From positions 1-64,000 of IMG/VR virus record IMGVR_UViG_3300025237_000002: a stretch of DNA of 64,000 nt; one strand, 5' to 3'. Numbering within the stretch: the first letter of the stretch is position 1; each line of letters begins with the position of its first letter. This document shows, one piece after another, positions 1 through 64,000 of this stretch. This stretch comes from a virus. The position numbers and the translations under genes are program-made. The notes under the pieces are model-generated. The model was not told where the DNA came from. It saw nothing but the letters and a program-made list of their open reading frames with translations, and did no database searches.

Positions 1-52
1 AAATAAGACTATCATTAATTTGGTAGTCTTATTTTTTTGTCTTATATTTGCA
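1..52 (+). promoter_or_regulatory. Terminator-like hairpin fused to a Bacteroidota sigma-A promoter (TTTG ... TATATTTG at 43-50)
   Basis: AAATAAGACTATCA/TGGTAGTCTTATTT inverted repeat with a T-run, then the -7 element TAnnTTTG; a near-identical module is at 3896-3946. Confidence 0.7.
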
Positions 53-54
53 GT

Positions 55-435
55 ATGAGAGATATTAAATTTAGAGTTTGGGAGAAATCTAGGAAAACTA
101 TGATTTATAATGCTATTGAATATGCATTACTAGCCCTTGCGAAGGCTACCCATAGTACAGACAACAAACTTAACCCTATTGGGTTTAGTGAACAAGACTA
201 TGAACACTTTGAAGTGATGCAATTCACAGACATACAAGACAAAAACAGAATTGATATCTATGAAGGTGATATAATGCGAGATAAGAATGGAATTATTTAT
301 AAGGTAGAGTTTAGGTGTGGTGGATTTATAAAATATGGTGATGGTGTTACAACTCCCTTAATCGATTCAATAGGGTGGTTAGAGTGTGAGGTAATAGGTA
401 ACAGACACGAAAACCCTGAACTAATAAAATATTAA
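55..435 (+). CDS. YopX family phage protein
   Basis: MRDIKFRVW start, QFTDIQDKN..IYEGDI and EVIGNRHENPELI end are typical of YopX; ATG at 55 follows the promoter. Confidence 0.85.
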   Translation: MRDIKFRVWEKSRKTMIYNAIEYALLALAKATHSTDNKLNPIGFSEQDYEHFEVMQFTDIQDKNRIDIYEGDIMRDKNGIIYKVEFRCGGFIKYGDGVTTPLIDSIGWLECEVIGNRHENPELIKY

Positions 436-776
436 CTATGAGACGACATAAATTAGTTTCCGAGATATGGAAACACGCAGAGAAACTAAATGCTAATAAA
501 ACCACATTAGTATTTTTACTTTCAACCATGACAGATAAAGCTTTAACTAAATTCCATAAAGAATTTATGGAAAAGTCAGTGCCTTATGACGGAAAATGAG
601 ACAAATATTGAAATACTTCAAGAGCTACAATTTAACGATAGGTGGTTAAGTCATGAATATAAACAGAGTACAGAATATCGAGCTTACTTGGCTCAAGTAG
701 CTAAAGATTTACAAAAATTTTATACATAATTTGGTTATGTGGATTATTTTGAGTATAATTGCGCAAACATTAACAT

Positions 777-1070
777 ATGAGAACTGAAGGTAAAGTGAGT
801 AAAAACAATTCAAAAAAATTTATATTAAACGACACTTGCGATTCAATCAAAGATGTTGTTCATTTAGTTGCAATAGTTTTTCAAACAGCCGACCTATACA
901 CAATAAGTAAAGCTTTAGAGAGAATTGGCTATCCATATGGTGCTTGGGGTGATTTCACAACAAGATTAATGACCGTACATGGATGGTACCTAAAAGCAGA
1001 TAGAGATATTAATAAACTAACGAAGTCTTATGGCGGTGCTGAAGACTATTTCGATTTATTACATAAATAA
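777..1070 (+). CDS. hypothetical protein
   Basis: ORF with A-rich start downstream of a promoter-like motif. Confidence 0.6.
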   Translation: MRTEGKVSKNNSKKFILNDTCDSIKDVVHLVAIVFQTADLYTISKALERIGYPYGAWGDFTTRLMTVHGWYLKADRDINKLTKSYGGAEDYFDLLHK

Positions 1071-1075
1071 AATAT

Positions 1076-1291
1076 ATGAAAAGTAGTATAAAAGTAGATT
1101 ACGTAAAACTCCCTAATGGTAAATATATTGGGTGGGCAGTAGATTATAAAGCTGTAGTAGTACAAGGCGATGATTTAGTAGATTTAAGAATGAAAATAAT
1201 GACTTCTTTAAAAGCATTATTTTCACATTTTATTGATAAGATAGATGATGATACTTTATCGGTTCATTGTAATGAAAAAAACCTTGATTAA
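1076..1291 (+). CDS. HicB-like small protein
   Basis: GKYIGWAVDYKAVVVQGDDLVDLRMKI resembles the HicB N-terminal pattern. Confidence 0.45.
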   Translation: MKSSIKVDYVKLPNGKYIGWAVDYKAVVVQGDDLVDLRMKIMTSLKALFSHFIDKIDDDTLSVHCNEKNLD

Positions 1292-1508
1292 TGAATAAAG
1301 AGGTAAAAAGACTTTATAACGAAGCATTAGCAAATCAAGAGTTTAATCTTGAATGTAAAGAAGCTGACCCAAGTGGTTATATTAAACCAAATATGTTTTC
1401 TAGCCCAGTGCTTCAACATTTATATGGTATGGCATACTATGGATGGTTAGTAGGTAAGAAAAGATATAAGCACGAAAATTATCATTATTAACAAACAAAA
1501 AATTATAT

Positions 1509-1979
1509 ATGAAACCAATTAAAGGAACAAGAAAAACAAACAAAAAAGAACTTAAAGCAATTGCTAACTATTTAGCAACCGATGCAATGCACCTATACGA
1601 CCAACCTTATCCAACAAACGATGAAGCTTATTCTGCGTATAAAAAGGTGTTGAAAAAACTTACCACAATTACATATGAATTACCAAAAACTGCTGGAGTC
1701 TTAGTAGTGGTAATCAATGTATTCAAAGTTAAAGATAAAGTTTCTGGGCTTTGTTACGATAAATTTGTTGAACAATATCTAATCACTGAAGACGAAGTAA
1801 AAAACGTAACTGATTTGGATTATATTGCATCAGACGAATTCACTGAAGTTCCACTTCCATTTGGTGTCCAATTAATTAACGGTGAAATAGCTATGGTTGA
1901 CGAAAACGGTCCAACTATTATTGATGAGAATCCATGTGCTCGAATCCCATTACCTAGTGATATTAATGAGATTCACTAA
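1509..1979 (+). CDS. hypothetical protein
   Basis: 156-aa ORF in a tightly packed run. Confidence 0.6.
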   Translation: MKPIKGTRKTNKKELKAIANYLATDAMHLYDQPYPTNDEAYSAYKKVLKKLTTITYELPKTAGVLVVVINVFKVKDKVSGLCYDKFVEQYLITEDEVKNVTDLDYIASDEFTEVPLPFGVQLINGEIAMVDENGPTIIDENPCARIPLPSDINEIH

Positions 1980-2278
1980 TGGAATGTCCTAAATGTTTAA
2001 AGAATTGGGTATGTGGGTGTAAGTCTTGTAAATCGAGACGTAATATGCCTATGTATCGAAGTTCTAAATTAAGCGGTGGGAAATTAGATTGGGAGCAGTG
2101 CCCTTATTGTCGAACCAAATACCATCCAGACCAATTATTGGATTATGAATGGGCTTTGAGGCAAGGTGCTGAAAAAATTACTGGTGACCCACTTGGGGTA
2201 CTCTCTAATATTCAATTAAACGAAATTAGAAAAGAAGCTAGGAAGGGTGAATTGTTAAAACATATATTTAAAACATAA
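1979..2278 (+). CDS. Cys-rich putative zinc-binding protein
   Basis: CPKC, CGCKSC and CPYC motifs. Confidence 0.55.
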   Translation: MECPKCLKNWVCGCKSCKSRRNMPMYRSSKLSGGKLDWEQCPYCRTKYHPDQLLDYEWALRQGAEKITGDPLGVLSNIQLNEIRKEARKGELLKHIFKT

Positions 2279-2334
2279 AATACTAGGTAGTTTGAATTAA
2301 TTATTGTATATTTGCATAAATAAAAACACATATT

Positions 2335-3810
2335 ATGGAAATATTCAGATTGATAGTTTTAGGAATTTTTGTATACCTCATATACCTCATTATTTATGAC
2401 ATCTTCAATAAGAAACATGCTATAATGAGTAACTTCCCATTGATTGGAAGGCTTAGATACATTTTAGAGAAGATTGGACCAGAATTACGACAATACATTG
2501 TAGCTAGTAATAGAGAAGAAACCCCATTTAATAGACTTTGGCGAAATTACATATACGCATCTTCTAAAGGTGAAAATAATCTAACTGGGTTTGGTTCTGA
2601 CGCTGACTTTAACAAAACAGGACATTTCTTTCTTAAAACTTCTGTATTCCCAGTTAAAAATGATAATGTAACAACAATTCCAAGTGCAAAGATAATAGGC
2701 TCATGTAGAGATAAACCTTATAGACCAAAATCTGTTGTTAATATTTCAGCAATGAGTTATGGGTCATTAGGTAAAAAAGCAACTACGGCAAATAATATTG
2801 GAGCAGACATTGCTGGTGCTTACCATAATACTGGTGAGGGTGGATATTCACCCGAATATCATGGTAATGGGGCAGATGTTGTATTCCATATAGGTACAGG
2901 TTACTTTGGTTGTGGGGATACAGATGAAAATGGTCATAGACAATTTAATATGTGGAAGCTTAAAATGCTTGTTAATCTTAATCCAAATATTAAGATGATT
3001 GAACTTAAGTTATCGCAAGGTGCAAAACCAGGTAAGGGTGGAATACTTCCAGCGAATAAGGTAACACCAGAGATAGCAAAAGCAAGAGGTGTAAAAGTTG
3101 GTGAAACAGTTTATTCACCTTCATATCATAGTGCTTTTGATAATGTACACGATATGGTAAATCTGATTGAAGATATTGCTAACGAAACTGGTTTACCAGT
3201 TGGTATTAAATCGGCAGTTGGAAAGATGATTTTTTGGGATGATTTGGCTAGTTTAATGAATCGCACACACAAAGGTCCAGACTTCATAACAATTGATGGT
3301 GGTGAAGGTGGTACTGGAGCCGCACCAATTGCGTTTACCGATAACATGTCACTTCCACTAAGAGATGGGTTTGCACAAGTTTATAAAACGTTTCAAAAAT
3401 ATCATTTAGTAGATAGAATTACTTGGATAGCTTCGGGAAAGTTGGGTCACCCAACAAGAGCAGCAGTTGCATTTGCAATGGGAGCGGATTTAATCAATAT
3501 AGCAAGAGAAGTAATGATTTCTGCGGGTTGTATTCAAGCGCAACAATGTCACACTGGAAATTGTCCTACTGGTATTGCCACACACAAATGGTGGTTAGAG
3601 AAAGGTTTCAATGTAAAAGATAAATCTGAGAGGGTTGGTCTATTCATTAAAACCCTTGTTAAAGATATTCTTGAAGTAACTAATGCAAGTGGATACACAC
3701 ATCCTTGTGAATTTACAATGGACGATGTGATGTTCAATACAAGTGATTCTTCAAGAATGAAAAGCATGGAAGTGCTTTATGGTTATAAAAAAAATATAGT
3801 TAAAAGGTGA
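2335..3810 (+). CDS. FMN-binding glutamate synthase family protein
   Basis: SAMSYGSLG, NTGEGG, ELKLSQGAKPGKGGILP, IDGGEGGTGAAP and the CIQAQQCHTGNCPTGIAT Fe-S motif; N-terminal TM helix. Confidence 0.92.
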   Translation: MEIFRLIVLGIFVYLIYLIIYDIFNKKHAIMSNFPLIGRLRYILEKIGPELRQYIVASNREETPFNRLWRNYIYASSKGENNLTGFGSDADFNKTGHFFLKTSVFPVKNDNVTTIPSAKIIGSCRDKPYRPKSVVNISAMSYGSLGKKATTANNIGADIAGAYHNTGEGGYSPEYHGNGADVVFHIGTGYFGCGDTDENGHRQFNMWKLKMLVNLNPNIKMIELKLSQGAKPGKGGILPANKVTPEIAKARGVKVGETVYSPSYHSAFDNVHDMVNLIEDIANETGLPVGIKSAVGKMIFWDDLASLMNRTHKGPDFITIDGGEGGTGAAPIAFTDNMSLPLRDGFAQVYKTFQKYHLVDRITWIASGKLGHPTRAAVAFAMGADLINIAREVMISAGCIQAQQCHTGNCPTGIATHKWWLEKGFNVKDKSERVGLFIKTLVKDILEVTNASGYTHPCEFTMDDVMFNTSDSSRMKSMEVLYGYKKNIVKR

Positions 3811-3949
3811 AATTCCTAAAAAAATATCAAATAAACTTGTTTAAGTGGAATATAAATAGTATATTTGATATGCAAATTAATTTTTAAATGTTATGAAATA
3901 AGGCTATCAATTATTTGGTAGTCTTATTTTTATTTAGTACCTTTGCGAC

Positions 3950-4456
3950 ATGAAAACATTAGTAATACATCCATACGACCCAACTACCGAATTTCTTAAA
4001 CCGATTTATGCGGGTAAGGATTGGACTGTAATAACCGAAAACGCATCCAAGAGATTGATATTTGAGTCTTTAAAGGAGCATGACCGAATCATAATGATGG
4101 GACATGGTACTGGATATGGATTAATCGGATATGGTCGATTGATTATTGAATCTAAATGGGTTTACTTATTAAGAGAAAAATATACTGTATCAATTTGGTG
4201 TAACGCAGATGAGTTCGTATTAAAATATGGATTGAAAGGGTTTTACACTGGAATGATTATTTCTGAATTAGAGGAAGCTATGATGTTTTGCGTTCCAGCA
4301 ACAGGAGCTGAAATTGAAGGGTCTAACACCCTATTCACTGATACAATAACTAAACATATCGATGATATGACTAAAGTCGATGAAATCGTTGCTGACTACG
4401 CCCTTGTGGATACTCCAGTGATAGAATTCAACAAGGCTAGAATATACCATACATAA
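3950..4456 (+). CDS. hypothetical phage protein
   Basis: 168-aa ORF starting 4 nt after a TACCTTTG promoter element. Confidence 0.65.
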   Translation: MKTLVIHPYDPTTEFLKPIYAGKDWTVITENASKRLIFESLKEHDRIIMMGHGTGYGLIGYGRLIIESKWVYLLREKYTVSIWCNADEFVLKYGLKGFYTGMIISELEEAMMFCVPATGAEIEGSNTLFTDTITKHIDDMTKVDEIVADYALVDTPVIEFNKARIYHT

Positions 4457-4857
4457 TGGAAGAAAAATACAGAGTAATAATTGCTGGTGGTAGAGACTTC
4501 GATAACTTCAGAAAGTTGTCAGAGGTTTGTATGTACATGCTAAAAAATAAGAGAAACGTTGAAATTGTTTCTGGTACTTGCAAAGGTGCGGATAAATTAG
4601 GTGAACAGTTTGCAAAATTTGCGGGACATTCATTAAAACAATACCCAGCAAGTTGGGATGAATTGGGGAAAGCGGCTGGCTTTATTAGAAATAAAGAAAT
4701 GGCTGAATACGCTGATGCGTTGATAGTATTCTGGGATGGTAAATCTAAGGGAACTAAGCATATGATTGACCTAGCTAACAAAATGAATTTAAAAGTGAAA
4801 TTGGTTATGTATAGTAATGAAATAGTTAAGGAAGAAATTAAAAAGTGGTGGGAATGA
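4456..4857 (+). CDS. SLOG family protein (YspA/DUF2493-like)
   Basis: IIAGGRDF, VSGTCKGAD, AGFIRNKEM, FWDGKSKGTKHMI. Confidence 0.85.
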   Translation: MEEKYRVIIAGGRDFDNFRKLSEVCMYMLKNKRNVEIVSGTCKGADKLGEQFAKFAGHSLKQYPASWDELGKAAGFIRNKEMAEYADALIVFWDGKSKGTKHMIDLANKMNLKVKLVMYSNEIVKEEIKKWWE

Positions 4858-5399
4858 TAGATTATAACTTACTAAACGAATCAATAATTCATTATACAGA
4901 TTGTGGTTATACTCGAATAGAAACTCCTTGGCTAGTAACTGATTATGTTGATGCTATTACACGACCCAAAACTGCAATTAAGTATCACATACCTAATAAA
5001 AATAAGAACTTTATCGCAAGTGGTGAACAAGGTTTTTTATATCTTTATTTAAAGCAATATCTTCCTAAGGGTAAATTTCAAACGTTAACACCTTGTTTAC
5101 GTAATGACCCATTTGATTTCACACATACAAAATATTTCATGAAGAATGAATTGATAATCACTGATGATGTTTCAGATTCATCATTAGATTCAATGATTAA
5201 CCATGCTTTAGAATTTTTTAGGACTTATGTGAGTAAATCCGTGGTCCCATTAAAAACTAATGATGGTTATGATTTGATGTTAGATAACATTGAGTTGGGG
5301 TCTTATGGAATAAGGAAGTGTGAATTTTTAACGTGGATTTATGGTACAGGTTGTGCCGAACCAAGAACAAGTAATTTAATAACAAATGGGATATCATAA
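4845..5399 (+). CDS. Stand-alone class II aminoacyl-tRNA synthetase-like catalytic core
   Basis: motif-2-like TPCLRND...FMKNEL, ELGSYGIR, motif-3-like GTGCAEPR; no anticodon-binding domain. Confidence 0.6.
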   Translation: MVGMIDYNLLNESIIHYTDCGYTRIETPWLVTDYVDAITRPKTAIKYHIPNKNKNFIASGEQGFLYLYLKQYLPKGKFQTLTPCLRNDPFDFTHTKYFMKNELIITDDVSDSSLDSMINHALEFFRTYVSKSVVPLKTNDGYDLMLDNIELGSYGIRKCEFLTWIYGTGCAEPRTSNLITNGIS

Positions 5400-5625
5400 A
5401 GTAGAAATAAAAAAGGGTAAAATCGGTGAATTTTCTAAGATAAGAGAAGAGTTCGAAGAATTACAAGATGCAGTTGGTCAAGACGATTCAGTATTGATAT
5501 TATGTGAAATGTCCGACTTATATGGGGCAATGGAAGAATATCTTAAAAAATGGAATTTAAATATGAACGCATTGGAGATGTTTTCAAATAAAACTAAAGA
5601 AGCGTTTAAAGAAGGTAAAAGATGA
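5386..5625 (+). CDS. MazG-like all-alpha NTP pyrophosphohydrolase-like protein (copy 1)
   Basis: KIREEFEEL...EMSDL pattern. Confidence 0.5.
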   Translation: MGYHKVEIKKGKIGEFSKIREEFEELQDAVGQDDSVLILCEMSDLYGAMEEYLKKWNLNMNALEMFSNKTKEAFKEGKR

Positions 5626-5837
5626 GAATAACAAACGGAGCATACATTATAGACAAGAGAGGAAATATTTTAATAACACACCCAACGAATCATGTGAACA
5701 CACTATGGTCAATCCCTAAAGGGTTAACTGATGACGATGAAACCTCGAAGGAAGCTGCTATTAGAGAGGTTTGGGAAGAAACTAATCTTGATTTAGTGGA
5801 TTTATGGTACAGGTTGTGCCGAACCAAGAACAAGTAA
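5622..5837 (+). pseudogene. Truncated NUDIX hydrolase created by the duplication junction
   Basis: Identical to the N-terminus of 6085-6546 up to ETNLDL, then out-of-frame tail. Confidence 0.8.
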
Positions 5838-5848
5838 TTTAATAACAC

Positions 5849-6088
5849 ATGGGATATCATAAAGTAGAAATAAAAAAGGGTAAAATAGGTGAATTTTCTA
5901 AGATAAGAGAAGAATTCGAAGAATTACAAGATGCAGTTGGGCAAGACGATTCAGTATTGATATTATGTGAAATGTCCGACTTATATGGGGCAATGGAAGA
6001 ATATCTTAAAAAATGGAATTTAAATATGAATGCATTGGAGATGTTTTCAAATAAAACTAAAGAAGCGTTTAAAGAAGGTAAAAGATGA
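5849..6088 (+). CDS. MazG-like protein (copy 2, identical protein)
   Basis: Same translation as 5386-5625. Confidence 0.5.
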   Translation: MGYHKVEIKKGKIGEFSKIREEFEELQDAVGQDDSVLILCEMSDLYGAMEEYLKKWNLNMNALEMFSNKTKEAFKEGKR

Positions 6089-6546
6089 GAATAACAAACG
6101 GAGCATACATTATAGACAAGAGAGGAAATATTTTAATAACACATCCAACGAATCATGTGAACACACTATGGTCAATCCCTAAAGGGTTAACTGATGACGA
6201 TGAAACCTCGAAGGAAGCTGCTATTAGAGAGGTTTGGGAAGAAACTAATCTTGATTTAGAATTGTTTATTAATAAAACAATTTATAGAGATATGGGTAGT
6301 AGAAATTATGGACGTAAAAAGCGTTTAAATGCGCATTTCTTTTATATTGACTTACCACTATCCGAAATGGATTTAAATTTATGGTGTAAAAGTAGATTTG
6401 ACTGTGAGGAAACGGGAGCTAACTTACCTGAGAATGACATAACTAAGTGGGAGACGTTGAAATTTGCAAGAGAGTTCCTACATTATTCACAAAAAGAAAT
6501 ATTGAATAAAGTTGAAATTTTACTTGGTAGTGTGGATTTTAAATAG
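6085..6546 (+). CDS. NUDIX hydrolase
   Basis: Nudix box GLTDDDETSKEAAIREVWEETNL. Confidence 0.9.
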   Translation: MRITNGAYIIDKRGNILITHPTNHVNTLWSIPKGLTDDDETSKEAAIREVWEETNLDLELFINKTIYRDMGSRNYGRKKRLNAHFFYIDLPLSEMDLNLWCKSRFDCEETGANLPENDITKWETLKFAREFLHYSQKEILNKVEILLGSVDFK

Positions 6547-6573
6547 TATAATTACCCAAAATACTAAAACAAT

Positions 6574-7965
6574 ATGAATTCAAAAACAAATGAGACGGCT
6601 TTTCCAAGTGCTCCAATATATAACGGTGAAGACACTGGTTATGATAAAGAGGTAAGTGAAAATGAAGTTACGCATCGTGAGGATTACGGTGAAGGAATTA
6701 CGGTTGGTGAAGAAAATCTTTTTGATGAAGGGATTACCAGTAAGAATAATTACAAATCAAAGATTAGTTTTTATGACGAAGTTAATAAGCCAATCATGGC
6801 TATTTTCTTTAGTTTTTTTAATTTACTAAGTCACAAGAGAACCAATGAAGGGTGTGATACTTTTAAAGGTGTTATGTTTAAAGGTATTTTAAACAATGAT
6901 AATACCTACATTGATTATCTTCCTGACCATCCACCGATGGTTTTTGAATATTCGGTATTACTAAACCTTAACGGTAACGATGTATCATTTGTTTTACTAG
7001 CTTTTAAAGAAGGTGGTAAAATTAGAAATATTATTAGATTATCAAGTTTAGATGATGATAATATTAAATCTCAAGTAGCTTATGATAATTTATTCAAGTT
7101 AGCTATAGATTCTTCAAATCTAAAGGGAAGTTACTTAACAATTTCCGATGAATATCTTGAATGGAAAATACGTGAATTGAAAGACATTTCATTTGACGAT
7201 GTATTCTTACCTGATGATTTGATGGAAGATTTACATATGTATGTTAAGTTATTTGAAAAGAAAAATGTCATTTCAAGGTATATGTTGAGTGGTGTTCCAG
7301 GAACTGGGAAAACTGAACTAACACGAGCTGTAAGTAATATTTTAAATCAGAAAGGTGTAACTATAATCAAGACAAACATTTGTAAGATTATAAAAGAGAA
7401 ATTTGAGTTAGCCAAAATATTAGCACCATGTGTTTTAATATTAGATGATATTGATTTATATCTAGGTGATAGAAATCATGGTTCATATAGTCCATTACTA
7501 GGGGCATTTTTAGATATCCTAGATGGTGTGGATAAATTACCTGATAATGTTGGGGTTATTGCGAGTACAAACGCACCACATTTGATTGATTTAGCGGCTC
7601 AAAGACCAGGTAGATTTGATAAGGTTTTATTCTTTGATGAGTTAACACATGATAATATCGAGGGTATCATAAAGAAATCATTAAAAAGTCTAAATAACAA
7701 ATACGGTAATGTAACTGAAGGTGATGTTTCAATATTAACTGATGTTAAGTTGGTGAAGTTCTTTAAAGAATCTGGTATGACTGGTGCATTTATTTATGAA
7801 ATTGTCCAAGACGTTAAAAATAAGTCAGAAATCTTAGAATTACCATTAGATTTAGATAAGATTGTTGCTGATATCAAGAGACGAAACGATGTTTTAGAAA
7901 AGAAATTACAGGCTGTAACCATAGCTAACAAGCTAAAAGGTGAAGGAAAAAAGATGGGATATTAA
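6574..7965 (+). CDS. AAA+ ATPase
   Basis: Walker A GVPGTGKT, Walker B LILDDID, STN, RPGRFD arginine finger. Confidence 0.9.
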   Translation: MNSKTNETAFPSAPIYNGEDTGYDKEVSENEVTHREDYGEGITVGEENLFDEGITSKNNYKSKISFYDEVNKPIMAIFFSFFNLLSHKRTNEGCDTFKGVMFKGILNNDNTYIDYLPDHPPMVFEYSVLLNLNGNDVSFVLLAFKEGGKIRNIIRLSSLDDDNIKSQVAYDNLFKLAIDSSNLKGSYLTISDEYLEWKIRELKDISFDDVFLPDDLMEDLHMYVKLFEKKNVISRYMLSGVPGTGKTELTRAVSNILNQKGVTIIKTNICKIIKEKFELAKILAPCVLILDDIDLYLGDRNHGSYSPLLGAFLDILDGVDKLPDNVGVIASTNAPHLIDLAAQRPGRFDKVLFFDELTHDNIEGIIKKSLKSLNNKYGNVTEGDVSILTDVKLVKFFKESGMTGAFIYEIVQDVKNKSEILELPLDLDKIVADIKRRNDVLEKKLQAVTIANKLKGEGKKMGY

Positions 7966-8042
7966 AAAATAAATGGGAAATAGTTTGGTAGTTTGAATTA
8001 TTTTCCTTATATTTGCATAATAATAACATTTAAAACTATAAT

Positions 8043-8783
8043 ATGTCAGAAAAAAAAGGAGGTTTATTTAATAAATTCTTAAACCTAATTTCAGAAGAAG
8101 TGCCAGAGAATGGTACTGTTGTGGAACAAACGAAAAAAGAATCAGCAAAAGCTGAGGGTATTCCAACACAAACATTAGATTTTGAGACTACTGTACCTGA
8201 AAAGTTCAGAAGCAAATCTATTACACCTAGCACAACTACCGTAAGAGGTGGTTTTAATGAAGAATTTTATAATCATCTTCAAGAAGAAATCAAGAAAAAT
8301 GATTTAGAAGGTGCTGATTATTACGAGTTCAGAAAAACCTATGAAGCACTTAGTAAAAACATGGGAGATGTTCAAGCATTAAACGCTTCATTCTCCGCAT
8401 TATGTGCAATGTCACCTAACTTAACGGTTGACCATTTATTAGAAACTGCTAATTTTTATTTAGATTTAGTAAATAAAGAACATGATGGTTTCGAAAATCA
8501 ATTCAACGACAAAATTACTACTGAAATTCATGGAAGACAATCAGCGATTGAAGCTGAGGATGAATTACAAGGAAAAATGACTAAAGAAATCGAAGCTCTT
8601 GAGTTAGAGATTCAAGAAAGTCAAAACAAGCAACAAGGTCTTCAGAATGAGAAAGACGTTGAAGAAGACAAACTTAATAGCGTAAAAGCTAATTGGGATT
8701 TCACTATTGAATTAGTAAAAAATAATATTAACACTGATATCGCCAACATCGGAACACATTTAGTTGGTACTAAAACCGTATAA
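8043..8783 (+). CDS. Coiled-coil protein, first gene of a membrane/ABC operon
   Basis: Long E/Q/K-rich heptad region; own promoter at 8008-8015. Confidence 0.6.
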   Translation: MSEKKGGLFNKFLNLISEEVPENGTVVEQTKKESAKAEGIPTQTLDFETTVPEKFRSKSITPSTTTVRGGFNEEFYNHLQEEIKKNDLEGADYYEFRKTYEALSKNMGDVQALNASFSALCAMSPNLTVDHLLETANFYLDLVNKEHDGFENQFNDKITTEIHGRQSAIEAEDELQGKMTKEIEALELEIQESQNKQQGLQNEKDVEEDKLNSVKANWDFTIELVKNNINTDIANIGTHLVGTKTV

Positions 8784-8785
8784 TT

Positions 8786-9841
8786 ATGAAAGAAGATTTA
8801 AAACCTTTAAAAAGCTTTTGGGAAAAACCACAAGGAACTGTAGGTATGGTAGGTATAGGAGCCTTAGTATTTGGAGCTGGATGGTTAATCCTTAAGAATG
8901 CTGCGTGGTTAGCGTTAGCAATGTCAAACTTAACTACTGCTGTCTTTATGGGACTTGGTTTATTCGCCATTGCGTGGTTATTAACTGACAAAAAATTTAG
9001 AAACTTAATCTGGTTCCTTTATCAAGGACTGATGGAAAAAGCAACTTCAATATTCATTGAGATAGACCCAATTGGAATTATGAAAACTTACGTTAGTGAA
9101 CTTAATAACAAACGTAGTAAAATGAATGGTTTATTAGGAAAGCTTAAACAAGAGATTGGGAAATTAAAACGTGATATCAAGGATAATAAAACTGAGATAT
9201 CAACTTTAATGACTAAAGCTTCAGTTGCATCAAAATCGGAAGATAAAAGAATGCAAGCTAGAACTAATCTTAATACAAGAAAAGCTGCAAGACGACAAAA
9301 TTCAACTATGAAATTAGTAGATTTATTAATTAAGGTTGAAGGCTTATATAAGAAAATGGACAAGATGTACTACTACTCTGGTATCATGATTGAAGATGTT
9401 GATGACCAAGTAGAAACTATCGAAAGAGAGCGTAAAGTTATACATGCTAGTTATGGAGTGATGAAACATGCACAAAGTATTATCGCTGGTGATGATAACA
9501 AAGCACAAATGTTTGATAGAGCATTAGACTTCGTAGTAGAAGACTTAGGGGCGAAAATGGGTGAAATGGAGAGATTCATGGACTTATCACAAAACTTTAT
9601 GGATGGGGTTGACTTAGACAATGAAGTATTTGAAATGGAAGGTTTAGCTATGTTAGAAGCATGGGAAGGTCAAGACACTTTAAACTTCCTTAACCAAGGT
9701 TCTGTTGATTACTTAGAAGTGATTGACGCTAAAATGCACGCTGATAATGAGAAACCAGAACCAGTATTAGTAGATAAAACCCCTACCAATACGCAACCTT
9801 TAAAGCAAAAAGAAATGGGGAAAACAAACTTTTTTAATTAA
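8786..9841 (+). CDS. Two-TM long coiled-coil protein (PspA/IM30-like)
   Basis: Two N-terminal TM helices, IDPIGI, then an extended amphipathic coiled coil. Confidence 0.5.
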   Translation: MKEDLKPLKSFWEKPQGTVGMVGIGALVFGAGWLILKNAAWLALAMSNLTTAVFMGLGLFAIAWLLTDKKFRNLIWFLYQGLMEKATSIFIEIDPIGIMKTYVSELNNKRSKMNGLLGKLKQEIGKLKRDIKDNKTEISTLMTKASVASKSEDKRMQARTNLNTRKAARRQNSTMKLVDLLIKVEGLYKKMDKMYYYSGIMIEDVDDQVETIERERKVIHASYGVMKHAQSIIAGDDNKAQMFDRALDFVVEDLGAKMGEMERFMDLSQNFMDGVDLDNEVFEMEGLAMLEAWEGQDTLNFLNQGSVDYLEVIDAKMHADNEKPEPVLVDKTPTNTQPLKQKEMGKTNFFN

Positions 9842-9925
9842 AAGTTTGGTAGAACCAAATAAAAGTTATATATTTGCATAGAAGTAACATTTAAATATTA
9901 ATTAACATTAAAAAAAACAGTAATT

Positions 9926-11488
9926 ATGGCAAGAGCAATTAAACCATCAGGAAAAATCGCAATCGTATTATTGATTGCAGTAGGAGCGTTATTCGCCCTA
10001 TGGTCAACGGACAATTTGAACTTCGCATCTGTATTTCCAGATGAAGATTCGAATTCCGAAACAACTAGTTCAACTAGAAAGGTAAATAAGGACGTACCTA
10101 AAGACGTTCTAACAATAAACGTAGGTGTTGTAACTTGGGGTGGATATGTCGGAGGACAGTATTTCAACGAAGGGTTCGATGCTAATACAAACTCAAGATT
10201 CTATAAAGATTATGGGTTCTTAGTAAACTTTGAAGTTATTGATGACTTTAATGCATCAAGAGCGGCTTGGAAATCAGGTGATATCGATTTACTATGGGCA
10301 ACCACTGGCTCATTCTCAACGGAAGCTCCAGGTTTGAAAGAATTTGAACCACAAATTATATTCCAATCAGATTGGTCTAGAGGTGGTGATGCAGTAGTAG
10401 TACGTAAAGGTATTACAACAGTGAATGATTTAAAAGGTAAAACCATTGCGGTAGCACCTATGACACCATCACATACATTCTTCCTAAACTTATTAGAAGC
10501 GGGAAGTCTTAAACAAACTGACTTAACAGTAATCGAAGTATCTAACGCAATCGATGCGGCTGATATGTTCAAAAATGGACAAGTTGATGCGGCTGTAGTA
10601 TGGTCACCTGACGATATTAGTTGTGTGAATTCAGTAAAAGGTTCTAAAATCCTTCAATCAACTAAACAAGCATCTTATATAATTGCTGATATGTTTATCG
10701 CTAAAAAGAGCTTCGTTAATAGTCACAAGGCTGAGTTAGGTCAATTAGTAACTGGTTGGTTAACTGGTGCGGGTGAAATTAACACAAATGCTGGGTCTAA
10801 AAACAAAGCAGTTCAAATATTAGCGTCTGGTCTTAACATCAGTGAAAGCGATGCACTAGGGTCTATTGACAATGTTAGGTTAACTACATATGGAGATAAC
10901 GTTAATTACTACGGGTTGAACCCTGACTTTAACGGTGTAACAGGAGAGAAAATATATGCTCAAATGTCTCAAAAATATAAGCAAGTTGGTTATTTAAGTG
11001 AAAATACATATTGGAGAACAGTAGGTAATCCTAATATAATTAGAAGTATCACTTTAACTGGTAGTGCTAATTCAGCTGAGGGAAGTGTTAAATTCACTAA
11101 ACCAACAGTAACCATGGCTGACACCAAACTTACAACTGCGGTATCAACTAAACAAGTAACTGTATCATTCCCAACTGGTAGTGCTACATTATCAGAAGAC
11201 TCTAAATATAAAATTGATAGAGAATTTTTAGAAATCGCACAAAACTTTGCTAACGCTAGAATTAGAATTTCAGGTAATACTGATAACACTGGTAGCTATC
11301 AAGGTAACGTAACATTATCAAAACGTAGAGCGCAAGCTGTAGCAAGTTACTTAAGTAATGAGCATGGTTTTGATAGAAACAGATTTGTAGTAGTAGGGAA
11401 TGGTCCTGATTACCCAACTGCATCAAATGGTTCTGCCGAAGGTAGAGCACAAAACAGAAGGACTGACTTTGAATTGATTTCAGAGTAG
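9926..11488 (+). CDS. ABC substrate-binding protein (SsuA/TauA/NMT1 type) fused to a C-terminal OmpA-like peptidoglycan-binding domain
   Basis: DWSRGGDAVV, DLKGKTIA, VDAAVVWSPD; OmpA motifs GNTDNTG, LSKRRAQAV, NRRTDF. Confidence 0.88.
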   Translation: MARAIKPSGKIAIVLLIAVGALFALWSTDNLNFASVFPDEDSNSETTSSTRKVNKDVPKDVLTINVGVVTWGGYVGGQYFNEGFDANTNSRFYKDYGFLVNFEVIDDFNASRAAWKSGDIDLLWATTGSFSTEAPGLKEFEPQIIFQSDWSRGGDAVVVRKGITTVNDLKGKTIAVAPMTPSHTFFLNLLEAGSLKQTDLTVIEVSNAIDAADMFKNGQVDAAVVWSPDDISCVNSVKGSKILQSTKQASYIIADMFIAKKSFVNSHKAELGQLVTGWLTGAGEINTNAGSKNKAVQILASGLNISESDALGSIDNVRLTTYGDNVNYYGLNPDFNGVTGEKIYAQMSQKYKQVGYLSENTYWRTVGNPNIIRSITLTGSANSAEGSVKFTKPTVTMADTKLTTAVSTKQVTVSFPTGSATLSEDSKYKIDREFLEIAQNFANARIRISGNTDNTGSYQGNVTLSKRRAQAVASYLSNEHGFDRNRFVVVGNGPDYPTASNGSAEGRAQNRRTDFELISE

Positions 11489-11498
11489 ATATATTCAT

Positions 11499-11550
11499 TA
11501 AAAAAGCGTGAGATTACGTGACATCTGTCTACCCTCTCACGCTTTTTTTT
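11499..11550 (+). terminator. Intrinsic terminator or stabilising hairpin after the SBP gene
   Basis: AAAAAAGCGTGAGA / TCTCACGCTTTTTTTT. Confidence 0.75.
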
Positions 11551-11562
11551 TAAATCTTAAAT

Positions 11563-12357
11563 ATGAAAAAATATTTTAAATTAAGAGGTGAGTTATCAAA
11601 GAAAGCTGAAACATTAATTGGTTTTGGTGGACTTATAGCAATATTGTTGACTTGGTATGGTATTACCAGTAGTGGTCTAGTATCAAAGTCAATCCTACCA
11701 AATCCAGTAGATGTTCTGGCATCATTTAAAACTTTACACTTTGACAAGTTTTTGATTAAGAACACTCTTTATTCATTAAAACTTAATTACCTAGGATATA
11801 TACAAGCTGTGCTTATAGCAATCCCATTAGGGTTTATAATAGGTTTATTTCCATTCTTTAGAGCATTACTATCTAAGTATGTAGATTCAAGTAGATTCAT
11901 CCCCTTAACGGCTTTAACAGGTTTATTCATTGTTTGGTTCGGGATTCAAGATAACATGAAAGTACAATTCTTAGCATTTGGTATTATGGTTTACTTATTA
12001 CCAATCGTAGTGCAACGAATATCACAAGTTTCAGAAGTATATGTACAAGCGGCTCAAACGTTAGGCGGTACTAAATGGCAAATAATTAAACATGTATTCT
12101 TACCAGCAGTTTTGAGTAAGTTATTTGATGACATTAAAGTTATCGTAGCAATTTCATGGACGTACATTATCATTGCAGAAATGGTGAATAGTACAGGTGG
12201 TATTGGAGCAATGATATTCAAATCAGCAAGACAAAGTAGGACCGAAGAAGTATTCGCACTCTTAATTGTTATAGTTGTAATCGGAATCATCCAAGATAAA
12301 TTATTCACATGGGCTGATAAATTAATCTTCCCATATAAACACTTAACCAAAGCGTAA
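11563..12357 (+). CDS. ABC transporter permease (SsuC/TauC type)
   Basis: Multiple TM helices; EAA-like AAQTLGGTKWQIIKHVFLP; IIAEM...GIG. Confidence 0.9.
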   Translation: MKKYFKLRGELSKKAETLIGFGGLIAILLTWYGITSSGLVSKSILPNPVDVLASFKTLHFDKFLIKNTLYSLKLNYLGYIQAVLIAIPLGFIIGLFPFFRALLSKYVDSSRFIPLTALTGLFIVWFGIQDNMKVQFLAFGIMVYLLPIVVQRISQVSEVYVQAAQTLGGTKWQIIKHVFLPAVLSKLFDDIKVIVAISWTYIIIAEMVNSTGGIGAMIFKSARQSRTEEVFALLIVIVVIGIIQDKLFTWADKLIFPYKHLTKA

Positions 12358-12358
12358 T

Positions 12359-13174
12359 ATGGAATTTATAAACGATTTAGCAAAGCCAGACATAATTGAA
12401 TTAAGAGGGATTGAAAAATCCTACGGTCTAGGTGATAAAAAGAAAACAATCATAGAAGGTTTCAACTTCTTAATTGAACGAAATGAAAATATTGTTAACG
12501 GTAAAAGACAAGGACAATTTAAAACGATTCTAGGACCTTCAGGTTGTGGAAAATCAACTGTCCTAAGAATGATTGCGGGATTAACAAAACCGACTAGTGG
12601 TAGTGTTCTAATTGACGAAGTGCCAATAACTGAAAGCCCTAAGATAGGGATGGTGTTTCAAAAATACTCTAATTTTCCATGGTTAACAGTTCTTGAAAAT
12701 GTTGCACTTGGATTAAAATTTCAAGGTATTAATAAGAAAGAACGTCAAGAGAGAGCAATGGAAATGGTTAAATTGGTAGGTCTTGAAGGACATGAAGATA
12801 AGTTCGCTCAATACCCAACCTTATCAGGTGGTCAACTGCAACGTGTAGCGATTGCAAGAAGCCTTGTAGCGAGTCCAAACATATTGTTAATGGATGAACC
12901 ATTTGGTGCATTAGATGTTAAGACAAGGTTGCAGATGCAAGATTTGTTGGTTACTATCTATGAGACATTAAATCCAACTATCATCTTTGTAACGCATGAT
13001 ATCCAAGAAGCTGTATACTTGTCAGATGACATATACATTATGGGTACGGCACCTAGTAAATTTGTAATGCATTATGATATTGCGTTACCATTTAATAGAA
13101 AGGGTATTAAAAGAGACCCAAAATTTATGAAAATTGTAGAACAAATTGAAGACACGATGATGTCTATTAATTAA
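12359..13174 (+). CDS. ABC transporter ATP-binding protein (SsuB/TauB type)
   Basis: GPSGCGKS, LSGGQ, LLMDEPFGALD, VTHD. Confidence 0.95.
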   Translation: MEFINDLAKPDIIELRGIEKSYGLGDKKKTIIEGFNFLIERNENIVNGKRQGQFKTILGPSGCGKSTVLRMIAGLTKPTSGSVLIDEVPITESPKIGMVFQKYSNFPWLTVLENVALGLKFQGINKKERQERAMEMVKLVGLEGHEDKFAQYPTLSGGQLQRVAIARSLVASPNILLMDEPFGALDVKTRLQMQDLLVTIYETLNPTIIFVTHDIQEAVYLSDDIYIMGTAPSKFVMHYDIALPFNRKGIKRDPKFMKIVEQIEDTMMSIN

Positions 13175-13184
13175 AAAATGAAAT

Positions 13185-13469
13185 ATGTATAGTTTAATAT
13201 ATTTTTTAGTGTTATCTTTGGCGCAGTATCTATTCTACCTTTGGAAAAGGTCAGATTTAAGAGATTACCAAGAGGTGGTAAGTGGTGTGGCAAATTTTAG
13301 TGGTGCTGATAAACATAACGTTTATAAAAGAAGTGTCATTTTTTTAAATAACATGTTAGGTATTTTTAAAGGGTACTTATGGATTCCAGTACTAATTGTA
13401 TTGGTTCTTAATGGTATCGTATCAATTATTATGGGAAGTTTAACGCATTTAATTGTTAGTTTTTTCTAA
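13185..13469 (+). CDS. Small membrane protein
   Basis: Two hydrophobic segments. Confidence 0.6.
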   Translation: MYSLIYFLVLSLAQYLFYLWKRSDLRDYQEVVSGVANFSGADKHNVYKRSVIFLNNMLGIFKGYLWIPVLIVLVLNGIVSIIMGSLTHLIVSFF

Positions 13470-13571
13470 CAATTATATCGGATGTTTATCATCCAATAAG
13501 TAAGTCCTGAAAACTTCAGGCAAAATAACTAAGTCCTAAAAAATTAGGCACAATAATTAAAACAATAACTT

Positions 13572-14213
13572 ATGAGAAATTTAATCTTAGGCTTTTTTGC
13601 CTTATTTATTACAGTGGCAGTTTCTGCCCAAAATTATTCTTATTTCGACAACGATGTGAGATTTTATGATGACAAAGAAATGTTGGGTGACCCAGTGGTA
13701 ACACTTACTCATTTTGGTCAATTCCAAATAACTGAAAGTTTCGGTTTCACGGATTATGCTTCAATTGAAGGAAATGATGCGTATAGCTACGGTCAAGTCT
13801 TATTAGGTGGGTATTATAACTTTGGTAACTTTACTGCTTATGTAATGGCTGGTAAAGAAAGTATTTCTAATGACGTTAGATTTGGATATATGTTATACTA
13901 CACAACTGGAGATGACTTTAGAGCATATGGATTCTATCAACGAAATGGTGACCCATTTGCAAGCGATACTAAAGATAGTGAATGGTACGATGTTATGGCA
14001 CGATTTGCTTTAATATCAAAAACTAAAAACTCAGTATATGTCGGTGGACGTTTTATGACTTATTACGGATTAGGACCAACAGTTAGTGTAAGACAATCTT
14101 TAAGTGATACAAGTAATGTCTATGTAGGATTTACAATGTATAATGATGTTGCTGACGATTACAGTGATGGTGATTGGACTCCAACGCTAACGTTAGCGGT
14201 TGAATTCAACTAA
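13572..14213 (+). CDS. Putative outer-membrane beta-barrel protein
   Basis: Signal peptide ending VSA-Q; alternating aromatic/Gly strands; C-terminal LTLAVEFN. Confidence 0.6.
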   Translation: MRNLILGFFALFITVAVSAQNYSYFDNDVRFYDDKEMLGDPVVTLTHFGQFQITESFGFTDYASIEGNDAYSYGQVLLGGYYNFGNFTAYVMAGKESISNDVRFGYMLYYTTGDDFRAYGFYQRNGDPFASDTKDSEWYDVMARFALISKTKNSVYVGGRFMTYYGLGPTVSVRQSLSDTSNVYVGFTMYNDVADDYSDGDWTPTLTLAVEFN

Positions 14214-14235
14214 TAGATAGTAGATAAATAGAAAT

Positions 14236-14266
14236 AAAACCCATGCAAAAAGTGTGGGTTTTTTTT
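14236..14266 (+). terminator. Intrinsic terminator
   Basis: AAAACCCATGC / GTGTGGGTTTT followed by a T-run. Confidence 0.75.
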
Positions 14267-14296
14267 AAGGGAGTTTTAACTAAAAATACAAAATAA

Positions 14297-15031
14297 TTGG
14301 GAGCAAAAGAAAGTTATCACTTAGACAAAAAACCTTACGGAAATCATAAAATGTATTCAATTAAAGAAGAGTTTTTAGCCCACGTAGATACCAAAAGAAT
14401 GAATTGGTACTTAGATAGAGATTTAGCAATTATGCTGAATGAGAAGGACTTTAGACTAACATTCAAGAGTAAAGGTGATAGGCGTGACGCTGAAACAGCT
14501 TACTATAAATTAGAATTACAAAATAAGTGTGTGGTTTGTGGAAATGAAGATGAACTAACAAAACATCACGTAGTTCCAACTCAATATCGTAAGTACTTAC
14601 CAATGAATTATAAATCTAAAAGCTCATTTGATGTGCTTGTTATATGTTCTGACTGTCATCATGAATATGAAGCAATCGCTGATGTGCTAAAATTAGAGAT
14701 ACTAACTAAATATGGTCTGGAAAATCATTCTAAACAAATGATTAAGATTAAATCATATCATAATACGTTAAGTAATCATTCACAATATCTTTCAGATGAT
14801 AGACGAAGTGAAATGGTTGAATGCCTTGAAACTTATTTCGAGTCAACAATTGAAGAAATTCTAGCTGTTGATGATTATGAGTTCGAGTCAACAACTTATT
14901 TATTAATGAAGAATATTACTGACTATGAGGATTTTGTAATCATGTGGAGAAAGCATTTTATTAAACATGCTAACCCACAACACTTGCCACAAGAATGGAT
15001 TGATGAAATTAATCTTGTAATTAGACAATAA
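14297..15031 (+). CDS. HNH-like nuclease resembling the EXD2 C-terminal HNH-like domain
   Basis: WYL, YY...NKCVVCG, HHVVP..YRKYLP, DVLVICSDCH. Confidence 0.7.
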   Translation: MGAKESYHLDKKPYGNHKMYSIKEEFLAHVDTKRMNWYLDRDLAIMLNEKDFRLTFKSKGDRRDAETAYYKLELQNKCVVCGNEDELTKHHVVPTQYRKYLPMNYKSKSSFDVLVICSDCHHEYEAIADVLKLEILTKYGLENHSKQMIKIKSYHNTLSNHSQYLSDDRRSEMVECLETYFESTIEEILAVDDYEFESTTYLLMKNITDYEDFVIMWRKHFIKHANPQHLPQEWIDEINLVIRQ

Positions 15032-15408
15032 AAATTTGGTAGTGTCACATTAAATGTGTATATTTGTACCACAATAAATTATAATTTTATGAAATGGACA
15101 ACAACTAATATAATGCTTGCGATATTAATTGCAGCTAGTTTAGTTACCAGCTATAAACTACACCAAGTAGTTAACAGGTACGATGATATGAAAGTTCAAG
15201 TAACTAAAGTAGTCGGTGAAGTAGATGTTAAAATCGATGACTTCAATAAAGTACTTGAAGATTTCACACTCAAATACGGTGATGAAATCGCAGAAGGATT
15301 AAAAGAAGAAGCGGATATCTTAAGAGCTGATGCTGAAAAATACGCTGACTCTCTTAGAGTCAAAGCGAGTACATTTTTAAAAAAAATTAATACTAAAACA
15401 ACAGAATA

Positions 15409-15678
15409 ATGAAAAAATTAATGATTATCGGGATACTATCCCTATTTATGTTTTCTTGTACGGAAAATTCAAGAGCTAAAACCTTTGGTGGAACGGCTAA
15501 ATTAGCAGTTCCTTGCGGGCAGAAAGTTCTAAACATCACTTGGAAAGATAATGAACTATGGTACAGTACTGTACCAATGGAAGCTGGTTATACGCCACGA
15601 GTACACACATTTTCAGAAGAGTCTTCTTGGGGTGTGATGGAAGGAAATTATATAATTACTGAAACTAAATGTAACTAA
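15409..15678 (+). CDS. Lipoprotein
   Basis: Signal peptide with lipobox LFMFSC. Confidence 0.7.
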   Translation: MKKLMIIGILSLFMFSCTENSRAKTFGGTAKLAVPCGQKVLNITWKDNELWYSTVPMEAGYTPRVHTFSEESSWGVMEGNYIITETKCN

Positions 15679-15680
15679 TT

Positions 15681-16226
15681 ATGGAACAGATTCTTGAAAA
15701 TTTAACAGGGTTTATCCTGTTCGGAAGTGTGTTATGGTTTTGGGTATTCACATCAGCATTCTTATTAGTATTATTTTTATCCGACATTTATGAAAACGGT
15801 TATTATGCATTCGTGTCATTTCTAATATTTCTTGGATTTTTACATTTCAAGAGTAATTTAGATTTACTAAGTTTTATTCAATTATATTGGTATACACCTT
15901 TCATATACTTAGGAATTGGAATGATATACGCAATGATTAGAACCTACTTTTATGGTAGAAAACCATATAAACCACCTTTTGTTAATAAAGAGGATAGTGC
16001 TGAAAAAGTAAGAGAATTAAAAAGAGAAGCGTTAAAATCTAAATTAAAAAAGAATGTATTTAGATGGTGGTTCTTATTTCCAATATCATTTATAAATTGG
16101 GTATTATCTGATTTACTAAAAGAGTTCTTCAGTGCAATTTACAGTAAATTGAGAAAGGTATTTGAAGGTATCTTAGATATGGGTATAAATTCAGTTTCAA
16201 CTGAAGATGAAAAAGATTCAGAGTAA
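15681..16226 (+). CDS. Multi-pass membrane protein
   Basis: Several hydrophobic helices. Confidence 0.65.
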   Translation: MEQILENLTGFILFGSVLWFWVFTSAFLLVLFLSDIYENGYYAFVSFLIFLGFLHFKSNLDLLSFIQLYWYTPFIYLGIGMIYAMIRTYFYGRKPYKPPFVNKEDSAEKVRELKREALKSKLKKNVFRWWFLFPISFINWVLSDLLKEFFSAIYSKLRKVFEGILDMGINSVSTEDEKDSE

Positions 16227-16424
16227 TGAAAAACCTAGAAATCAACATCTTAAAATCTGTAATTAAAAATCTAAAGGATTCTGCCAAAAGTGGTTGGCGA
16301 TATGGAGATTTTGAAGAATGGGCAAATTTTGCTAAGAAGATGAAAAGTACTATTAAAAGTAATGTTTCTGTATTAGAGACGTTATTAGAAGAGAAAGAAG
16401 AAGAGAAAGAAGAAGAGGAATAAA

Positions 16425-16626
16425 GAAGTGACTCAATGGTACTTGAGTAAGGGGGACGTAACTGCCTAGGTAATTGTTACGTCTGCGACCAAAAAATTGT
16501 ACTTGGAAGAGTGCCCTCAATCCAAAGGTTGAATTCCTAGATTTCGACTTTGAACAAAAGGGGTTTTTAAGGGACCATATAAATCACCTGGTTTTCCAGA
16601 CGAAGAGAGAAACTTCAGGTCCTTTT
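16425..16626 (+). ncRNA. ~190-nt structured RNA candidate, 6S (SsrS)-like rod
   Basis: ORF-free; nested pairings GAAGT/ACTTC, ATGGT/ACCAT, CTTGAG/TTTAAG, TTGTT/AACAA, GGAA/TTCC, TCAATC/GGTTGA. Confidence 0.4.
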
Positions 16627-16716
16627 TAAAAAAAGTATAAAACAATTTGTATATTAAATAAAATTGTTTTATATTTGCAGTAACATACACCATTAGGTGT
16701 TAAAAATAAAAATATT

Positions 16717-18552
16717 ATGAAAACAATGTATTTAAAAATTTTCACAATCCTAGTATTCTTAACGGGATTTTCAAACTTATCAGCGCAAGATTTTATATTA
16801 GCACCTAATGGTGTTACTTGTCTATGTCCAACAGCAAGTGTTGGTGATACAGGGGATGTAAATGGAATTACTTATACCAAAAGAACAAGAGAAGATATTA
16901 CAGATGTAAATGCGGATACTACTTGTACGAGTGACATTACAGATATGTCAGAATTGTTTTGGGGTCACACTGATTTTAATGGTGATATTAGTTCTTGGGA
17001 TACGAGTTCTGTGGTTAACATGGAATTTACATTAGCAGATACACAAGTATTTAATCAAAATATAGGGTTTTGGGATGTGAGTTCTGTTACAAATATGAAA
17101 GCATTATTTGCTGGAGCTTCTTTATTTAATCAAGATATTAGTTCTTGGGATACGAGTTCTGTGGTTAACATGGAAGGATTATTTGCAGTTGCATCAGTTT
17201 TTAATCAAGATATAAATAGTTGGGATGTAGGTAATGTTACTAACATGACCAATATGTTTACAATGGCTTCTTTATTTAATCAAGATATAGAGATTTGGCA
17301 ATTCAACTCTAATGTTGAATTTGATAGTTTTGTCAGTAATTCTGGTTTGGATATAAATAATTATAACTCCTTGTTAAATGCTTTTTCAACTCAAAATCTA
17401 ACTAACAAAACATTAAATTCAGATAATTTAACTTATTGTAATATAACCGCTTGGGAAGATTTAGTAAATAATAAAGGTTGGACGATTTCAGGGGATACTT
17501 ATTCTCAAACTATTATCGAAGCACCAAATAATGTGGGTGTTGCACCAGATAGTGGCACTTGTATAGCTACAAATGTAGACCTTGGTACACCTACGATTAC
17601 TAATGCATGTGGAACTACAACAGTTACTAATGATGCGCCATCTGAATACCAAATAGGTGATACCGATATTATTTGGACAGTTGTCGATGAAAATGGTGTG
17701 GAATCAACAGATTTACAAACCGTATCAGTAATAATAGATGTCGATATTGCAGAACTATGTTATGTAAGTAGTGATGATATTGAAGTAACTAAAAATAGAG
17801 TCTTTCTTTTTAATATAGATGGGCTTAATGTTGATAATTATGAAGTGTTAAGAGAAACAACTACGGGTGGTGTTTATGAAACTATTGGTTTTATAGTACC
17901 ACCAGCAAATTCATTTTTGGATAATACATCAAATAACTCTACTCAAGCATATCGTTACAAAGTTCAAACTTTAGATATCTGTGGTACTTTGTCAGAAGAA
18001 TCACCTTATCATAAAACGATTTTATTGCAAAGTAGTATTGCGGCAAATAATACAATAAATCTTAGTTGGACACCATATGTTGGTACTGATTATACAACGT
18101 ATAATATTTTCAAACAGATTAACGGTGGGACTTTTGAATTATTTACTTCAATAGCGTCTACGAATTTAACATATAATGACATTGAAGTGGACTTATCAAT
18201 AAACTCATACGCATATTATGTTTCAATTGATGTCGCTGGTTGTATCGGAACACCATTTATGTCAGAGGCGATTAGGTCAAATCAAGATGGTACGATGATA
18301 CTTGATGTTGTAGACGTTGAACAATTGAAAAAATCTATTATTTTGTTTCCAAATCCATCAAGCTCAATAGTTAACGTTAGTGTTCCTAATGATGTGATGT
18401 TTAATAAAGTTAGTGTAATAAACAATATTGGACAAGTAGTTGCTAAATATAACACTAAGACTTTCAATGTTGAGAGTTTAATAGGTGGTATATATTACAT
18501 AACAATTGAAACCGATAAAGGCGTTTTTACTAAGAGATTAATAAAACGATAA
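16717..18552 (+). CDS. BspA/DUF285-repeat surface protein with HYR-like and FN3-like domains and a T9SS type A sorting domain
   Basis: Signal peptide; repeats FNQDISSWDTSSVVNM; C-terminal LFPNPSS...GIYYITI...TKRLIKR. Confidence 0.88.
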   Translation: MKTMYLKIFTILVFLTGFSNLSAQDFILAPNGVTCLCPTASVGDTGDVNGITYTKRTREDITDVNADTTCTSDITDMSELFWGHTDFNGDISSWDTSSVVNMEFTLADTQVFNQNIGFWDVSSVTNMKALFAGASLFNQDISSWDTSSVVNMEGLFAVASVFNQDINSWDVGNVTNMTNMFTMASLFNQDIEIWQFNSNVEFDSFVSNSGLDINNYNSLLNAFSTQNLTNKTLNSDNLTYCNITAWEDLVNNKGWTISGDTYSQTIIEAPNNVGVAPDSGTCIATNVDLGTPTITNACGTTTVTNDAPSEYQIGDTDIIWTVVDENGVESTDLQTVSVIIDVDIAELCYVSSDDIEVTKNRVFLFNIDGLNVDNYEVLRETTTGGVYETIGFIVPPANSFLDNTSNNSTQAYRYKVQTLDICGTLSEESPYHKTILLQSSIAANNTINLSWTPYVGTDYTTYNIFKQINGGTFELFTSIASTNLTYNDIEVDLSINSYAYYVSIDVAGCIGTPFMSEAIRSNQDGTMILDVVDVEQLKKSIILFPNPSSSIVNVSVPNDVMFNKVSVINNIGQVVAKYNTKTFNVESLIGGIYYITIETDKGVFTKRLIKR

Positions 18553-18555
18553 AAA

Positions 18556-19010
18556 CTTGTTTGTTAAATATATTTGTAGTATATTTGCAGAGTCAAAATT
18601 CAGGAATGGTAAATTGGTAAAGCACCATGGGGGAACTGTGGGATGTAGGTTCGAATCCTTAAGTATAGTGAAAGCTAAACGACTATGGTAGTATTGTAGG
18701 TTCAAGTCCTACTTCCTGAACAACTAAATGGTTAATAATCAACCATTTAAAAAAAGATTAAAAAAAATGTGATTTTTGCTTGTTTATTAAATATATATAT
18801 AGTACATTTGCAGAGTCGAAAGAAAGTTATTATGGTTAACATAAAACTTTTGAAAATAAATTCAAAAAGACTTGTTTATTACAATATAATGTAGTATATT
18901 TGCAGAGTCGAAAGAAAGTTATTATAGTGGTAAGTTATCACAATAAAAACTTTTTTAAATTAAAAGCAAAAAGACTTGTTTATTAAAATAATAAGTTGTA
19001 TATTTGCAAA
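18556..19010 (+). promoter_or_regulatory. Four tandem near-consensus promoters (-7 elements at 18580, 18803, 18895, 18999)
   Basis: Each is CTTGTTT-n-TAyATTTGCArAGTC. Confidence 0.8.
18600..18720 (+). tRNA. tRNA-like RNA with two T-arms or an insertion in the anticodon arm
   Basis: TCAGGAA/TTCCTGA acceptor; D-loop TGGTA; two GTAGG-TTCRA-TCCT arms. Confidence 0.5.
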
Positions 19011-19049
19011 GTCGTTTAGAAATAGACGACACGTTCTTAAAAATATTGA

Positions 19050-19932
19050 AAATAATGGGGTGCTTATACTCCTTCCTCTTCGGGGGATAAGATAAACCTA
19101 GTAATAGGGATAAAGCGATGTATTCAAAGTGCATTGCGTTGAGAAGACTTCTTCGGGAGTTTTAACAATCTATGTAAGCAATTAATCACGAACCATACAT
19201 CGAGGGGCTACTGTCATAGATGAATTGAGTTCACCTCCTAGCTTCGGGGGGTTGAGTTAGAAATAGCAAAAGATGATTAATTAGTTTTTGGTTGAAACAT
19301 GTAAAAAGTGGATAGGCTGAATTCATCATAATTTGTTATGGAATGTTACCTTGAAATGCGGCACCTAACAGAGTCGTAGATTGATAGGAGATGAACCTTC
19401 GGGTGATTCTTTAAATGTAAATCTAATTAATGAAGAAATGACGTGACTGTAAAAAGTTGCAACGGGATGTTGATAGCTAAAGTGCTCAAAAGGCAACACG
19501 CTAGTCAATCGCAAGACACATCCTGTAAGAGAGAGCATCGCTATACAACTAAGGTTAATAGCCTTAATTTTTAATTTGATAAAAATTGTAAAGAGAAAGT
19601 TCTTGTGGACATGGATAAAAAATTAAGTTATTCTACTGAAAAATGTAGATGATGGAGGCTCTCAAGGCTGAAGTTAAAACGAGAGAAGTATCGTTAGTAA
19701 GAGGTGGGAACCTTTGCATCCCTTCCAAGGGAACTAGGTAATGAAAGTTGTTTATATCAATTCATGGTGAGAAAGGTGAAAGCCTAATCGTTCTCTTCGG
19801 AGAATAAAAGAGTTTGCAGTTGCTAATTTAAAACTGTCTTAGTGATACCTACGGACACGAAAGTGAAAGTGTGTGATATAGGGAAACCGAAAACGAAAGG
19901 TATTATAAACGCCCAAACACTCAAGCGTTTAA
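19050..19932 (+). ncRNA. Giant structured non-coding RNA (~880 nt; GOLLD/ROOL-class candidate or new class)
   Basis: No ORF of 60 aa or more; five CTTCGG motifs and many GNRA-capped stems; strong promoter and boxA-like site upstream; tRNA-like gene directly downstream. Confidence 0.75.
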
Positions 19933-19934
19933 TC

Positions 19935-20009
19935 GGGGATGTAGCTTAATAGAGAGCGGCTTGGTTTCAAATCCAAGAGGATGTAGTATCGATTCTACCA
20001 TCCCCACCA
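19935..20009 (+). tRNA. Aberrant tRNA-like RNA (8-nt anticodon loop TTTCAAAT, encoded CCA)
   Basis: GGGGATG/CATCCCC-ACCA; D-loop lacks GG; T-arm GTAG-TATCGATT-CTAC. Confidence 0.6.
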
Positions 20010-20059
20010 ATAGACTTGATAAAGCCTCTTCCTTATTGGAACGTAATTAAGTATAGTAT

Positions 20060-20129
20060 GGGTATACAATTAAGGTTCTCACCAACCTTTAAGGTTGTAT
20101 CATAGGTTCAAATCCTTCTATACCCACTA
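20060..20129 (+). tRNA. tRNA-like RNA (acceptor plus T-arm, no canonical D-arm)
   Basis: GGGTATA/TATACCC-ACTA; AGG-TTCAAAT-CCT; 3' end shared with 23870-24061. Confidence 0.45.
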
Positions 20130-20136
20130 AAATTAA

Positions 20137-20205
20137 AGAGGTCTCGTCTAATTAAAGATGGTCAGCGTAAGTTGACAGATGTGGTTGGAAACACCATAGT
20201 CTCTA
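20137..20205 (+). tRNA. tRNA-like RNA with a GTAA tetraloop in place of the anticodon loop
   Basis: D-arm GTCT-AATTAA-AGAT; GTCAGC-GTAA-GTTGAC; T-arm GTGGT-TGGAAAC-ACCAT. Confidence 0.45.
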
Positions 20206-20382
20206 AAGAAGTTTAGGTTCGGTAGTCCGATAGTGAAGTACAAACGATAGTTTAACGACAACCTTTATACTAAAATAGTTCTCATTGGCTATTCAATTCA
20301 ATGGGTATGACCCAACTTTAATGTTGGTTGATACTACAAGGGGAGTGTCGTAAAAACCTACAAGTTAGTCGTGTAGCGAAAA

Positions 20383-20454
20383 GGGAATGTCGTCTAATAG
20401 AAGGCAGCTGGCGTGAAGCTGGAAAATGTAGTATCAAATCTACCATTCCCACTA
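20383..20454 (+). tRNA. Aberrant tRNA-like RNA (5-nt GTGAA loop)
   Basis: GGGAATG/CATTCCC-ACTA; same D-loop AATAGA and T-arm type GTAG-TATCAAAT-CTAC as 19935. Confidence 0.55.
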
Positions 20455-20662
20455 AAGGATATGCACGAATGCAGTTAAGCGATACCTTTCAAATCGGAGG
20501 AACTGTACAAGGAGTAACTGAAATAGGTTTTCCAAAATAGATTTTTTGAGTAGTGGGTGTAAATACCGTATAAAGGTAAGCAACAAGAAAGAAAAAATAA
20601 TAGTAAATCCTAAGACTTGCGAAAGCTGGTTCAATAACAAATAGTTAGGTAATCTATTAAAT

Positions 20663-20743
20663 GGGGGTATAGCCCACACCTGTCGTGAAGATGGTGAAGT
20701 GGTAACTATGCTGAGAATGTAACTGTGAATGTTGCTACCTCCA
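20663..20743 (+). tRNA. tRNA-like RNA
   Basis: GGGGGTA/TACCTCC-A acceptor; GTAAC-TGTGAAT-GTTGC T-like arm. Confidence 0.35.
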
Positions 20744-20826
20744 CAAATTGAGTTTAGTTTTGCGGTTAAGTTCTCAATTAAATAAAAAACTGGTGGGGTG
20801 TTAAACCCCATCGTAAACGCCCAATT

Positions 20827-20902
20827 GACACTGGGATAGCTTAGTAAAGAGCAACCCGAAATTATAAGAGGTAGTGTGAGGTATTGAATCCTCAATCAGT
20901 GT
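20827..20902 (+). tRNA. tRNA-like RNA ending the first ncRNA operon
   Basis: ACACTGG/TCAGTGT; GCTT-AGTAAA-GAGC; TGAGG-TATTGAAT-CCTCA; T-run follows. Confidence 0.4.
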
Positions 20903-21008
20903 TTTTTAAAAATAAATGAAAATAAATTAGGATGTTTGAATACTTTTATGTATTTTTGCATACTTATTATAAACGCACTAAGTGCAAAACGATTAAAAAA
21001 TAGAAATT

Positions 21009-21110
21009 ATGACAACAGTAACGACATATACGAAACAGTATCAACCGAAGGGCGGGAAGCCACAAGGTCAACTGAGTATGCGTTGTTATAACGATGAAGA
21101 AGAAGGATAA
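21009..21110 (+). CDS. 33-aa attenuator leader peptide MTTVTTYTKQYQPKGGKPQGQLSMRCYNDEEEG
   Basis: A-rich start after the promoter element TATTTTTG (20951-20958); codons 2-21 are almost all Thr/Tyr/Lys/Gln/Pro/Gly. Confidence 0.8.
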   Translation: MTTVTTYTKQYQPKGGKPQGQLSMRCYNDEEEG

Positions 21111-21138
21111 GTTCTTAATCATAATAAACAATATAGCT

Positions 21139-21170
21139 AAACCCAGTTGAAATCTTCAACTGGGTTTTTT
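21139..21170 (+). terminator. Attenuator terminator upstream of the tRNA array
   Basis: 13-bp stem AAACCCAGTTGAA/TTCAACTGGGTTT with a T-run; the 5' arm can instead pair with TCAACTGAGT (21068-21077). Confidence 0.85.
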
Positions 21171-21235
21171 GCGTTCTATAGGTTTTTCATCACCTGATAA
21201 AAAAGATGAATCTTTGAAATATTGTATTTTTTTAT

Positions 21236-21308
21236 CGGGAAGTATATCAATTGGTAGATTACGTGCTTTGGGAGTACGAGGTTGGAGGTTCGAGTCCTCT
21301 CTTTCCGA
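21236..21308 (+). tRNA. tRNA-Pro(TGG)
   Basis: CGTGC-TTTGGGA-GTACG; canonical T-loop. Confidence 0.9.
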
Positions 21309-21368
21309 CTTAGGGAGACTGTTATTAATTCATAGGACCAATTGTGGTAATCATAGAATTAAATGTAT

Positions 21369-21444
21369 CGGGGTGTGGTGCAGTAGGCGATACACGCCTG
21401 TTTTGGAAACAGGAGGTTCGAGGGTTCGAATCCCTTTGCCCCGA
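21369..21444 (+). tRNA. tRNA-Pro(TGG)
   Basis: CCTGT-TTTGGAA-ACAGG; C1-G72, A73. Confidence 0.9.
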
Positions 21445-21450
21445 CAAAAA

Positions 21451-21600
21451 ATAAACTTGTAGTTTAAAATGGCAACAACAAGTATGTATGATAATTAGCT
21501 GAACAGGTACCGTCAGTGAAAGGTGTATAGAAAGGGGTTGCAGAATTAGAATGTGTGGTAGAGGACCGCAAGATGTGAGTTCAAATCTCACCAAAGTTAT
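21451..21600 (+). ncRNA. tRNA-like RNA with a large central insertion
   Basis: D-like arm, ~75-nt interior, T-arm GTGAG-TTCAAAT-CTCAC, imperfect acceptor. Confidence 0.4.
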
Positions 21601-21608
21601 TTTTATAT

Positions 21609-21703
21609 CTACCAATGCACGAGTCGGTTTAAGTGGCTGGGCTTGGACCCCAGTGACAGCTTCATGAGGTTGCTGTCCGTAGGTTCGAATCCTACTTGGT
21701 AGA
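21609..21703 (+). tRNA. tRNA-Pro(TGG) with a long variable arm
   Basis: CTGGG-CTTGGAC-CCCAG; variable arm GACAGC...GCTGTC. Confidence 0.8.
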
Positions 21704-21769
21704 CGAGTTGGAGACTGTTATTAATTCATAGGACTGTCAGATACAGTGTATAAGCATAGAATTAAATCT

Positions 21770-21843
21770 TGGGATATCGACTAGCGGTCCAAGTCATCTG
21801 GTTTTGAACCAGAAGAGCGAGGGTTCGAATCCCTCTATCCTAA
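21770..21843 (+). tRNA. tRNA-Gln(TTG)
   Basis: TCTGG-TTTTGAA-CCAGA. Confidence 0.9.
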
Positions 21844-21911
21844 CTACCAATATATTGTCTATTTAGTCGATATATTGGCAAAATAGATAACATATTGTCT
21901 ATTTTATTACT

Positions 21912-21996
21912 GGGGGTGCGCCAAAGTTGGAGAGTTGGGGCGGTCTGTAAAACCGTTGCGTAAGCTGAGTAGGTTCGATTCCTATCACCCCCACCA
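21912..21996 (+). tRNA. tRNA-Tyr(GTA)
   Basis: GCGGT-CTGTAAA-ACCGT, long variable arm, encoded CCA. Confidence 0.92.
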
Positions 21997-22006
21997 GTAT
22001 ATATAT

Positions 22007-22079
22007 TCCCTCGAAGCTCAAGTGGACGGGCACCCCGCTTTTAACGGGGAGATTGCGGGTTCGAAGCCCGCTGGGGGAA
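22007..22079 (+). tRNA. tRNA-Lys(TTT)
   Basis: CCCCG-CTTTTAA-CGGGG. Confidence 0.9.
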
Positions 22080-22124
22080 CTGAGAGAGTTATTACGTTCT
22101 CTTCGACAAGAAAAAACGTAATTT

Positions 22125-22206
22125 GGGAGTATTGAGCAACTGGTCGCTCAGCAGATTGTAAATCTGTCGCCTTCGGGCATTGTGGGTTCGAATCCCTCTA
22201 TTCCCA
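22125..22206 (+). tRNA. tRNA-Tyr(GTA)
   Basis: GCAGA-TTGTAAA-TCTGT; variable arm GCC-TTCG-GGC. Confidence 0.9.
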
Positions 22207-22208
22207 CT

Positions 22209-22276
22209 AGAGTTCGTCTAAGCTAAAAGGCATCGCCTGAACGGTGAAAATGTAGGAGAATACCCTATACTCTTAA
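22209..22276 (+). pseudogene. Degenerate tRNA (possibly Phe GAA)
   Basis: Cloverleaf with a non-canonical T-loop AGAATAC and a short acceptor. Confidence 0.35.
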
Positions 22277-22280
22277 CTAT

Positions 22281-22391
22281 GGCTATAGTACTACGGTGTA
22301 CCATTCGATGAATATATTGAGTTGAATGAGAGTGGATGTGTGAGTGTTACATCACATCTTCGGTTGGGTTCGAATCCCTAGGTAGCCACCA
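22281..22391 (+). ncRNA. Enlarged tRNA-like RNA with encoded CCA
   Basis: GGCTAT/GTAGCC-ACCA; GTAC-TACGGT-GTAC; long CATTC/GAATG and GATG/CATC arms; T-loop TTCGAAT. Confidence 0.55.
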
Positions 22392-22419
22392 GATGTATGT
22401 TTTTGTACATTAATAATAT

Positions 22420-22493
22420 ACCTTCGTAGCTCAACTGGCTAGAGCACCTGACTTTTAATCAGGGGGTTGGGGGTTCGAGTCCCTTCGGGGGTA
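22420..22493 (+). tRNA. tRNA-Lys(TTT)
   Basis: CCTGA-CTTTTAA-TCAGG. Confidence 0.93.
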
Positions 22494-22536
22494 CTGAGAG
22501 GGTTCTATGCTCCCTTAACACAGAAAAAGCATAACT

Positions 22537-22611
22537 GCTACCTTAGTATAAAGGCGATTACTCTGCATTTGTAACGCAGAAATCTCGGTTCGATTCCGTG
22601 AGGTAGCTCCA
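22537..22611 (+). tRNA. tRNA-Thr(TGT)
   Basis: CTGCA-TTTGTAA-CGCAG; encoded CCA. Confidence 0.85.
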
Positions 22612-22692
22612 AAACTACTAACTCATACCGAAAAGTATGTTAATTTGGATGATTATGTATACCACTAATCATCCAAGTGTTAGAACAAATAT

Positions 22693-22765
22693 TGCTCCAT
22701 GGTGTAATTGGTAACACGTCTGTTTTTGGTGCAGAAGAGTGTGGGTTCGAGACCCGCTGGAGTAA
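22693..22765 (+). tRNA. tRNA-Gln(TTG)
   Basis: TCTGT-TTTTGGT-GCAGA. Confidence 0.9.
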
Positions 22766-22772
22766 CAAATAT

Positions 22773-22846
22773 TGCCCTATGGTGTAATTGGTTAACATAC
22801 GAGATTTTGGCTCTCGTGAGTGTGGGTTCGAGTCCCACTAGGGCTT
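22773..22846 (+). tRNA. tRNA-Gln(TTG)
   Basis: CGAGA-TTTTGGC-TCTCG. Confidence 0.9.
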
Positions 22847-22888
22847 CAAAGGGAGATGTTCACCTAACATCTTTAAAAATAGGTTTAT

Positions 22889-22975
22889 CCCCTCATAGCT
22901 CAGTTGGTTTGGCGAAAGCCTTAGAGCATCCGTCTTTTAAACGGAGGGTCGTAGGTTCGAATCCTACTGGGGGGA
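22889..22975 (+). tRNA. tRNA-Lys(TTT) with a GGC-GAAA-GCC hairpin inserted in the D-loop
   Basis: TCCGT-CTTTTAA-ACGGA. Confidence 0.85.
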
Positions 22976-22982
22976 CAATAAA

Positions 22983-23053
22983 CGATGTGTGGTGTAATGT
23001 TAGCACGAGTTCCATTGGGGGACTTAGAAGAGGTTCAATTCCTTTCTCATCGA
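22983..23053 (+). tRNA. Degenerate tRNA, probably Pro(TGG)
   Basis: C1-G72, A73; irregular anticodon loop containing TTGG. Confidence 0.5.
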
Positions 23054-23058
23054 CAAAT

Positions 23059-23144
23059 GCGGTGTTAGTGTAATGGACAAATATTCTAGATGAAAACACG
23101 CAACCATTCAGGTTGAGATAGAGGTTCGATTCCTTTATGCCGCT
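23059..23144 (+). tRNA. Degenerate Gly-like tRNA (D-loop insertion, 5-nt loop ATTCA)
   Basis: GCGGTGT/ATGCCGC, U73, canonical T-arm. Confidence 0.45.
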
Positions 23145-23321
23145 CTAAAAATGATTGATATGAAAGAAATGAAATTTAGATATACTGGTGAATTATCTGA
23201 AGAAGCTAAGGTTAAATTAGATAAATTAAAGTTAAGAAAAGAAACAACATTGAAAAACCTACAAGATGATTATGACTCTGGTAAGTTTGACGATGAATTT
23301 AAAAACCTATAAAATTATGTT

Positions 23322-23513
23322 ATGGATATTGAGAATTATTCAATCGGAGATGTATTAAGGAACAAACAAGGAATTAATGGTAAGGTGATTGGAAAGACGA
23401 TAAATTCAATTAATTTATATCATACAGCTAGAAGTAGTAAAGGTATTAATTGTACTCAATGGTACACATTACAAGACATAATTAAAAATTTTAAACATGC
23501 CGTCATAGTTTAA
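23322..23513 (+). CDS. hypothetical protein inside the tRNA array
   Basis: 63-aa ORF whose 3' end overlaps the tRNA-Thr 5' end. Confidence 0.5.
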   Translation: MDIENYSIGDVLRNKQGINGKVIGKTINSINLYHTARSSKGINCTQWYTLQDIIKNFKHAVIV

Positions 23514-23574
23514 GTGGTTAGAATCCTAGTGTGGTATATTAGGGGTGTCGCTTCGATTGCGATTGATGGCTCCA
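23499..23574 (+). tRNA. tRNA-Thr(GGT)
   Basis: CTAGT-GTGGTAT-ATTAG; encoded CCA. Confidence 0.8.
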
Positions 23575-23620
23575 CGACCAGCTGATAGTCTGGGATAACA
23601 ATAAATTAAAACTATCAAAA

Positions 23621-23694
23621 GCGAGTAACGCATAAGTGGTGGTGCGCCAGCCTTCCAAGCTGGAATAGAGTCGGTTCGATACCGTCTACTCGCT
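23621..23694 (+). tRNA. tRNA-Gly(TCC)
   Basis: CCAGC-CTTCCAA-GCTGG; U73. Confidence 0.9.
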
Positions 23695-23789
23695 CAAAAA
23701 AGGGGTGCTTTAATATAACCAATGACAATAGCGTTATAAATTGCTGAACTTTCTACCAAATTGATTTTTGTCGATGATATAAGGTAGTT

Positions 23790-23862
23790 GTCCTATTAGT
23801 TTAACTGGATAAAACTGGGGGTGCTAAACCCTCGGATGTGGGTTCGAATCCCATATAGGAAA
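23790..23862 (+). tRNA. tRNA with CTA at the anticodon position (amber-suppressor-like, G33)
   Basis: GGGGG-TGCTAAA-CCCTC; canonical D- and T-arms; 1-72 mismatch. Confidence 0.65.
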
Positions 23863-23869
23863 CAATTAA

Positions 23870-24061
23870 GGGTATACTTTTGGTGTGATGAACCGACCCT
23901 CCGAGAATGGAGGTGCTTTAACTAGCTAAGTATTGAAAACGTTGAGAACATAAACTAAAGTATAGATGTACGAATACTGGGTCTGAATTATGTTAGTAGG
24001 CAAGTAAGTGGATACACGACTTCCAATCGGTATCTAGGTTTGAAACCTTCTATACCCACTA
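23870..24061 (+). ncRNA. ~190-nt RNA closed by a tRNA-like acceptor and T-arm
   Basis: GGGTATA...TATACCC-ACTA; 3' part resembles a Gly(TCC) D/anticodon/T region. Confidence 0.45.
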
Positions 24062-24118
24062 AAAACTATTTACTTATATTTAATTTTTTAGTATATTTGT
24101 TTATAAAAATTAAATATT

Positions 24119-24418
24119 ATGTATGATGAAAAAGTAAGTATGGGAAATAACCCTATGACAGTTAAAAAGTTGTCAGAATTAGAAAATATAATTTCTAACT
24201 TTAAAGTAGAATTAAGTAAATTAAGTGAAAATAATTATGAATTACTTAATAAGGTAGATAAAATGGTTGGTTGCGAACTACAAGATGATTGTGCAGAAAA
24301 ATCAAGTCCAACGGATGAAAATATTGTTGATGTCCTCAACGAATGTATCCGTGAATTAGGTTATAAAAATAATAATTTTAGAGAGCAATTAAGTAGATTA
24401 GGTGGTATTGTTGGATAA
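24119..24418 (+). CDS. hypothetical coiled-coil protein
   Basis: 99-aa ORF after a promoter motif. Confidence 0.6.
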   Translation: MYDEKVSMGNNPMTVKKLSELENIISNFKVELSKLSENNYELLNKVDKMVGCELQDDCAEKSSPTDENIVDVLNECIRELGYKNNNFREQLSRLGGIVG

Positions 24419-24479
24419 CCATTAAGAATGATTACTGGAGTAGAGTACCTTAATGGTCAGGTTGATAACCTCTACAAAT

Positions 24480-24551
24480 GCGGGAATAGCTCAACGGTAG
24501 AGCGTTAGATTACCAATTTAAAGGTTGTGGGTTCGAATCCCATTTCCCGCC
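24480..24551 (+). tRNA. tRNA-Gly(ACC)
   Basis: Gly-type body GCGGGAA/TTCCCGC; TTAGA-TTACCAA-TTTAA. Confidence 0.85.
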
Positions 24552-24560
24552 CAATACAAT

Positions 24561-24646
24561 GCAGTAGTCGCATAGAGGTCGATTGCCCCAGATTTCCAAT
24601 CTGGTAAGATAATATCACATCGCTGGTTCGAATCCAGTCTACTGCT
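24561..24646 (+). tRNA. tRNA-Gly(TCC) with a long variable arm
   Basis: CCAGA-TTTCCAA-TCTGG; ~17-nt variable region. Confidence 0.85.
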
Positions 24647-24709
24647 CAACACGAGTTTCATCTGAAACATGTATTTTAAACATGGTTTCAGACATAACTC
24701 AAACATTAT

Positions 24710-24793
24710 GCCTACGTCCCATAGAGGTCGATTGGACTAGATTTGTAATCTAGAATGGAAACATCATCGTGGGTTCGAATCCCTCCGTAGGCT
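24710..24793 (+). tRNA. tRNA-Thr(TGT) with a long variable arm
   Basis: CTAGA-TTTGTAA-TCTAG; variable arm ATG-GAAA-CAT. Confidence 0.85.
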
Positions 24794-24860
24794 CATAAAA
24801 AATACAATTTTCTTGTGTAATCCAATTTTTTTCATTATCTTTGTAATCTAAATACAAACT

Positions 24861-26377
24861 ATGAGAGGCACACTTGAACCACTTCAATTAGAAGAAGGTA
24901 AGTCTTACAACATTAAGACTTCACATACACACAATTTCAAATCTGGTAAAATTCACATTGATAAGGTTTATCCTAGTCCATGCTACTCTCCTATGGATAG
25001 TATGATTGATAATGCTGAAGATATGGTTGTTTTTAGAATTTGGTCCAAAAGACAACGTTGGGTTTGGTTTGTTTCAACGTATTGGGAAATATGTTTGTAT
25101 AATGATTGGAAATATGAAAAATAATTATTCATACACTTGCACACCTCAAATTAATTTCTTATATTTGCAATAACATATTAATTATGGTTTATAAAAACAA
25201 TTGCCAGGCTCTTAATTATTACGATGAATTAGGAAGACCTGTATATAAAAATAAACATCAATTCGCAAGTCATGAATTGGCTGTTAAAGCTTGTAAAATT
25301 TATAATCTTAAGGAACAACAAATTAAAAAGTTGGTAACATATAAGTGTAATATTTGTTTTAAATATCATATTGGTAGAAATGGTAATGACATTAAACCTA
25401 AGTATATTAAAAGAATAAAACAAGAAAACATTATAAATCGTAAATCCAAACATCAATTTAAAATAATAGGAAAAATAGAGTTATGAATTTTGAAAAATTA
25501 GCAAACAAGGTTATAAAACGTTTAAAAAAAGAAGGTGTAGTATGCTACCTTTGGCATTCAACCGCTAGTGCATACATTCGTTTTCAAGATTGTAGAATGG
25601 GGTCTATTAGACTAGGTGACCATAAAGGTCGTAGCCAATATGGTTATATGTGGAACATACGTAGTGATTTCCCTAAAGGTCATAAGAAATGGCACAAAAT
25701 TGAAGGTAAGTGGAGATTTTATGCGCACAGTGAAAATTGGATTGCGATACTTCCACATATCTTAGAAAGAAAATCAAGAGTTGAACAGTGGGGTGAAAAT
25801 AAACATAAATATTTCATACCTGAACATAAAAAAAAATAATATGAGTGATATGAGATTTAGTATCGAGGAAATTAAGAAGTACATTCTATCACAAGATAGT
25901 ATGGGAGATATTCTTTATAATTTAAACGAAGCGAAAATTATTGAAGCTAATACGATAAGGTGTCCAAATTGTGAAGTAGAAACTTCAGAAACAATGTTGG
26001 AGGTCTTCAATGGTAATTGTGAAACATGCGCTGAGGAATTAGAAGAAGATGAGTAATATGGAAACTAAAAATAAATAACGATGAATAACTCAAAGGAAAT
26101 TGAAAAACTTAAACGAGAAGTTGAAGAACGTAAATTAAAAATTGAGAGTCTTTTGACTAATCAAAATAAATTCGAATCTTTACCAGAGAACTATAAATTG
26201 GCTGAAAAAATTCACAGTAAAACTTGTAGTTGGAATCATACGGATGGTTGTAGTTGGGAATATGAAAATTGGGATGGTAAATTAAGACAATGTAGGAGCC
26301 ATTATGTAGTAATTGCTGATAGGGTATTAAAAAAAGTGCCTTATGAAATGGCTGCAATGACTTTAGATAATATATAA
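24861..26377 (+). CDS. Run of small hypothetical ORFs (24861, 25184, 25483, ~25841, 26081)
   Basis: Tightly packed + strand ORFs with promoter motifs at ~24836 and ~25160. Confidence 0.55.
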
Positions 26378-26787
26378 TGAAAATATTTAAAGAATTTAAG
26401 AATTTTGCGGTCAAGGGTAATATGATGGATATGGCTATCGGTATTATCATTGGGGCATCTTTCAACAAGGTTTTAAACATAATGGTAAAGAAGGTATTAC
26501 TTCCACCATTGAGTTACATATCTAGCGGTGTTAACCTAAGCGAGAAGCGTGTAATTCTTCAAAACGCACAAGAAGGTATGGAAGAGATTTCAATCCAGTA
26601 TGGGGCACTTATAGAAGCCTTCATCGATTTCTTTGTAATAGGTCTGGTCCTATTCATTGTGGTTAAAATAATGAATAGAATTAAAGATAAGGCTGACGAT
26701 GTTACAGATTTAACATTCAGAACACCTAAGAACATTCAATTATTATCTAGTATTGAAACTGAATTAAAGAAACTAAACGAAAAATAA
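26377..26787 (+). CDS. mscL: Large-conductance mechanosensitive channel
   Basis: KEFKNFAVKGNMMDMAIGIIIGASF; YGALIEAFIDF; C-terminal LLSSIETEL. Confidence 0.92.
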   Translation: MKIFKEFKNFAVKGNMMDMAIGIIIGASFNKVLNIMVKKVLLPPLSYISSGVNLSEKRVILQNAQEGMEEISIQYGALIEAFIDFFVIGLVLFIVVKIMNRIKDKADDVTDLTFRTPKNIQLLSSIETELKKLNEK

Positions 26788-26788
26788 T

Positions 26789-28043
26789 ATGAGCAAAGAT
26801 TTATATATTCAAAAGGGGTTAGTAGCTAATGAAGAACTATCAGGATTAGATTTTTCAATTAGAGATGACTATGGTTTTGATTGGGATGAAGGTGAATACC
26901 ATGAAATTGATAGAATAATTGATAAAGATATGAAGAATGCTTGGTATGTTGATACCACACCTATAAAAATCGATGATTTAGAAAAGTTAATAACCAAATT
27001 CAAAAAGAAAGGTGCAACACATATGCAAATATCACATCATGGTGACCATCACGGTTATGAGTTCTCTGGATTTAAGGTTGAATTGGCACCGCAAGAACTT
27101 ATCGATAGATATCTTGCTGAACTTGAAAAAAAGAAAGAATTAAGTAAAGAATTAAATAACTTAAGTAAACAAATGACAGTTATTAAAGAAAAATATGATA
27201 ATTTGAAAGTTTGATTTGGTTAAGTCAAATTTTTATAGTATAATTGTAAAATAAAATATCACATATGAAAGAATTTTGCTTAATAATATTATTAGTTTAT
27301 TTTGGTTACAGATTGTTTATGGGGTTTATTGTAGTATACAATTGGAATACTCCTGAAATGATTGAACTGCGAAAAGAAGACGATAACGATGATATTAATG
27401 TATATTACAAAGGTATTATGGAGAATTTAGTATTAATGAGTGTAACATATCTATTATATTAATATGGAAGATACATTACCATACAACAAGAAACTACTTC
27501 ATGAAGATGTGAAGTTCCCATTACAATGGGGTAGTGAAGAGTATAAGATGTACGTTTTTGACGCTGATATGAATATGATAGCACAAGTCGATTTAGATAC
27601 ATTTGAAGACCCCGCAGTTATAATTCACCCATTTGCAAAATTACTTGGTAACTATAAAGAATTTACAACCGCTGAAGGTTATCTTAAATTGAAAGATGGT
27701 GATTATCTTGACCCTTCAATTAATAAAGTAATTGGTTGTGTAAGAGGATGGGGAAGGTTACAAAAGTTAAAATCACCAAGAGGTGAAAAGAGGCAAGATA
27801 ACATTGCCGCCTATATTTTAAATGTAATAAACAATTAAAATTATGAAAGAATTTGTATTTGTTATTATAGAAATTAATGGTCGTGAATGGGGTGCTATTT
27901 TAAAATGGAAACTTAGACCTTGGTATTTAAGAATCTTTTCAATATACAAATATAGTTACCAACCATTTGGGTTATCCAATAAAGTTGAAGAACAAAGAGA
28001 TTTTTATAATAAATATTACTCAGAGATTAGTTTTGATAAATAA
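26789..28043 (+). CDS. Run of small hypothetical ORFs (26789, 27265, 27464, 27843)
   Basis: Packed ORFs. Confidence 0.55.
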
Positions 28044-28234
28044 ACAAATAAACAAATAAACAATTAATATGAAAAGAAATAAAATAATAATAACAAAAGA
28101 CGAAACACTTATCAACGATTATCTTGATAATGATTGGATAGTTAAAAGTGTAACGGCTCAACATTTTTCTTATACCACAAGTGTAACAATTACACATTTA
28201 GAAGAAGGTAATTTTTGTTTTCTATTAGAAAAAG

Positions 28235-29122
28235 ATGAATAATTGGATTAAGGAATGGGTGAATATGCCTCATTTTGTTATTCCAACTAGAGATACTGAA
28301 AAGAGGAATCAAATTGATATTACGGATGTTCAAAAGATTGCAGACCTTAACACAAGCAAGCAACCAAAGTATCCAATTTATATAATATCAAAAGGTAGAT
28401 TCAAATACCCACAGACAGCAAGAGCTTTAGAAGGTCTTGGAATTGAATACAAGATAGTTATTGAACCAACTGAGTATGATGACTATTCTGCGGTAATAGA
28501 TAAAGAACGAATATTAATACTACCTTTCAGTGACTTAGGTCAAGGTTCAATACCAGCAAGAAATTGGGTATTAGACCATTCAATAGCTAATGGAGATAAA
28601 AGGCATTGGATATTAGATGACAATCTAAATGGGTTTGGTTATCAAAAAGGAGGTCGGAGAATTACTACAAAGACTAATGGTGATTTGTTTAGGGAGTGTG
28701 AAGACTTTGTAGATAGATATAAGAATATCAAAATTGCTGGAATAAGATATAGGTTTAATCACAATTATGTGAAATCACCTTATTATTTGAACACTCGTAT
28801 TTACTCTTGTATCTTGATGGATAACACCATACAACATAGATGGAGAGGGAAGTATAATGAAGATACCGATTTAAGTTTAAGGGTATTGAAGGATGGAGAT
28901 TGTACGATGTTGTTCACTTGGTGCTATTGCAACAAGGCTGGAACGTTAAGTATGAAGGGTGGTAACACCAATACAGTATATGGAGATACTGATAATAGGA
29001 AAGAATTCGCTGAAAGTTTAAAACAACAACACCCAGATGTGGTAAAAGTTGTTTGGAGATATGAAAGATGGCATCATGAAGTAAACTATAAGGGATTTAG
29101 AGAAAACAAATTAATTAAATGA
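28235..29122 (+). CDS. GREB1-like / TET-associated (TAGT) GT-A glycosyltransferase
   Basis: YPIYIISKGR, ARNWVLDH, WILDDN, EDTDLSLRVLKDG, KGGNT. Confidence 0.75.
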   Translation: MNNWIKEWVNMPHFVIPTRDTEKRNQIDITDVQKIADLNTSKQPKYPIYIISKGRFKYPQTARALEGLGIEYKIVIEPTEYDDYSAVIDKERILILPFSDLGQGSIPARNWVLDHSIANGDKRHWILDDNLNGFGYQKGGRRITTKTNGDLFRECEDFVDRYKNIKIAGIRYRFNHNYVKSPYYLNTRIYSCILMDNTIQHRWRGKYNEDTDLSLRVLKDGDCTMLFTWCYCNKAGTLSMKGGNTNTVYGDTDNRKEFAESLKQQHPDVVKVVWRYERWHHEVNYKGFRENKLIK

Positions 29123-29616
29123 TTGAGATTAGAATAAATGATGAACAAAGACAAAGAGCTAGTGAACTATATGAATTTAACGTTTTAAAAGGTTCGGTAA
29201 CAAAAGGAGAAGGGAATGAAGTTGGTGCTCTTGGAGAAATAATAGTATTAGATTACTATGGTGATTCAGCTGAATACGTTGGGGATTATGATTATGATTT
29301 AATAATAAAAGGTAAGAAGGTTGATGTTAAAACTAAGAAACAAAATTTAAGACCAGCTAAACATCATTCTTGTAACATATTCTCATATAATACAAAACAA
29401 AAATGTGATTGGTATTGTTTCGTATTTATACATCAATCATTAAATTTTGGATGGATTATGGGATGGTTAACTAAAGATGATTTTTATAAAAAAGCAATCT
29501 TTAGAAGAAAGGGTGAAGTAGACCCAACATTAAATACTAATTGGAGTTTTAGAGGTGATTGTTACACTATTAAAGTACCTGAATTAGATTTATATAATGA
29601 AGAGATAACAAATTAA
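29119..29616 (+). CDS. PD-(D/E)XK-like nuclease
   Basis: GALGE...YDLII...VDVKT. Confidence 0.55.
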   Translation: MIEIRINDEQRQRASELYEFNVLKGSVTKGEGNEVGALGEIIVLDYYGDSAEYVGDYDYDLIIKGKKVDVKTKKQNLRPAKHHSCNIFSYNTKQKCDWYCFVFIHQSLNFGWIMGWLTKDDFYKKAIFRRKGEVDPTLNTNWSFRGDCYTIKVPELDLYNEEITN

Positions 29617-29822
29617 TTAAAGTAAGTCAGAGATTCTAACGCACTACGGTGAGGAACTTCGAGACACCACAGTTTAAGGTAGGAGACGAAAGTCGCACGC
29701 ACTACCGAGGGTGCAATTCAAACAGACTGAGAGGATGAACTGCTCTATGAGGTCGGGTATGAAGCAAATAGGTAAATGTTAGATTAAAACAGGATTTCGG
29801 GTAAGCTCAACTTACTTTAATT
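29615..29822 (+). ncRNA. rnpB: Miniature RNase P RNA (type-A-like catalytic domain, S-domain reduced)
   Basis: P1-P6 and P15-P17 pairings, CR-I-like GAGGAACTTCGAGAC, L15 GGGTA, CR-V-like ACAGGATTTCGG. Confidence 0.85.
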
Positions 29823-29838
29823 AAAATAAAAATACAAT

Positions 29839-30246
29839 ATGAATGATAATACAATTTTAGAACACTATGGTTGGACCATTGAATGTGAATCACCATTTGA
29901 AATACGACATGAAGATGGTTCGTTTGCCAGTGGGCAAGCAGCTTATACAGTTCTAATAGACTTAGTAGAAGACTATGAATGTGAAGTTATTAAGAAACCG
30001 ATTGAATTAACATTTGGACCTGATAATCATTTCGACCCTGTTGCAATAAAACATAACAATAAGGGTGAACGAATTGATTTCGCTAAAACGGTAAGATGGT
30101 TTATTAATAACGCTGAAAATTCTATTGAAAATTCTTACGATGAAGGTGCGCCAAGGCGTGTTGAAATGTATCAGTTATGTAATAGTCTTAGAAATCAATT
30201 AAAGGCTCAATTATCAAAAGAACAAATACGAGAAATTAAATTATGA
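29839..30246 (+). CDS. hypothetical protein
   Basis: 135-aa ORF. Confidence 0.6.
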   Translation: MNDNTILEHYGWTIECESPFEIRHEDGSFASGQAAYTVLIDLVEDYECEVIKKPIELTFGPDNHFDPVAIKHNNKGERIDFAKTVRWFINNAENSIENSYDEGAPRRVEMYQLCNSLRNQLKAQLSKEQIREIKL

Positions 30247-31013
30247 ATAGAGGTTACGGAGCAATATTAGGTGATTTAGCGGGGAAACCCTTTGAAAAGA
30301 AGTTTAGTATTAAGAAAAAGGATATCAAGGTTTACGCTGAAGATACAAACATTACTGATGATTCAGTAATGACATTAGCTACAATGGATGCTATTTTAAG
30401 CAACATTGATTACCAAACAGCATATCGCTATTGGGGTAATAAATACTTTAGTGATTACTATGGTAAATCGTTCAAGCTATGGTTGAAAGACCCAGCTATG
30501 AAGATGGATTCATATGGTAACGGATGTCTTATGAGAATGTCACCAATACCTCATTACTTCCGTAACAATGACTATTCTTCAATCATAGAATCAGTTGGTA
30601 GTTGTACAACTTCTCATAATCATGCATATTCAAGAAAGGCTGTTATTATATTGAATTACATTTATAATATGATTTATGAAGGTAAAACAAAAGTTGAGAT
30701 TTGGGATTGGGTTAAAGAGAATTATCCATTACCTAAACGATTTAATAAGTTTGTAGAGATAGATGCAACCTCACAAGGTACTTTACCTTACGTGTTACAT
30801 TGTTTCTTATCCACTACATCAACACACGCTTGTATTGAAATGGCGATTGGTTATGGTGGTGATACAGATACAAATGCGTCAATTGCTGCTGAATTATCAG
30901 CAACATTTTATGACGATATTTCGAAAGAAGATGTCGAGTATGTTAACAGTCATCTAGATGATTTTCAACTAGATACGTTAACAAGGTTTAATAATGCATT
31001 AAATGAAATTTAG
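30243..31013 (+). CDS. ADP-ribosylglycohydrolase (DraG/ARH family)
   Basis: GAILGDLAG, TDDSVMT, SYGNGCLMR, GGDTDTNASIA. Confidence 0.92.
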   Translation: MNRGYGAILGDLAGKPFEKKFSIKKKDIKVYAEDTNITDDSVMTLATMDAILSNIDYQTAYRYWGNKYFSDYYGKSFKLWLKDPAMKMDSYGNGCLMRMSPIPHYFRNNDYSSIIESVGSCTTSHNHAYSRKAVIILNYIYNMIYEGKTKVEIWDWVKENYPLPKRFNKFVEIDATSQGTLPYVLHCFLSTTSTHACIEMAIGYGGDTDTNASIAAELSATFYDDISKEDVEYVNSHLDDFQLDTLTRFNNALNEI

Positions 31014-31471
31014 AGAAAATTTAACAGAAAAGTTAATAGAAAAAGAAGTTCAAAAACGAGTAGGATTTAAGGTACAAGCGATAAGAACTCAATTTAAAAT
31101 GGGTTTGGATGCTTCTAAATTAGCTGATAAACATAGTTGGGGACATATACAAACTCGTGGCTTCTTAAAAGCATTTGAGATTGCACATGATATGATGGAG
31201 AAGGAGCTTACTATGGGTACTCCACATGATGGTGATTTTGAAATAAAGATTTGGAAGCGTAAAGAAAAGTTGGTTGATAAACTAACTGATAGACTTTTAA
31301 ATAGAGGTACTAGAGATTATGACCACAAAAAAAGTTTCATTAATGATAGTGTAGAAAATTTTATAGATAATTAAATTAAATGGTATAAAGAAATTTATAC
31401 CATTTTTTTTGTTTAAAACTTGTTTATGTCAATTATATTGTGTTGTATTGCACAATAAATAAACAAAAATT

Positions 31472-32269
31472 ATGGAACACTTGTATGACTTAAGCGCAAA
31501 CTCAAATCACGTTAAACTTTTTAAATGGCTTTGGGGCGTTGACCCAAGCATTAAATATAAAACCATGTGTCCGTACTTTTGGGCATTTGTAGGTAGTATC
31601 TTAATATTGCCGATTATTCTAGCTGTTAAATTGGTAATTTGGTTAATTAAACCTATTGCTACTTATTACACAACTTACTCTCAGAAGCAAATTGATGACT
31701 ACATCAATGGTCTATGTTTTAAATTAGATTCAAACGCTTATACCGATTATGATTTATACAAAATTCGTAAGTCTAAATGTTATAAAGGAAACCAATATAA
31801 GTTTATGGAGAGTGAAGGATATAAAACTGGTATGTATGATAAGATTGAAGAATCTTATGAGAATTATTTAAGATTATTAAATAGTAGAAAAGCGCAAGCT
31901 AAACAAACATTAGATAAGTTCAAATATGGATTTTTCGGTAAGTCTATAGGTTATATTATTGGTTTAAGTGCATTAACTTTACTTGGTTGGGGAGTACATG
32001 GATTTGTACATTTATTTACTTGGAGTCAATTTGTAACATTTTTAATTGGTCTTGGATGGGTAGTTTTAGGTATTGGTGGATTGGCACTTATTATAGCCTT
32101 AGTTATATGGATTAATGAAAAGTACGCTTGCAACTCTTTCATAAGTAGAATTGTATTCTGGAAACACATCGGTGATTTCTTTAAAGTAATAGGAAATGGG
32201 TTTTTAATTGTGTTTGATATGATTAAAAATGTATATAAGCAAAATTGTCCAATAATTCATTGGGGTTAA
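31472..32269 (+). CDS. Membrane protein
   Basis: Three TM segments; CPYFW and CPIIHW motifs. Confidence 0.65.
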   Translation: MEHLYDLSANSNHVKLFKWLWGVDPSIKYKTMCPYFWAFVGSILILPIILAVKLVIWLIKPIATYYTTYSQKQIDDYINGLCFKLDSNAYTDYDLYKIRKSKCYKGNQYKFMESEGYKTGMYDKIEESYENYLRLLNSRKAQAKQTLDKFKYGFFGKSIGYIIGLSALTLLGWGVHGFVHLFTWSQFVTFLIGLGWVVLGIGGLALIIALVIWINEKYACNSFISRIVFWKHIGDFFKVIGNGFLIVFDMIKNVYKQNCPIIHWG

Positions 32270-32270
32270 G

Positions 32271-33074
32271 ATGATAAAGCAATTCAGAGACGAATACGCT
32301 TGGTTAAGTAATATGACCCCTTGTATAATGACATACAAGGGTATTGAATATGCTACAAGTGAACATGCATACATGTCGGCAAAGTCTGATGATATGGAAT
32401 GGAAATCAAGATGTGCTGACAAACAAGTACCAGCAAAGGTAATAAAACGAGAAAGTAAAGATATCATTCTAATAGATAATTGGGAACTCTTTAAGTTCTT
32501 CGTAATGAGTGAGGTGATAGATATTAAATTTTCACTAGAACCCTTTAGAAGTCAATTGTTAGCTACTGGCGATGTTGGTATTGAAGAAGGTAATACCTGG
32601 AATGATTTATTCTGGGGTGTTGACAATTACACTCGTAAAGGTCATAACCATTTAGGGAATATTCTAATGGAGAAAAGAGACCTATTAAACTGTGAAGAAT
32701 CAAATAAAAAAACAAATATGGATATTAAAGATAAAATAGATTTTACAAAATATATGGAGTTGTCAAAACAACTAGATATTAGAGTTGGTATCATAAATGA
32801 TGCTGAAAAAATACCTAAGAGTTTCGGACTTAAATTAACGGTTCAATTCGCATGTGGTGATGATAATCATGTTACCAAGACAGCGTTCACTAACTTAGGT
32901 AAGACACACGAACCTGAAGACCTAATTGGTCTTCAATGTCCATTCATTGTTAACCTTGAACCAAGTGTTATCAAGGGTGTTACCAGTGAGGTAATGATTA
33001 TGGTTGGTGAAGAAATTGGTGGTGGGTTACAAGTTAATCCAAGTAATTATGTATCTGGAGCAAAATTAATGTAA
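32271..33074 (+). CDS. NADAR (YbiA) domain fused to a Trbp111/CsaA-like tRNA-binding OB fold
   Basis: WLSNM, EHAYMSAK, LLATG..IEEGN.WND.FWG, G.NHLG.ILM; then LDIRVG..., NLEPSVIKGVTSEVMI. Confidence 0.85.
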   Translation: MIKQFRDEYAWLSNMTPCIMTYKGIEYATSEHAYMSAKSDDMEWKSRCADKQVPAKVIKRESKDIILIDNWELFKFFVMSEVIDIKFSLEPFRSQLLATGDVGIEEGNTWNDLFWGVDNYTRKGHNHLGNILMEKRDLLNCEESNKKTNMDIKDKIDFTKYMELSKQLDIRVGIINDAEKIPKSFGLKLTVQFACGDDNHVTKTAFTNLGKTHEPEDLIGLQCPFIVNLEPSVIKGVTSEVMIMVGEEIGGGLQVNPSNYVSGAKLM

Positions 33075-33788
33075 TGTTAGAAGAAATTTTAGAAACATAT
33101 GAAGATGAAGAATTATTGATTGCCGATGGTTTTGATGATGCGGTTATTGGTATAGCAACGGACTTCACAGAACCAAGACTAATCTATTCAGTAAACAAAT
33201 GTATTGAAATCTTAATGAGTGATGGTACAACTAGTTATGAAGATGCTATGGACTATTTCACGTTCAATACATCTGGTGCTTGGGTTGGAGATAAAACACC
33301 AATTTGGTGTTGGGATATTTAAAATAAAGTAATATGAAAATTTGGATAACATTTAATACTGTATGGAGTTTACAATCTGGTGGGTTGGAGCGGTGTCGGG
33401 TATGGTGGCAAAAACCACAATACGTTTTTATTGATAGAGAGTTCGACTACGATTCACTACCATTTGGTAGCCCTGGTGCGGCAGACCAAACGCAAGGATT
33501 AACTAGGTTGGGTTGGAGATGTTCACAAACCAATGGTAATGAGACAGGTAGTGTAAGTTTAGGTAAGATTTTCGATTATAAGGGTGATATTTGTGAATTG
33601 GTATGGGATAAGCTATGTGAATTCTTTCAAAGCACCGACCTAAGACAATGGGATAAACAAGAAGAAGAATTACAACTAAACTCTAAAGATTTCTTATTAG
33701 AATTAGATGTTGATTTCACTTTAAGTAAATAAACCTTGTTTTTATCAATTATTATGTGTATATTTGTAGTATCTTAAAAAAGAATATT

Positions 33789-34400
33789 ATGATAATACAA
33801 TTAGTAGATAGAAATGAAGGTATGGTTGATGCTTGGACAAGTGAATTTTTTGATTGTAAAGATGTTATCATCTATCACGATGATTTCTTCGCTCCACAAA
33901 CAGACTGCATCGTATCACCAGCAAATTCATTCGGATTTATGGATGGTGGTTTAGATGGTGTAATTACCAAACACTTAGGACCTAACATTCAATTTAATGT
34001 TCAATCTAGAATTGCGAAAACAACAATGAAAGAATTGTTGGTCGGTGAAGCGATGTTAGTTGAAACTGGGAATGATGAGATTCCATGGTGCATTTCAGCA
34101 CCAACAATGAGACTACCAGCAACGAAACTAACGAATACACCAAATGTTTATTTAGCCGCTAAAGCAATTTTTGGTGTATTAAAAAATCTAGAAAATACGT
34201 TTCAAACCATGATTAAAACTGTTACAATTAGTGGATTAGGTACGGGAGTTGGACAAGTACCTTTTGAAATTTGTGCTCAACAAATGAAGTTGGCATATGA
34301 TGAAGTATGGTTAGGTAAAGGTACGTCACCAAAAACTTGGTATGAAGCGTTTGATACACAACAATTACTATACAGTGATATAAATAAAGCAAGAAAATAA
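33789..34400 (+). CDS. Macro domain ADP-ribose-processing protein
   Basis: IVSPANSFGFMDGGLD, APTMR, GLGTGVG. Confidence 0.9.
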   Translation: MIIQLVDRNEGMVDAWTSEFFDCKDVIIYHDDFFAPQTDCIVSPANSFGFMDGGLDGVITKHLGPNIQFNVQSRIAKTTMKELLVGEAMLVETGNDEIPWCISAPTMRLPATKLTNTPNVYLAAKAIFGVLKNLENTFQTMIKTVTISGLGTGVGQVPFEICAQQMKLAYDEVWLGKGTSPKTWYEAFDTQQLLYSDINKARK

Positions 34401-34673
34401 TAATGAACCCACAAGAAATTATAGAAAACGATAGAATGTTAAGTGCCATATTAAAAGGTTTAACCGATATGTGGCATTTCCAAGAAGAATTCCTAGCTCT
34501 GATAGTGTTTATCACTAGAGACTTTGATATAGCAAATAATACTGTTGAATACTTTGCTGATGAAGATATAGGTTTAGAAGAAGCATTGTTCCAATCAATG
34601 GATTTAGATGATTTTAAATCTATTTGTTTAAACAGTGAATACTTAGATAACGACAAATGTAAAGAATTAGTAG

Positions 34674-35213
34674 ATGAGTGTTAAGAATAACAGTAGATTT
34701 TTGAGTTTGGTTTTGAGACATAAACCTGAAACCATCGGTCTTAAATTAGATAAGAACGGTTGGGTTGATGTTGATGTGTTGTTAACTCAATTAAAAGAAC
34801 ATGACCGTGAAATGACGATGTTAGAATTAACTGAGGTTGTCACCACCAATGATAAGAAGCGTTTCGAGTTTAACGATGAAATGACCATGATTAGAGCGGC
34901 ACAAGGACATAGCGTGAAGGTTGATTTACAACTGAAAACAAAACGTCCACCAATGGAGTTATTTCATGGTACAGTGCCTAGATTCCTACCTGACATTAGG
35001 AAAGGTGGTCTAAAGAAAATGAAACGTCATGCGGTACATCTAAGTGACGATATCAAGACTGCTGAAAAAGTTGGCTCACGTAGAGGTAAAGAAATTATAT
35101 TAACTATTGAAACAGGTGCTATGTATGCGGATGGATTTAAATTCACCCAATCAAAGAACGGTGTTTGGTTAGTAGACAATGTACCAAGTAAGTACATCAA
35201 AATCAAAGAGTAA
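34674..35213 (+). CDS. kptA: RNA 2'-phosphotransferase (Tpt1/KptA)
   Basis: LSLVLRH, KKRFE, IRAAQGHS, FHGT, RHAVHLS. Confidence 0.93.
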   Translation: MSVKNNSRFLSLVLRHKPETIGLKLDKNGWVDVDVLLTQLKEHDREMTMLELTEVVTTNDKKRFEFNDEMTMIRAAQGHSVKVDLQLKTKRPPMELFHGTVPRFLPDIRKGGLKKMKRHAVHLSDDIKTAEKVGSRRGKEIILTIETGAMYADGFKFTQSKNGVWLVDNVPSKYIKIKE

Positions 35214-35678
35214 TGAGTTTTAAACAACAACTCATAAACTTAGAAAAAGAATACCCTATTAAAAATAGGGAATATTGGGTTAAATATGGTAAATTGCAAG
35301 AAGAATTAACAACAAGGCTTAAGGAAATTGACCCAACAATATTCCCAGACAAATTATTTTAAATTAAATAGAATGAAAAATAATAAATTAGATTTTGTTA
35401 ACGCACAAGAAATGATGGAACAAAATCCAAATACTTTTGAGGCACCAACATTAGATGAATTAAATAATATTCAACTTAATGATTTTGTAAAAGTGAGTAT
35501 TGGTGGTGAAAGATTTTGGGTATGTGTTGGAAAACTTATAACAGATGAAATAATTGAAGGAGTTGTTAATAATGATTTACTTTGTACAGATGTTCATGGG
35601 ATTGAATGTGATGACAAAATCATATTCAATAAGTCCAACATTTTTTCAATTTATGAAGAATAACAAACAGATAAATAA

Positions 35679-36461
35679 ATGAAAAAAGATGATTTAGGGG
35701 ATAGAATGAAAGGTTATGAAGCCGTTACTAAGTACAAGTTGCTTAGAAGAGGTTATACTATGATTAGAATTGATGGTAAGGCTTTTCACACCTATACAAA
35801 AGGTCTTATACGTCCATTTGATATGGGGTTGGTTGAAGATATGGATGCTACTGCTAAGTATCTTTGTAAAGAGATTCAAGGTGCTGTATGTGCATTCGTT
35901 CAATCTGATGAGATTAGTATTTTGTTATGTGATTTTGAAAATAGAAATACAAGCGCATGGTATGATAATTCATTACAAAAAATGTGTAGTGTTTCAGCAT
36001 CATTGGCAACAGCTAAATTTAATCAATTAAGAACTTCAAGAGTTATAAGTGCTGGAAAAATACTAACTGAATTTGATAATATTGTATTAGCTATATTTGA
36101 TTCAAGAGTTTACCAATTACCAGCAAAGTATGAGGTTGAAAACTATATGATTTGGAGGCAACAAGATACTGTTAAGAATAGTATTTCTAGTGTTGCACAA
36201 TCAATGTTTTCACACAAAGAATTGAATGGTAAGAATGGAAACCAGAAGCAAGAAATGATGTTTCAAAAAGATGGTACGAATTGGGATGGTTTTGACCCTA
36301 AGTTAAAGAGGGGTAGAATGATTACAAAAGAGATATATGAGAAGGAACCTGACGTTATTAGAACTAGGTATGTGAGTAACGCACCACCAACATTTACACA
36401 AGATAAGGATTATTTAAATGAATTAATCCCAGATAGAGAAATTAGTAGATTATTAGTATGA
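35679..36461 (+). CDS. tRNA-His guanylyltransferase Thg1-like protein
   Basis: RMKGYE, RIDGKAFH, QSDEIS, FDSR, WRQQD. Confidence 0.92.
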   Translation: MKKDDLGDRMKGYEAVTKYKLLRRGYTMIRIDGKAFHTYTKGLIRPFDMGLVEDMDATAKYLCKEIQGAVCAFVQSDEISILLCDFENRNTSAWYDNSLQKMCSVSASLATAKFNQLRTSRVISAGKILTEFDNIVLAIFDSRVYQLPAKYEVENYMIWRQQDTVKNSISSVAQSMFSHKELNGKNGNQKQEMMFQKDGTNWDGFDPKLKRGRMITKEIYEKEPDVIRTRYVSNAPPTFTQDKDYLNELIPDREISRLLV

Positions 36462-37243
36462 GAACATTAGTTATAGGTGATATTCATGGAGCTGGCTTAG
36501 CACTTAAACAAGTGTTAGAGCGTTGCGAATTCGACTATGAAAAGGATTTATTGATAACCATTGGTGATATTGTTGATGGTTGGGAAGATTCATTTATGTG
36601 CGTTGAAGAATTACTTAAGATACCAAATAGAATTGATATTATAGGTAATCACGATAATTGGTTTAGGTCATTTATTGACTCAGGAGTTCACGATACGAAT
36701 TGGGGTAACGGTGGTTTATCTACCGCAAAGTCTTACGCAAAGGCTGCTGGTATTGAGTTGTTAGTTCAAAAGCAAACAAATGAATACTTTGAACCAAGTG
36801 ATAAGTTTACTTTGAATTTGAATTCTGGTGATATTCCTGATTCTCATAAGAGTTTCTTTAGAGGTCAACACAAGTACTATAAGGATAATGATAACAATCT
36901 ATTCATCCATGGTGGTTTTGCTCGTAGTTACCCATTAAGAGAGCAAATGGATTATACTTTTATGTGGGATAGACATTTAATCACTCAAGCAATGTCAGCT
37001 AAATCAACTGGTACAAAATTAACATTTGTTGAAGAGTTCAATCAAATATATTTAGGTCATACCGCAACATTAAATTGGAAGACCGATAAACCAATTTATG
37101 CTGATAAGATTTGGAATGTAGATACTGGTGCTGGTGGTGGTGGTAAATTGACGATAATGGATATTGATACCAATAAATATTGGCAATCAGATAACGTACC
37201 TAGTCTGTATCCAGACGATGAACATAATTTAAGAAATAAATAA
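36458..37243 (+). CDS. Calcineurin-like metallophosphoesterase
   Basis: GDIHG, GDIVD, GNHD, HGG, GHT, DTG. Confidence 0.92.
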   Translation: MRTLVIGDIHGAGLALKQVLERCEFDYEKDLLITIGDIVDGWEDSFMCVEELLKIPNRIDIIGNHDNWFRSFIDSGVHDTNWGNGGLSTAKSYAKAAGIELLVQKQTNEYFEPSDKFTLNLNSGDIPDSHKSFFRGQHKYYKDNDNNLFIHGGFARSYPLREQMDYTFMWDRHLITQAMSAKSTGTKLTFVEEFNQIYLGHTATLNWKTDKPIYADKIWNVDTGAGGGGKLTIMDIDTNKYWQSDNVPSLYPDDEHNLRNK

Positions 37244-37251
37244 AAAACAAT

Positions 37252-38343
37252 ATGAGTAAAGAAAAAGAATTCCTTAAGGATTATATTAAAACCCCATCAC
37301 CGAGTGGGTATGAAATGCAATTAGGTGGACAAAAGGTGTGGATTGATTATGTATCACAATATGCTAATAGGGTCGAGGTTGATAACTATGGAAATGCTTA
37401 TGCTTATTACGGAAGTAGAATTGTTGAAGATGGTGTTGTTACTAAAAAAAGAAAACCCCACACCGTATTGCTAGACGCACATGCTGACGAAATTGGATTT
37501 TTTGTATTTGATATTACGTCTAAAGGGTTCCTTAAAATCGGTTGTCTAGGTGGAAGTGATATTACAATAGCACCATCATCTAGAGTGAATATATGGACTA
37601 AAAACGGTCCAGTTAAAGGTGTTTTTGGACACCCAGCTATTCATGTACATGGACGTAAATTTGAGGCTAAAAAAGAAGATATGTTTGTTGATATCGGAGT
37701 GTCATCTAAGAAAAAAGTGAGTAAATTAGGTATTGTAGTTGGTGACCCAATCACAATGGTTGACGGTTATATGGAATTAGGTGATTATCACTGTGGTAGA
37801 GCGTTAGATGACAAAATAGGTGGTTATATAACTTCTCAAGTATTACGAAGTTTAAGTGAGAATGAGATAGAATTGTCTTTTGAATTGGTTATCGTTAATG
37901 CAGTTCAAGAAGAAGTTGGATTATATGGTGCTAAAATGGCAGCGCAAAGGGTTAAACCTGACGTTGCAATCGCAATTGATGTTACGCATGACACAACAAG
38001 TCCATGTTATAACCCAAATAAACAAGGTTCTTTAACTGCTGGTAATGGTATTGTTATAATGACAGCACCATCATTACATAAAAAAGTTGTGGAATTATTG
38101 GTTGATACAGCGATTGAGAATAAAATTAAGTATCAAAGAATCGCAAGTGGTGGTTCATCAGGTACAAATGCAGACGCTTATGCATATCCACATGGAATCC
38201 CAACAGCGTTGCTTAAAATGGCAATGAGATATATGCATACAACTGTAGAGACAGTTCATAAAAAAGATGTTAAATCTGCTATTGAATTGCTATATAAGGT
38301 GTTACAAACACCAGAAATAACTGAATCATTTAAGTATGATTAG
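37252..38343 (+). CDS. M42 family metallopeptidase
   Basis: AHADEIG, LDDKIG, QEEVG, DVTH, RYMHT. Confidence 0.92.
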   Translation: MSKEKEFLKDYIKTPSPSGYEMQLGGQKVWIDYVSQYANRVEVDNYGNAYAYYGSRIVEDGVVTKKRKPHTVLLDAHADEIGFFVFDITSKGFLKIGCLGGSDITIAPSSRVNIWTKNGPVKGVFGHPAIHVHGRKFEAKKEDMFVDIGVSSKKKVSKLGIVVGDPITMVDGYMELGDYHCGRALDDKIGGYITSQVLRSLSENEIELSFELVIVNAVQEEVGLYGAKMAAQRVKPDVAIAIDVTHDTTSPCYNPNKQGSLTAGNGIVIMTAPSLHKKVVELLVDTAIENKIKYQRIASGGSSGTNADAYAYPHGIPTALLKMAMRYMHTTVETVHKKDVKSAIELLYKVLQTPEITESFKYD

Positions 38344-38390
38344 TTAAATTACCGTCTGTAAGTGGGACCTTAGACACCCACAAAATTATT

Positions 38391-38972
38391 ATGAATAACA
38401 AAGAAATAATTAAAGAAGAATTAAGAAAAAAATTATTATTAGAGAAAAAAGGAGATTCACATAGCTACGGGTGTGTGATGTTATTTTTTGATATTGGAAA
38501 AGGTAACTGGAAAAAGATTCAATCATTGATTGATGATGATGACATTTACACTGAGGAAGGTGACCAAAGTTATGGGAGAGAGAATGAACCTCACGTAACC
38601 ATTTTATATGGTTTACATGATGATATTGAAGACTCTACAATTGAAGCTTTGATTGATGAAATTAAACCGACTAAATTGACGCTTAAGAAAATCTCATTAT
38701 TTGAGAACGATAAGTTTGATGTGGTTAAATTTGATGTAATTGGAGTGAGTGAAGGTAGATTAGGTAAAATGAATGCTAAGTTCGCTGAATTACCTCATAC
38801 AACTGACTTCCCAGACTATCACCCACATGCAACTATTGCATATGTTAAAGCTGGAACAGGTAAGAAATACATTCAAACCCTATCAAGCGAAGACGCAATT
38901 ACTGTTGAATGTAATGACGTGGTATATAGCAAAGCTGATGATACTAAAAACAAATATAAATTGAAGAAATGA
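38391..38972 (+). CDS. 2H phosphoesterase, Acb1 (T4 57B)-like
   Basis: Two HxT motifs: HVTILYG and HATIAY. Confidence 0.75.
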   Translation: MNNKEIIKEELRKKLLLEKKGDSHSYGCVMLFFDIGKGNWKKIQSLIDDDDIYTEEGDQSYGRENEPHVTILYGLHDDIEDSTIEALIDEIKPTKLTLKKISLFENDKFDVVKFDVIGVSEGRLGKMNAKFAELPHTTDFPDYHPHATIAYVKAGTGKKYIQTLSSEDAITVECNDVVYSKADDTKNKYKLKK

Positions 38973-39487
38973 GAGGAAACAAGAGAGTAAGCTATGGTTC
39001 AAATAGGGATGAATATGTGATAATTGAATCATTATCAGATGAAATAAGATTTGCGCAATGTATGAAATTATACAAATCGTTTGGTACCATTGACAAGTTG
39101 GAGGACTCATTAAAGAAAAAGACGTTAAATAAGATAAAACAAACTTTCTAATGAGACTAGACTATAAGAAGTTAAATAAAGAATTCCCTAAAGCAACTAT
39201 TTTGTTAGGGGCTTTGATTAATACACCAAATAAGTTAATAAAATTCTTTGACTCAAATGGTGTTAGGGTTTATTTAGGTTACGGAGCCAGTGGTGGAACT
39301 AGTGTTGAAGTTTATCGTAAGAGAACTTCTAAGGAGTTTAAAAAACTAAATCCAAATTCTAACTTAGACGTGAACTGGCAAATGACCAGAGTTGGAATCA
39401 TTAATAGCTTTAGAACTAGAGATGAAGCCTATAAAGTTGGGTTTGAGGAAGCATTCAAACAATTAGAATATTTAATAAATAATAAAG

Positions 39488-39892
39488 ATGAAAACACAAA
39501 TTAAAAACGACATGGTACAAGCCATGAAAGATAAGAATGTTGTCGCTAGAGACATTCTTAGAGTGCTTATGGGTGAAATCCAAAGGGACGAAAATACCAT
39601 TAAAGGTGGTAAAGTTGAAGTAACTGATGAAGCCATTCAAAAGATGGTTAAGAAGTTAATTGAAAGTGTTAAAGAATCTGGTGATAATGGTGAAATTGAA
39701 TTGTTAGAAGGGTATTTACCTCAACAATTAACAAACGATGAGATGATAGGTCACGCTAGAGTGTTCATCGAATCAAATAATCTTAGCTCTCCAAAAGAAA
39801 TGGGACGAGTTATGGGCTACTTTAGTCAAGCATTTGCGGGAACGTATGATGGTAAGGCTTTAAGTGGTATTGTTAAAAATTTATTGACATGA
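39488..39892 (+). CDS. GatB/YqeY domain protein
   Basis: QAMKDK...LR, YLPQQL, EMGRVMG, DGKALS. Confidence 0.88.
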   Translation: MKTQIKNDMVQAMKDKNVVARDILRVLMGEIQRDENTIKGGKVEVTDEAIQKMVKKLIESVKESGDNGEIELLEGYLPQQLTNDEMIGHARVFIESNNLSSPKEMGRVMGYFSQAFAGTYDGKALSGIVKNLLT

Positions 39893-40302
39893 TAGAACTA
39901 TTAATAGTAATGTACATTATATTTGGTCATTTTATTGCTGATTTTGTTATGCAATCTCGTGAAATGGCTGTCAATAAAAGCTCTAGCACCTATTGGTTGA
40001 CTAGACATATCTTAGCATACGGTAAAACGATGCTCTTTATTGGTTTTATCTTTGTGTTAGTTATGTTCATATTTGGCACAAATTTATTTCATTTAATACC
40101 ATTGATAATAGGATATGTTTTATTGAATATGGGGTTACATTGGGTGACTGATTATTTTACTAGTAAAGAAACTACTAGATTATACTTAAAAGAAAGTAAA
40201 AAAATAGAACCTAATTATCATAATTTTTTTGTTATGATAGGGTTTGACCAATTAATTCATCTGCTCTGTTTAATAGGGACATACGGGTTATTTTATATAT
40301 AA
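39889..40302 (+). CDS. DUF3307 membrane protein
   Basis: GHFIADF..Q, H..TD, GFDQLIH. Confidence 0.8.
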   Translation: MIELLIVMYIIFGHFIADFVMQSREMAVNKSSSTYWLTRHILAYGKTMLFIGFIFVLVMFIFGTNLFHLIPLIIGYVLLNMGLHWVTDYFTSKETTRLYLKESKKIEPNYHNFFVMIGFDQLIHLLCLIGTYGLFYI

Positions 40303-40445
40303 ATATGCAAGTCGTAAACTGAAAAAGGGTTAACAGTAGGTCTTGATACAACCCAGTAACCTTGCGGGGCACATATCCCCAATACACCAAGCCTTTAATA
40401 TGTGTGGTAGGTGAGAAAGCTGTTAGGTATCAGGCTTGTATATTT
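40301..40445 (+). ncRNA. ~145-nt structured RNA candidate
   Basis: Closing stem AAATATGCAAGTC/GGCTTGTATATTT with several crossing internal pairings. Confidence 0.45.
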
Positions 40446-40999
40446 TTTTATAAAAATATTAGGTTATATCAATTATATTAAGTATCTTTGCATAGTAATA
40501 ATCAAAAAATAGAAAATTATGTTTTTAGAAATCACTTTTATAATATTCCTTATTATCGGCATCTTTTTAATTGCTACATCTGATTATGAATCACTTGGTG
40601 GATGGGTTTTAATAAGTATTTCGGTATTTGTCGTATTTTTTAATACGATTGAACTTTCAACATCTGAGTATGATTATGAAGTTTTAGTTGCAGAACGAGA
40701 TTCTTATCAATTATCACTAGATGGATTGAGGGCAATAGGTCAAGATTTTGAGACCTTAGCTATAGGTCAGGACATCGTTGATTTTAATAAACTTATCGCA
40801 GTTGAGAAGGTTCAAAATAAATCATGGTTTTATGATATATATATTGACGATAGAATTGACTCTTTACAACCTATAAAATAATGGGAAAAGAAGCCAACAA
40901 CTCAGAGTGCTATTATGCAAAACATCTAAAGAGAATTATATCTGTTATTGAAAACAAAGATTTATTCAAAAATATTAATCAATTTAATCACGAGTAATT

Positions 41000-42034
41000 A
41001 TGGTGGAAATACAAAAAATGATTGACCCAAAAGATTATGAAATCGGAGTTGCAGTAGCTAGATTTCAAGGGAAGAGATTACACGAAGGACATAAACAAAT
41101 GCTTGACCTTATAACTAGTAATCATAATAAAGTGATTATCTTCTTAGGGGTACCTAAAATTAGTAATACGAGAAGAAATCCATTGGACTTTGCAACTCGT
41201 AGGTTAATGATTCAAAAATTATACCCTAATGTGGTAATCCTACCACAACATGACCAACGTTCTGATGAAGTTTGGTCAAGAGCATTAGACGCTCAAATAT
41301 CAACGCCATTCGGAGATGGAAAAGCTTTACTATACGGTAGTAGAGATTCATTCATACCACATTACGAAGGTAAACATACCACAACAATATTAACTGATAT
41401 TCCAAACGTAAGTGGAACTGAACTAAGAGATAAGGTAGCAAGTGAAATTCTTCCTAACTCTAGTTTTAGAGCGGGTGTTATATATGCAAATTATGCACGT
41501 AGACCAGTCACTTATTCAACCGTTGACGTAGCAATACATAACGACAAGGGTCAATTCTTATTGGCTAAAAAACCACACGAGAAGCATTGGCGATTCGTTG
41601 GTGGGTTTGTAGATAGAGAAGATGAGAGTGATGAACAAGCCGTTATTAGAGAGGCTTCGGAAGAAACCAATGGTTGTCACATAGGTAATATAAGATACAT
41701 ATTATCACAAAAAGTTGATGATTGGAGATATCGAAGAGAAGCAGATGGTATTATGACACGTTTATTCCTTACATCATATGTTTTTGGTAATCCTAAAGCA
41801 ACTGATGACCTTGCAAATGGTGGTGATTTGCAATGGCACGATATATCTTACTTCACAGAAGCTAGACGTATTGAAAATGAAATTATGCCTGAACACCAAA
41901 GTTTGATGACTCAATTAATTGAGAAAATCTATACTGATAAAATGGTTCCTAACTTGGGTAGATTCCACGTACCATTTATAGAGGAACGTGACCCTGATGC
42001 TGTAGTAGAAAACACCGAATTTATACCTAAATAA
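41000..42034 (+). CDS. nadM: Bifunctional NMN adenylyltransferase / ADP-ribose pyrophosphatase (NadM-Nudix)
   Basis: ARFQ..LHEGH, RNPL, SGTELR; Nudix box GGFVD..DES...IREASEET. Confidence 0.88.
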   Translation: MVEIQKMIDPKDYEIGVAVARFQGKRLHEGHKQMLDLITSNHNKVIIFLGVPKISNTRRNPLDFATRRLMIQKLYPNVVILPQHDQRSDEVWSRALDAQISTPFGDGKALLYGSRDSFIPHYEGKHTTTILTDIPNVSGTELRDKVASEILPNSSFRAGVIYANYARRPVTYSTVDVAIHNDKGQFLLAKKPHEKHWRFVGGFVDREDESDEQAVIREASEETNGCHIGNIRYILSQKVDDWRYRREADGIMTRLFLTSYVFGNPKATDDLANGGDLQWHDISYFTEARRIENEIMPEHQSLMTQLIEKIYTDKMVPNLGRFHVPFIEERDPDAVVENTEFIPK

Positions 42035-42035
42035 T

Positions 42036-42887
42036 ATGAAAAATAAGGACACGTTTTTTAATGCTAGAGCGGCAATAGGTTTTATCTTACACAAGATATC
42101 AGATTTCAATTACGAACCAATTAAAGATTATCTTGATAATCTTGATGCCGATGTTGAAGCTGTTAAACTTCGTTTTGGTTTAGGTTTTACACATAAAAAG
42201 GTATATCTTGATTTGTTAGAAATTTATTATAAAGATAGGTGGAATGGACATTTAACCTTATATACATTACTTCACGAGATAGGACATACCCTACGTATTA
42301 AAGAAAATGAAGACCTTTTAAATATATTAGAAACTGATGATTTTGAGGTTTATTTTAATAATGTATTGATTGAAGAAGCGGCTGCACATGAATATGCGGT
42401 TAACCAATTCAAATTACTAACTGGAGTTGAACTTAACGAAGGGCTTGAAGCCTCAATGCCCGATATTAATAGTGACTCATTTAGAGAGGTGATGATGCAA
42501 GTATTTAATAAAAAACAAAACTTTGATTCTTTTGCTGAATTTGGTGAAAGTTTAATCGACAGAGATTTTGTTTTTAAAACTAAAGACCTTTCATGGAATC
42601 AGTATCCTGATGAAGAAAGACATATTAGAGCTTGTATTGCGGGGTCTTACTACAATCCATTTAATATACCTAAAGATAGTGATATGGTTATGTTTAACGC
42701 ATCTACTTTTGAAGGGACTAGGTTTGATGAAAGTACTATGGATGATTATAATGAAAAAGATGTGATGATAATGAACCCATTTAATTCAAAATATATATCA
42801 AAAGTTTCATATGAAAATGGTAAAGTGGTTGAGGCTTTTAGGGTAGAAGATAACGAATGGGTATCAGTTGATTTAAACACATTATAA
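42036..42887 (+). CDS. hypothetical protein with an HExxH motif
   Basis: LLHEIGH...EEAAA. Confidence 0.55.
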   Translation: MKNKDTFFNARAAIGFILHKISDFNYEPIKDYLDNLDADVEAVKLRFGLGFTHKKVYLDLLEIYYKDRWNGHLTLYTLLHEIGHTLRIKENEDLLNILETDDFEVYFNNVLIEEAAAHEYAVNQFKLLTGVELNEGLEASMPDINSDSFREVMMQVFNKKQNFDSFAEFGESLIDRDFVFKTKDLSWNQYPDEERHIRACIAGSYYNPFNIPKDSDMVMFNASTFEGTRFDESTMDDYNEKDVMIMNPFNSKYISKVSYENGKVVEAFRVEDNEWVSVDLNTL

Positions 42888-43807
42888 TATGGCATTAACT
42901 TGGGAACAAATACAAGGTAAATTAAAAGCCTTTGATAAAAAGGATATAATAATATATGATGATAACCATGATGATGGTAATCAATTTATAAGTGTAGCAC
43001 ATAAGAAGGTAATTCAATTTAAAATTAGAAGACCTTTTATGAATAAATTAAAGCGTTCTGGCTACAAAATAGAAAGACGTGAAATAGAAAAATAAACAAT
43101 GGATTTTGACAACAATATTAAAATATTAGATAAATTATTTACAAGGGTATTTGCAAACAAAAAAAGTAAGTGGAATGAATTTAGAAAATTTCATAAATTC
43201 GTCATTGATAACCTCAGTGTTGAATTATGTGATAATTTAGGTTCAATGAGTAATATCTGTAAAGTACATAATACATATTCATTGCAATTTACAGCGAAAG
43301 ATTATCTTTGGTGGGGAATGCAAAACTATAAAAAATTGAATTTATATTCAATTGATAAATTTAAAAAGGACGTGTATAATAAAATCACTCAAATGGTGGA
43401 TGATTTAAATAACGAAGATGTGACAATGGAAGTTGCTGAAGAATTATTAAAAAAACTGAGGTAATTAAAATAAAAAGTTGTATCTTTGCATTAACAAACA
43501 AATACTATGAAATTACCTTATTACTCAAAAGAAGAAAAGAAGAATATATTGGAAGGTATGGGTTATACAGTCGAAACCATTAAAACGTTTCGTAGTGAGA
43601 ACGCATATCATAATAGAGTTGAATACACTGACACCACATCAACAGTAGCTTATAAGCCTACTACAATTAACATAGATGACTTTAAAGATAAAGAAATTTA
43701 TAAGGTGGAACAAAAAATTGGACTTAAAAATGTTTTTGAAGGGCTAGGTGAACTAGCTATGAAAACACTAATAACTAGACAAATTATTAACAATAACGTA
43801 TAACATA

Positions 43808-45475
43808 ATGGAGAAAGAAAGAGGAATCACAATTAGTTCTGTAAATGAAGTGGTATTACCACAAAGAAAAGTCTTTGACACACCAAGACTATTACAAGCT
43901 GATGCTTACACTGTAGGTTCAGATGGTTTTCAATCTGTGAAAGCTAAAGAGAAATCAACTTATTATATTGTCTTCCGTAGACAACTATCAACAGTAAACC
44001 CAACCTTATATAATAAGGGTGACGATAGAATGATATTTGAAGGTCTAGGAACTTATTTAGAAAAATTATTCTACAAACCAGTTACTCACGAAGAAATTGA
44101 TACCGCTAAAGAATTCTTGAAAACGTTCAAAGCGACTTCATTAGGATTAGCTGAGTATGCTTTTCCTGAAGCTATGTGGCGTAGAGTAGTAGACGAATTC
44201 AATGGTAGACCACCAATCAAAATTAAGGCAATGCCTAACGGTTCTGTGGTTTATCCTAACGAACCAATCATACAAATAGAATCAATGGTTAACGGTATGG
44301 GTGAACTAGCCGCTTGGTTTGAGTCAACACTTCTTAAAGTGTGGGCACCTTCTGAACGTGTTACCCAAAACGAACATTGGTTATCTAAGTTGAAAAATAT
44401 GCTTAGAAAGGTTTATGGTACTACCATGAGCGAAGAAGATATTCACTTCAAAGCATCTCTTATGCTAACAGATTTCGGTGATAGAGCTGGAATGACAAAC
44501 GAAGAAAGTGAAGTATTAGGTATGGCTCACTTGTATACATTTCCAGGAACTGATAACTGCCAAGGAGCATATCAAGCATGGGAAAATGCGGGAAGAGTTC
44601 CAATCGGAAGTTCAGTTAATGCACTAGCACATAGAAATATACAAGCGTATGACGTAGAGAATGACTGTTATGAAGCGATTTATGATTTCTGTCAAAACGG
44701 AGAATTCATTTCAATGGTTTCTGACTGTTACGATTTCTACACTGCGAATGAAAAATACATACTACCTCTTGCTAAAAGAAGTATTGCGGAAGGTAACAAT
44801 AAGGTAGTTGTTTCAAGACCTGATTCAGGTAATGCGAAAGAACAAGTACTTTGGTTATGTAGATTAGCTGTAAGAAATGGTTTATACACAACTCAAGTTA
44901 TCGATGGTGTTGAATGGAAATTCGCCACATCACTTAGATTTATTGAAGGTGATGGAATGACGTGGGCTGATATGTGGGAAATCATTGAAGCTTTATTAGA
45001 AGCTGGATTTGCACCTGACGCTTGGGGATTATTCGGAGTAGGTGGTGGATTAAGAAACCCACTTAAACGTGATAACACTTCAGCAAAATATGCTTTATGT
45101 GCAAAAGGAGATGACAACGAAGGAGTTGTTAAATTCTCAGATACCCTAGGAAAGACAACACTTCCAGGACCTTTTAAAATCCTAAGAACACCTTGGGCTT
45201 TAGAAAATAAGGAAACAATCGTATTTGAACATGAAGATGGTGACGATGCAATGGTGGTTTACTTCGATGGTAGTAACATTTGGAAACCATTTGGAGTAGG
45301 ACAAGATGATAACTTCTTGGTCACTAGAGACAGAATAAGAACACAATGGGATTCAATGCCATTGAACCTTACAACTGCTACAAATCATAATTATCCAGCT
45401 TCAGAGGCTATTCTAAATGAGCGTAGAAGATTACTTAAAATTCATGCTCCTAAGAAACAAGCTAAAAACTATTAA
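43808..45475 (+). CDS. nadV: Nicotinamide phosphoribosyltransferase family protein
   Basis: ADAY, DFGDR, GTD, SDCYD, RPDSG, EGDG, GVGGGL, RD. Confidence 0.85.
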   Translation: MEKERGITISSVNEVVLPQRKVFDTPRLLQADAYTVGSDGFQSVKAKEKSTYYIVFRRQLSTVNPTLYNKGDDRMIFEGLGTYLEKLFYKPVTHEEIDTAKEFLKTFKATSLGLAEYAFPEAMWRRVVDEFNGRPPIKIKAMPNGSVVYPNEPIIQIESMVNGMGELAAWFESTLLKVWAPSERVTQNEHWLSKLKNMLRKVYGTTMSEEDIHFKASLMLTDFGDRAGMTNEESEVLGMAHLYTFPGTDNCQGAYQAWENAGRVPIGSSVNALAHRNIQAYDVENDCYEAIYDFCQNGEFISMVSDCYDFYTANEKYILPLAKRSIAEGNNKVVVSRPDSGNAKEQVLWLCRLAVRNGLYTTQVIDGVEWKFATSLRFIEGDGMTWADMWEIIEALLEAGFAPDAWGLFGVGGGLRNPLKRDNTSAKYALCAKGDDNEGVVKFSDTLGKTTLPGPFKILRTPWALENKETIVFEHEDGDDAMVVYFDGSNIWKPFGVGQDDNFLVTRDRIRTQWDSMPLNLTTATNHNYPASEAILNERRRLLKIHAPKKQAKNY

Positions 45476-46005
45476 GATGGAACATAACGAAATTATTAAA
45501 ATCATTAACAGAAAAGTTAATTGGGAATCAAAAGAGTTAGTTAAACTAATTAAATCAGAATCAGAAAATCAAATTAAAATCAGTTTTTGTCATATTGGTG
45601 GTTATGAACTTTTAAAAGATGGGACAAAAACCGAAATCTGTACGTCATTAGAACAGGTTCAAGGTATGTTATATAATTCAGATATTGAATTTGATGAAAG
45701 TATTAAAGACCCATATATATTGGCTGATAAATATGGTGATGAATGGGGTGAAGGATATAATGATGGTGGTGGTAGTGGATGGATTGAGTGGGAATAATGA
45801 ATTGGATTAAGTTTATAGAAGATGATTCCAGTACATATCCCGAAGAAGGTGTTGATGTGTTAGTAAGTGATGGTAAACGTCATGACGTTGCTTGGTATAT
45901 AATGAGTGGTGACTATAAATGGCTTAAAGATGACGTACTAAACGATGATGTAAATGATTTTAAAGATTTCATTATCACTAAGTGGTCATATATAAATGAA
46001 TAATT

Positions 46006-46584
46006 ATGGAAGAAATAATACTGATATTAGAAACGAGTAAAGGATTCACAAAAATGAATACCACTATGAATAAAGTATGTGGTATTTTAAATACTATTGG
46101 CGACCTTAAGAATTGGCAAGTTATTAATCGTTACTCCAACACCAAGCATGACCTTATCAAGACAATTGATAGAGAATATATGCACATGAGAAAGAAAGGT
46201 TGGGATAGAATATTTTTATTCTTTGATTTACATGGAACTGTAATCAAACCTAATTATGAAGAGGGTAATGTGGAATTGAACTATTATCCCTATGCTAAGG
46301 AAACTCTTCAATTATTAACTGGTAGAGCTGACCTAGATTTAAACATCTATACTTGCTCACATCAACATGAAATAGTTGAGTATCAAAGACTTTTTAAATT
46401 GGATGGTATTCACTTCAAGTATGTGAATGAGAATCCTGATGTACAAAGTAATGGATATGGTAATTACGACATTAAACCTTATATGAATGTAATGTTTGAA
46501 GATAAGGCTGGGTTCTTCGGTGAAACCGATTGGGAACCAATATACAATCATTTTAAAGGTATATATGGAGAAAATAGTTTATGA
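46006..46584 (+). CDS. HAD-superfamily hydrolase-like protein
   Basis: FFDLHGT, YTCS, VNENP, KPY...FEDKAG. Confidence 0.7.
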   Translation: MEEIILILETSKGFTKMNTTMNKVCGILNTIGDLKNWQVINRYSNTKHDLIKTIDREYMHMRKKGWDRIFLFFDLHGTVIKPNYEEGNVELNYYPYAKETLQLLTGRADLDLNIYTCSHQHEIVEYQRLFKLDGIHFKYVNENPDVQSNGYGNYDIKPYMNVMFEDKAGFFGETDWEPIYNHFKGIYGENSL

Positions 46585-47609
46585 TATTAATGAGGTGTTA
46601 GAGGAATACGAATGTGATTGGAGGTCAGTTTTAGAATTGAAAAACCCAACATTATTTTTCCATGAATACCCAACTAAAGATACTGATTGGGATGATGTCT
46701 ATCGAGATATGTCAGGTTGGAATGGTGCTTACGTTGGTTCAGTTTATCTTAAACTTGGTATTAAGAGAATGGATGGATGGATGTGTAAAGAGATTATGAA
46801 AGGTGAAGAAGAATCCAAGTATACAAAAGAACAAATGGAATATATGATAAAGTATAACCCACATGTTCACCCAATAATAAAAACTAATTTACTTGAAAAC
46901 TTACAAACAATTTGGAATATATGAATGAAATTAAAGGTGGTGACGGTGTTTTAATAGTGGAACATTCTGGTTATTTTAAGGTATATGATTATGGTGATGA
47001 CTTATATATATTTTTAGGTCCAGATAAACAGAGTTTAAGAGATTTTACAATAAAAGAAATATATAATGAGTAAAACAGCTAGAATTGAATTAGAAAATAT
47101 TAAATGTTCTGATGGTTGGACTGGATTAGCCAACGATTTAGGGTATTCAAACGAAGATGCTAGAGACATTTTCGAATACGGGGAATATGGACATATTACC
47201 ATTGAAGTTGATGAGAATTTAAATATCATTGGCGGTAAAATACATCCATTTAAAAAATGAGTGATATAGTACATTATAGAGGTATTCTATATGAGGTTCA
47301 CCCTCAAAACAACGAGACCATTCAAGAAACGGCTGAGAGATTATTCAATGAGGGAGGTCATAAAGTAAGTGATTATTCCAAAGAATTTTATAGGGGTGAT
47401 TGGGTAAGAACACTATGCGCATATGCAGAAAATTACTTCCTATTCAATTATAAACTATATATAATAAAAAAAGAGGAACTAGACCCAAATGATGATATTA
47501 TCAGTGCTTCATTCAACGAAGATGGTTCTATTGATTTTGAACTTAAATACTATAATGGCGGTGCTAGTATGCAAGAAGCATTAGAATCTGCCATGAAAAA
47601 ATTAAATCT

Positions 47610-48554
47610 ATGAAAAAATTCGAAGCCGTTAAAGCAATTCAAAGTACTGATGAGAACGTAATGAAATTCGTTTTCACAACCAAAAACGCTGTTGCTGAAG
47701 CAGTGTTGTATAAATACCCGACCTATGAAAAAAGAACGGTAATCTGTTGCTCAACCCAAAGTGGTTGTCCAGTAGGTTGTCGATTTTGTGGTACAGGTGA
47801 CTTCTTTGTTAGGTCATTGAAAGCCGATGAAATTGTTTATCAAGTTGACCATTGTTTAGAGAGTCAAAGTGTTGATGCTAGTAAGATTCAGAATTTCCAA
47901 ATTATGGTTATGTCAATGGGTGAACCAATGCTTAACTATAAGGAGTTAGAGAAAGCTTTTCGTATTTTAAATGAAAAGTATCCACAAGCTAAATTATTAA
48001 TCAGTACAGTAGGTCCAAAGGTGAATTACGAACCTCTTATGGCTCTTGCTGAAGAAATAGATACCATTGGATTACAATTTTCTGTACATGAAAGCACCGA
48101 TGAAAAAAGAGATGCTTTAATCCCATTCAAGAGTAAACTTACCCTTGAAGAAATATCAATGGTTGGTGAAGTGTTTTTAGCTCGTACAGGTCGTAAACCA
48201 TTTTATAATTACTGCGCTCATGATGACAATTCGTCAGATGAAGATGCTGATAGAATTACCGAATTGTTTAACCCTGATGTTTTTGAGGCGACCATTTCAG
48301 TAATTTGTGAAAAAGATGAAAGTGTTTCGGCATCAAATATAAGGCAACAAACCCTAGCCAATGACTTCAACCAAAAACTAACCGATAGAGGGTTCTCAAC
48401 AAGAACATTTGACCCAGCTGGTCAAGATGATATTGGTGGTGGTTGTGGGCAATTATGGTTTGTTCAAGATTGGATGAAAAAGAATCCAGAATATGCGAGA
48501 AAATCAGTAGGATTTGGATTGGAAGATATTCATGCACCACAAGAACTAGAATAA
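47610..48554 (+). CDS. RlmN/Cfr-like radical SAM RNA methyltransferase
   Basis: STQSGCPVGCRFC, MSMGEP, DIGGGCGQL. Confidence 0.88.
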   Translation: MKKFEAVKAIQSTDENVMKFVFTTKNAVAEAVLYKYPTYEKRTVICCSTQSGCPVGCRFCGTGDFFVRSLKADEIVYQVDHCLESQSVDASKIQNFQIMVMSMGEPMLNYKELEKAFRILNEKYPQAKLLISTVGPKVNYEPLMALAEEIDTIGLQFSVHESTDEKRDALIPFKSKLTLEEISMVGEVFLARTGRKPFYNYCAHDDNSSDEDADRITELFNPDVFEATISVICEKDESVSASNIRQQTLANDFNQKLTDRGFSTRTFDPAGQDDIGGGCGQLWFVQDWMKKNPEYARKSVGFGLEDIHAPQELE

Positions 48555-48559
48555 ATCTT

Positions 48560-49093
48560 ATGTTAGATAAATTAAAACAAATAGAGAGTAAAGAATTACG
48601 TGACCTTTTATTGGACTCTGATAACTGGAATACGTTAGATGTGGACTATACACCACCTCGTGTTGAGAGATTATGGATGCAATATGACGATGAACATCGA
48701 TTATTGATACATAAGATTCATCCATGTACCAAAGAGGAAGCGTTATTTCACCCACACCCTTGGAAATCAGCGGTTCACGTACTACCAGTTGGTGGTGGAT
48801 ATGGACATAGTGTTGGTGTTATGAATATGTTTGGTGATAAACATATTCATTGTGAAATGGAGGTTCATGGTGAGATGTATTACGAGATGTTAAAACAGGT
48901 TACTTGTCATTCAGTTAGACCAATAGGTTTTCCAGTTTATACAGTAATGTTGATAGGTAAACCAATCTGGAAATGCAATGAGGAAACGTTTCAATATACC
49001 CTAAAAGTTAAGCCAACTGATTTGAAACCTTTAAACGATAAAGCTAAAAAAGAGCTTTTAGAAGTGGTAAGCAAACACTTTCAATTTAGATAA
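48560..49093 (+). CDS. Cupin-like protein
   Basis: HPHPW and a distal H; likely start ATG at 48560. Confidence 0.45.
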   Translation: MLDKLKQIESKELRDLLLDSDNWNTLDVDYTPPRVERLWMQYDDEHRLLIHKIHPCTKEEALFHPHPWKSAVHVLPVGGGYGHSVGVMNMFGDKHIHCEMEVHGEMYYEMLKQVTCHSVRPIGFPVYTVMLIGKPIWKCNEETFQYTLKVKPTDLKPLNDKAKKELLEVVSKHFQFR

Positions 49094-49454
49094 AATAAGA
49101 TATGAAAAAATTTATAGTAGTAATTAAACAACATGGTGAAGGTTGTGGCTATATGATAGCTTGCGGTCAAAAGACAGTTGAAATAGAGGCTAAGGATATC
49201 GAACAAGCTGGTCAGAGATTCATTTCAATGATGAGATGTTTTGAGGATGATGACGTATCTTGGACTAAAGATTATGGTGGTTATTATGATGAAAATTCAT
49301 TAGAAAGTGCTGTTATACATGAGGTTATTGATACTAAAAAAATTGACACTGCTGGTGTTTATGCAGCGTTAGTAACTGAGGAATGTAAAGCATTAGTTGC
49401 TGAACAAAATAAGGCTGAAAAGGTAGAGTATGAACGTTTAAAAAAGAAATTTGG

Positions 49455-49838
49455 ATGAAAAATATATTTAAGAATAACTTTGGATTAACTAAGTCTAAAT
49501 TTAAAGGAAGTGGTAAAAGTACTATCTCAATAAATGGTAAATCCTATGTTGGAAATAACGTTACCGTTGCTGGTAATAAGGTCTACATCGATGGTAAATT
49601 ATCGGACGGTGAAGAGTCTAAAGAAATCACTATTATTGTTGATGGAAACATAGATAAATTAGATGTTGACGTAGCTAATCAAATTAGAGTTAATGGTGAT
49701 GTTAAATCACTTAAAACAACTTCAGGTGATGTAGAGGTTTATGGTAATGTTGATGGAAACGTTAAAACTATGAGTGGTGACGTAGAATGCAAATCGATTG
49801 CTGGTGACGTAGAAACAATGAGTGGAGATATAAATTAA
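49455..49838 (+). CDS. Beta-repeat protein (DUF4097-like)
   Basis: Repeated GNVKTMSGDV-type units. Confidence 0.6.
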   Translation: MKNIFKNNFGLTKSKFKGSGKSTISINGKSYVGNNVTVAGNKVYIDGKLSDGEESKEITIIVDGNIDKLDVDVANQIRVNGDVKSLKTTSGDVEVYGNVDGNVKTMSGDVECKSIAGDVETMSGDIN

Positions 49839-49843
49839 AGAAA

Positions 49844-50533
49844 ATGAAAATAGCCGTATTTACTGGAGCTGGAATCAGCCAAGAAAGTGGGATAGCCACT
49901 TATAGAGACCATGAAGATGGTATGTGGTATGAGTATCATACTGAGGAAGTTGCAAGCGCAGAAGCTTGGAAGAATACACCTGAAAAGGTATTAGAATTTC
50001 ATAATGTTATGCGTGGAAAGTGTCGTAATGTAGAAGCTAATATAGCCCACGAAGCTCTAGCTAAACTTGAAGAGAAACACGAGGTTACGATTGTAACCCA
50101 AAACGTTGATGACTTACACGAGAAAGGTGGTTCAACCAACGTATTACATATTCATGGTGAGATAATGAAAGGTAGAGATAGCTTTGATAAAATATTAGAC
50201 CTTGAAGGTGATTTGAATATAGGTGACAAAGATGAATATGGTGAACAAATCCGACCACATACCGTTTTATTCGGTGAAGAACCATTTCATTGGTTTGAGG
50301 CTTTGAATGCAATCAACGATGCTGACGTATTTTTGATTATAGGAACATCATTCTCAATAGGTTACACAATGTTCATATTAGGTGCTTGTAAGTCTGATTG
50401 TAAAGTGATTTACATTGACCCTAAACCAGATTTAGGTATTCACCATGCTGGTAGTGATGATGTTGAGTTGATATATGCTAAGGCGACTAAAGGAGTGCCA
50501 GCAACAGTAGATAAATTAATGAAAAATACTTAA
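49844..50533 (+). CDS. cobB: Sir2/CobB NAD-dependent deacylase
   Basis: GAGISQESG, TQNVDDLHE, HIHG, RP.TVLFGE, IGTS. Confidence 0.92.
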   Translation: MKIAVFTGAGISQESGIATYRDHEDGMWYEYHTEEVASAEAWKNTPEKVLEFHNVMRGKCRNVEANIAHEALAKLEEKHEVTIVTQNVDDLHEKGGSTNVLHIHGEIMKGRDSFDKILDLEGDLNIGDKDEYGEQIRPHTVLFGEEPFHWFEALNAINDADVFLIIGTSFSIGYTMFILGACKSDCKVIYIDPKPDLGIHHAGSDDVELIYAKATKGVPATVDKLMKNT

Positions 50534-50576
50534 CGATTCGTTAGGTTATATCAATTATGTTTAGTATCTTTGTCGT

Positions 50577-51446
50577 ATGAAACACATCGTAAGAATTGCT
50601 CCGTCACCGACTGGACAATTACATATAGGAACATTAAGGACTGCGTATTTTAATTGGTTGATAGCCAATCAAAATCCCGACAGCACATTCATTGTGCGAA
50701 TCGATGACACAGATTTATCTCGTTCTCAAGATGACCTCATTCAACCAATATTTGATTCCTTAACCAGTTATGGTTTAAAATGGGATTTAACATTCAGACA
50801 ATCAAGTAGATTTAGTCGATACCAAGATTTGGCACAAGACTTAATCAACAGTGGTAAAGCTATTAGAAGTGATGGTGCCGTTATGTTAAATAATGTACAC
50901 GCATATAGTTTAGATGCTGATGATGCAGATTTAAAATGGACTGATACCATCACAGGACCTAAAACTAAGATATCACCAGATTTGGGTTTCTTAATAAGAA
51001 ACCAAGTGATTATCAAAAGTGATGGTTCGCCAACATATAATTTCGCAAGTGCGGTTGATGATATGGATTATGGTGTAACTTGGATTGTTAGAGGTACTGA
51101 CCATATAGTTAATACCTATAAGCAAGTAATCTTCTTTAACTTATTTGGAAAGCCATTACCATTATTTACACACGTAGGTTTGGTTTGTCATCCATCAGGA
51201 AAGAAGGTATCAAAGAGAGATAGTGATTCAATGGATTTATCACAATACATCCCTGATGCATTATTAAACTACGTATTACGACTTGGATGGTCACCAAGTC
51301 AAGACGACAAAACTAATAATATAATTCCAATGGACAAAGCAATTAACTTGTTTTTATCTGGTGGTAAAATGAGAGCACCTAACAGTAAATTAGATTTAAC
51401 TAAATTACAATGGTACAATAAAAAATACACAAATGGCAATAATTAA
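50577..51446 (+). CDS. Glutamyl-tRNA synthetase catalytic domain only (GluQ-like architecture)
   Basis: RIAPSPTG.LHIGT, RIDDTD, VRGTDH, KVSKR; 289 aa with no anticodon-binding domain. Confidence 0.85.
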   Translation: MKHIVRIAPSPTGQLHIGTLRTAYFNWLIANQNPDSTFIVRIDDTDLSRSQDDLIQPIFDSLTSYGLKWDLTFRQSSRFSRYQDLAQDLINSGKAIRSDGAVMLNNVHAYSLDADDADLKWTDTITGPKTKISPDLGFLIRNQVIIKSDGSPTYNFASAVDDMDYGVTWIVRGTDHIVNTYKQVIFFNLFGKPLPLFTHVGLVCHPSGKKVSKRDSDSMDLSQYIPDALLNYVLRLGWSPSQDDKTNNIIPMDKAINLFLSGGKMRAPNSKLDLTKLQWYNKKYTNGNN

Positions 51447-52010
51447 ATTTAACCTTGAAGCTAAACATCTAATCTTACTAAAGTTTTTAGATTGGGAACT
51501 CATCAAAGATGATAATAATAAACTAAGTACAGTAATTGAAGAAGGGGCAACAACACCATTTGGTGGAATTAGCTTGGTTGAAGATATTGGTGTTATGATT
51601 TTTGGTAAACCAGAGGGTGACTTTGACCCAATTAATGAATATGGAACTCAATACTCTGACGAACAAGAGCGTGAGATTGGAAGGTTATTTTCAGAATTAC
51701 CGATGGCATTGGAGATAGTTTTATTTCTTCAGACATTTGAAGTTGGGGTTTACAAAAGAAAGTGGAACCTTAAAAATTGGAAAAAGATATGAAAATAAAT
51801 AATTGTATGAATTGTGGAACAGAGCAACAACTAGTAGATGTTGACGAGTTTTATTGTGAAAGATGTGGGGCTAATAATCGAGCTGATGGGTGGTGTGAAC
51901 AACCTGACCCACAAGAGTCTGAAAGACAACAAGATTTTTATGATAATGGACACGATTATAGAGACAAACAAGATTTTGAAAGAGGTAGAAATTAATTTTA
52001 AATAAGATAT

Positions 52011-52973
52011 ATGAAAATAGATTCAGTAATTATTAATTTGAACCAAAGCGATAGTCTTATCAATAAAGTCTATGAACGATTAGCTGCAATGAGACATAAA
52101 GTACCAATGGGTAAAGCCAACATTCAGGTATTTTCTGATGGTGAAACTTGCGTTGATTTCTCAACACCAGTTCGTGGTAAAAGAGTTTTCTTAGTGACAT
52201 CACCTAATTCACCTTTAAAACGTGAACAATTGAATTTTGCAATTGATGCTGCTAGAAGAGCAAGTGCGGTTGAAATAATTCCTATCTTACCATATTTTCC
52301 ATATGCTAGACAAGATAAACGTGACCAACGTAGAGGACCAATAGGTGCTAGGGTTTACGCTGATTCATTACAAGATGTTGGCGCAACGTCAATCATCACA
52401 TTTGATTTACATTCAGACCAAATAGAAGGTTTCTTCAAAATACCTGTAATTCATTTAAGAGGTAAGTATTTGTTCTGTGAATTTATACACGAAATTAGCG
52501 ATGTTAACACCGTTTTATGTTCACCCGATGCTGGTGGGTTAAAACGTGTTAAAAAGATTAGAGACCGTATATATGAGAAGTATGATAACAAAATGTCATT
52601 CGTTTCAATAGACAAAACTAGAACACAAGCCAATAAGACTGATAGTGTTGAAATATTAGGTGAGGTTAAAGGTAAAAATGTTATCATGATTGATGATATG
52701 TGTGATACTGGTGGTACTTTGATTAAGGGTGCTGAGGCTTTGATAAACGCTGGGGCAACTTCAGTAAAAGTACTAGTAACTCACGCAATATTAAGTGGTG
52801 ACGCAAGTCTTAACTTGGGTGCATCAATAATAGAACAATTTATATGTTCAGATTCACTTACCCATAGGGGTGTAGGTTCTGATATGGACGGAAAAATGAA
52901 AGTAATATCAACTGCAACTGACTTAGCAAATGCTATTGTTAGTATCAATGTTGATGGAAGTATAAACCGATAA
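52011..52973 (+). CDS. prs: Ribose-phosphate pyrophosphokinase-like protein
   Basis: FSDGE, PYFPYARQDK, DLHSDQ, SPDAGG, IDDMCDTGGT. Confidence 0.9.
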   Translation: MKIDSVIINLNQSDSLINKVYERLAAMRHKVPMGKANIQVFSDGETCVDFSTPVRGKRVFLVTSPNSPLKREQLNFAIDAARRASAVEIIPILPYFPYARQDKRDQRRGPIGARVYADSLQDVGATSIITFDLHSDQIEGFFKIPVIHLRGKYLFCEFIHEISDVNTVLCSPDAGGLKRVKKIRDRIYEKYDNKMSFVSIDKTRTQANKTDSVEILGEVKGKNVIMIDDMCDTGGTLIKGAEALINAGATSVKVLVTHAILSGDASLNLGASIIEQFICSDSLTHRGVGSDMDGKMKVISTATDLANAIVSINVDGSINR

Positions 52974-53640
52974 AATATGATGTGGAAAATACCAAAAATG
53001 TGGAGGTGGAGAATAAATAAAATTTGGACAGATTTTTGGTATAATTATCATCCAGACCCAAATCCAAAATATGGTGGAAGAAGCCGTAGTTATTATACTT
53101 TTAGAGAATCAAGACTTGCATTAGTGATAGCAATAATAACAATGGTAATAATAATATTTACACTATGAAAACATTTAATTTAAGAATTTTATTCCCATCA
53201 TCGAATAAGTATAAAACTGGTAAGTCATACACTGAGAGCATTTATGCTACGAATGTGCGTTATCATGACACACATTTAGAATTTTGGGATAACGAATCAC
53301 AATGTGTAATAGCTTCATACCCATCACAATATACTATTATAGAAAGTATTGAAGATGATGATATGGACACAAATTAAACGATATGGAAGTACATGAATTG
53401 ATTGCAAAATTACAAAAATGTGACCCTCACGCAACGGTCATAAGAACATCATCTAATTTTGAATTGAATGGTGCTAGTGTTAAAGCTAGTGGTGTTCATG
53501 AAAGTAAAACTGGTGAGAAGCGTCAAACGAATTGTCGTGATGCTTTTGATGGTACAGAATACACTACCGAAACTTGGAGTACCTTTGGTGGCGAAGAATC
53601 GATAATTTCAATAAGTTAACAGTAAAATTAGTACAAACAA

Positions 53641-54642
53641 ATGAGTAGGAGAAATAAATTAATACAAGAATTAGAATTCTCTATTAGAAAAGCTAGGGGT
53701 AACCCACATCTTTCAAAGCTGCAATTAGATATGATTGATGTATCTGAAAAAGTATTAAACAATTATAAAGGAATTGAAGCTATTGAAGCTGAACTTGTGC
53801 AGAAAAAAATGGCTAAAAAATTTGGAGTACAGAAAACAAACAAACAAATGAATAATTTAATAGGTGTTAGTGGTAAAATAAAGGATGGAAAAGACCTTGT
53901 AGGAGAAATGCTTCTATATATAGGTGATAATGTTGGTGAGCCAACATACGAAGGGTTTGAACTGTATGTTAATTTGGACCCAAGATATACAATTAAGAAG
54001 TGTGCGGATAAACTTAAAGATGCCATATGTGTGATATTAGGATGCACAAGAGCACAGCTTGAAGATAGAGATTATAAGGAAAAGGAATTGAGTGAAGAAT
54101 GGTGGTGCTACCAATTAGGTGATGGTACGCTACTACCAAGAGGGTACTACCCCAATAAACCCGATAATGATATGTGTGAAGAACGATATCTAGTTAAATT
54201 AACACCTAGAAAAATACTACAAATATTTGGTACTCAAGGTGGTAGAATGGTAGTTCATCCTAACATATGGGTCAACGCATTATTTGCTGATTATAATTCT
54301 TATTCGGCTAGAGGTAGTGAATATGAATTTGAGAAATCACATTGGATTATAACGGATATTAGGTTTCCAGAGAATGAAGGTAAAGCCGTATCAAGTAGAG
54401 GTGGTTTGCTGATTGGAATTAAGAGATTATTTAATTTAAGATTTCCAGAATATACAGAATTAAACGATGCGGAGGGTTATGATATCCCTGAAGAATTGGG
54501 GGTAGTTAATCCTGAGTTATATAAAAACTTAATGCATGAATCAGAAACTTCAATGGGTGACCATAGTTGGTGTGATGTAATTATTGAAAATAATGGAACT
54601 ATTGAAGAATTATTTAATAACGTTTTAAAAGCAGTACAATGA
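53641..54642 (+). CDS. Deoxynucleoside monophosphate kinase-like protein
   Basis: GVSGKIKDGKD, ADKLK, PRKILQIFGT, ITDIRFPENE, HESE, IENNGT. Confidence 0.8.
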   Translation: MSRRNKLIQELEFSIRKARGNPHLSKLQLDMIDVSEKVLNNYKGIEAIEAELVQKKMAKKFGVQKTNKQMNNLIGVSGKIKDGKDLVGEMLLYIGDNVGEPTYEGFELYVNLDPRYTIKKCADKLKDAICVILGCTRAQLEDRDYKEKELSEEWWCYQLGDGTLLPRGYYPNKPDNDMCEERYLVKLTPRKILQIFGTQGGRMVVHPNIWVNALFADYNSYSARGSEYEFEKSHWIITDIRFPENEGKAVSSRGGLLIGIKRLFNLRFPEYTELNDAEGYDIPEELGVVNPELYKNLMHESETSMGDHSWCDVIIENNGTIEELFNNVLKAVQ

Positions 54643-54835
54643 TAGACATGAAACCATTTCCATATGTATTACCTTTAGATAAACATACTGACTTTGAAAA
54701 ATATATTATTTTAGAACAAATTAAAGTTTTAGAGCCATTAGGTTTTACTGAATTAGAAATGTTAGATGGATTTAGTGGATTATCAGATGTTTATACGTTT
54801 GAACAATTAAAAGAACTTTGTAAAGATTGGAATAA

Positions 54836-56081
54836 ATGGGAAAAAGAATTATAGTAATAGGTGGTGGGACATTTGAACCCATCAGGAATCATTTAAGTTT
54901 ATGCGCACCAGCATTTGGTGTTACAGCTAGACATATACATAAACGTTTAGAGGGTGCTGAATTACACTTGACTAAGATGTGTGATTGGCGTTCACCGTTG
55001 GTGACCAATGATGACGTTGAAGAGTTTATTGATGAATTAATTGAAGATAAAACCGTTGGATGAATTAATTGAAGATAAAACCGTTGGAACTATCGTAATG
55101 AATGTAGCTTTATGTGATTTTAAAGCGTTACCGATTGATGAGAATGAGAATGGGTGGCATGGTAAACGTTTAAAGACATCTGAGGGTGATTTAACGATTA
55201 CTTTAACCCCAACTGATAAAATCATAAGTAAGATTAGAAAGGCACGCCCTGACATCTTCCTTGTAGGTTTTAAGACAACAACCAATGAAACGTCAAACGA
55301 CCAATTTCTTATTGCGTTGAAGATGATGAAGTCATCCAAATGTAACTTGGTGTTGGCAAATGATACGGTTACTAGAAACAATATGATTATCACTCCAGAA
55401 GAAACTATCTATGGTGAAACTGTTCTTAGATATTCAGTAATTGAAGAGTTGTGTGAGATGATTGAAATGAGGCAGAGTCTTACGTATCATAGAGGTGAGT
55501 TTATTGTAGGTAAAGATATTCCATTTGAAAATGCACCTGAAAACTTTAAAGAGGTTATGGGATTTTTACTTGATAATGGTGGTTATATAGAGAATAATGG
55601 CAATGGGTTCACACCAGGTCATTTTTGCTATAGAAGTGATGTATTTGAATCCAATGATTTTATATCTTCACAAAGACTTGTCAATCATAATGATGTGAGA
55701 GAAAATGGGATGACCTATGTAACAACTGCTGGAATGTGTAAATCTTTCACGTATTTAGGAAGTAAAAAAGCTTCAGTTGGTGCTAGAAGTCAAGCGTTAT
55801 TACTTAGTGAGAATCCAGAGTATGACTTTATTGTACACACTCACAACCCATTAAAGAAAGATAGTTTAATCCCTATAACACCACAGAAACCATTTCAATG
55901 CGGTTCTATAGAATGTGGTGTAAACACATTGAATCATTTAGGTGATTTCAACGATAGAAATATCAAAGCTGTGTTCCTAGAAAAGCATGGTATTAATATG
56001 TTGTTTAAGAAAACAACAAAATCTGAGGACGTAATAGAATTCCTCAAAAATAATATAGAATTAGGAGTGAAAATACGGTAA
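54836..56081 (+). pseudogene. CoaB/DFP-like ligase fused to a class II aldolase-like domain, frameshifted by a 28-bp duplication
   Basis: GGGTFEPI, AFG, VALCDF, LVGFKTT, VLAND; C-terminal VHTH, CGS, HG. Confidence 0.7.
55031..55086 (+). repeat. Perfect 28-bp tandem duplication GATGAATTAATTGAAGATAAAACCGTTG
   Basis: Copies at 55031-55058 and 55059-55086. Confidence 0.95.
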
Positions 56082-56944
56082 CATGAGTGAGTTTACAAGA
56101 GAAGAATATCAGAATCATTATGATAATATTACAGATGAAATTAAAGCATTAAATAAGAAAAAAAAAGTGTGGGTTGACCACGTTGAATCTAAAGGTTTTG
56201 ATTTAATAAAAGGTGAATTTGTGAAGCAAAAAAAGTGATATGGATAAAATAGAAACAGATTTTTATAAGAAATATGTGGGTAATTACGCTAAGAGATTTT
56301 ACACTCCATTTAAAGAAGAAAACATATTAAAAATAGTTGGATTTAAAATGGATAAAGGTGAAGCATTTATTGAAGTTGAGCAAGAAGGAAATAAATGGTT
56401 CTGGGATATGGACGATAGTGTTATCATAACAAATGAGCCATTAGAAGAAGATATCGACAGGGTTGCAAATGTCAAACATTTGCAATATAATGGTTGGAAT
56501 CCATTTCAATAAAAATGATAAAAACCTTGATTTTAATGGTCTTTTACTAGATTTTTTGATATTTATAGTATAGGGAATTAACAACAAAAACAGTTTTAAA
56601 TATATGAAATTATTAGTCATTATGGATAGCGATGGGCACTTCAAAGTCGCACATCCAACCGATAGGAAAGCAACAGTTAAATTATTACAAGACATCAGCG
56701 ATGGTGATTACTATCACGATATCGTTGGTAGCTATGATGATATCGAATATGTTGATATGTGTTGTAAAGATTGGAACGATTTCATAAGTGAATTCATTCA
56801 AAGAGGTACGTTAGAATATGTTGAAATATCTGATACTGTACCAGTTGGATGTAAATGTGAAAAAACATCATAATAAATTAGATTTAACCAAAAAATAATC
56901 GTAAATTTACATTTACTTTAACAAAAAAAATACTATATTAAGAT

Positions 56945-57487
56945 ATGAATAAAAATGAAATTACAAAAGTTTCTGTCTTCGACTTTGACGGAACTTTAAT
57001 AGATACTACAATGCCTGAAATTGGTAAAGAGATGTGGAAAAAAGCCACTGGCGAAGACTTCCCTCACAAAGGGTGGTGGTCTAAGCGAGAGTCTTTAGAT
57101 ATTAACATTTATCCTAACAATGTCTTTGATGATATCCTAGCAGAATTCAACAAAGCCAAAGGTAATGCAAATACGTTTGTTGCCTTATGTACAGGTAGAA
57201 TTACACCATTAACAAATCAAGTAAAAGCCATCTTAGATAAACATAATTTGGTATTTGATGATGTTGTATTGACTGGTGATAAAAGGTTTAACAATGGTGC
57301 TAGTGATACATTAACATTTAAAATAAATTATTTATCATCTTTGCAAGACCAATTCCCTAATTTAGAGATGATTGAGTTCTTTGATGATAGAGACCATCAC
57401 CAAGCGACATTCCAACAATGGGGTAAGTTGCAACCAATACCAGTACATATTCATCACGTTCAACGTGATAGTGATAGCAGTCATTAA
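56945..57487 (+). CDS. HAD phosphatase (Swiss-Army-Knife RNA-repair-like)
   Basis: VFDFDGTL, WWS...SL, CTGR, FFDDR. Confidence 0.75.
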   Translation: MNKNEITKVSVFDFDGTLIDTTMPEIGKEMWKKATGEDFPHKGWWSKRESLDINIYPNNVFDDILAEFNKAKGNANTFVALCTGRITPLTNQVKAILDKHNLVFDDVVLTGDKRFNNGASDTLTFKINYLSSLQDQFPNLEMIEFFDDRDHHQATFQQWGKLQPIPVHIHHVQRDSDSSH

Positions 57488-57550
57488 TCAGTACGTAAGT
57501 ACACCATTAATCAGTACGTAAGTACACCATTAATCAGTGCGTTAGCACAT
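57482..57550 (+). repeat. Three tandem 23-bp hairpin repeats upstream of the sigma gene
   Basis: CATTAATCAGTACGTAAGTACAC x2 plus CATTAATCAGTGCGTTAGCACAT. Confidence 0.9.
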
Positions 57551-57576
57551 CCCCAAATCAAAGAAAAAATAAACAA

Positions 57577-58434
57577 ATGAAACAATTTAAAATTCAATCG
57601 ACTATTACTAGTCGAGGTACCAATGCATTAAAAGCTTATTTTAATGATATCAAGCAAATCAAAATACTAACATCAGAAGAAGAATACGAAATTGCTTACC
57701 TAGCTCATGAAGGTGATGAAAAAGCTAGGCAAGACCTTGTAAGACATAACCTACGTTTCGTAGTATCTGTTGCAAAACAATACGAAACATCAACCCTAAA
57801 ACTTGAGGATTTAATCAATGAAGGTAATGTTGGTTTAGTGATTGCATCAACGAAATTCGACCCTTCAAGAGGTTTTAAGTTTCTATCATACGCTGTATGG
57901 TGGATTAGACGTTATATCTTAGCTTACATATCTGATAACGGTAAAACTATCAGAATTCCTAACAACAAAATCAACATCATTACTAAACTTAAAAGTAAGT
58001 ATGTTGCGTTAGAACAAAGGTTACAACGTGAACCAAGCTATAACGAACTTGTAGAGTACGTTAGCCCTGATTTTAACGAAGATGAAGTACATTACTTTTT
58101 TATGTCAAGAGATAATTACACCTCATCATTAGATGCACAAGTTGGACATGATGACTTTGGTAGCAATACTTTAGCTGATACAATTGAAGATAATACTGTA
58201 ATTAAGACTTCACACTATGTAGACGAACTAGATAGTGAATATAGAAAAAATACGATGCTAAACCTATTGGATAAAGACATTGAAAGAGAAGTTATTAGGT
58301 TAGCGTTTGGTTTAGATGGTCAATCACCATTACCATTAAAAACCATTGCGTTCTTATTAGGAGTTACTAGTGAGAGAGTTAGACAAGTTAAAGAAATATC
58401 TTTAAGACAATTAAAAATAAAACTAAGTAATTAG
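57577..58434 (+). CDS. RpoD/SigA-family sigma factor lacking region 1.1 (Bacteroidota primary-sigma type)
   Basis: NLRFVVSVAKQY, DLINEGNVGL, FDPSRGFKFLSYAVWWIR, TSERVRQ. Confidence 0.93.
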   Translation: MKQFKIQSTITSRGTNALKAYFNDIKQIKILTSEEEYEIAYLAHEGDEKARQDLVRHNLRFVVSVAKQYETSTLKLEDLINEGNVGLVIASTKFDPSRGFKFLSYAVWWIRRYILAYISDNGKTIRIPNNKINIITKLKSKYVALEQRLQREPSYNELVEYVSPDFNEDEVHYFFMSRDNYTSSLDAQVGHDDFGSNTLADTIEDNTVIKTSHYVDELDSEYRKNTMLNLLDKDIEREVIRLAFGLDGQSPLPLKTIAFLLGVTSERVRQVKEISLRQLKIKLSN

Positions 58435-58469
58435 TATATCTCAATAAATTTTATTATCTTTGTCCCTAT

Positions 58470-60820
58470 ATGAAAGAACTACTTAAATATAGGGACAATT
58501 CTTATTTTAACGATACTGACTACTTCTTAGCGGATAGTGGGCTTAGCTCGTTTTACCTAACTACTTTAGAATTATATAAAAGTAATTGGTATCCTAAAGA
58601 ACATATGGCTTTTAGTGGTGGAACTCTATACCCTAATGGTTATTGGTATCCGTCAAATCGATGGTATAATAACGGTTGTACCCAAGTTAATATGGCAACC
58701 ACAAGAACGTTAAATTGTAATGAACTTCTTGGAAGAGAGGTTGAATATAAGGGTACTGGAATAAAAGGTACTATCACTAAATTCTTATTACATAACATGG
58801 GTGTTAATTGGTATCAAGGTCAAGGCGACCTTAAGCGGAAGTTTGGTATGCCTACTTTCTGGAATGAACCAAAGTATTTAGAATTAACACAAAATTTCTG
58901 ATTTTATAAGCTTTTTCTCGCTTTTTTTCATATTTATAGTATAGACTCAATGAGTTAAAAGTTATAAAAATGAAAAAAAACGAGATAAAGAAAGTATTAC
59001 GAGAAAATACAATAGGTCTGGAAGAAAAATCAGCACCTAATAGACATATTAACCACGCCATTAGCACTAAAACTAATGACGATGCTCAATCAGATAATGA
59101 ATATGAGAAAATAGTTAAGTTATTAGATAATGACTTGATTAACCACGCTGCAATTGGGCGTAGAATGAAAGGTGATGAATGGGGAGGTAATAGTGAAGCT
59201 ACTAATAGGTCCAAATTCAGAAAGAAAGTTAAGAGAATGCAAAATGATGAAGGTGGTACATACCACTTTGATGAAGATGAATTATCACAAGTCCAAAAGA
59301 TTCTGATGAACTTTTCTTCAACCATAAGTCATTCAATAGGTAGAGAAGGGAAATAATTGGATAAACGTTTGAATACCCAAGACATTAAAAGTCTAATCGA
59401 TAATATCCATAAGACTTTTGACCAACTGAAAAAACTTAGACTCCAAGCTAAAAATGAACTATCCCAAATTGATAAAGAACTGTCAAATCATTATCATAAT
59501 ATAGAGGGAACTAGTATAGAATATATGACCGACTCGCATTTAATGGTCATGAAACTAAAAGATATCTTATACCAGCGAAGAGAAGCTAAGATTAACCATA
59601 CGTTGTTAGAATCATTCGTATCTGCGCTAGAAAGACCCATGGACAAAACCAAGAAGCGGTCTACAGAAATCGTCAATAAACATGACGAGATTATTAAAGA
59701 AATAATAAAAAGAGCCAAATAGAAGAAATTTTATTTGGTTTTTTCGTTTTTAATACGTATCTTTGTGAAAACTAAAATATTATGACAGAACAAGCATTTG
59801 GTGCAATGGGAATTATTTTTACAATAGCAATGGGAATTATACTACTTGTTGGATTTATAGCCGATACAGGAAAACCCAACACTTGGGAAAATTTATACAC
59901 TTCTTATTTAGGTGGTAGAAACCAGACGTTGAAGATTAAACTTCAAATGATGGAGGAAGAAACCAAACAAATGGAGGAAGAAACCAAACAAATGGCTCTA
60001 ACCATAGGTGATTCGATAGGAGATTAAAAATAAACCAGGTTTTATTAGGTTTGTATGTTTATTATCCTTATATTTGTACCATAATAACAATAAAACATTA
60101 AAATTATGAAAACTGATTCTTTAGAATTTAACACAATCAAAACGATTAAAGTTATCCAAAAGGATGGTATGCTTCAAAAAGTATACAATGCTAAAACAGA
60201 TAACTTTAACTTTACGAAATTATTAAGTGAAGCTGAAGCCAATACGTTAGCTGATGAAACAATTAAAACACTTAACGACATTTATGTATCAATCATATTG
60301 ATTGACGATGCTCAATTCGATGTGTATGAGAAAATAAATGGAACTCGAACTACACCTAGACGATATGGTAAAAACCAAATCAAGGTTGATGTTGAAGCAC
60401 AAGGTGGTATACCAACATCAGCACAAGAGTCAATGTTGTTATTAGGTGATTTAAAAGCTATGACATCGACTTTACTTAACAGAGGTGTATCTGATAGATA
60501 TAAAGGAACTGTGAACTTCTCAGATGCTGACCACCGTAAAATCAAATCAGCTATTAGAGAGTTGAAAAAGAGTTTGTTACCAGTACTTAAATCTAAATAA
60601 GATGAAAGCAATTTTAAATAAAGTTAAAGATAACCAAGAAAGTAATAAGAACTCCTTATTACTAATGAGAAGGCATAATAGAATATTAATCCCTTCAATA
60701 TTTAACATAACGTTTTATTCATGTTTTATATATCAAGAATTATATATTCTTAAATATATTTGGATAGCTAACGATAATATTAAAATATTAGATAATTTAA
60801 TTAATAGTTTAAATAAATAA
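58470..60820 (+). CDS. Run of hypothetical ORFs (58470, 58970, 59357, 59782, 60106, 60602)
   Basis: Packed + strand ORFs, several with their own promoter motif. Confidence 0.55.
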
Positions 60821-60992
60821 TTATGAAATATAAATTCACTTCAATGTTCTTCGGTCTAACAGTATTTTTTGGGTTAGGAGTAATTGATAAAATAGTTGCA
60901 CAAACTATTTGGGATGGTTTTGATGTTGTTTTTACAATATTTTTTTCTATCTTTAGTGCAATTACTTTCTATAATTATAAAAACGCTAGATA

Positions 60993-61685
60993 ATGATAAC
61001 AACTAACTTAAGGGATAGAGCATATAATGCACTTAATCTAAGACAATATTCAGAATTGAATGTAGTTGATGAATTAGGACCTCTTAACTTAGTTGTACCA
61101 TCGGAAAGACAATATGTCTTAAGAATACTAATCAAACGTACATTTGGTGAATTCCAAATCCCAACAGAATTAGAATGGGTTAGACCATTTATAAATACAA
61201 CTAAAGCTCACCAAGACAGAATAGGGGTTAAGCAACCATTTGTATATCTTACGGTAAGAAACGGTCTTGTGGAGTCTGTAACCGATGATGAGTGGCACGT
61301 AGATGGTTTTTCACAAACCATTACTCACTTACCCGAACAAAATTACCTATGGACTGATGTACTACCAACTGAATATATTGAGAAAACATTTAATTTTCCT
61401 GATAACTTCGATAGTGCTAAACATAACGTTCATGACTTCTTCCAACGTAGAATAACAACGGATGAAGTGCTAACTATGAAAGCCAAAAACGTATATGGTT
61501 TTGACCCATATGTTATTCATCGAAGACCTAAAATTAGTGCTGGAACTCAAAGATGTTTCTTAAGAGTATCTTACACACCAATTGAGATTGAAGACATTAA
61601 TAATACCTTCAATGACTTATTACCAACAGCTTATGTAAGAGATGGTGTGAAAGCATTTAGAGATAAATTAGTAAGTTATGATTAG
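60993..61685 (+). CDS. Putative 2OG-Fe(II) oxygenase
   Basis: WHVDG (HxD), distal IHR, and RCFLRVS. Confidence 0.6.
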   Translation: MITTNLRDRAYNALNLRQYSELNVVDELGPLNLVVPSERQYVLRILIKRTFGEFQIPTELEWVRPFINTTKAHQDRIGVKQPFVYLTVRNGLVESVTDDEWHVDGFSQTITHLPEQNYLWTDVLPTEYIEKTFNFPDNFDSAKHNVHDFFQRRITTDEVLTMKAKNVYGFDPYVIHRRPKISAGTQRCFLRVSYTPIEIEDINNTFNDLLPTAYVRDGVKAFRDKLVSYD

Positions 61686-61892
61686 ATATAAATTAATGAG
61701 ATTGTGGTTTAAAATTAGATACCACAAAATATTTAGAAGCAAAGAAGAAAAGCTGCGAAGGAAGCAAAATGCTCTAGCACTTTACAACGAAATTATGAGT
61801 GAAAAATTTAGTGATAAAAAATAGATACGAATTTATTTGCATATGTCGATAAAATTTCGTATATTTACATATAAGAGTTAAATACTAATATT

Positions 61893-63683
61893 ATGCCAAC
61901 ACAAGGAGAAAGACAAAATTACCAATGGAGACCGAATGATAATTCGTCTACCACAAGGTTAAGATATGACTTGGAAGCTGAACATTGGTTAACCTCAATA
62001 AAATCAACATCTTCAAGAAGAGGTTCAGGTGGAAGTGGAAGTTTTGCGTTTTTATTCACGTTCTTCGCTTTAGCCTTCAATCTTTTGAACATACTCGTTC
62101 TTGGAATAACAATGTTATTCAAGTGGATGTTCGGACTTAACAAAAAGACTTCAAGGGTTGTTACCCATGAAGGTGTACGTGAAAGAATGTTAACACCTGA
62201 AGAGGTTGACGAAATAAATAGAACCCAAACACCAACAAGTATATATGAGAATTAAAGGAACTTTATTTGATGAGTTAGGAAACTCATATCTAGCCGATAA
62301 TGTTGATATATATGTTGGTGAAATGAAAGATAGATTATTGGTTGTAACCTATATGAACACAATCCATTTTCATGAAATTGAACTAGATACTATGAAAACT
62401 CTAGTCAAAGAAGGTGTGATTGATACAATTGATGAAGATTACAATCCTAGTCTAACTCTAAGCGCAATAGATTCAATGAGGGAAGAAATCATTGAACGAT
62501 TCGATGAAGATTACCATGAGCATGTGATAGAACAACTTAAAAAGAAAATTTTAAAAGCTAAAAAAAATGGATAACGATTGGGGAGATAATACTGGAAAAA
62601 GAGTAGAGATTGATGGTGTAAGTCATTTATTAATACCCGAACAATCAACGGTTGTTAGCAAAGAAGGTGAATTTACGATGTATGATGACACACAAGGTCA
62701 TTGTGCGCTATGTGGACGTATAACTTGTAAACAAACATGTTTTAAATAATGGATGCATTTCTACACTTATTAGGGTTATGTGGTGACACTCACTCACATT
62801 TCGACCTTATCGACTTACTCATCATCTTAGGTGGTGGTGGAGCTGGATTAGTTACAATTAAATTATACTACAGAACCGTGATATACATGGTTAAAGATTA
62901 CATTAAAAAAATATTATGAATAAAATATACGGGGAAAATAGTGACAACGGACCTGAAGGTTCAACAGCAATAGGAAATGAAGTGGGTGCTGATAACATAG
63001 AAGATAAGTTTGTAAATGAAGTGTGTAACTTGGTTACAGAGATACTTGAAATTGGTTGGAAAGATAGAACTGTTTTTAAAGCAGTCCTAAAGAAAGCAAT
63101 TGGTAAAGATATTGATTCTAGTAATCGAGAAGATGGACTATTACAACAACATGGTGCCTATGTCTTAGATAAAGCGTCTAAACGAATTATTGATGAGTTA
63201 GAATTGGTTGACGTAAAGGTTAACCATGAGTATGCCGCACACGCTAAATTTGCTGATATAGTAAAAGCAATTAAAGCTAAGCTTGACGAACCATCGTTAA
63301 AAGTTGAAGAGCTTGATACTGAGGAATTTGCGGAGAAATTATTAGAGAAATATGGTCCAGAGTCTATATTTCAATTAGCTAAGTTGTTAATTAAAATTGC
63401 GAATGACGATGTTAATTTAGCTATTTCACAATCAATCTCAAGCCCAATGGCTGTTGATTATAGAGATGATAAAGTTAGGCAGAAAGAAGATGTAAAAAAG
63501 AAGAAATCGGATATTAAACCACCTAATATCATGCATTTGGTAGCTACTTATAAAGCTAGAATCTTAACTCTACAAAATAAAGATTTATCGAGTATTTCAG
63601 AATACAACGGAATAAAGATTGAAATTAATACTCTTCAAGGTGTGGTTGATAACCTATCCAGTTGGATTGTTTATAATTATTAA
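61893..63683 (+). CDS. Run of hypothetical ORFs (61893, 62245, 62567, 62916)
   Basis: Packed + strand ORFs. Confidence 0.55.
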
Positions 63684-64000
63684 ACAAAATTAGGTTTATA
63701 AGTTTATTATCATTATATTTGCATCATAAAAAATAACAATTATGCACGTAACCTTACAAATACTACATAGCGAAGAATACTTCCAACAAATGGATAGAGA
63801 AATCGATTGGGATGAAACTAATGACCCCAAAAAAGTATCGCTTGCACAAGCTGACCTTATCTTTAAGATTCTTACTTGTGAAGCATCTATATTCCTATTA
63901 CGTAGAGCAACTGGTTCAGATGGTGGAAACGTAGATATTATGGTGGGAGTCAGAAGAGATTTTATCAAAGAATATGAGAAATCATATGAACCATATAACT

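What the first reader, a model, noticed from the sequence alone, without database searches (positions are those of the whole stretch)
19050..19932. ~880-nt ORF-free, highly structured RNA expressed like an rRNA operon
Seen: CTTCGG motifs at 19078, 19151, 19242, 19397 and 19795, at least four capping clear stems. A back-of-envelope estimate at this base composition gives well under one by chance. GNRA-capped stems include CCTA-GTAA-TAGG, TC-GCAA-GA, CAC-GAAA-GTG and GG-GAAA-CC. Long-range helices include TGCTTATA/TGTAAGCA, ACGGGATGT/ACATCCTGT and TGATACCT/AGGTATTA. It lies downstream of tandem promoters and a boxA-like site, and is followed by a tRNA-like gene that could set its 3' end through RNase P cleavage. 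Known: GOLLD and ROOL are large ornate RNAs of unknown function often found beside phage tRNAs. Inference: this is a divergent member of such a class or a new giant RNA.
Basis: partly seen in the sequence, partly recalled or inferred. Interest (0 to 1): 0.85.

Follow-up and report, generated by a model that had tools for sequence, protein, structure and literature searches.

The report
Divergent GOLLD RNA of marine phage

Summary
Window 19053-19934 (+) encodes a discrete ~0.88-kb non-coding RNA. In detail: five CTTCGG on one strand against ~0.06 expected, and no long open frame even with TGA and TAG read through.

It is a divergent GOLLD RNA. Rfam RF02032 matches 19462-19768 at 42 bits (E 4e-9; curated cut-off 150). 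Relatives score higher: 57, 73 and 97 bits in its own clade, up to 104 bits in the wider subfamily.

I collected 46 relatives (32 non-redundant) from phage contigs and metagenomes. In the 3' domain 52 of 59 predicted pairs show compensatory changes. In the 5' domain 22 of 58 do.

Contigs of 853-895 nt from four marine metatranscriptome runs cover only 19053/65 to 19915/56. They cover none of the flanking gene or tRNA array.

Clade members examined share a Bacteroidota-type promoter with a conserved leader upstream; most also have a non-decoding tRNA-like element directly downstream.

Function is unknown, as for all GOLLDs. The likely mechanism, self-assembly into an RNA-only cage during lytic infection, is inferred by homology.

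This scan reached the same verdict on other giant phages (e1-5389545, e1-5389565).

The parts
18976..19011 (+). Promoter-like element directly upstream of the RNA (TTGTTT...TATATTTGCAAAG; -7 box TAnnTTTG at 18999-19006). It is the fourth of four tandem copies; the others are at 18557-18592, 18780-18815 and 18872-18907.
   Evidence: 4 matches in 64 kb, all here, 0 expected; the same element stands upstream of the RNA in all 10 clade members aligned. The Bacteroidota promoter type (TTTG / TAnnTTTG) is from my own knowledge.
19012..19052 (+). Leader: hairpin GTCGT/ACGAC (19011-15/19026-30) and the conserved motif GTTCTTAAAAATATTG (19033-19048, boxA-like by resemblance only). It is absent from the RNA contigs, so it is probably removed.
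   Evidence: conservation of GTTCT.AAAATATT; contigs start at 19053-19065 with no loose ends there, except 6 unaligned letters in one run.
19053..19934 (+). The RNA itself, about 880 nt, a divergent GOLLD RNA. Its ends are approximate.
   Evidence: single contigs of 853-895 nt in 4 RNA runs span 19053/59/61/65 to 19915/26/55/56. (GOLLD model). (covariation).
19053..19461 (+). 5' domain, the variable half of GOLLDs. Hairpins at 19074-87 (cUUCGg), 19098-108 (GUAA loop), 19115-37, 19198-222, 19233-52, 19256-67, 19288-320 and 19443-60. A lineage-specific expansion at about 19340-19420 carries the 19397 UUCG hairpin.
   Evidence: 93.5% of cells paired against ~40% when slid; 22 pairs with compensatory changes against 3-6; no sequence similarity to the 5' halves of canonical GOLLDs.
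19462..19526 (+). P13/P14-like three-tier hairpin with the invariant A-rich loop UCAAAAG (19486-19492), the equivalent of GOLLD L14.
   Evidence: aligned to model positions 1-58; outer helix 100% paired, loop invariant in 32 of 32; the strain variant has four compensatory double changes here. The naming of L14 follows PMC12990946.
19527..19589 (+). Variable A/U-rich linker (J13/15 equivalent) with a small hairpin at 19552-19566. It holds no tRNA.
   Evidence: unalignable, length-variable region; aligned to the model's unpaired linker; no tRNA hit there.
19590..19767 (+). Core of the 3' domain. Junction motif AAAGAGAAAGU (19590-19600); long-range helix 19609-16/19760-67; hairpins 19632-49, 19650-76 (loop CUCUCAAGG), 19700-15 and 19719-31 (loop UUCCAA).
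   Evidence: Rfam alignment; covariation, coordinates.
19768..19804 (+). Insertion of 37 nt found only in this RNA and its strain variant, carrying the cUUCGg hairpin of 19795.
   Evidence: gap in all 31 other sequences; the contigs span it with no deletion reported there.
19805..19934 (+). 3' part of the 3' domain (P22-P27 equivalents). Hairpin 19817-36; helix 19843-49/19899-905 enclosing two hairpins; terminal hairpin 19909-12/19925-28 with the invariant loop motif CUCA.
   Evidence: the close relative L009 aligns here to model positions 300-416.
19935..20006 (+). tRNA-like unit directly 3' of the RNA, with an 8-nt anticodon loop and an atypical T-loop. It is a likely RNase P handle that sets the 3' end.
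   Evidence: Rfam tRNA, 44.6 bits; not called by ARAGORN; present in most clade members, with a covarying acceptor stem and a variable anticodon arm. L320 1255-1322, 47 bits.
21139..21167 (+). First strong intrinsic-terminator-like site on the + strand downstream of the RNA. Its position suggests co-transcription of the RNA with the tRNA-like units.
   Evidence: no strong + strand terminator-like site (long stem plus T run) between 19072 and 21139; one weak 5-pair match at 20302-20314.

Best explanation
Window 19053-19934 (+) is the gene of a divergent GOLLD RNA carried by an uncultured marine giant phage. The host is probably a Bacteroidota bacterium.

Shown: it is non-coding. Both halves are held in shape by selection. 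It is homologous to the GOLLD 3' domain. It accumulates as a discrete ~0.88-kb molecule in marine metatranscriptome runs, while the neighbouring phage genes left no contigs in the four runs laid.

Inferred from anatomy: transcription starts at a dedicated strong promoter, the last of four tandem copies, and runs through a conserved leader. The transcript continues into a row of tRNA-like units up to a terminator at 21139-21167. The mature RNA is then cut out. The leader is removed at about 19053. The 3' end is probably set by RNase P cutting at the 5' side of the tRNA-like unit at 19935.

Inferred by homology only: like the two GOLLDs solved by cryo-EM, copies of the RNA assemble without protein into a closed dihedral cage during lytic infection. 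The conserved 3' domain would form the ring and the lineage-specific 5' domain the cap. What the cage does is unknown for the whole family. My best guess is bulk sequestration or storage of translation components such as tRNAs.
For: Identity:
- Rfam RF02032 matches 19462-19768 at 42.1 bits, E 4.1e-9, and is the only large-RNA family hit.
- The nearest relatives hit the full 416-position model: L002 57 bits, L272 73 bits, L009 97 bits. Other subfamily members reach up to 104 bits, E to 1e-30.
- nhmmer ties all of these to the window at E 1e-58 to 1e-87.
- L009 aligns to every helix of the model except one hairpin, and the window aligns to L009 along its whole length.

Structure:
- 3' domain, 14 sequences: 92.8% paired against 35-44% when slid, with 0 of 500 shuffles as high.
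- 3' domain, 32 sequences: 52 of 59 pairs have compensatory changes.
- 5' domain, 7 sequences: 93.5% paired against ~40% when slid, and 22 compensatory pairs against 3-6.

Expression:
- 16 metatranscriptome runs hold part of the queried stretch; 13 of them hold about half of its sampled words.
- In four runs, single contigs of 853-895 nt cover only 19053-19956. The rest of the laid stretch (17500-22500) is bare but for a few short pieces.
- The contigs come from a strain about 97.5% identical, whose differences include four compensatory double changes.

Cassette:
- The promoter and leader are conserved in the clade.
- A tRNA-like unit with a covarying acceptor stem follows in most members.
- No strong terminator-like site precedes 21139.

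Context:
- The RNA sits at the head of a tRNA array of 20 genes, as is typical of GOLLDs (10.1101/2024.12.08.627333; PMC12990946).
- The flanking protein carries a T9SS sorting domain, which points to a Bacteroidota host.
Against: - The Rfam score is far below the curated cut-off (42 against 150 bits). The window's own alignment covers only about the first 300 model positions.
- A sequence-only profile of the subfamily barely detects canonical GOLLDs (E 0.007-0.015). The link therefore rests on the covariance model and on chained relatives.
- The hairpin after the GCAA-loop hairpin of the model (the P20/P21 region) is missing. An extra hairpin stands before it. Published structures place contacts between chains in that region, so cage formation and copy number cannot be assumed.
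- Contigs cannot give exact ends, strand or level. Two of the four run about 20 nt into the tRNA-like unit.
- Processing by RNase P, leader function and any cellular role are untested.
Confidence: 0.85

Rival explanations
1. It belongs to a new class of giant phage RNA that merely occupies the same niche as GOLLD beside tRNA arrays, and the weak Rfam match is convergence or chance.
For: The score is 42 bits against a cut-off of 150. nhmmer from the subfamily hardly sees canonical GOLLDs. The 5' domain has no detectable similarity to canonical 5' domains. The P20/P21 region differs.
Against: E is 4e-9 for the window and reaches 1e-30 for subfamily members over the full-length model. The helix-by-helix correspondence includes the invariant loop UCAAAAG, the junction AAAGnnAAAGU, the GCAAG-type loops and the terminal CUCA loop. 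The two-domain size and layout are the same. A variable 5' half is itself a GOLLD trait (10.1101/2024.12.08.627333).
Confidence: 0.06
2. It is only a long structured spacer or processing scaffold of a tRNA-type operon, a precursor segment that is cut away, with no function as a free molecule.
For: It appears to be co-transcribed with tRNA-like units, since no strong terminator-like site precedes 21139. Relatives have genuine tRNAs directly on both sides.
Against: The full-length molecule, not the tRNA-like units, is what assembles from the RNA libraries of four runs. About 880 nt of covarying structure is conserved across 32 non-redundant lineages. It has a dedicated promoter. Solved homologues form ordered assemblies (PMC12990946).
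Confidence: 0.05
3. It is a self-splicing intron, another ribozyme or a recoded protein gene.
For: Hammerhead ribozymes stand near the homologous RNA in relatives (L006, L320, L008). The phage carries a CTA-anticodon tRNA, so recoding had to be checked.
Against: No intron, RNase P, tmRNA or ribozyme model matches inside 19050-19934 at E up to 10. No frame is open beyond 78 aa on + even with TGA=W and TAG=Q. Substitutions follow base pairs, not codons.
Confidence: 0.02

Closest known systems
GOLLD RNA (Rfam RF02032; cryo-EM of env-38 14-mer and S. agalactiae 12-mer, 10.1101/2024.12.08.627333 and PMC12990946)
   Same: Size of about 0.8-0.9 kb. A variable 5' domain plus a conserved 3' domain. P13/P14 hairpin with the invariant A-rich loop. 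A variable single-stranded linker after it. The AAAGnnAAAGU junction, the long-range helix, GCAAG-type loops and a terminal hairpin with a CUCA loop. Location in a phage at a tRNA array. High expression.
   Different: It scores 42 bits; its subfamily scores 57-104 bits; all are under the cut-off of 150. One hairpin of the P20/P21 region is missing and another is added. It has a 37-nt private insertion at 19768-19804. Its own Bacteroidota-type promoter and leader precede it. A non-decoding tRNA-like unit follows it, in place of a genuine tRNA in this clade. The 5' domain has no sequence similarity to canonical ones.
ROOL RNA (large ornate RNA of phages and prophages beside tRNA islands; forms 6- to 8-mer cages)
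   Same: The same genomic niche, a similar size class, and RNA-only cage formation in the solved members.
   Different: No match to any ROOL model at E up to 10. [quoted passage not shown]
3' end formation by a tRNA-like element (MALAT1/mascRNA in vertebrates; my own knowledge)
   Same: A long stable non-coding RNA is directly followed by a conserved tRNA-shaped unit that need not decode. RNase P cleavage at its 5' side would create the long RNA's 3' end.
   Different: The setting is bacterial and phage-borne. Cleavage is not shown here. Relatives use genuine tRNAs or possibly hammerhead ribozymes in the same place.
rRNA operon leaders with boxA antitermination sites (my own knowledge)
   Same: Tandem strong promoters, a conserved leader motif (GTTCTTtAAAATATT) resembling boxA (GCTCTTTAACAA), and a leader that is removed from the stable RNA.
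   Different: This is a resemblance only. There is no evidence of Nus-factor binding or antitermination, and no check against Bacteroidota rrn leaders was done.

Membership tests
GOLLD RNA (RF02032) | Match to the curated covariance model at or above its gathering score (150 bits) | tested here: not met
   42.1 bits, E 4.1e-9, model 1-416 with the last ~115 positions unaligned. Relatives score 57-104 bits, all below 150. Canonical GOLLDs found by the same scan score 187-323 bits. The match is significant but sub-threshold.
GOLLD RNA (RF02032) | Conserved 3' domain architecture (P13/P14 hairpin, linker, long-range helix enclosing hairpins, P22-P27 part, terminal hairpin) | tested here: met
   The window aligns to the model for P13 to the closing strand of the long-range helix. 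Its close relative L009 aligns to all helices but one over positions 1-416. The window is homologous to L009 along the whole 3' domain. 52 of 59 pairs covary. Exception: the hairpin after the GCAA-loop hairpin is absent and an extra hairpin precedes it.
GOLLD RNA (RF02032) | Invariant A-rich loop of the P14 hairpin (L14; makes a minor-groove contact between chains in solved structures) | tested here: met
   UCAAAAG at 19486-19492 is invariant in 32 of 32 sequences and flanked by covarying stems. The role of L14 is taken from PMC12990946 and 10.1101/2024.12.08.627333.
GOLLD RNA (RF02032) | Variable, poorly conserved 5' domain of ~400 nt, giving a total length of 700-850+ nt | tested here: met
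   The 5' domain is 19053-19461 (409 nt). It is alignable only within the subfamily and has no nhmmer hit to canonical GOLLD loci. Total length is ~880 nt.
GOLLD RNA (RF02032) | Phage or prophage location next to or within tRNA arrays | tested here: met
   The window lies in a 110.5-kb viral record that looks like a phage. A tRNA-like unit lies at 19935 and 20 tRNA genes at 21236-24794. Relatives are flanked by tRNA-Met or tRNA-Asn and tRNA-Pro or tRNA-Lys.
GOLLD RNA (RF02032) | Kissing loop between L20 and the J13/15 linker, and symmetric L21 kissing loops (contacts between chains) | tested here: inconclusive
   By eye I found no convincing complementarity between the UUCCAA loop (19723-28) and the linker. 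The linker does not align across the subfamily, and the P21 hairpin is missing.
GOLLD RNA (RF02032) | Protein-free assembly into a closed homo-oligomer (10-, 12- or 14-mer) | not testable with these tools
   This needs mass photometry or cryo-EM of the transcript.
ROOL RNA | Match to the Rfam ROOL model | tested here: not met
   No ROOL hit among all matches up to E 10 in 18500-21300.

The most novel reading that the evidence does not exclude
The window RNA may belong to a coherent GOLLD lineage that falls below the curated Rfam cut-off and may be undescribed. I found 46 members in large phages from marine, rumen, gut and freshwater samples. Its marine Bacteroidota-phage clade would have a fixed three-part expression cassette: a dedicated promoter, a boxA-like leader, and a non-decoding tRNA-like unit as 3' processing handle. 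Its P20/P21 region, where the half-cages join in solved GOLLDs, is rearranged. In the ocean RNA libraries I laid, it is the only part of a 5-kb stretch of the phage genome that assembled into a sizeable matching contig. That would fit a bulk, stoichiometric role, possibly as a cage with a different copy number.
Probability: 0.45. Interest if true: 0.5.

Novelty: new member of a known kind. Interest (0 to 1): 0.35.

Why it matters
GOLLD is one of the largest bacterial and phage non-coding RNAs. It forms RNA-only cages, and its function has been unknown since 2009.

This finding adds a lineage that the curated Rfam cut-off does not capture. It extends the family to a marine giant phage whose likely host is a Bacteroidota bacterium. 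It also gives natural evidence of strong expression and of selection on base pairs between two co-occurring strains.

The rearranged P20/P21 region and the private insertions capped by UUCG loops are natural variants. They could help to test which contacts set cage size.

The finding does not reveal the function, and the phage is uncultured. It is a useful extension, not a surprise.

Tried and rejected
- blastn of 19000-19940 against 50,697 GenBank phage records gave no match.
- The first cmscan of the relatives L002 and L003 at E up to 1 missed GOLLD, presumably a filter effect. A later search scored L002 at 57 bits. L006, L083, L326 and L320 were likewise missed by Infernal's filters although nhmmer places them in the family.
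- Two pattern matches, L007 8241-8423 and L010, did not align with the family and were dropped.
- Of about 240 loci fetched by the genome and metagenome pattern scans, only 32 passed nhmmer. The recurrent Flavobacterium hits with constant spacing lie, in the one I checked, inside a 368-aa protein gene and are chance matches.
- nhmmer profiles of the subfamily against canonical GOLLD loci gave nothing for the 5' domain and only E 0.007-0.015 for the 3' domain.
- RNAalifold's pairing of 19066-72 with 19464-70 conflicts with the covarying P13 helix. I treat it as an artefact of the sequence ends chosen. Its long-range helix 19172-82 with 19339-49 rests on G-U and invariant pairs, so I left it out.
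- I looked by eye for complementarity between the linker and the candidate L20 loop and found nothing convincing.
- I built no covariance model of my own and ran no reciprocal search, because the calibration size limit is about 190 positions.
- Parts of 17500-22500 without contig cover in the RNA runs are reported only as absence of assembled contigs, not as proof of silence.

Full report
**Setting.** The window is the first 64 kb of a 110.5-kb viral record that CheckV rates 31% complete. That suggests a giant phage. The ORFs of 120 aa or more lie almost all on the + strand, and G+C is about 32%. The ORF just upstream of the finding (16717-18549) carries DUF285 repeats and a T9SS C-terminal sorting domain. 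Together with the TTG...TAnnTTTG promoter type (my own knowledge), this points to a Bacteroidota host. The public runs that hold the sequence are marine.

**Observation.** All five CTTCGG sites are present on the + strand. About 0.06 are expected for 885 nt of one strand, so five is a chance of roughly 5e-9 by my arithmetic. Four of them cap stems. The one at 19242 sits in a larger loop. In the window's clade, UUCG hairpins recur at the places of 19078, 19151 and 19397. No frame is open. The longest ORF is 59 aa under table 11. It is at most 78 aa on + with TGA=W and TAG=Q. I checked recoding because the phage has a CTA-anticodon tRNA. The single-sequence fold is only mildly better than shuffles, z = -2.4.

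**Identity.** At gathering thresholds Rfam finds only tRNAs in the window. In E-value mode on 18500-21300, the GOLLD model RF02032 matches 19462-19768 at 42.1 bits, E 4.1e-9. The match begins about 410 nt after the RNA's start, where GOLLD's conserved 3' domain should begin. It reproduces four features:
- the P13/P14 hairpin with loop UCAAAAG;
- the A/U-rich linker;
- the junction AAAGnnAAAGU;
- two hairpins with CAAG loops.

No other large-RNA family appears at E up to 10.

**Relatives.** A phage encoding a 62%-identical copy of the upstream protein (L002/L003) has a homologous RNA in the same place. DNA pattern scans of viral, genome and metagenome collections, sifted with nhmmer, gave 46 members, of which 32 are non-redundant.

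| Group | Rfam GOLLD score |
|---|---|
| Window | 42 bits |
| Window's clade: L002, L272, L009 | 57, 73, 97 bits |
| Other subfamily members scored | 68-104 bits |
| Canonical GOLLDs found by the same pattern | 187-323 bits |

All subfamily hits cover the full model. L009 aligns to every model helix except the hairpin that follows the GCAA-loop hairpin, and it has an extra hairpin before that. The window aligns to L009 end to end. The window also has a private 37-nt insertion at 19768-19804, which probably explains why its own Rfam alignment breaks off there. A sequence-only profile of the subfamily barely detects canonical GOLLDs. The subfamily is therefore a distant branch, and the link rests on the covariance model plus chained relatives.

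**Structure.**
- 3' domain, 14 sequences: 92.8% of cells are paired against 35-44% for slid controls. The covariation score is 0.73 against about 0.1, and 0 of 500 shuffles reach it.
- 3' domain, 32 sequences: 52 of 59 predicted pairs show compensatory changes.
- 5' domain, 7 clade members: 93.5% paired against about 40%, and 22 compensatory pairs against 3-6.

TGCTTATA/TGTAAGCA is conserved but almost invariant, so it stays open. A local hairpin at 19057-72 is an alternative.

**Expression.** Sixteen marine metatranscriptome runs hold part of the 1.2-kb query, and 13 of them hold about half of its sampled words. I laid four runs on 17500-22500. Each gives one contig of 853-895 nt covering 19053/59/61/65 to 19915/26/55/56. 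Apart from that, only a few short pieces lie on the stretch: fragments of 18-38 nt on tRNA-like sequence, and in one run two low-depth pieces, one of 150 nt at 20504-20653. The four runs carry four study codes from two years, but these may not be independent campaigns.

The contigs come from a strain about 97.5% identical. Its differences include G19484:C19494 to A:U, U19483:A19495 to C:G, G19482/A19496 to C:G and G19476:C19501 to A:U (my reading). These are compensatory changes between co-occurring strains. Contigs cannot fix exact ends, strand or level.

**Expression cassette.** The element TTGTTT...TAnnTTTGCARAG occurs four times in the window, all at 18557-19011. The last copy and a leader with the motif GTTCTTtAAAATATT are conserved upstream of the RNA in all ten clade members aligned. 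The contigs start after this leader.

Directly 3' of the terminal hairpin, most clade members carry a tRNA-shaped unit. Its acceptor stem covaries (GGGGATG, AGTGATG, GGAGATA, GGAAGTA, GGGCGTA), while its anticodon arm is variable. Rfam scores it as tRNA at 44.6 bits, but ARAGORN does not call it. More distant members have genuine tRNAs on both sides. No strong + strand terminator-like site precedes 21139.

I infer transcription through the tRNA-like row and release of the RNA by processing, with RNase P setting the 3' end. None of this is shown.

**Mechanism and comparison.** Published cryo-EM shows that env-38 GOLLD forms a 14-mer cage and S. agalactiae GOLLD a 12-mer. The 3' domains form the ring and the 5' domains the cap. 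Differences in P7-P11 and P21 change the copy number (10.1101/2024.12.08.627333; PMC12990946). By homology the window RNA most likely also self-assembles. The invariant L14-like loop fits this. The rearranged P20/P21 region leaves both the stoichiometry and cage closure open. The function of the family is unknown, and so is this RNA's.

**Verdict.** This is a new, divergent member of a known kind. This scan reached the same verdict for similar RNAs in other giant phages.

Noticed in passing
window 18600-18720: A tRNA-like unit with a long internal insertion (Rfam tRNA 30.8 bits over 121 nt), behind the first of the four tandem promoter copies.
   Followed up: no
window 20060-20126 and on to about 20900: Further tRNA-like units that neither ARAGORN nor Rfam's gathering score calls (Rfam 20.5 bits at 20060-20126). 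The stretch 20007-21236 has only one ORF above 100 aa, on the - strand.
   Followed up: no
window 21236-24794: An array of 20 tRNA genes. It includes a CTA-anticodon (amber-reading) tRNA at 23790-23863, and several tRNAs with long variable arms on Pro, Gly and Thr anticodons.
   Followed up: no
L006 6991-7072 (-), L320 2291-2368 (+), L008 2074-2132 (+): Sub-threshold hammerhead ribozyme matches (RAGATH-1 at 50 and 49 bits; type III at 43 bits) near the homologous GOLLD-like RNA and tRNAs of related phages. In L006 the match lies about 70 nt downstream of the RNA. These may be alternative processing devices.
   Followed up: partly
L007 5893-6253 (-), L008 13034-13294 (+): tmRNA matches in the same RNA-gene regions of related phages: standard tmRNA at 54 bits (over its cut-off) in L007, and permuted tmRNA at 39 bits (sub-threshold) in L008.
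   Followed up: no
window 16717-18552: A phage-encoded protein with DUF285 repeats and a T9SS C-terminal sorting domain. I used it here only to infer a Bacteroidota host.
   Followed up: partly
window 2335-3810, 37252-38343, 41000-42034, 43808-45475: Metabolic genes in the phage: a glutamate-synthase-type domain, an M42 aminopeptidase, a NUDIX hydrolase and a nicotinamide/nicotinate phosphoribosyltransferase (NAD salvage).
   Followed up: no
window 19768-19804 and about 19340-19420: Lineage-specific expansion segments of the RNA, each ending in a cUUCGg hairpin. The 3' one is absent from all 31 other sequences aligned, yet it is present in the expressed strain variant.
   Followed up: partly

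Follow-up and report, generated by a model that had tools for sequence, protein, structure and literature searches.

Why would a phage keep, directly downstream of a giant non-coding RNA, a row of tRNA-shaped elements almost none of which can decode? The question is raised by the first 64 kb (hereafter the window) of a 110.5-kb IMG/VR virus record, IMGVR_UViG_3300025237_000002, which is rated 31% complete. The phage genes all lie on one strand, the G+C content is about 32%, and several signs point to a large Bacteroidota phage as the source, including a type IX secretion sorting domain carried by one window protein and promoters of the TTG / TAnnTTTG pattern. The region 5' of a tRNA array (positions 21236-24794, with 20 ARAGORN calls) comprises 2.7 kb without credible genes (18553-21235), for which a BLAST search against GenBank phages returned no match. 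Two ORFs overlapping the tRNA-shaped elements (147 aa on the minus strand and 70 aa on the plus strand) were rejected as genes because they cross conserved RNA modules; neither has a PHROG match, and the one Pfam match obtained is at chance level (E 0.033, below the cut-off).

GOLLD RNAs are among the largest bacterial and phage RNAs and build a 14-mer cage. The giant RNA noticed in a preliminary description of the window, made from the letters alone, is a divergent GOLLD (19055..19930, plus strand; extent judged by homology). Its Rfam match covers positions 19462-19768 and, at 42.1 bits (E 1.5e-8), does not reach the cut-off of 150, in which it differs from published GOLLD loci; in two relatives, L023 and L035, the full GOLLD model aligns (65.9 and 62.1 bits, respectively), the alignment stopping 5-6 nt 5' of the first tRNA-like unit. 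The tRNA-like units lie outside the consensus GOLLD structure (RF02032), as separate, adjoining modules. The last GOLLD hairpin (19907-19930, plus strand) has a covarying stem and a loop, AACACUCAA, that is identical in nine lineages, and in all nine of them a tRNA-shaped unit begins 3-7 nt past this hairpin. The 10-mer TAAACGCCCA, said in the preliminary description to precede two of the units, indeed occurs exactly twice in the 64 kb (at 19906 and 20814; 0.04 copies expected).

The lineages come from viral and metagenome contigs, which were scanned with protein anchors and with DNA patterns. The initial scans yielded one relative, and a pattern derived from the conserved 5' start of GOLLD brought the set to nine distinct lineages sharing that start (the window, L002, L007, L022, L020, L023, L027, L035 and L039). 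Proteins encoded near the island are just 23-67% identical between the window and L002; the stretch from the promoters to the start of the RNA is 91% identical. All lineages have a common layout, in which promoters are followed by GOLLD, by clustered small structured modules, tRNA-like ones among them, and then, in the 3' part, by a promoter, a short conserved ORF and a strong terminator, after which comes an ordinary tRNA array. In the window, a regex scan finds four tandem Bacteroidota-type promoters (TTG, ~19 nt, TAnnTTTG) within 18557..19006 on the plus strand, among 22 plus-strand matches in the window as a whole (compared with 3.7 in shuffled sequences); a scan for E. coli-type promoters is uninformative here, the host belonging to Bacteroidota. 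Promoters cluster upstream of the RNA island only, with the exception of one pattern match at 20732-20762, and the first T run following a stem is found at 20903, with no classic terminator earlier.

Six cloverleaf-like units had been proposed to start at positions 19935, 20060, 20137, 20383, 20663 and 20827, and all six are present there (units 1 to 6 in what follows). Five of them adopt an acceptor-closed multi-arm shape by minimum free energy alone, and unit 5 does so only in the centroid structure; the fold z-scores are, in order, -3.0, -2.2, -2.7, -2.8, -1.1 and -2.0, unit 5, at only -1.1, being carried by comparative evidence. The Rfam tRNA model (RF00005, cut-off 29) gives 44.6 bits for 19935-20006, 27.8 for 20383-20451 and 20.5 for 20060-20126, and no match at E<=10 for units 3, 5 and 6. 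ARAGORN, run as the preliminary description had suggested, calls none of the six with default settings; its mitochondrial mode calls unit 1, with a four-base anticodon. The odd anatomy reported earlier is borne out as well: the D-loop GG is absent from all six units, most of them lack a canonical T loop (the canonical 7-nt T loop is found in unit 2 only), and the middle arms do end in loops of 8 nt, a GTAA tetraloop or a GTGAA pentaloop. Almost none of the units can decode; the loops of their anticodon arms vary from 3 to 8 nt, without any common sequence.

A loose cloverleaf scanner is noisy and misses 4-bp T stems, so family-specific anchors and covariance models were used instead to follow the units into related phages. 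Four of the six can be assigned to three RNA families (A, B and C), whose members recur in as many as eight further phage lineages. The earlier suggestion of a maintained family rather than decay thus stands as far as maintenance is concerned, and has to be modified in that there is no single family, but three conserved families plus two outliers. The search for homologues with covariation called for in the preliminary description was successful: families A, B and C and the type represented by unit 6 are all kept in relatives with compensatory changes. Across five whole phage records (54-187 kb), the models of families A and C (R1 and R2) match nothing outside the GOLLD island. Scans for exact signature motifs of the two families, a kind of search that diverged members escape, gave no match in 185,579 prokaryote genomes, and among viral contigs the motifs are confined to this clade.

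Family A comprises 13 members from eight lineages, including unit 1 (19935..20009, plus strand; 8-nt middle loop, 8-nt T loop and an encoded CCA; R1 68.2 bits, fold z -2.97) and unit 4 (20383..20451, plus strand; an arm capped by a GTGAA pentaloop, and an 8-nt T loop; R1 78.2 bits, fold z -2.83). As previously noticed, the D loop is common to these two, and so is the T arm, with its stem of 4 bp and the 8-nt loop TATCRAWT. The whole family is built as a full cloverleaf whose T arm has a 4-bp stem and a loop of 8 nt and whose D loop lacks the GG, and each member folds as a cloverleaf on energy alone. When eleven members are aligned with MAFFT, with no use of structural information, 93.9% of the cells of the acceptor, D and T stems are paired, and 13 of the 15 tested pairs have changed on both sides in a compensatory manner, the acceptor stem covarying at all 7 pairs; none of 500 shuffles paired as well, and slid partners gave only 35-48% pairing. 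U8, G10, A14, A15 and U48 do not vary, nor does most of the 8-nt T loop, and the members have the 7-bp acceptor stem, the discriminator and the U8-A14 and R15-Y48 combinations of the tRNA core. The pattern fits a tRNA core (U8-A14, A15-U48) with an elbow rebuilt in a way that dispenses with G18G19. The middle loop measures 3, 5, 6, 7 or 8 nt, with no sequence common to the members, although in five of the 13 the arm ends in a GNRA-type tetraloop or a G-N-N-A-A pentaloop. Family-A members score 43-78 bits under R1, compared with at most ~25 bits for the real tRNAs of these phages, the best-scoring of which, tRNA-Gly(UCC), is a likely ancestor of the family.

Unit 3 (20137..20205, plus strand) is found in the window only: it forms a cloverleaf by minimum free energy (z -2.73) in which the D arm is that of family A, a GTAA tetraloop caps the middle arm and the T arm is non-canonical, and no homologue was found for it by BLAST. 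From its fold and its R1 score (24.7 bits, E 0.006), it may be regarded as a weak relative of family A. Unit 6 (20827..20908, plus strand; z -1.97) has a D arm like that of family A, a T loop of 8 nt and a weak middle arm, and the 3' strand of its acceptor stem runs into the T run. It gives no R1 match at E<=1, and a homologue in L027 (2918-2996) has the same T arm and two compensatory acceptor pairs.

The remaining two units depart further from the tRNA plan. Unit 2 (20060..20126, plus strand) represents family B, with an acceptor stem, one long arm, a canonical T loop and no D arm. Two more copies, both in L002, differ from it by two compensatory acceptor pairs each, their T loops are canonical, and their long arms differ wholly in sequence and still pair; support for this family is thinner, as it comes from two lineages only. 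Unit 5 (20663..20743, plus strand; R2 77.1 bits) belongs to family C and has a G3.U70 + A73 acceptor, a long bulged arm, a T loop TGTGAAT and no anticodon loop. The family has nine distinct members, from six lineages and 76-83 nt in size. They share an acceptor stem of 7 bp, a long bulged arm lacking the two-base linker that normally precedes it, an A-rich joiner that is conserved, and a 5-bp T stem with the loop TGTRART, and 13 of 25 pairs show compensatory change. G3.U70 occurs in six of the nine, with pairs 4, 5 and 7 covarying around it, and is replaced in the other three by G-C (L023, 3250-3328), C-G or A-U; A73 is present in eight. The combination is that of the alanine identity set, which we take as a lead rather than a finding. 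One copy in L002 (14840-14922) lies 5' of GOLLD rather than 3' and has its own Bacteroidota-type promoter; it is therefore a gene in its own right there. None of the three families has the 7-nt anticodon loop, U33 and conserved anticodon of a decoder, and families A and C also lack the canonical elbow made of D-loop G18G19 and a 7-nt T loop.

These islands also contain a fourth type of mimic, with canonical D and T arms and a 30-45-nt insert in place of the anticodon arm (window 18600-18720; L020 6354-6443; L027 1782-1872 and 2398-2489; L035 1763-1855; L039 1068-1165); L027 and L035 have one insert sequence in common. A further observation from the GOLLD-linked island of L027 is a RAGATH-1 hammerhead-like match at 2291-2368 (48.9 bits, cut-off 56.3, E 2.3e-5).

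Between the units lie other conserved RNAs. Module X (20300..20382, plus strand), a conserved RNA of several hairpins, ends exactly at the first base of unit 4; in four lineages (the window, L023, L035 and L027) it lies directly against the 5' end of a tRNA-like unit, the unit being of family A, family C or the insert-bearing type. Module Y (20452..20537, plus strand) starts directly after the discriminator of unit 4 and is 92% identical over 88 nt to its counterpart in L027, far above the flanking sequence; it follows the 3' end of a tRNA-like unit in both lineages. Neither module has an Rfam match. A third conserved region, made up of hairpins (20744..20826, plus strand) and 78% identical over 181 nt to L023, holds a GTTAA-capped stem (20794-20810) and the second copy of the 10-mer (20814-20823). 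The sequences that trail the units resemble those of real tRNAs. A C follows the discriminator in all 19 Rfam-supported window tRNAs (18 from the array and the insert-bearing one at 18600), and 15 of the 19 have a C-N-A trailer, compared with a background of 5.4%; the same C-N-A trailer is found in units 1, 2, 4 and 5 and in all 13 family-A members.

Since most of the mimics are kept by compensating mutations in related phages, they are probably working parts of the GOLLD transcript, and the central question concerns what they do there. We tentatively favour, at a little short of an even chance, the explanation that they are RNase P/RNase Z handles by which one non-coding transcript is cut into GOLLD and a set of small RNAs, the handles being released as stable look-alikes of tRNAs. 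Positions 19055-20908 would form one non-coding transcription unit driven by the four tandem promoters, and its transcript would consist of GOLLD followed by a mosaic of small structured RNA modules, punctuated by the six tRNA-shaped units. The units retain features read by the tRNA end-processing enzymes of the host, namely a 7-bp acceptor stem stacked on the T arm, the tRNA core, the discriminator and a C at position 74. RNase P would cut on the 5' side of each unit, at unit 1 generating the 3' terminus of mature GOLLD, RNase Z or another 3' enzyme would act past the discriminator, and the units would be set free as stable, non-decoding tRNA look-alikes. A phage RNase P RNA was sought with RF00010, which gave no match at E<=10.

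We infer co-transcription and cleavage from the unit that adjoins GOLLD in nine of nine lineages, the covarying stems combined with a free middle loop, the tRNA-like trailers, the position of modules X and Y at unit edges, the promoters lying mostly upstream, the restriction of R1 and R2 matches to the island and the hammerhead-like ribozyme in the L027 island. Co-transcription of GOLLD with tRNAs has already been suggested (PMC5737381). Of the roles listed in the preliminary description, those of processing signal and of partner to the giant RNA agree with the same anatomy: a unit abuts the 3' hairpin of GOLLD in every lineage, and conserved RNA modules start or stop exactly at unit boundaries. 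The family C copy of L002, being independently promoted, speaks against a single transcript, and the promoter-like match at 20732-20762 could be the start of a second one. The elbow is the part of a tRNA touched by the specificity domain of RNase P and by the arm of RNase Z; as the elbow is rebuilt here without G18G19, where the enzymes make contact, cleavage could be poor. Punctuation alone would, moreover, need nothing beyond an acceptor/T minihelix, and it leaves unexplained why the D stem is conserved and why there are core triples, a middle hairpin and a family-specific 8-nt T loop. With the strict core, the private elbow and the middle hairpins unaccounted for, the released RNAs probably do more, and the strict conservation of the odd elbow and core, from which we infer a second job of the mimics, suggests that the by-products have a function of their own.

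It is useful to consider in this context that a tRNA-like element at the end of a long RNA has parallels elsewhere. At the 3' end of MALAT1, mascRNA recruits RNase P and RNase Z to make ends. The mascRNA, the MEN-beta element and the t-elements of plant mitochondria are, like the mimics described here, non-decoding tRNA-like folds that follow a long non-coding RNA or lie between transcripts (Rfam RF01684; PMC1920247), and the tRNA-like fold directly 3' of a long non-coding RNA, here after a spacer of 3-7 nt, is seen in all nine phage lineages. However, those systems are eukaryotic or organellar and unrelated in sequence (RF01684 gives no match at E<=10 in 19900-20950), whereas here several families stand in a row and cleavage is only predicted. 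Family C can be compared to the tRNA-like domain of tmRNA and to the AlaRS minihelix, with which it shares a G3.U70 + A73 acceptor, a T arm, the lack of a D stem and a long helix in place of the anticodon arm; it differs in being only ~80 nt long, having no mRNA-like part and a non-canonical T loop, and in that G3.U70 is not universal. ARAGORN finds no tmRNA in the window. YrlA-type Y RNAs (RF02553) are likewise non-decoding small RNAs that mimic tRNAs and occur in phages too, but the mimics have no long closing stem for Ro60; no Y RNA is detected by Rfam, and no TROVE domain occurs in the five phage records. In phage T4, the stable RNAs C and D are reportedly small non-tRNA RNAs co-transcribed and processed with the phage tRNAs; they are not known to have any sequence or family relation to the mimics, and T4 lacks GOLLD.

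Published GOLLD loci (Rfam RF02032) sit in phage and prophage tRNA islands (bioRxiv 10.1101/2024.12.08.627333; PMC6582537; PMC12990946), and they resemble the present one in that a giant structured phage RNA adjoins a tRNA array, with tRNAs or a pseudo-tRNA in or beside GOLLD. Here, in contrast, GOLLD has as its neighbours non-decoding tRNA look-alikes that form conserved families and have a rebuilt elbow, and whereas the published linked tRNAs occupy an internal linker of GOLLD, the mimics are fixed at its 3' end. We found no paper in the searchable literature on conserved non-decoding mimic families at the 3' end of GOLLD. In this clade, then, the GOLLD 3' end is joined to a conserved tRNA look-alike and followed by further families of non-decoding mimics, which adds well-supported covarying families to the short list of such mimics known from phages and yields predictions on the site and enzyme of GOLLD 3' end formation, on the accompanying small RNAs and on the possible alanylation of one of them.

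What the released mimics might do brings us to the other readings. In the first, they would act as decoys, sponges or dedicated substrates of proteins recognizing the acceptor/T half of tRNAs. Such proteins could be toxins of the host by which tRNA acceptor ends are modified or cut, or tRNA-end enzymes encoded by the phage itself, and family C would additionally be charged by AlaRS via G3.U70. We consider this rather unlikely on its own, though it is compatible with punctuation as a second job. A decoy for anticodon nucleases, as proposed in the preliminary description, does not find support and is unlikely, because the anticodon arm is precisely the unconserved part (loops of 3-8 nt, often GNRA-like, with no common sequence). 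Conservation resides instead in the acceptor end, the core and the family-specific elbow, so that any decoy would be expected to have a target recognizing the acceptor/T half. In family C, G3.U70 and A73 persist in six of nine members while the neighbouring pairs covary; the absence of G3.U70 from the other three counts against the idea. The gene context, too, fits a role at tRNA ends, if only circumstantially. Within 30 kb there are genes for an ADP-ribosylglycohydrolase, an unusual NADAR-tRNA_bind fusion, Tpt1/KptA, a Thg1-like 3'-5' polymerase (a tRNA 5'-end repair enzyme), a metallophosphoesterase and a 289-aa protein with the GluRS/GlnRS catalytic core that resembles GluQ-RS (30243-31013, 32271-33074, 34674-35213, 35679-36461, 36458-37243 and 50577-51446, respectively), and the Thg1-like gene recurs in three of five related records. 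The mimics are thus tied to a genome that invests in tRNA-end repair enzymes; on the other hand, genes for RNA-end and ADP-ribose metabolism are common in large phages. No CCA-adding enzyme is encoded in the 110-kb record of the window, which is a fragment, and neither SmpB nor Ro60 in the five phage records, also fragments.

A more speculative proposal, which we think unlikely to hold, is that GOLLD and the trailing mimics are one device, in which the cage RNA would be produced along with a fixed set of mimics having a private elbow and genuine acceptor ends; the mimics would be bait or adaptors for enzymes that read tRNA ends, and GOLLD would store or present them. The targets might be host immunity directed at tRNAs, AlaRS, or the Thg1-like, Tpt1 and NADAR-tRNA-binding proteins of the phage. 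Should it be true, it would offer the first functional handle on GOLLD.

It is improbable, in our view, that the mimics are partners or tethered cargo of the GOLLD nanocage, linked to it or docked via GNRA-type loops of the middle arm, even though tRNAs linked to GOLLD have been proposed as cargo of the cage (bioRxiv 10.1101/2024.12.08.627333; PMC12990946). The mimics do always lie directly 3' of GOLLD, five of 13 family-A members and unit 3 end in GTAA or in G-N-N-A-A loops that might fold like GNRA, and the free hairpin at 20794-20810 is capped by a loop of the same type. However, the remaining family-A members have unrelated loops, the pentaloops would have to be GNRA-like, and the tRNAs of the published proposal are in the internal linker and not at the 3' end.

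Pseudo-tRNAs are frequent in phage tRNA islands, and it is very improbable that the mimics are just more of these, i.e. functionless decaying duplicates of phage tRNA genes. A pseudo-tRNA has been reported within GOLLD itself (PMC6582537), and the resemblance of family A to the D arm of the phages' own tRNA-Gly(UCC), two acceptor mismatches in the family-A copy of L020 and the lack of a homologue of unit 3 could be read as decay. Yet compensatory changes keep every stem despite the divergence of the neighbouring proteins, the family-specific features foreign to tRNAs are invariant, and the position next to GOLLD is fixed in all lineages. Conserved, covarying families restricted to the GOLLD island are therefore not decayed tRNAs; for families A, B and C decay is contradicted, and unit 3 is the only one for which it is conceivable.

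Hardly credible, finally, is the reading that some units are unusual decoders, either stop-codon suppressors or four-base readers: several first-position units do carry UCA, UUA, CUA or UUG in 7-8-nt loops, and the amber loop of one in L027 (at 1255) is canonical, having both U33 and A37, but loop length and sequence are unconserved, U33 is present in only three of seven first-position units and units 2-6 have no anticodon loop, which excludes decoding for nearly all units. Stop-codon recoding in this genome was considered and rejected, ORF coverage and the longest ORF being no better with TAG or TGA read through. In the array itself, ARAGORN calls a 'CUA' tRNA at 23790-23862 with G at position 33 and a G1-A72 mismatch, which is doubtful as a suppressor because the genome shows no such recoding.

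Two other features of the window may be mentioned. Between the mimic cluster and the tRNA array lies an ORF of ~33 codons rich in Thr, Tyr, Lys, Gln, Pro and Gly codons (window 21009-21110, with a terminator at 21139-21167; L002 16808-16912; L007 2127-2234; also in L020 and L023). The ORF and its strong intrinsic terminator are conserved in at least five lineages, and together they look like a leader-peptide control element. Elsewhere, the phage carries host-like auxiliary genes encoding an MscL-like channel (named by eye), a NAMPT-like phosphoribosyltransferase, a NUDIX protein and a glutamate-synthase-domain protein (26377-26787, 43808-45475, 41000-42034 and 2335-3810, respectively), of which the phosphoribosyltransferase and the NUDIX protein are predicted to serve NAD salvage.

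Follow-up and report, generated by a model that had tools for sequence, protein, structure and literature searches.

A candidate leader-peptide attenuator ahead of a phage tRNA array, with leader codons that match the array

In a marine giant phage, a consensus phage promoter, a 33-codon open reading frame (ORF) and a terminator precede 20 tRNA genes, in that order. Probably, this unit acts on the tRNA array as a ribosome-mediated (leader-peptide) transcription attenuator. The window that we analyzed, which is the whole stretch of DNA considered here, has 64,000 nucleotides (positions 1 to 64,000 of IMG/VR record IMGVR_UViG_3300025237_000002). The evidence comprises the anatomy of the locus, statistics on its composition, its conservation, the co-variation of leaders with arrays, and compensatory changes in helix 2:3; from these, we infer that the leader is translated, that ribosomes stall on it, and that read-through is conditional. 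The features are as follows (all on the + strand):

20930..20958: leader promoter, with a -33-like element GGATGTTTGAAT, a 9-nt spacer, and a -7 box TATTTTTG of the Bacteroidota type TAnnTTTG (from motif and matrix score)
20965..21008: 5' untranslated leader, with a small hairpin GCACTAAGTGC (20975-20985) and then an A-rich start context (from folding)
21009..21110: leader ORF, 33 codons plus stop; frame and length are kept in four homologues
21012..21071: putative sensor run, codons 2-21, of which 19 of 20 encode Thr, Tyr, Lys, Gln, Pro or Gly
21018..21091: hairpin 1:2, a predicted anti-antiterminator and possible pause hairpin (-22.6 kcal/mol; invariant apex GGC-GGGAA-GCC)
21068..21077: region 2, TCAACTGAGT, which nearly repeats the terminator 3' arm; predicted antiterminator strand, pairing with 21141-21150
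21139..21173: intrinsic terminator (regions 3:4), with a 13-bp stem (21139-21167 with its loop), a 3-nt loop and a T-run
21174..21235: conserved spacer of 62 nt containing TCTTTGAAATATTGTA; kept in homologues L020, L021 and L022 and absent in L023
21236..24794: tRNA array, 20 genes (ARAGORN)

An earlier reading of the letters alone (the sequence-only reading) had proposed this arrangement, and its promoter, leader ORF, terminator and array were all found where it had placed them. It had also named the isotypes of the array as Pro, Gln, Tyr, Lys, Thr and Gly, which held up, while its counts per isotype were slightly off relative to ARAGORN's, as for Gln and Lys: 17 of the 20 genes are Pro (three), Gln (four), Tyr (two), Lys (two), Thr (three) or Gly (three). 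The other three are atypical: one has a 6-nt anticodon loop, one is a weak-stem "Ser(AGA)," and in one the CTA anticodon follows G33. The array is broken up by small ORFs at 23151-23513 and 24119-24418, which the contigs of relatives skip.

The -7 box TATTTTTG lies at 20951, in the context GGATGTTTGAAT-N9-TATTTTTGCAT. The promoter shares its motif and spacing with those of the genes at 2307 and 8008. Against the matrix built for this phage it reaches 24.9 bits (the training median is 29), and it is nearly identical in a TARA relative. The leader ORF starts 51 nt downstream of the -7 box. Its start context scores 10.06, which places it among the best 0.2% of ATGs and ahead of 99% of the training gene starts, and a similar AAAAAATAGAAAnnATG is found upstream of the leader ORFs in the other cassettes described below.

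The composition of the leader peptide (33 amino acids, MTTVTTYTKQYQPKGGKPQGQLSMRCYNDEEEG) is extreme, both against the other ORFs of the record and against shuffles, and the earlier count of 19 codons from the array's set among 20 was correct. Among the 1318 ORFs of the 110-kb record, the runner-up has 14 codons in {T,Y,K,Q,P,G}, versus 19 for the leader. Shuffling the same 60 nt never gave 19: the maximum was 17 in 200,000 mononucleotide shuffles and 16 in 20,000 dinucleotide shuffles. The other two frames of the sensor run have 4 and 6 codons in the set. The leader also uses the rare codons ACG, CAG, CCG, GGC, GGG and CTG.

We found four homologous leaders in metagenomic phage contigs (L020 to L023), each upstream of a Pro/Gln/Tyr/Lys/Thr/Gly array, so the ORF is kept and the arrays are matched, as the sequence-only reading would predict. 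All four keep the start, the frame, the stop, the membership in the set and a length of 32-33 codons. Replacements mostly lead to an amino acid of the set, whether or not the original belonged to it (V to Y/T, T to Q, K to T, Q to K, L to T, and M to Y), and 15 of the 31 variable sites are at third codon positions. L020 was retrieved by its terminator and L021 to L023 by a degenerate peptide core, so a 9-codon stretch is biased towards conservation in the latter three. The nucleotides of codons 11-19 are invariant, third positions included; thus, part of the conservation, and also the rare GC-rich codons, may reflect RNA structure instead of codon choice.

If leader composition is matched to the array, then it should change when the array changes, a comparison that the sequence-only reading had called for, and this is what we found in two related giant phages (G001 and G002), whose leaders track differing tRNA blocks. 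Their cassettes consist of a promoter, a mini-ORF and a terminator. In G001, the leaders correspond to the sets PYQKTG, DEFA, CVL and HWSNRI, each ahead of a tRNA block of its own set; in G002, they correspond to CLV, FEDA and PQYGK, each ahead of the matching block. The matched pairing of leaders with blocks ranks first among the 24 permutations for G001 and among the 6 permutations for G002. In total, the match was seen in the window, in its 4 homologues and in 5 other cassettes. An independent example is phiCbK, in which an ORF (MSKTYRQFVRQIQVVRNI...) and a terminator precede tRNAs for Phe, Val, Ile, Ile, Val, Gln and Gln. The design thus recurs outside the window's phage and is not unique to it.

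These comparisons bear on whether the terminator merely closes an upstream stable-RNA operon (18.6-21.1 kb), with the ORF a chance frame in structured RNA. There is no other strong + strand terminator between 19930 and 21139, and the region of the ORF forms a strong hairpin with invariant nucleotides, as this explanation would have it. However, the unit has a consensus promoter of its own, the ORF has one of the best start contexts in the phage and a frame that is conserved in homologues, its composition is an extreme outlier, and arrays co-vary with it. We consider this explanation very improbable.

The terminator folds at -19.5 kcal/mol (range, -17 to -19.5) and lies 66 nt ahead of the tRNA-Pro gene. 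Its stem is common to all of the homologues, with one double change from C-G to U-A in L021. Region 2 is complementary to the terminator 5' arm (ACCCAGTTGA) at 9 of 10 positions. Considered alone, this pairing is marginal in the window (p is about 0.04 with shuffles and 0.08 with genomic windows as the background), and at -10 to -12 kcal/mol the predicted antiterminator is weaker than the terminator. Across homologues, however, the pairing is compensated: in L021 a G-C pair becomes A-U, with matching changes in both terminator arms, in L023 an A-U pair becomes G-C, and in L022 and L023 the A.C mismatch becomes G-C. Furthermore, when the best upstream pairing partner of this arm was sought in 10 cassettes, it fell in codons 18-27 of the ORF in 9 of them (shuffle p of 0.002-0.09), and 4 of those 9 have unrelated terminator sequences. 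Both proposed conformers fold as had been suggested. In folds of the nascent RNA with ribosome-covered positions masked, the antiterminator is predicted only if the ribosome is at codons 1-16, with its A-site inside the cognate run; at codons 17-21, the ribosome would mask region 2, even though the sensor run reaches codon 21.

Hairpin 1:2 is strong in the window and in L020, and the TARA relative has one compensatory pair (A-U to U-A). Its outer stem is broken in the distant homologues L021 to L023, and several cassettes do not have a strong 1:2 hairpin. In the window, it base-pairs most of the sensor run, which argues against direct sensing of tRNAs by codon-anticodon pairing without translation, that is, a T-box-like element with multiple specifiers. 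T-boxes bind uncharged tRNA directly, with one specifier codon, and do not need translation; what they share with this unit is that the state of a specific tRNA sets the choice between terminator and antiterminator. The leader does display codons for every tRNA of the array. However, those codons lie within an ORF that starts in an excellent context and ends at a conserved stop, and Rfam gave no match to a T-box or to any other leader family, either at the gathering threshold or at E values up to 1. We consider direct sensing to be extremely unlikely.

If the terminator gates the array, then the array should not have a promoter of its own beyond 21170. The promoter matrix found no consensus promoter in 21171-23282, and no good promoter separates the first tRNA from the terminator, which speaks against one of the ways in which the sequence-only reading could have failed. 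The conserved spacer (21174..21235) is a poor promoter candidate, with a best score of 5.5 bits; it is possibly a boxA-like or processing signal. (A word resembling TCTTTGAAATATTGTA also occurs at 19035.) In three other cassettes (L027, L030a and L031), just 6-11 nt lie between the terminator and the start of the first tRNA, so this tRNA can be transcribed by read-through only. RNA contigs from two metatranscriptomes do not reach the leader and are uninformative either way.

Alternatively, the ORF might be an independent small gene or small RNA, with the array transcribed from a promoter that we do not recognize, such as one for a phage RNA polymerase or sigma factor. A promoter, an ORF and a terminator do make a complete unit, a giant phage may have promoters beyond those we can recognize, and a weak promoter-like site lies at 21209, but the homologues do not preserve TAnnTTTG there. 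Nor would an independent gene explain why leader composition tracks the tRNA block in seven cassettes or why the ORF contains a co-varying copy of a terminator arm, and the gap of 6-11 nt in the three cassettes above also speaks against it. We judge it to be quite improbable.

Another alternative, which we consider unlikely but not as improbable as the previous one, is that the leader is a translated sensor with a different read-out: Rho access, processing or stability of the read-through RNA, or a partial adjustment of array expression that another promoter also drives. In G001 and G002, a consensus promoter separates the terminator from the tRNA block in the D/E/F/A cassettes, so read-through is not the sole feed for some blocks. 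The boxA-like spacer conserved on the 3' side of the window's terminator and the lack of a strong 1:2 hairpin in several cassettes would also fit. On the other hand, a copy of the terminator 3' arm is found inside the ORF in 9 of 10 cassettes and co-varies with the arm, which indicates that the terminator itself is the switch.

Under the attenuation model, transcription would begin at the 20951 promoter, perhaps joined by read-in from four strong upstream promoters, and a ribosome would load at the A-rich leader and translate the 33-codon ORF. If the Thr, Tyr, Lys, Gln, Pro and Gly codons are read quickly, the ribosome would cover or pass region 2, which would be masked or re-sequestered in 1:2; the 3:4 terminator would then form, and transcription would stop at about 21170. 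If any of the six aminoacyl-tRNA pools runs short, the ribosome would stall within codons 2-16, and the free region 2 would pair with the terminator 5' arm; no terminator would form, and the polymerase would enter the tRNA genes. Because the product would relieve the stall, this would be a negative-feedback loop on tRNA supply.

In the literature that we searched, we did not find a description of leader-peptide attenuation controlling tRNA genes, which agrees with the earlier claim that no described attenuator controls a tRNA array by sensing multiple isotypes. The unit has the parts of a classical attenuator: a short ORF near a promoter, a run of cognate codons, an intrinsic terminator and a mutually exclusive antiterminator. 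Classical attenuators control genes for biosynthesis or for tRNA synthetases. Since the genes downstream here are 20 tRNA genes, we regard the unit as a variant of leader attenuation that lies outside any named leader family.

Multivalent attenuators are known from the amino acid operons of enterobacteria, including thrL (Thr/Ile) and ilvL of ilvGMEDA (Ile/Val/Leu); trpL and hisL are other examples of leader-peptide attenuators. So is pheL (PMC3082878). Like these, the phage unit has a short leader, predicted to be translated, that is rich in regulatory codons; it has predicted helices that exclude one another (2:3 and 3:4, with 1:2 as a candidate), among them an intrinsic terminator; and, like thrL and ilvL, it would sense more than one amino acid. 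Unlike these, it would control tRNA genes instead of biosynthetic enzymes, would sense six amino acids instead of two or three, and would relieve its signal through tRNA supply itself. Also, region 2 is inside the ORF, about 30 nt ahead of the stop codon, and the leader has no sequence relationship to the known ones. A further precedent is E. coli pheST, which encodes phenylalanyl-tRNA synthetase and is attenuated via the pheM leader: a gene of the translation apparatus is attenuated by sensing the decoding of cognate codons, but the controlled gene is a synthetase, one amino acid is sensed, and the system is cellular, not viral. In Anabaena sp. PCC 7120, a silent long tRNA array (the trn operon) is induced by translational stress (PMC8421152, PMC10272220), so it is also an accessory array that is off until translation is impaired. 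However, its control is at the promoter, by the repressor TrcR acting on direct repeats, and does not involve codon-specific sensing; the words "leader," "attenuat" and "terminator" are absent from the text of PMC8421152.

The trigger could be the codon demand of an AT-rich phage, starvation, or host defences that cleave tRNAs. Phage tRNAs can act as counter-defence: examples are the tRNA-Lys of T5 against PARIS (PMC11464382) and tRNAs with variant anticodon loops (PMC10264068). There, phage tRNAs stand in for lost host tRNAs, and the known targets include Lys and Tyr. Those studies describe how the tRNAs act and not a sensing switch, and leaders, attenuation and terminators are unmentioned in the text of PMC10264068. 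That an anticodon nuclease is the trigger is speculation, and plain feedback between supply and demand fits equally well. A broader proposal is possible but doubtful: giant phages of several lineages might split a near-complete set of tRNAs into blocks, each with a codon-matched attenuator, so that decoding is measured for each group of isotypes and only the missing tRNAs are replaced. The cassettes would then be detectors of tRNA-cleaving defences, such as anticodon nucleases.

The purpose and the regulation of phage tRNA genes have been debated for decades, with codon compensation and counter-defence as the main ideas. If our interpretation is correct, then phages regulate their tRNA supply by directly sensing the speed of decoding, and leader-peptide attenuation extends beyond amino acid metabolism to the tRNAs themselves. 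The composition of a leader would also reveal which tRNAs are expressed together, which would aid genome annotation. If the cassettes are indeed detectors, a sensing mechanism would tie phage tRNA arrays to counter-defence. As modular units, the cassettes are potential natural codon-specific sensors of translation stress.

The virus record is 110.5 kb in full, and the window is its first 64 kb. According to CheckV, the record is 31% complete; its GC content is 32.6%, all of its genes lie on the + strand, and its promoters are of the Bacteroidota type (TAnnTTTG). The parts that the sequence-only reading had arranged into an attenuator were all found:

20951, + strand: -7 box, TATTTTTG
21009-21110, + strand: leader ORF, 33 codons
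21139-21167, + strand: terminator with a 13-bp stem, a 3-nt loop, and a T-run
21236 onwards, + strand: tRNA genes (ARAGORN)

The leader's promoter (GGATGTTTGAAT-N9-TATTTTTGCAT) is identical in words and spacing to the promoters of protein genes at 2335 and 8043. Using a matrix trained on 31 promoters from the same phage, it scores 24.9 bits, as compared to a training median of 29 bits and a genome-wide 99.9th percentile of 3.9 bits. The leader's ATG has an A-rich context whose score is in the top 0.2% among all ATGs and is above that of 99% of the gene starts that were used in building the matrix.

ARAGORN identified 20 tRNAs up to 24794, and no tRNAs outside this array in the 110-kb record. 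The array contains:

Pro(TGG), three genes
Gln(TTG), four genes
Tyr(GTA), two genes
Lys(TTT), two genes
Thr, two genes with TGT and one with GGT
Gly, two genes with TCC and one with ACC

Three other tRNA-like genes in the array (22889-22976, 23059-23145, and 23790-23863) are atypical: one has a 6-nt anticodon loop; one is called as "Ser(AGA)" and has a long arm and a weak, mismatched anticodon stem; and one has a CTA (amber-reading) anticodon and a G at position 33. All of the confidently assigned sense tRNAs belong to the six isotypes originally listed, although the copy numbers listed with them were slightly off. The array is broken by small ORFs of 53, 63, and 99 amino acids, at 23151-23513 and 24119-24418. 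In relatives' contigs that lack the small ORFs, 23136 is joined to 23573 (across some unknown letters) and 24059 is joined to 24429, and the ORFs appear to have been inserted into an array that was originally continuous. The promoter at 24092 is that of the 99-amino-acid ORF.

Thr, Tyr, Lys, Gln, Pro, and Gly make up 31% of the predicted phage proteome, yet they account for 19 of the 20 residues encoded by leader codons 2-21. The runner-up, in a six-frame scan of the full record that took in 1,318 ORFs of 21 codons or longer, is a 20-codon window with 14. None of 200,000 mononucleotide shuffles of the same 60 nt reached 19 (maximum, 17), nor did any of 20,000 dinucleotide shuffles (maximum, 16), and the remaining two reading frames of the run contain 4 and 6 such codons. 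The match in composition between leader and array is thus borne out. Phage codon counts also agree that the leader uses uncommon codons: ACG, CAG, CCG, GGC, GGG, and CTG are all rare in this phage, with CCG making up 3% of its proline codons and GGC 4% of its glycine codons.

BLAST of the 6.5-kb island against INPHARED phages gave only scattered tRNA matches and no relative; searches of IMG/VR anchored on three neighboring proteins found no relatives, and the terminator pattern, whether exact or gapped, had no match there. In JGI metagenomes, the gapped terminator pattern matched 17 loci, of which one is a relative (L020, a TARA scaffold with 85% identity across 20747-21448). A degenerate back-translation of nine leader codons identified three more in IMG/VR: L021 and L023, which belong to a complete genome of 360 kb (G001) and to a contig of 96 kb (G002), respectively, and L022. 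The leader is also covered by two DNA relatives among the Logan contigs of four runs (X2 and X19), with small indels. All four homologues (L020-L023) keep the order of TAnnTTTG promoter, ORF, terminator, and tRNA-Pro(TGG), with the ORF in the same frame and 32-33 codons long, and the arrays behind them contain Pro, Gln, Tyr, Lys, Thr, and Gly tRNAs and nothing else, so homologous leaders do match their arrays. L021-L023 were found via the peptide core, so the conservation of that core partly reflects the way in which they were found; L020 and the non-homologous cassettes of G001 and G002 were found independently of the peptide. Among the homologues, residue 4 changes from V to Y, T, or I; "TK" becomes "QT"; and Q21, L22, and M24 become K, T, and Y, respectively. 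Third codon positions account for 15 of the 31 variable sites. The replacements mostly stay within the six-residue set or enter it, a pattern that looks like selection for membership in the set rather than for a particular peptide.

G001 and G002 have several such cassettes, which allowed a broader comparison. We listed all of the tRNAs in both genomes and sought a promoter, a terminator, and an ORF upstream of each block. The leaders and the isotypes behind them were as follows:

G001, leader MNNIITTYTKQYQPKGGKPQGQ...: Pro, Tyr, Gln, Lys, Thr, Gly
G001, leader ...IFENDFIVAEADF...: Asp, Glu, Phe, Ala
G001, leader ...LVTLLSLCLLVLV...: Cys, Val, Leu
G001, leader ...ISIHINSIMNWRRNSS...: His, Trp, Ser, Asn, Arg, Ile
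G002, leader ...VVLLVLCLLVV...: Cys, Leu, Val
G002, leader ...FDFAFFAAEADE...: Phe, Glu, Asp, Ala
G002, leader MKTTTTYQTQYQPKGGKPQGKTGY...: Pro, Gln, Tyr, Gly, Lys

When each leader's best 12-residue window was scored against the set of each block, the true pairing ranked first among the 24 permutations in G001 (42 vs. 30 for the next best) and first among the 6 in G002 (35 vs. 17). Leader content therefore co-varies with array isotypes in both genomes, which was the comparison that the sequence-only reading had proposed. Jointly, the four leader-gated blocks of G001 (L024, L026, L027, and L028) cover 19 amino acids; the tRNA-Met genes are elsewhere in the genome. The promoter and the first transcribed bases (TATATTTGCACTATATATTAA) are nearly identical in the four G001 cassettes, which suggests that they would be turned on together.

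We then considered how the leader might act on the terminator. The predicted folds include a hairpin within the leader ORF (helix 1:2, 21018-21091, codons 4-27, -22.6 kcal/mol) and the terminator (helix 3:4, -19.5 kcal/mol). Equilibrium folds of the full transcript chose the terminator every time, as they do for classical attenuators, so we instead folded nascent transcripts ending at the terminator loop, with the ribosome footprint masked at successive codons. With the ribosome's A-site at codons 1-16, the best nascent fold contains the proposed antiterminator (helix 2:3, 21068-77 with 21141-50); without a ribosome, or with the ribosome at codons 17-29, helix 2:3 is absent.

By itself, the 9/10 complementarity between region 2 (21068-21077) and the terminator's 5' arm is marginal (P = 0.04-0.08). 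However, in L021, a C in the 5' arm becomes U and its partners in the 3' arm and in region 2 both change from G to A. In L023, a U in the 5' arm becomes C and the A in region 2 becomes G (MAFFT shifts region 2 of L023 one column out of register, so its pairing was read per sequence). The A·C mismatch of helix 2:3 becomes G-C in L022 and L023. Furthermore, the terminators of five non-homologous cassettes are unrelated in sequence, and in four of the five, the 5' arm's best upstream partner is in the ORF just past the cognate run, at codons 18-27 (shuffle P = 0.004-0.022); the exception is the Asp/Glu/Phe/Ala cassette of G002 (P = 0.67). The putative antiterminator, as first proposed, is thus convincing through comparative evidence and not through the 9/10 complementarity alone. 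The apex of helix 1:2 (GGC-GGGAA-GCC) does not vary and L020 has a compensatory change at one outer pair, but the outer stem is not kept in distant homologues, so this element is less certain.

These results bear on several other explanations. The ORF could be an independent small gene, or the region could encode a small RNA, but this would leave both the leader-array co-variation and the co-varying copy of the terminator arm unexplained, and we consider it improbable. The same two observations count against a chance ORF at the end of an upstream RNA operon, which is very improbable, and against a T-box-like RNA, which is the least plausible of all; Rfam identified neither a T-box nor a known leader family at the leader. 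We rejected a chance ORF, a terminator that serves the upstream RNA operon alone, and a T-box-like RNA because they do not account for the co-variation.

The upstream region has features of its own. Four tandem, near-identical promoters (CTTGTTTATTAAA...GTAGTATATTTGCAGAGTC) lie at 18569-19007, and we found no strong + strand terminator between them and 21139, so their transcripts may also arrive at the attenuator. They precede an ORF-free RNA of about 880 nt (19053-19930), which has a weak, sub-threshold Rfam match to GOLLD (19462-19768, 42 bits, E = 1e-8; the gathering score is 150). Contigs from marine metatranscriptomes correspond closely to this stretch: one of 878 nt runs almost exactly from 19053 to 19926 and one of 895 nt from 19059 to 19955, with some 20 differences. 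The RNA therefore occurs in the sea as a discrete molecule. RNA contigs of the two metatranscriptomes cover this RNA and not the leader, from which we draw no inference. The arrangement recurs in G001, where tandem promoters are followed, after about 1.2 kb, by a leader cassette. Outside the main array, Rfam's tRNA model matches 18600-18720 (121 nt, 30.8 bits) and 19935-20006 (44.6 bits), and T-arm-like repeats occur at 20103 and 20426; ARAGORN made no call for tRNA-like units at 18600-18720 or 19935-20900. The following genes are also encoded:

26377-26787: MscL mechanosensitive channel (Pfam, E = 1e-31)
28235-29122: TET-associated glycosyltransferase (E = 2e-34), a family that is linked to DNA hypermodification
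43808-45475: nicotinamide phosphoribosyltransferase

A main promoter downstream of the terminator would argue against control by the leader, as the sequence-only reading had noted. There is no TAnnTTTG between 21171 and 23282, and within the 62-nt spacer the matrix gives no score above 5.5 bits; that maximum falls at 21209, a site that is not preserved as TAnnTTTG in homologues. In three other cassettes (L027, L030a, and L031), the first tRNA starts 6-11 nt past the terminator, which leaves no room for a promoter. In contrast, a consensus promoter does lie past the terminator and ahead of the tRNAs in the Asp/Glu/Phe/Ala cassettes of G001 and G002 (L026 1377 and L030 2572), so some blocks have a second input. 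In G001, about 470 nt of unassigned sequence separate that terminator from its tRNAs. The spacer between the terminator and tRNA-Pro (21174-21235) is conserved in L020, L021, and L022 and absent in L023. It contains the conserved word TCTTTGAAATATTG (TCTTTGAAATATTGTA), and a similar word at 19035-19050 precedes the large RNA. The spacer word may serve in antitermination, as a boxA-like signal, or in processing.

The best-supported reading, and probably the correct one, is a ribosome-mediated attenuator with negative feedback on tRNA supply. We infer that the leader is translated, that the ribosome would stall in it, and that transcription would then read through into the tRNA array. A sensor that acts via Rho or RNA processing instead is unlikely, though less so than the other alternatives.

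An isolated phage has similar units. In the Caulobacter phage phiCbK (L034, JX100813 51300-52220), a block of Phe, Val, Ile, Ile, Val, Gln, and Gln tRNAs is preceded by a TTGACA-type promoter, the ORF MSKTYRQFVRQIQVVRNI... (MSKTYRQFVRQIQVVRNIRAGRSRMADEGFRD), and an annotated terminator. Ahead of a block of Pro, Pro, Lys, Lys, three Leu, and two Ser tRNAs lie gp083 (45 amino acids, with many S, L, P, and K residues) and a terminator. Besides the unit ahead of the Phe/Val/Ile/Gln block, two phiCbK units match their blocks only weakly. Judging from the unit ahead of the Phe/Val/Ile/Gln block, the putative leader-gated design is not limited to the clade of the window's phage.

Full-text literature searches turned up no description of tRNA genes under leader-peptide attenuation, in agreement with the earlier statement that no described attenuator is known to control a tRNA array through multi-isotype sensing. 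The nearest published accessory tRNA array with conditional expression is the trn operon of Anabaena, which is instead regulated at the promoter level, through the TrcR repressor (PMC8421152, PMC10272220). Papers on counter-defense by phage tRNAs describe no sensor (PMC10264068, PMC11464382). As a trigger, anticodon nucleases are speculative: they are compatible with the design, but the codon demand of an AT-rich phage would do equally well. The closest kind of system is the multivalent thr and ilv leaders, here applied to tRNA genes; the kind of mechanism is known, and the gene class is new to it.

Follow-up and report, generated by a model that had tools for sequence, protein, structure and literature searches.

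A phage family of putative type-A RNase P RNAs reduced to the catalytic domain

The RNA gene identified at positions 29613-29824 of the phage DNA analysed here (64,000 nt, in the following called the window) encodes, with good probability, an RNase P RNA of type-A ancestry with a length of 212 nt, in which the catalytic domain (C-domain) is complete, the S-domain has been lost almost entirely and helix P18 has been lost altogether. The RNA belongs to a family with a single member per genome, whose carriers are mostly huge phages with large sets of tRNAs, and the activity of the RNA would be the cleavage of pre-tRNAs. Judged from sequence comparison, it is a homolog of RNase P RNA, with CR-I, CR-IV, CR-V, P4 including a bulged U, P6 and the GGU of L15 conserved. 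Selection acts on every helix of the RNA, and the family is linked to tRNA arrays.

Genomic setting of the RNA gene

The window comprises the first 64 kb of an IMG/VR record of 110,535 bp, which is about 31% complete as estimated by CheckV. From the record size and this completeness, the phage genome is expected to have a size of roughly 350 kb. The RNA gene is located on the plus strand, to which all coordinates given below refer, within a 222-nt gap between two open reading frames (29119-29616 and 29839-30246). No open reading frame of at least 30 amino acids was identified across the RNA on either strand, and its G+C content is 41%, compared to 30-31% in the 2-kb flanks. A scan for promoters and terminators at this locus revealed nothing exceeding shuffled sequences.

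The neighbouring genes code for a TET-associated glycosyltransferase and an ADP-ribosylglycohydrolase, neither of which is related to RNA processing. Upstream of the RNA gene, at 4.9-11 kb, the same strand contains an array of 20-22 tRNA genes, with the closest tRNA gene at a distance of 4.9 kb. No conservation of the flanking open reading frames was identified between the window and the first two homologs of the RNA, which leaves the RNA without a conserved protein neighbour.

Architecture of the RNA and alignment to RNase P models

In a search of the whole window at the Rfam gathering score, tRNAs alone were matched, and in Rfam 15 no family captures the mini RNAs at threshold. A relaxed search (E<=10) of 601 nt gave no RNase P match, and the bacterial model RF00010 gave no match in the phage record. 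For RF00373, the archaeal RNase P model of the same clan as RF00010, a match was obtained at 29620-29817 with 18.9 bits and an E-value of 8e-4 when 223 nt were searched alone, a score that is not significant at the size of a whole-window search. Taken alone, this match of the window is suggestive and no proof of RNase P identity. It aligns the RNA from end to end with only the S-domain block being skipped, and it puts P1, P2, P3, GAGGAA, P5, GCAA, P15, GGGUA, UAG..AAUG, ACAG and UA at the places predicted for them from the sequence.

The RNA is closed by P1 (29613-29627/29810-29824), a helix of 15 bp with compensatory changes in seven well-aligned homologs. It had been recognised in the original prediction with a span that was 2 bp too short at each end. 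Terminal helices of 11-16 bp are present in many family members, compared to about 7-8 bp in shuffled sequences, which supports P1. The J1/2 linker CAGAGAU (29628-29634), of which CAGAG is common to several homologs, is followed by P2 with the sequence UCUAAC (29635-29640/29778-29783) and by P3, a hairpin CAC-UACG-GUG (29642-29651) that is minimal here and longer in other members. For P2, an ungapped-helix search performed no better than shuffled controls in the AT-rich flanks; the helix is supported by the RF00373 alignment, by the seven well-aligned homologs and by differing complementary pairs at the same site in other members, like TCCATC/GATGGA, CACATAC/GTATGTG and AAGCTATC/GATAGCTT. P1-P3 are outside the covariance models described below; the support for this region as a whole comes from the seven well-aligned sequences and the RF00373 alignment.

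CR-I of the window copy was identified as GAGGAACUUCGAGAC, starting at 29651. The segment consisting of CR-I and the 5' strand of P4, AGGAACUUCGAGA (29652-29664), aligns to GAGGAAAGUCC of RF00373 and RF00010. P4 is the long-range helix between CR-I and CR-V (29656-29664/29795-29802) and contains one bulged U. In this region A29652, G29653, A29655, A29656, U29659 and C29660 are invariant in the family, and U29659 is the bulged U of P4, equivalent to E. coli U69. On the opposite side, J2/4 and CR-V, UUAAAACAGGA, occupy 29784-29803 together with the 3' strand of P4 and align to ACAGAACCCGGCUUA. The 3' strand itself, UUUCGGGU (29795-29802), is supported by covariation, and U29802-A29803 at the end of P4 are invariant.

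P5 is formed by CACC/GGUG (29665-29668/29710-29713) and is 100% paired in the family. The block made up of the P5 3' strand, the CR-IV-like GCAAUUCAAACAG and the P15 5' strand (29710-29725) aligns to GCAAggccAAAUAG of RF00010 and RF00373; in this block, G101, C102, A103, A104 and A108 (RNA numbering) are family-invariant. The P6 pseudoknot, CAGUU/AACUG, connects 29670-29674 with 29738-29742 and shows compensatory changes. Its 3' strand is held in the loop of P17 (29730-29733/29743-29746), which together with P16 (29725-29728/29751-29754) and P15 (UUCA/UGAA, 29717-29720/29760-29763) forms an arm. Helices 7-11 of the alignment covary, as does P6; P16 and P17, numbered 9-11, are 98% paired with double changes at all pairs. 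Between P16 and P15, L15 with the sequence GGGUA (29755-29759) aligns to cCGGGUagg of RF00010. G29756, G29757 and U29758 are invariant in the family and lie where E. coli has the GGU for pairing with the tRNA 3'-CCA.

From 29764 up to the 3' strand of P2 (block 29764-29783), the 14-nt segment J15/2, GCAAAUAGGUAAAUG, replaces both P18 and J18/2 and aligns to CuAGAugAAUG of RF00010. P18 is absent from the window RNA, as had been predicted, and 23 positions of P18 in RF00010 are without a counterpart. At the position of P18, an insert is present in some family members, for example, in L083, L085 and L065.

The S-domain of the window RNA consists of a 29-nt stub between the P5 strands (29678-29706). 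Its outer, P7-like stem GGUAG/CUACC (29678-29682/29702-29706) encloses the hairpin GAC-GAAA-GUC (29685-29694), which has 3 bp and a GAAA loop, and the stub further contains a 7-nt internal loop on the 3' side. Both stems covary. G29683, G29685, G29695, A29701 and C29702 are invariant across the family, and therefore the stub is under selection and is no mere linker. In position it corresponds to P7 and the next hairpin, P8 in RF00010. The GAAA loop suggests a tetraloop contact, which may resemble the one of bacterial P8/P9 to P1 and P4 (in part after PMC13462272).

Apart from the shortened P1 span, the helices P2-P6 and P15-P17, CR-I, L15 and the stub were all found where the original prediction had located them. 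Of the features by which an RNase P RNA is recognised, P4 with the bulged U, CR-IV, the P15-P16-P17 arm, P6 and the L15 GGU are present in the RNA, and the S-domain with CR-II and CR-III, P18 and a score at the gathering level are missing.

A family of homologs in phage genomes

The first relatives were identified by blastn in LR745206.1 and LR756502.1, two uncultured phages with genomes of 634,780 and 642,428 bp. In both, helices P1, P2, P4, P5, P6, the stub stems and P15-P17 are changed in sequence with complementarity being kept. Further members were obtained with patterns of shared motifs, which were run against IMG/VR and metagenomes and screened with nhmmer and a covariance model. In total, about 45 distinct homologs were identified on huge-phage and metagenome contigs, and 45 core sequences were aligned. 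Many of the contigs have a size of 146-499 kb, and some of the records are 100% complete according to CheckV. The core lengths are 152-295 nt, save for one match of 125 nt, so that the window RNA with a core of 154 nt (212 nt including P1-P3) is among the shortest in the family.

Five phage genomes were searched as a whole, and each of them contains the RNA in a single copy; these comprise two genomes with a CheckV completeness of 100%, the two deposited assemblies of 634-642 kb and the about 31% complete source record of the window. For 25 of the 45 family loci, a tRNA gene is located within 2 kb, on the same strand every time, and at several loci the RNA is wedged amid tRNA genes. The family RNA is also present, without annotation, in two cultured phages, Microbacterium phage A3Wally and Stenotrophomonas phage DLP_6.

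Several homologs match the Rfam models more strongly than the window RNA. With RF00010, L295 scored 71.7 bits (E 7e-20), L259 56.1 bits (E 1.3e-14), L094 55.5 bits (E 1e-16), L083 47.4 bits (E 1.5e-11), L273 46.8 bits (E 1.8e-11), L085 41.1 bits (E 2e-09) and L093 28.2 bits (E 5e-05); L086 matched RF00373 with 46.2 bits (E 6.8e-10). The gathering threshold of RF00010 is 100 bits, and the mini forms, at 28-72 bits, all lie lower. L094 spans positions 1-367 of RF00010, with 25 nt in place of 110 S-domain positions and 1 nt in place of the 23 positions of P18. In the Rfam alignments, the S-domain positions skipped are those after P8/P9, which include CR-II and CR-III.

A full-length type-A RNase P RNA of 361 nt was identified in L062 (IMGVR_UViG_3300033153_006411, positions 8540-8900) with 157.8 bits, above the gathering score. 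It is located in a tRNA array on an 83-kb viral contig. Like the window RNA it is phage-borne, and it is detected by the model of the mini family with 49.7 bits. Its CR-I, GAGGAAGUUCGGGACACCAC, is the consensus form of the mini family, from which the window copy differs at three positions; unlike the window RNA, it keeps the whole S-domain and P18. With L062 and the mini forms, the RNase P RNAs of phages thus extend from the complete molecule down to the C-domain alone. The original reading of the locus as a miniature type-A RNase P RNA with a nearly deleted S-domain is upheld by this relative, by the RF00373 alignment and by the homologs matching RF00010 with E-values down to 1e-16.

In the alignment of 45 homologs, 94.3% of the pair cells contain standard pairs, compared to 73.9% in column shuffles and 30-44% with slid partners. 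Double-sided changes were identified at 32 of 37 pairs, and none of 500 shuffles reached any of five covariation measures. P4 is paired in 97% of cells, with double changes at seven of its eight pairs. The alignment was fitted to nested helices, with P6 standing outside the model; P6 is 87-90% paired and occurs in the versions CAGUU/AACUG, CUUCU/AGAAG, GAACC/GGUUC and CUGCU/AGCAG. From 12 sequences aligned by MAFFT without such fitting, RNAalifold independently recovered P4 with the bulge, P5, both stub stems and P16, with compensatory changes at 17 of 24 pairs. With the window sequence left out, a covariance model of 27 homologs gave 29651-29804 as its sole match in the 64 kb, with 141 bits and an E-value of 2e-25.

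Invariant throughout the family are AGGAA in CR-I, the U bulging from P4 together with the C next to it, GCAA after P5 and one A of the CR-IV stretch. L15 keeps its GGU, J15/2 before P2 keeps AG within UAG and AU within AAUG, and CR-V keeps the C, the next A and the A three positions on within ACAGGA; UA after P4 is invariant as well. Compared with the RF00010 consensus, these nucleotides fall on the positions to which functions in RNase P are assigned.

Folding of the single sequence finds P1, and its energy is not significant compared to shuffled sequences (z -1.56), so that the case rests on the comparison with other sequences. An ordinary fold energy, like the lack of an Rfam match at the gathering score, would be in line with a decaying rnpB remnant captured from a bacterium, or with a chance resemblance in an intergenic region. 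Such an origin is contradicted by the compensatory changes that have kept every helix in about 45 homologs, and the match of E 2e-25 with the independent model and the single copy in complete huge-phage genomes speak against it as well. In addition, a cellular source did not emerge: two exact patterns, run against 185,579 prokaryote species represented by one genome each, gave no true match, one pattern having no match at all and the other 16, all of them by chance in protein-coding sequence. Within the scope of these exact patterns, no cellular copy was found, and a remnant or chance origin is extremely improbable. A search of five bacterial genomes with model R2 gave no match, a result that is uninformative because 150 of about 600 candidates were scored per genome and a canonical S-domain represents a large insertion for this model.

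Some of the patterns used to find further members were not productive. The exact 18-mer AACAGGATTTCGGGTAAG had its sole match in L002, by chance, and with the gapped pattern GGTCGGGT..TCGGGTAAG no homolog was among the 58 loci matched. Among the matches listed for ACACCAC..GGGTGCAA, nearly all were due to chance, with one true member of the family, L140, being present.

Predicted function, protein partner and relation to known RNase P forms

In bacteria, the C-domain contains the active site, made up of P4 and CR-I, IV and V. It is able to cleave pre-tRNA by itself or together with RnpA, though more slowly and with lower affinity; affinity and specificity are added by the S-domain through binding of the D- and T-loops (PMC4919922). 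Because the phage C-domain has been kept intact by selection and a C-domain is able to cleave pre-tRNA, the likeliest function of the phage RNA is the cleavage of 5' leaders helped by RnpA. The RNA would be transcribed in infection and would fold like the C-domain of bacterial RNase P. It is expected to bind the RnpA of the host, and two relatives of about 640 kb could use their own. The 5' leaders of phage and possibly host pre-tRNAs would be removed by the usual metal-ion mechanism at P4, with the substrate being placed by contacts to the acceptor stem and the leader and by pairing of L15 with CCA, and not by the elbow of T-loop and D-loop. The likely benefit would be processing capacity for the burst of phage tRNAs, independent of host rnpB expression.

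The substrates might also be of a different kind. In the original prediction, it was suggested that the enzyme may process tRNA-like RNAs of this phage with odd T- and D-loops. More generally, the RNA could be a catalytic ribozyme derived from RNase P and retargeted to atypical tRNA-like RNAs, phage mRNAs or other structured transcripts; RNase MRP has undergone a comparable divergence from RNase P. Without the S-domain as a reader of the elbow, a canonical T-loop and D-loop are less strictly required (PMC4919922), and the window indeed contains two tRNA-like RNAs with non-canonical T-loops, at 19935 and 20383. The distance of 4.9 kb from the tRNA array and the unrelated genes around the locus would also fit. 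These two RNAs are, however, the exceptions among the 22 tRNAs of the window, of which 20 have the canonical T-loop GTTCGA or GTTCAA. Furthermore, the genes of many relatives are embedded in same-strand arrays of ordinary tRNAs, and the L15 GGU, with its pairing to the tRNA CCA, is invariant. The suggestion in the original prediction is therefore unsupported, and a special role for the odd tRNA-like RNAs is possible though not indicated; retargeting as a whole is unlikely.

Some observations speak against the preferred reading, 5' leader cleavage of ordinary pre-tRNAs. CCA is encoded by just 3 of 20 tRNA genes of the window, so that the conserved L15 GGU would have to await the addition of CCA before it can pair. 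In the 110-kb record, no gene for a CCA-adding enzyme (PF01743) was identified. The distance of 4.9 kb to the nearest tRNA gene, the lack of a conspicuous promoter or terminator and the sub-gathering Rfam scores of all mini forms count against this reading as well.

A further point against it concerns the expected protein partner. No RnpA gene was found in the 110-kb record, which represents about 31% of the genome, or in 27 other family-bearing records, complete genomes included. In contrast, both phages of about 640 kb that contain the RNA also encode RnpA homologs, which score 49-52 bits with PF00825, above the cut-off, and carry the RNR motif KRAVDRNRxKR. In most of these phages, the RNA would therefore work with host RnpA, without protein or with an unknown partner.

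The lack of RnpA in most of the complete family-bearing genomes would also be compatible with a non-catalytic decoy, a mimic of the C-domain that sequesters host RnpA (or pre-tRNA) and thereby stops host tRNA maturation. The RnpA-binding region of bacterial RNase P is part of the C-domain (PMC4919922) and has been retained in the phage RNA. For protein binding, however, there is no obvious need to conserve the bulged U of P4, the A-run of CR-I, CR-V, the L15 GGU and P6. The phage also requires the processing of its own tRNAs, at least 20 in number, and two relatives encode an RnpA of their own. A decoy is consequently quite improbable, and cleavage of pre-tRNA by the phage RNA is preferred.

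Compared to type A (rnpB, with E. coli M1 and T. maritima P RNA as representatives, RF00010), the phage RNA shares P1-P3, P4 with the bulged U, CR-I, CR-IV and CR-V, P5, P15-P17 with P6, the L15 GGGUA, a J18/2-like UAG..AAUG before P2 and ACAGAA before the P4 3' strand. It differs in its length, 212 nt versus the 340-420 nt typical for bacterial P RNA (PMC4919922), in the absence of P18 and the CR-II/CR-III part of the S-domain, in being encoded by a phage and in scoring far below the gathering threshold.

A natural RNase P RNA in which the C-domain is kept and the S-domain is reduced to about a hairpin is also present in Archaea, namely, in type T of Pyrobaculum and the Thermoproteaceae, where CR-II is lost (PMC7191817, PMC13462272, PMC4919922). 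Type T functions with the proteins Rpp29, Rpp30, Pop5 and L7Ae, and in a model its stub still touches the tRNA elbow with a T-loop (PMC13462272). On inspection of the sequence, no recognisable conserved U..A T-loop motif was identified in the phage stub. Unlike type T, the phage RNA descends from bacterial type A, and RnpA is its expected partner. Its best Rfam relatives are RF00010 and RF00373, the nearest full-length relative is of type A, and the carriers are phages, two of them with a bacterial-type RnpA. The reduction of the S-domain in the phage RNA is independent of that in archaeal type T.

Engineered bacterial constructs consisting of the C-domain only are active on pre-tRNA both alone and in combination with RnpA (PMC4919922, its refs 75-77). 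The phage RNA has the same parts list as these constructs; in contrast to such laboratory truncations with their lower rate and affinity, it has been selected naturally and has a conserved P7/P8-like stub. It appears fairly probable that the family represents a phage lineage of catalytically active, bacterial-type RNase P lacking the S-domain. The family would then provide the first case of a C-domain-only RNase P occurring naturally outside the Archaea, and together with the phage RnpA in the largest phages it would make up a full viral holoenzyme.

Among 8.4 million papers and preprints, covering the literature accessible without subscription, no account of an RNase P RNA encoded by a phage was found. 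RNase P is not mentioned in the paper on huge phages with which LR745206 and LR756502 were released, and viruses are not mentioned in the paper on rnpB annotation. RNase P RNA, one of a small number of ribozymes that are universal, has been regarded as a gene of cells and organelles. If the assignment is true, viruses encode the ribozyme of the core tRNA-maturation machinery, and a phage-borne RNase P RNA would add a tRNA-maturing enzyme to the translation functions of large phages, which include tRNAs and synthetases. The presence of the family in the cultured phages A3Wally and DLP_6 makes this question directly testable. Its size of 212 nt makes the RNA a compact ribozyme scaffold. A phage-borne family would, in addition, represent a natural experiment on the minimal RNA for bacterial-type RNase P, in which selection kept the C-domain and a P7/P8-like stub alone, with a bearing on the old question about the contribution of the S-domain in vivo.

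RnpA homologs and a full-length relative

The RNA family defined by the mini RNase P RNA, whose S-domain is reduced to a stub, is represented by about 45 distinct homologs collected from phage and metagenome contigs. In two uncultured phages of about 640 kb, the family member is accompanied by a gene for a homolog of RnpA, the protein subunit of bacterial RNase P, located at 1465-1812 of locus L297 (LR745206.1, about 76.4 kb) and at 1435-1803 of locus L296 (LR756502.1, about 525.1 kb). The homologs were identified by PF00825 with 49-52 bits across both phages, and both contain the RNR motif KRAVDRNRxKR. Judged from sequence, both phages encode the two subunits of a bacterial-type RNase P, the mini RNA and RnpA. 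No RnpA homolog was identified in any of the 27 other family-bearing records.

A full-length type-A RNase P RNA was identified within the tRNA array of an 83-kb viral contig (IMGVR_UViG_3300033153_006411; L062 8540-8900, 361 nt, 157.8 bits, above the Rfam gathering threshold). The consensus form of CR-I in the mini family is that of this RNA, which likely gives a picture of the ancestral state.

Ten small viral contigs (L087, L090, L091, L092, L095-L097 and L101-L103) matched the pattern TAGGAGAC..GAGGGTGCAA, all of them over an identical span of 54 nt. Neither the family HMM nor the covariance model matched these contigs, which may share a common conserved sequence unrelated to the mini RNase P family.

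tRNA genes and genes flanking the RNA in the window

On the + strand of the window, 20-22 tRNA genes form an array (18600-24794), which is rich in duplicates (four for Gln, and three each for Pro, Thr and Gly) and includes a tRNA with a CUA anticodon, of the amber suppressor type (23790-23863, + strand). Also part of the array is a 121-nt tRNA match at 18600-18720 on the same strand, which may contain an insertion. The 3'-CCA is encoded in just three of 20 tRNA genes. Two tRNA-like RNAs, at 19935-20006 (Rfam, 44.6 bits) and about 20383-20455, were missed by ARAGORN; their T-arms are GUAGUAUCGAUUCUAC and GUAGUAUCAAAUCUAC, respectively, while the other 20 tRNAs have a GTTCRA T-loop.

The RNA region is flanked by genes for a TET-associated glycosyltransferase (28235-29122; PF20691, E 2e-34), a domain assignment that hints at hypermodified phage DNA, and for an ADP-ribosylglycohydrolase (30243-31013; PF03747, E 2e-22).

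Family members in cultured phages

Unannotated family members are also present in a 735-kb uncultured phage (L316 1004-1187, minus strand; LR756501.1, about 181323-181506) and in cultured phages, namely Microbacterium phage A3Wally (L314 1238-1413; MZ150783.1, about 93882-94057), likewise Big4 and Zooman, and Stenotrophomonas phage vB_SmaS-DLP_6 (L315 1350-1542; KU682439.2, about 105815-106007). The cultured phages provide experimental handles.
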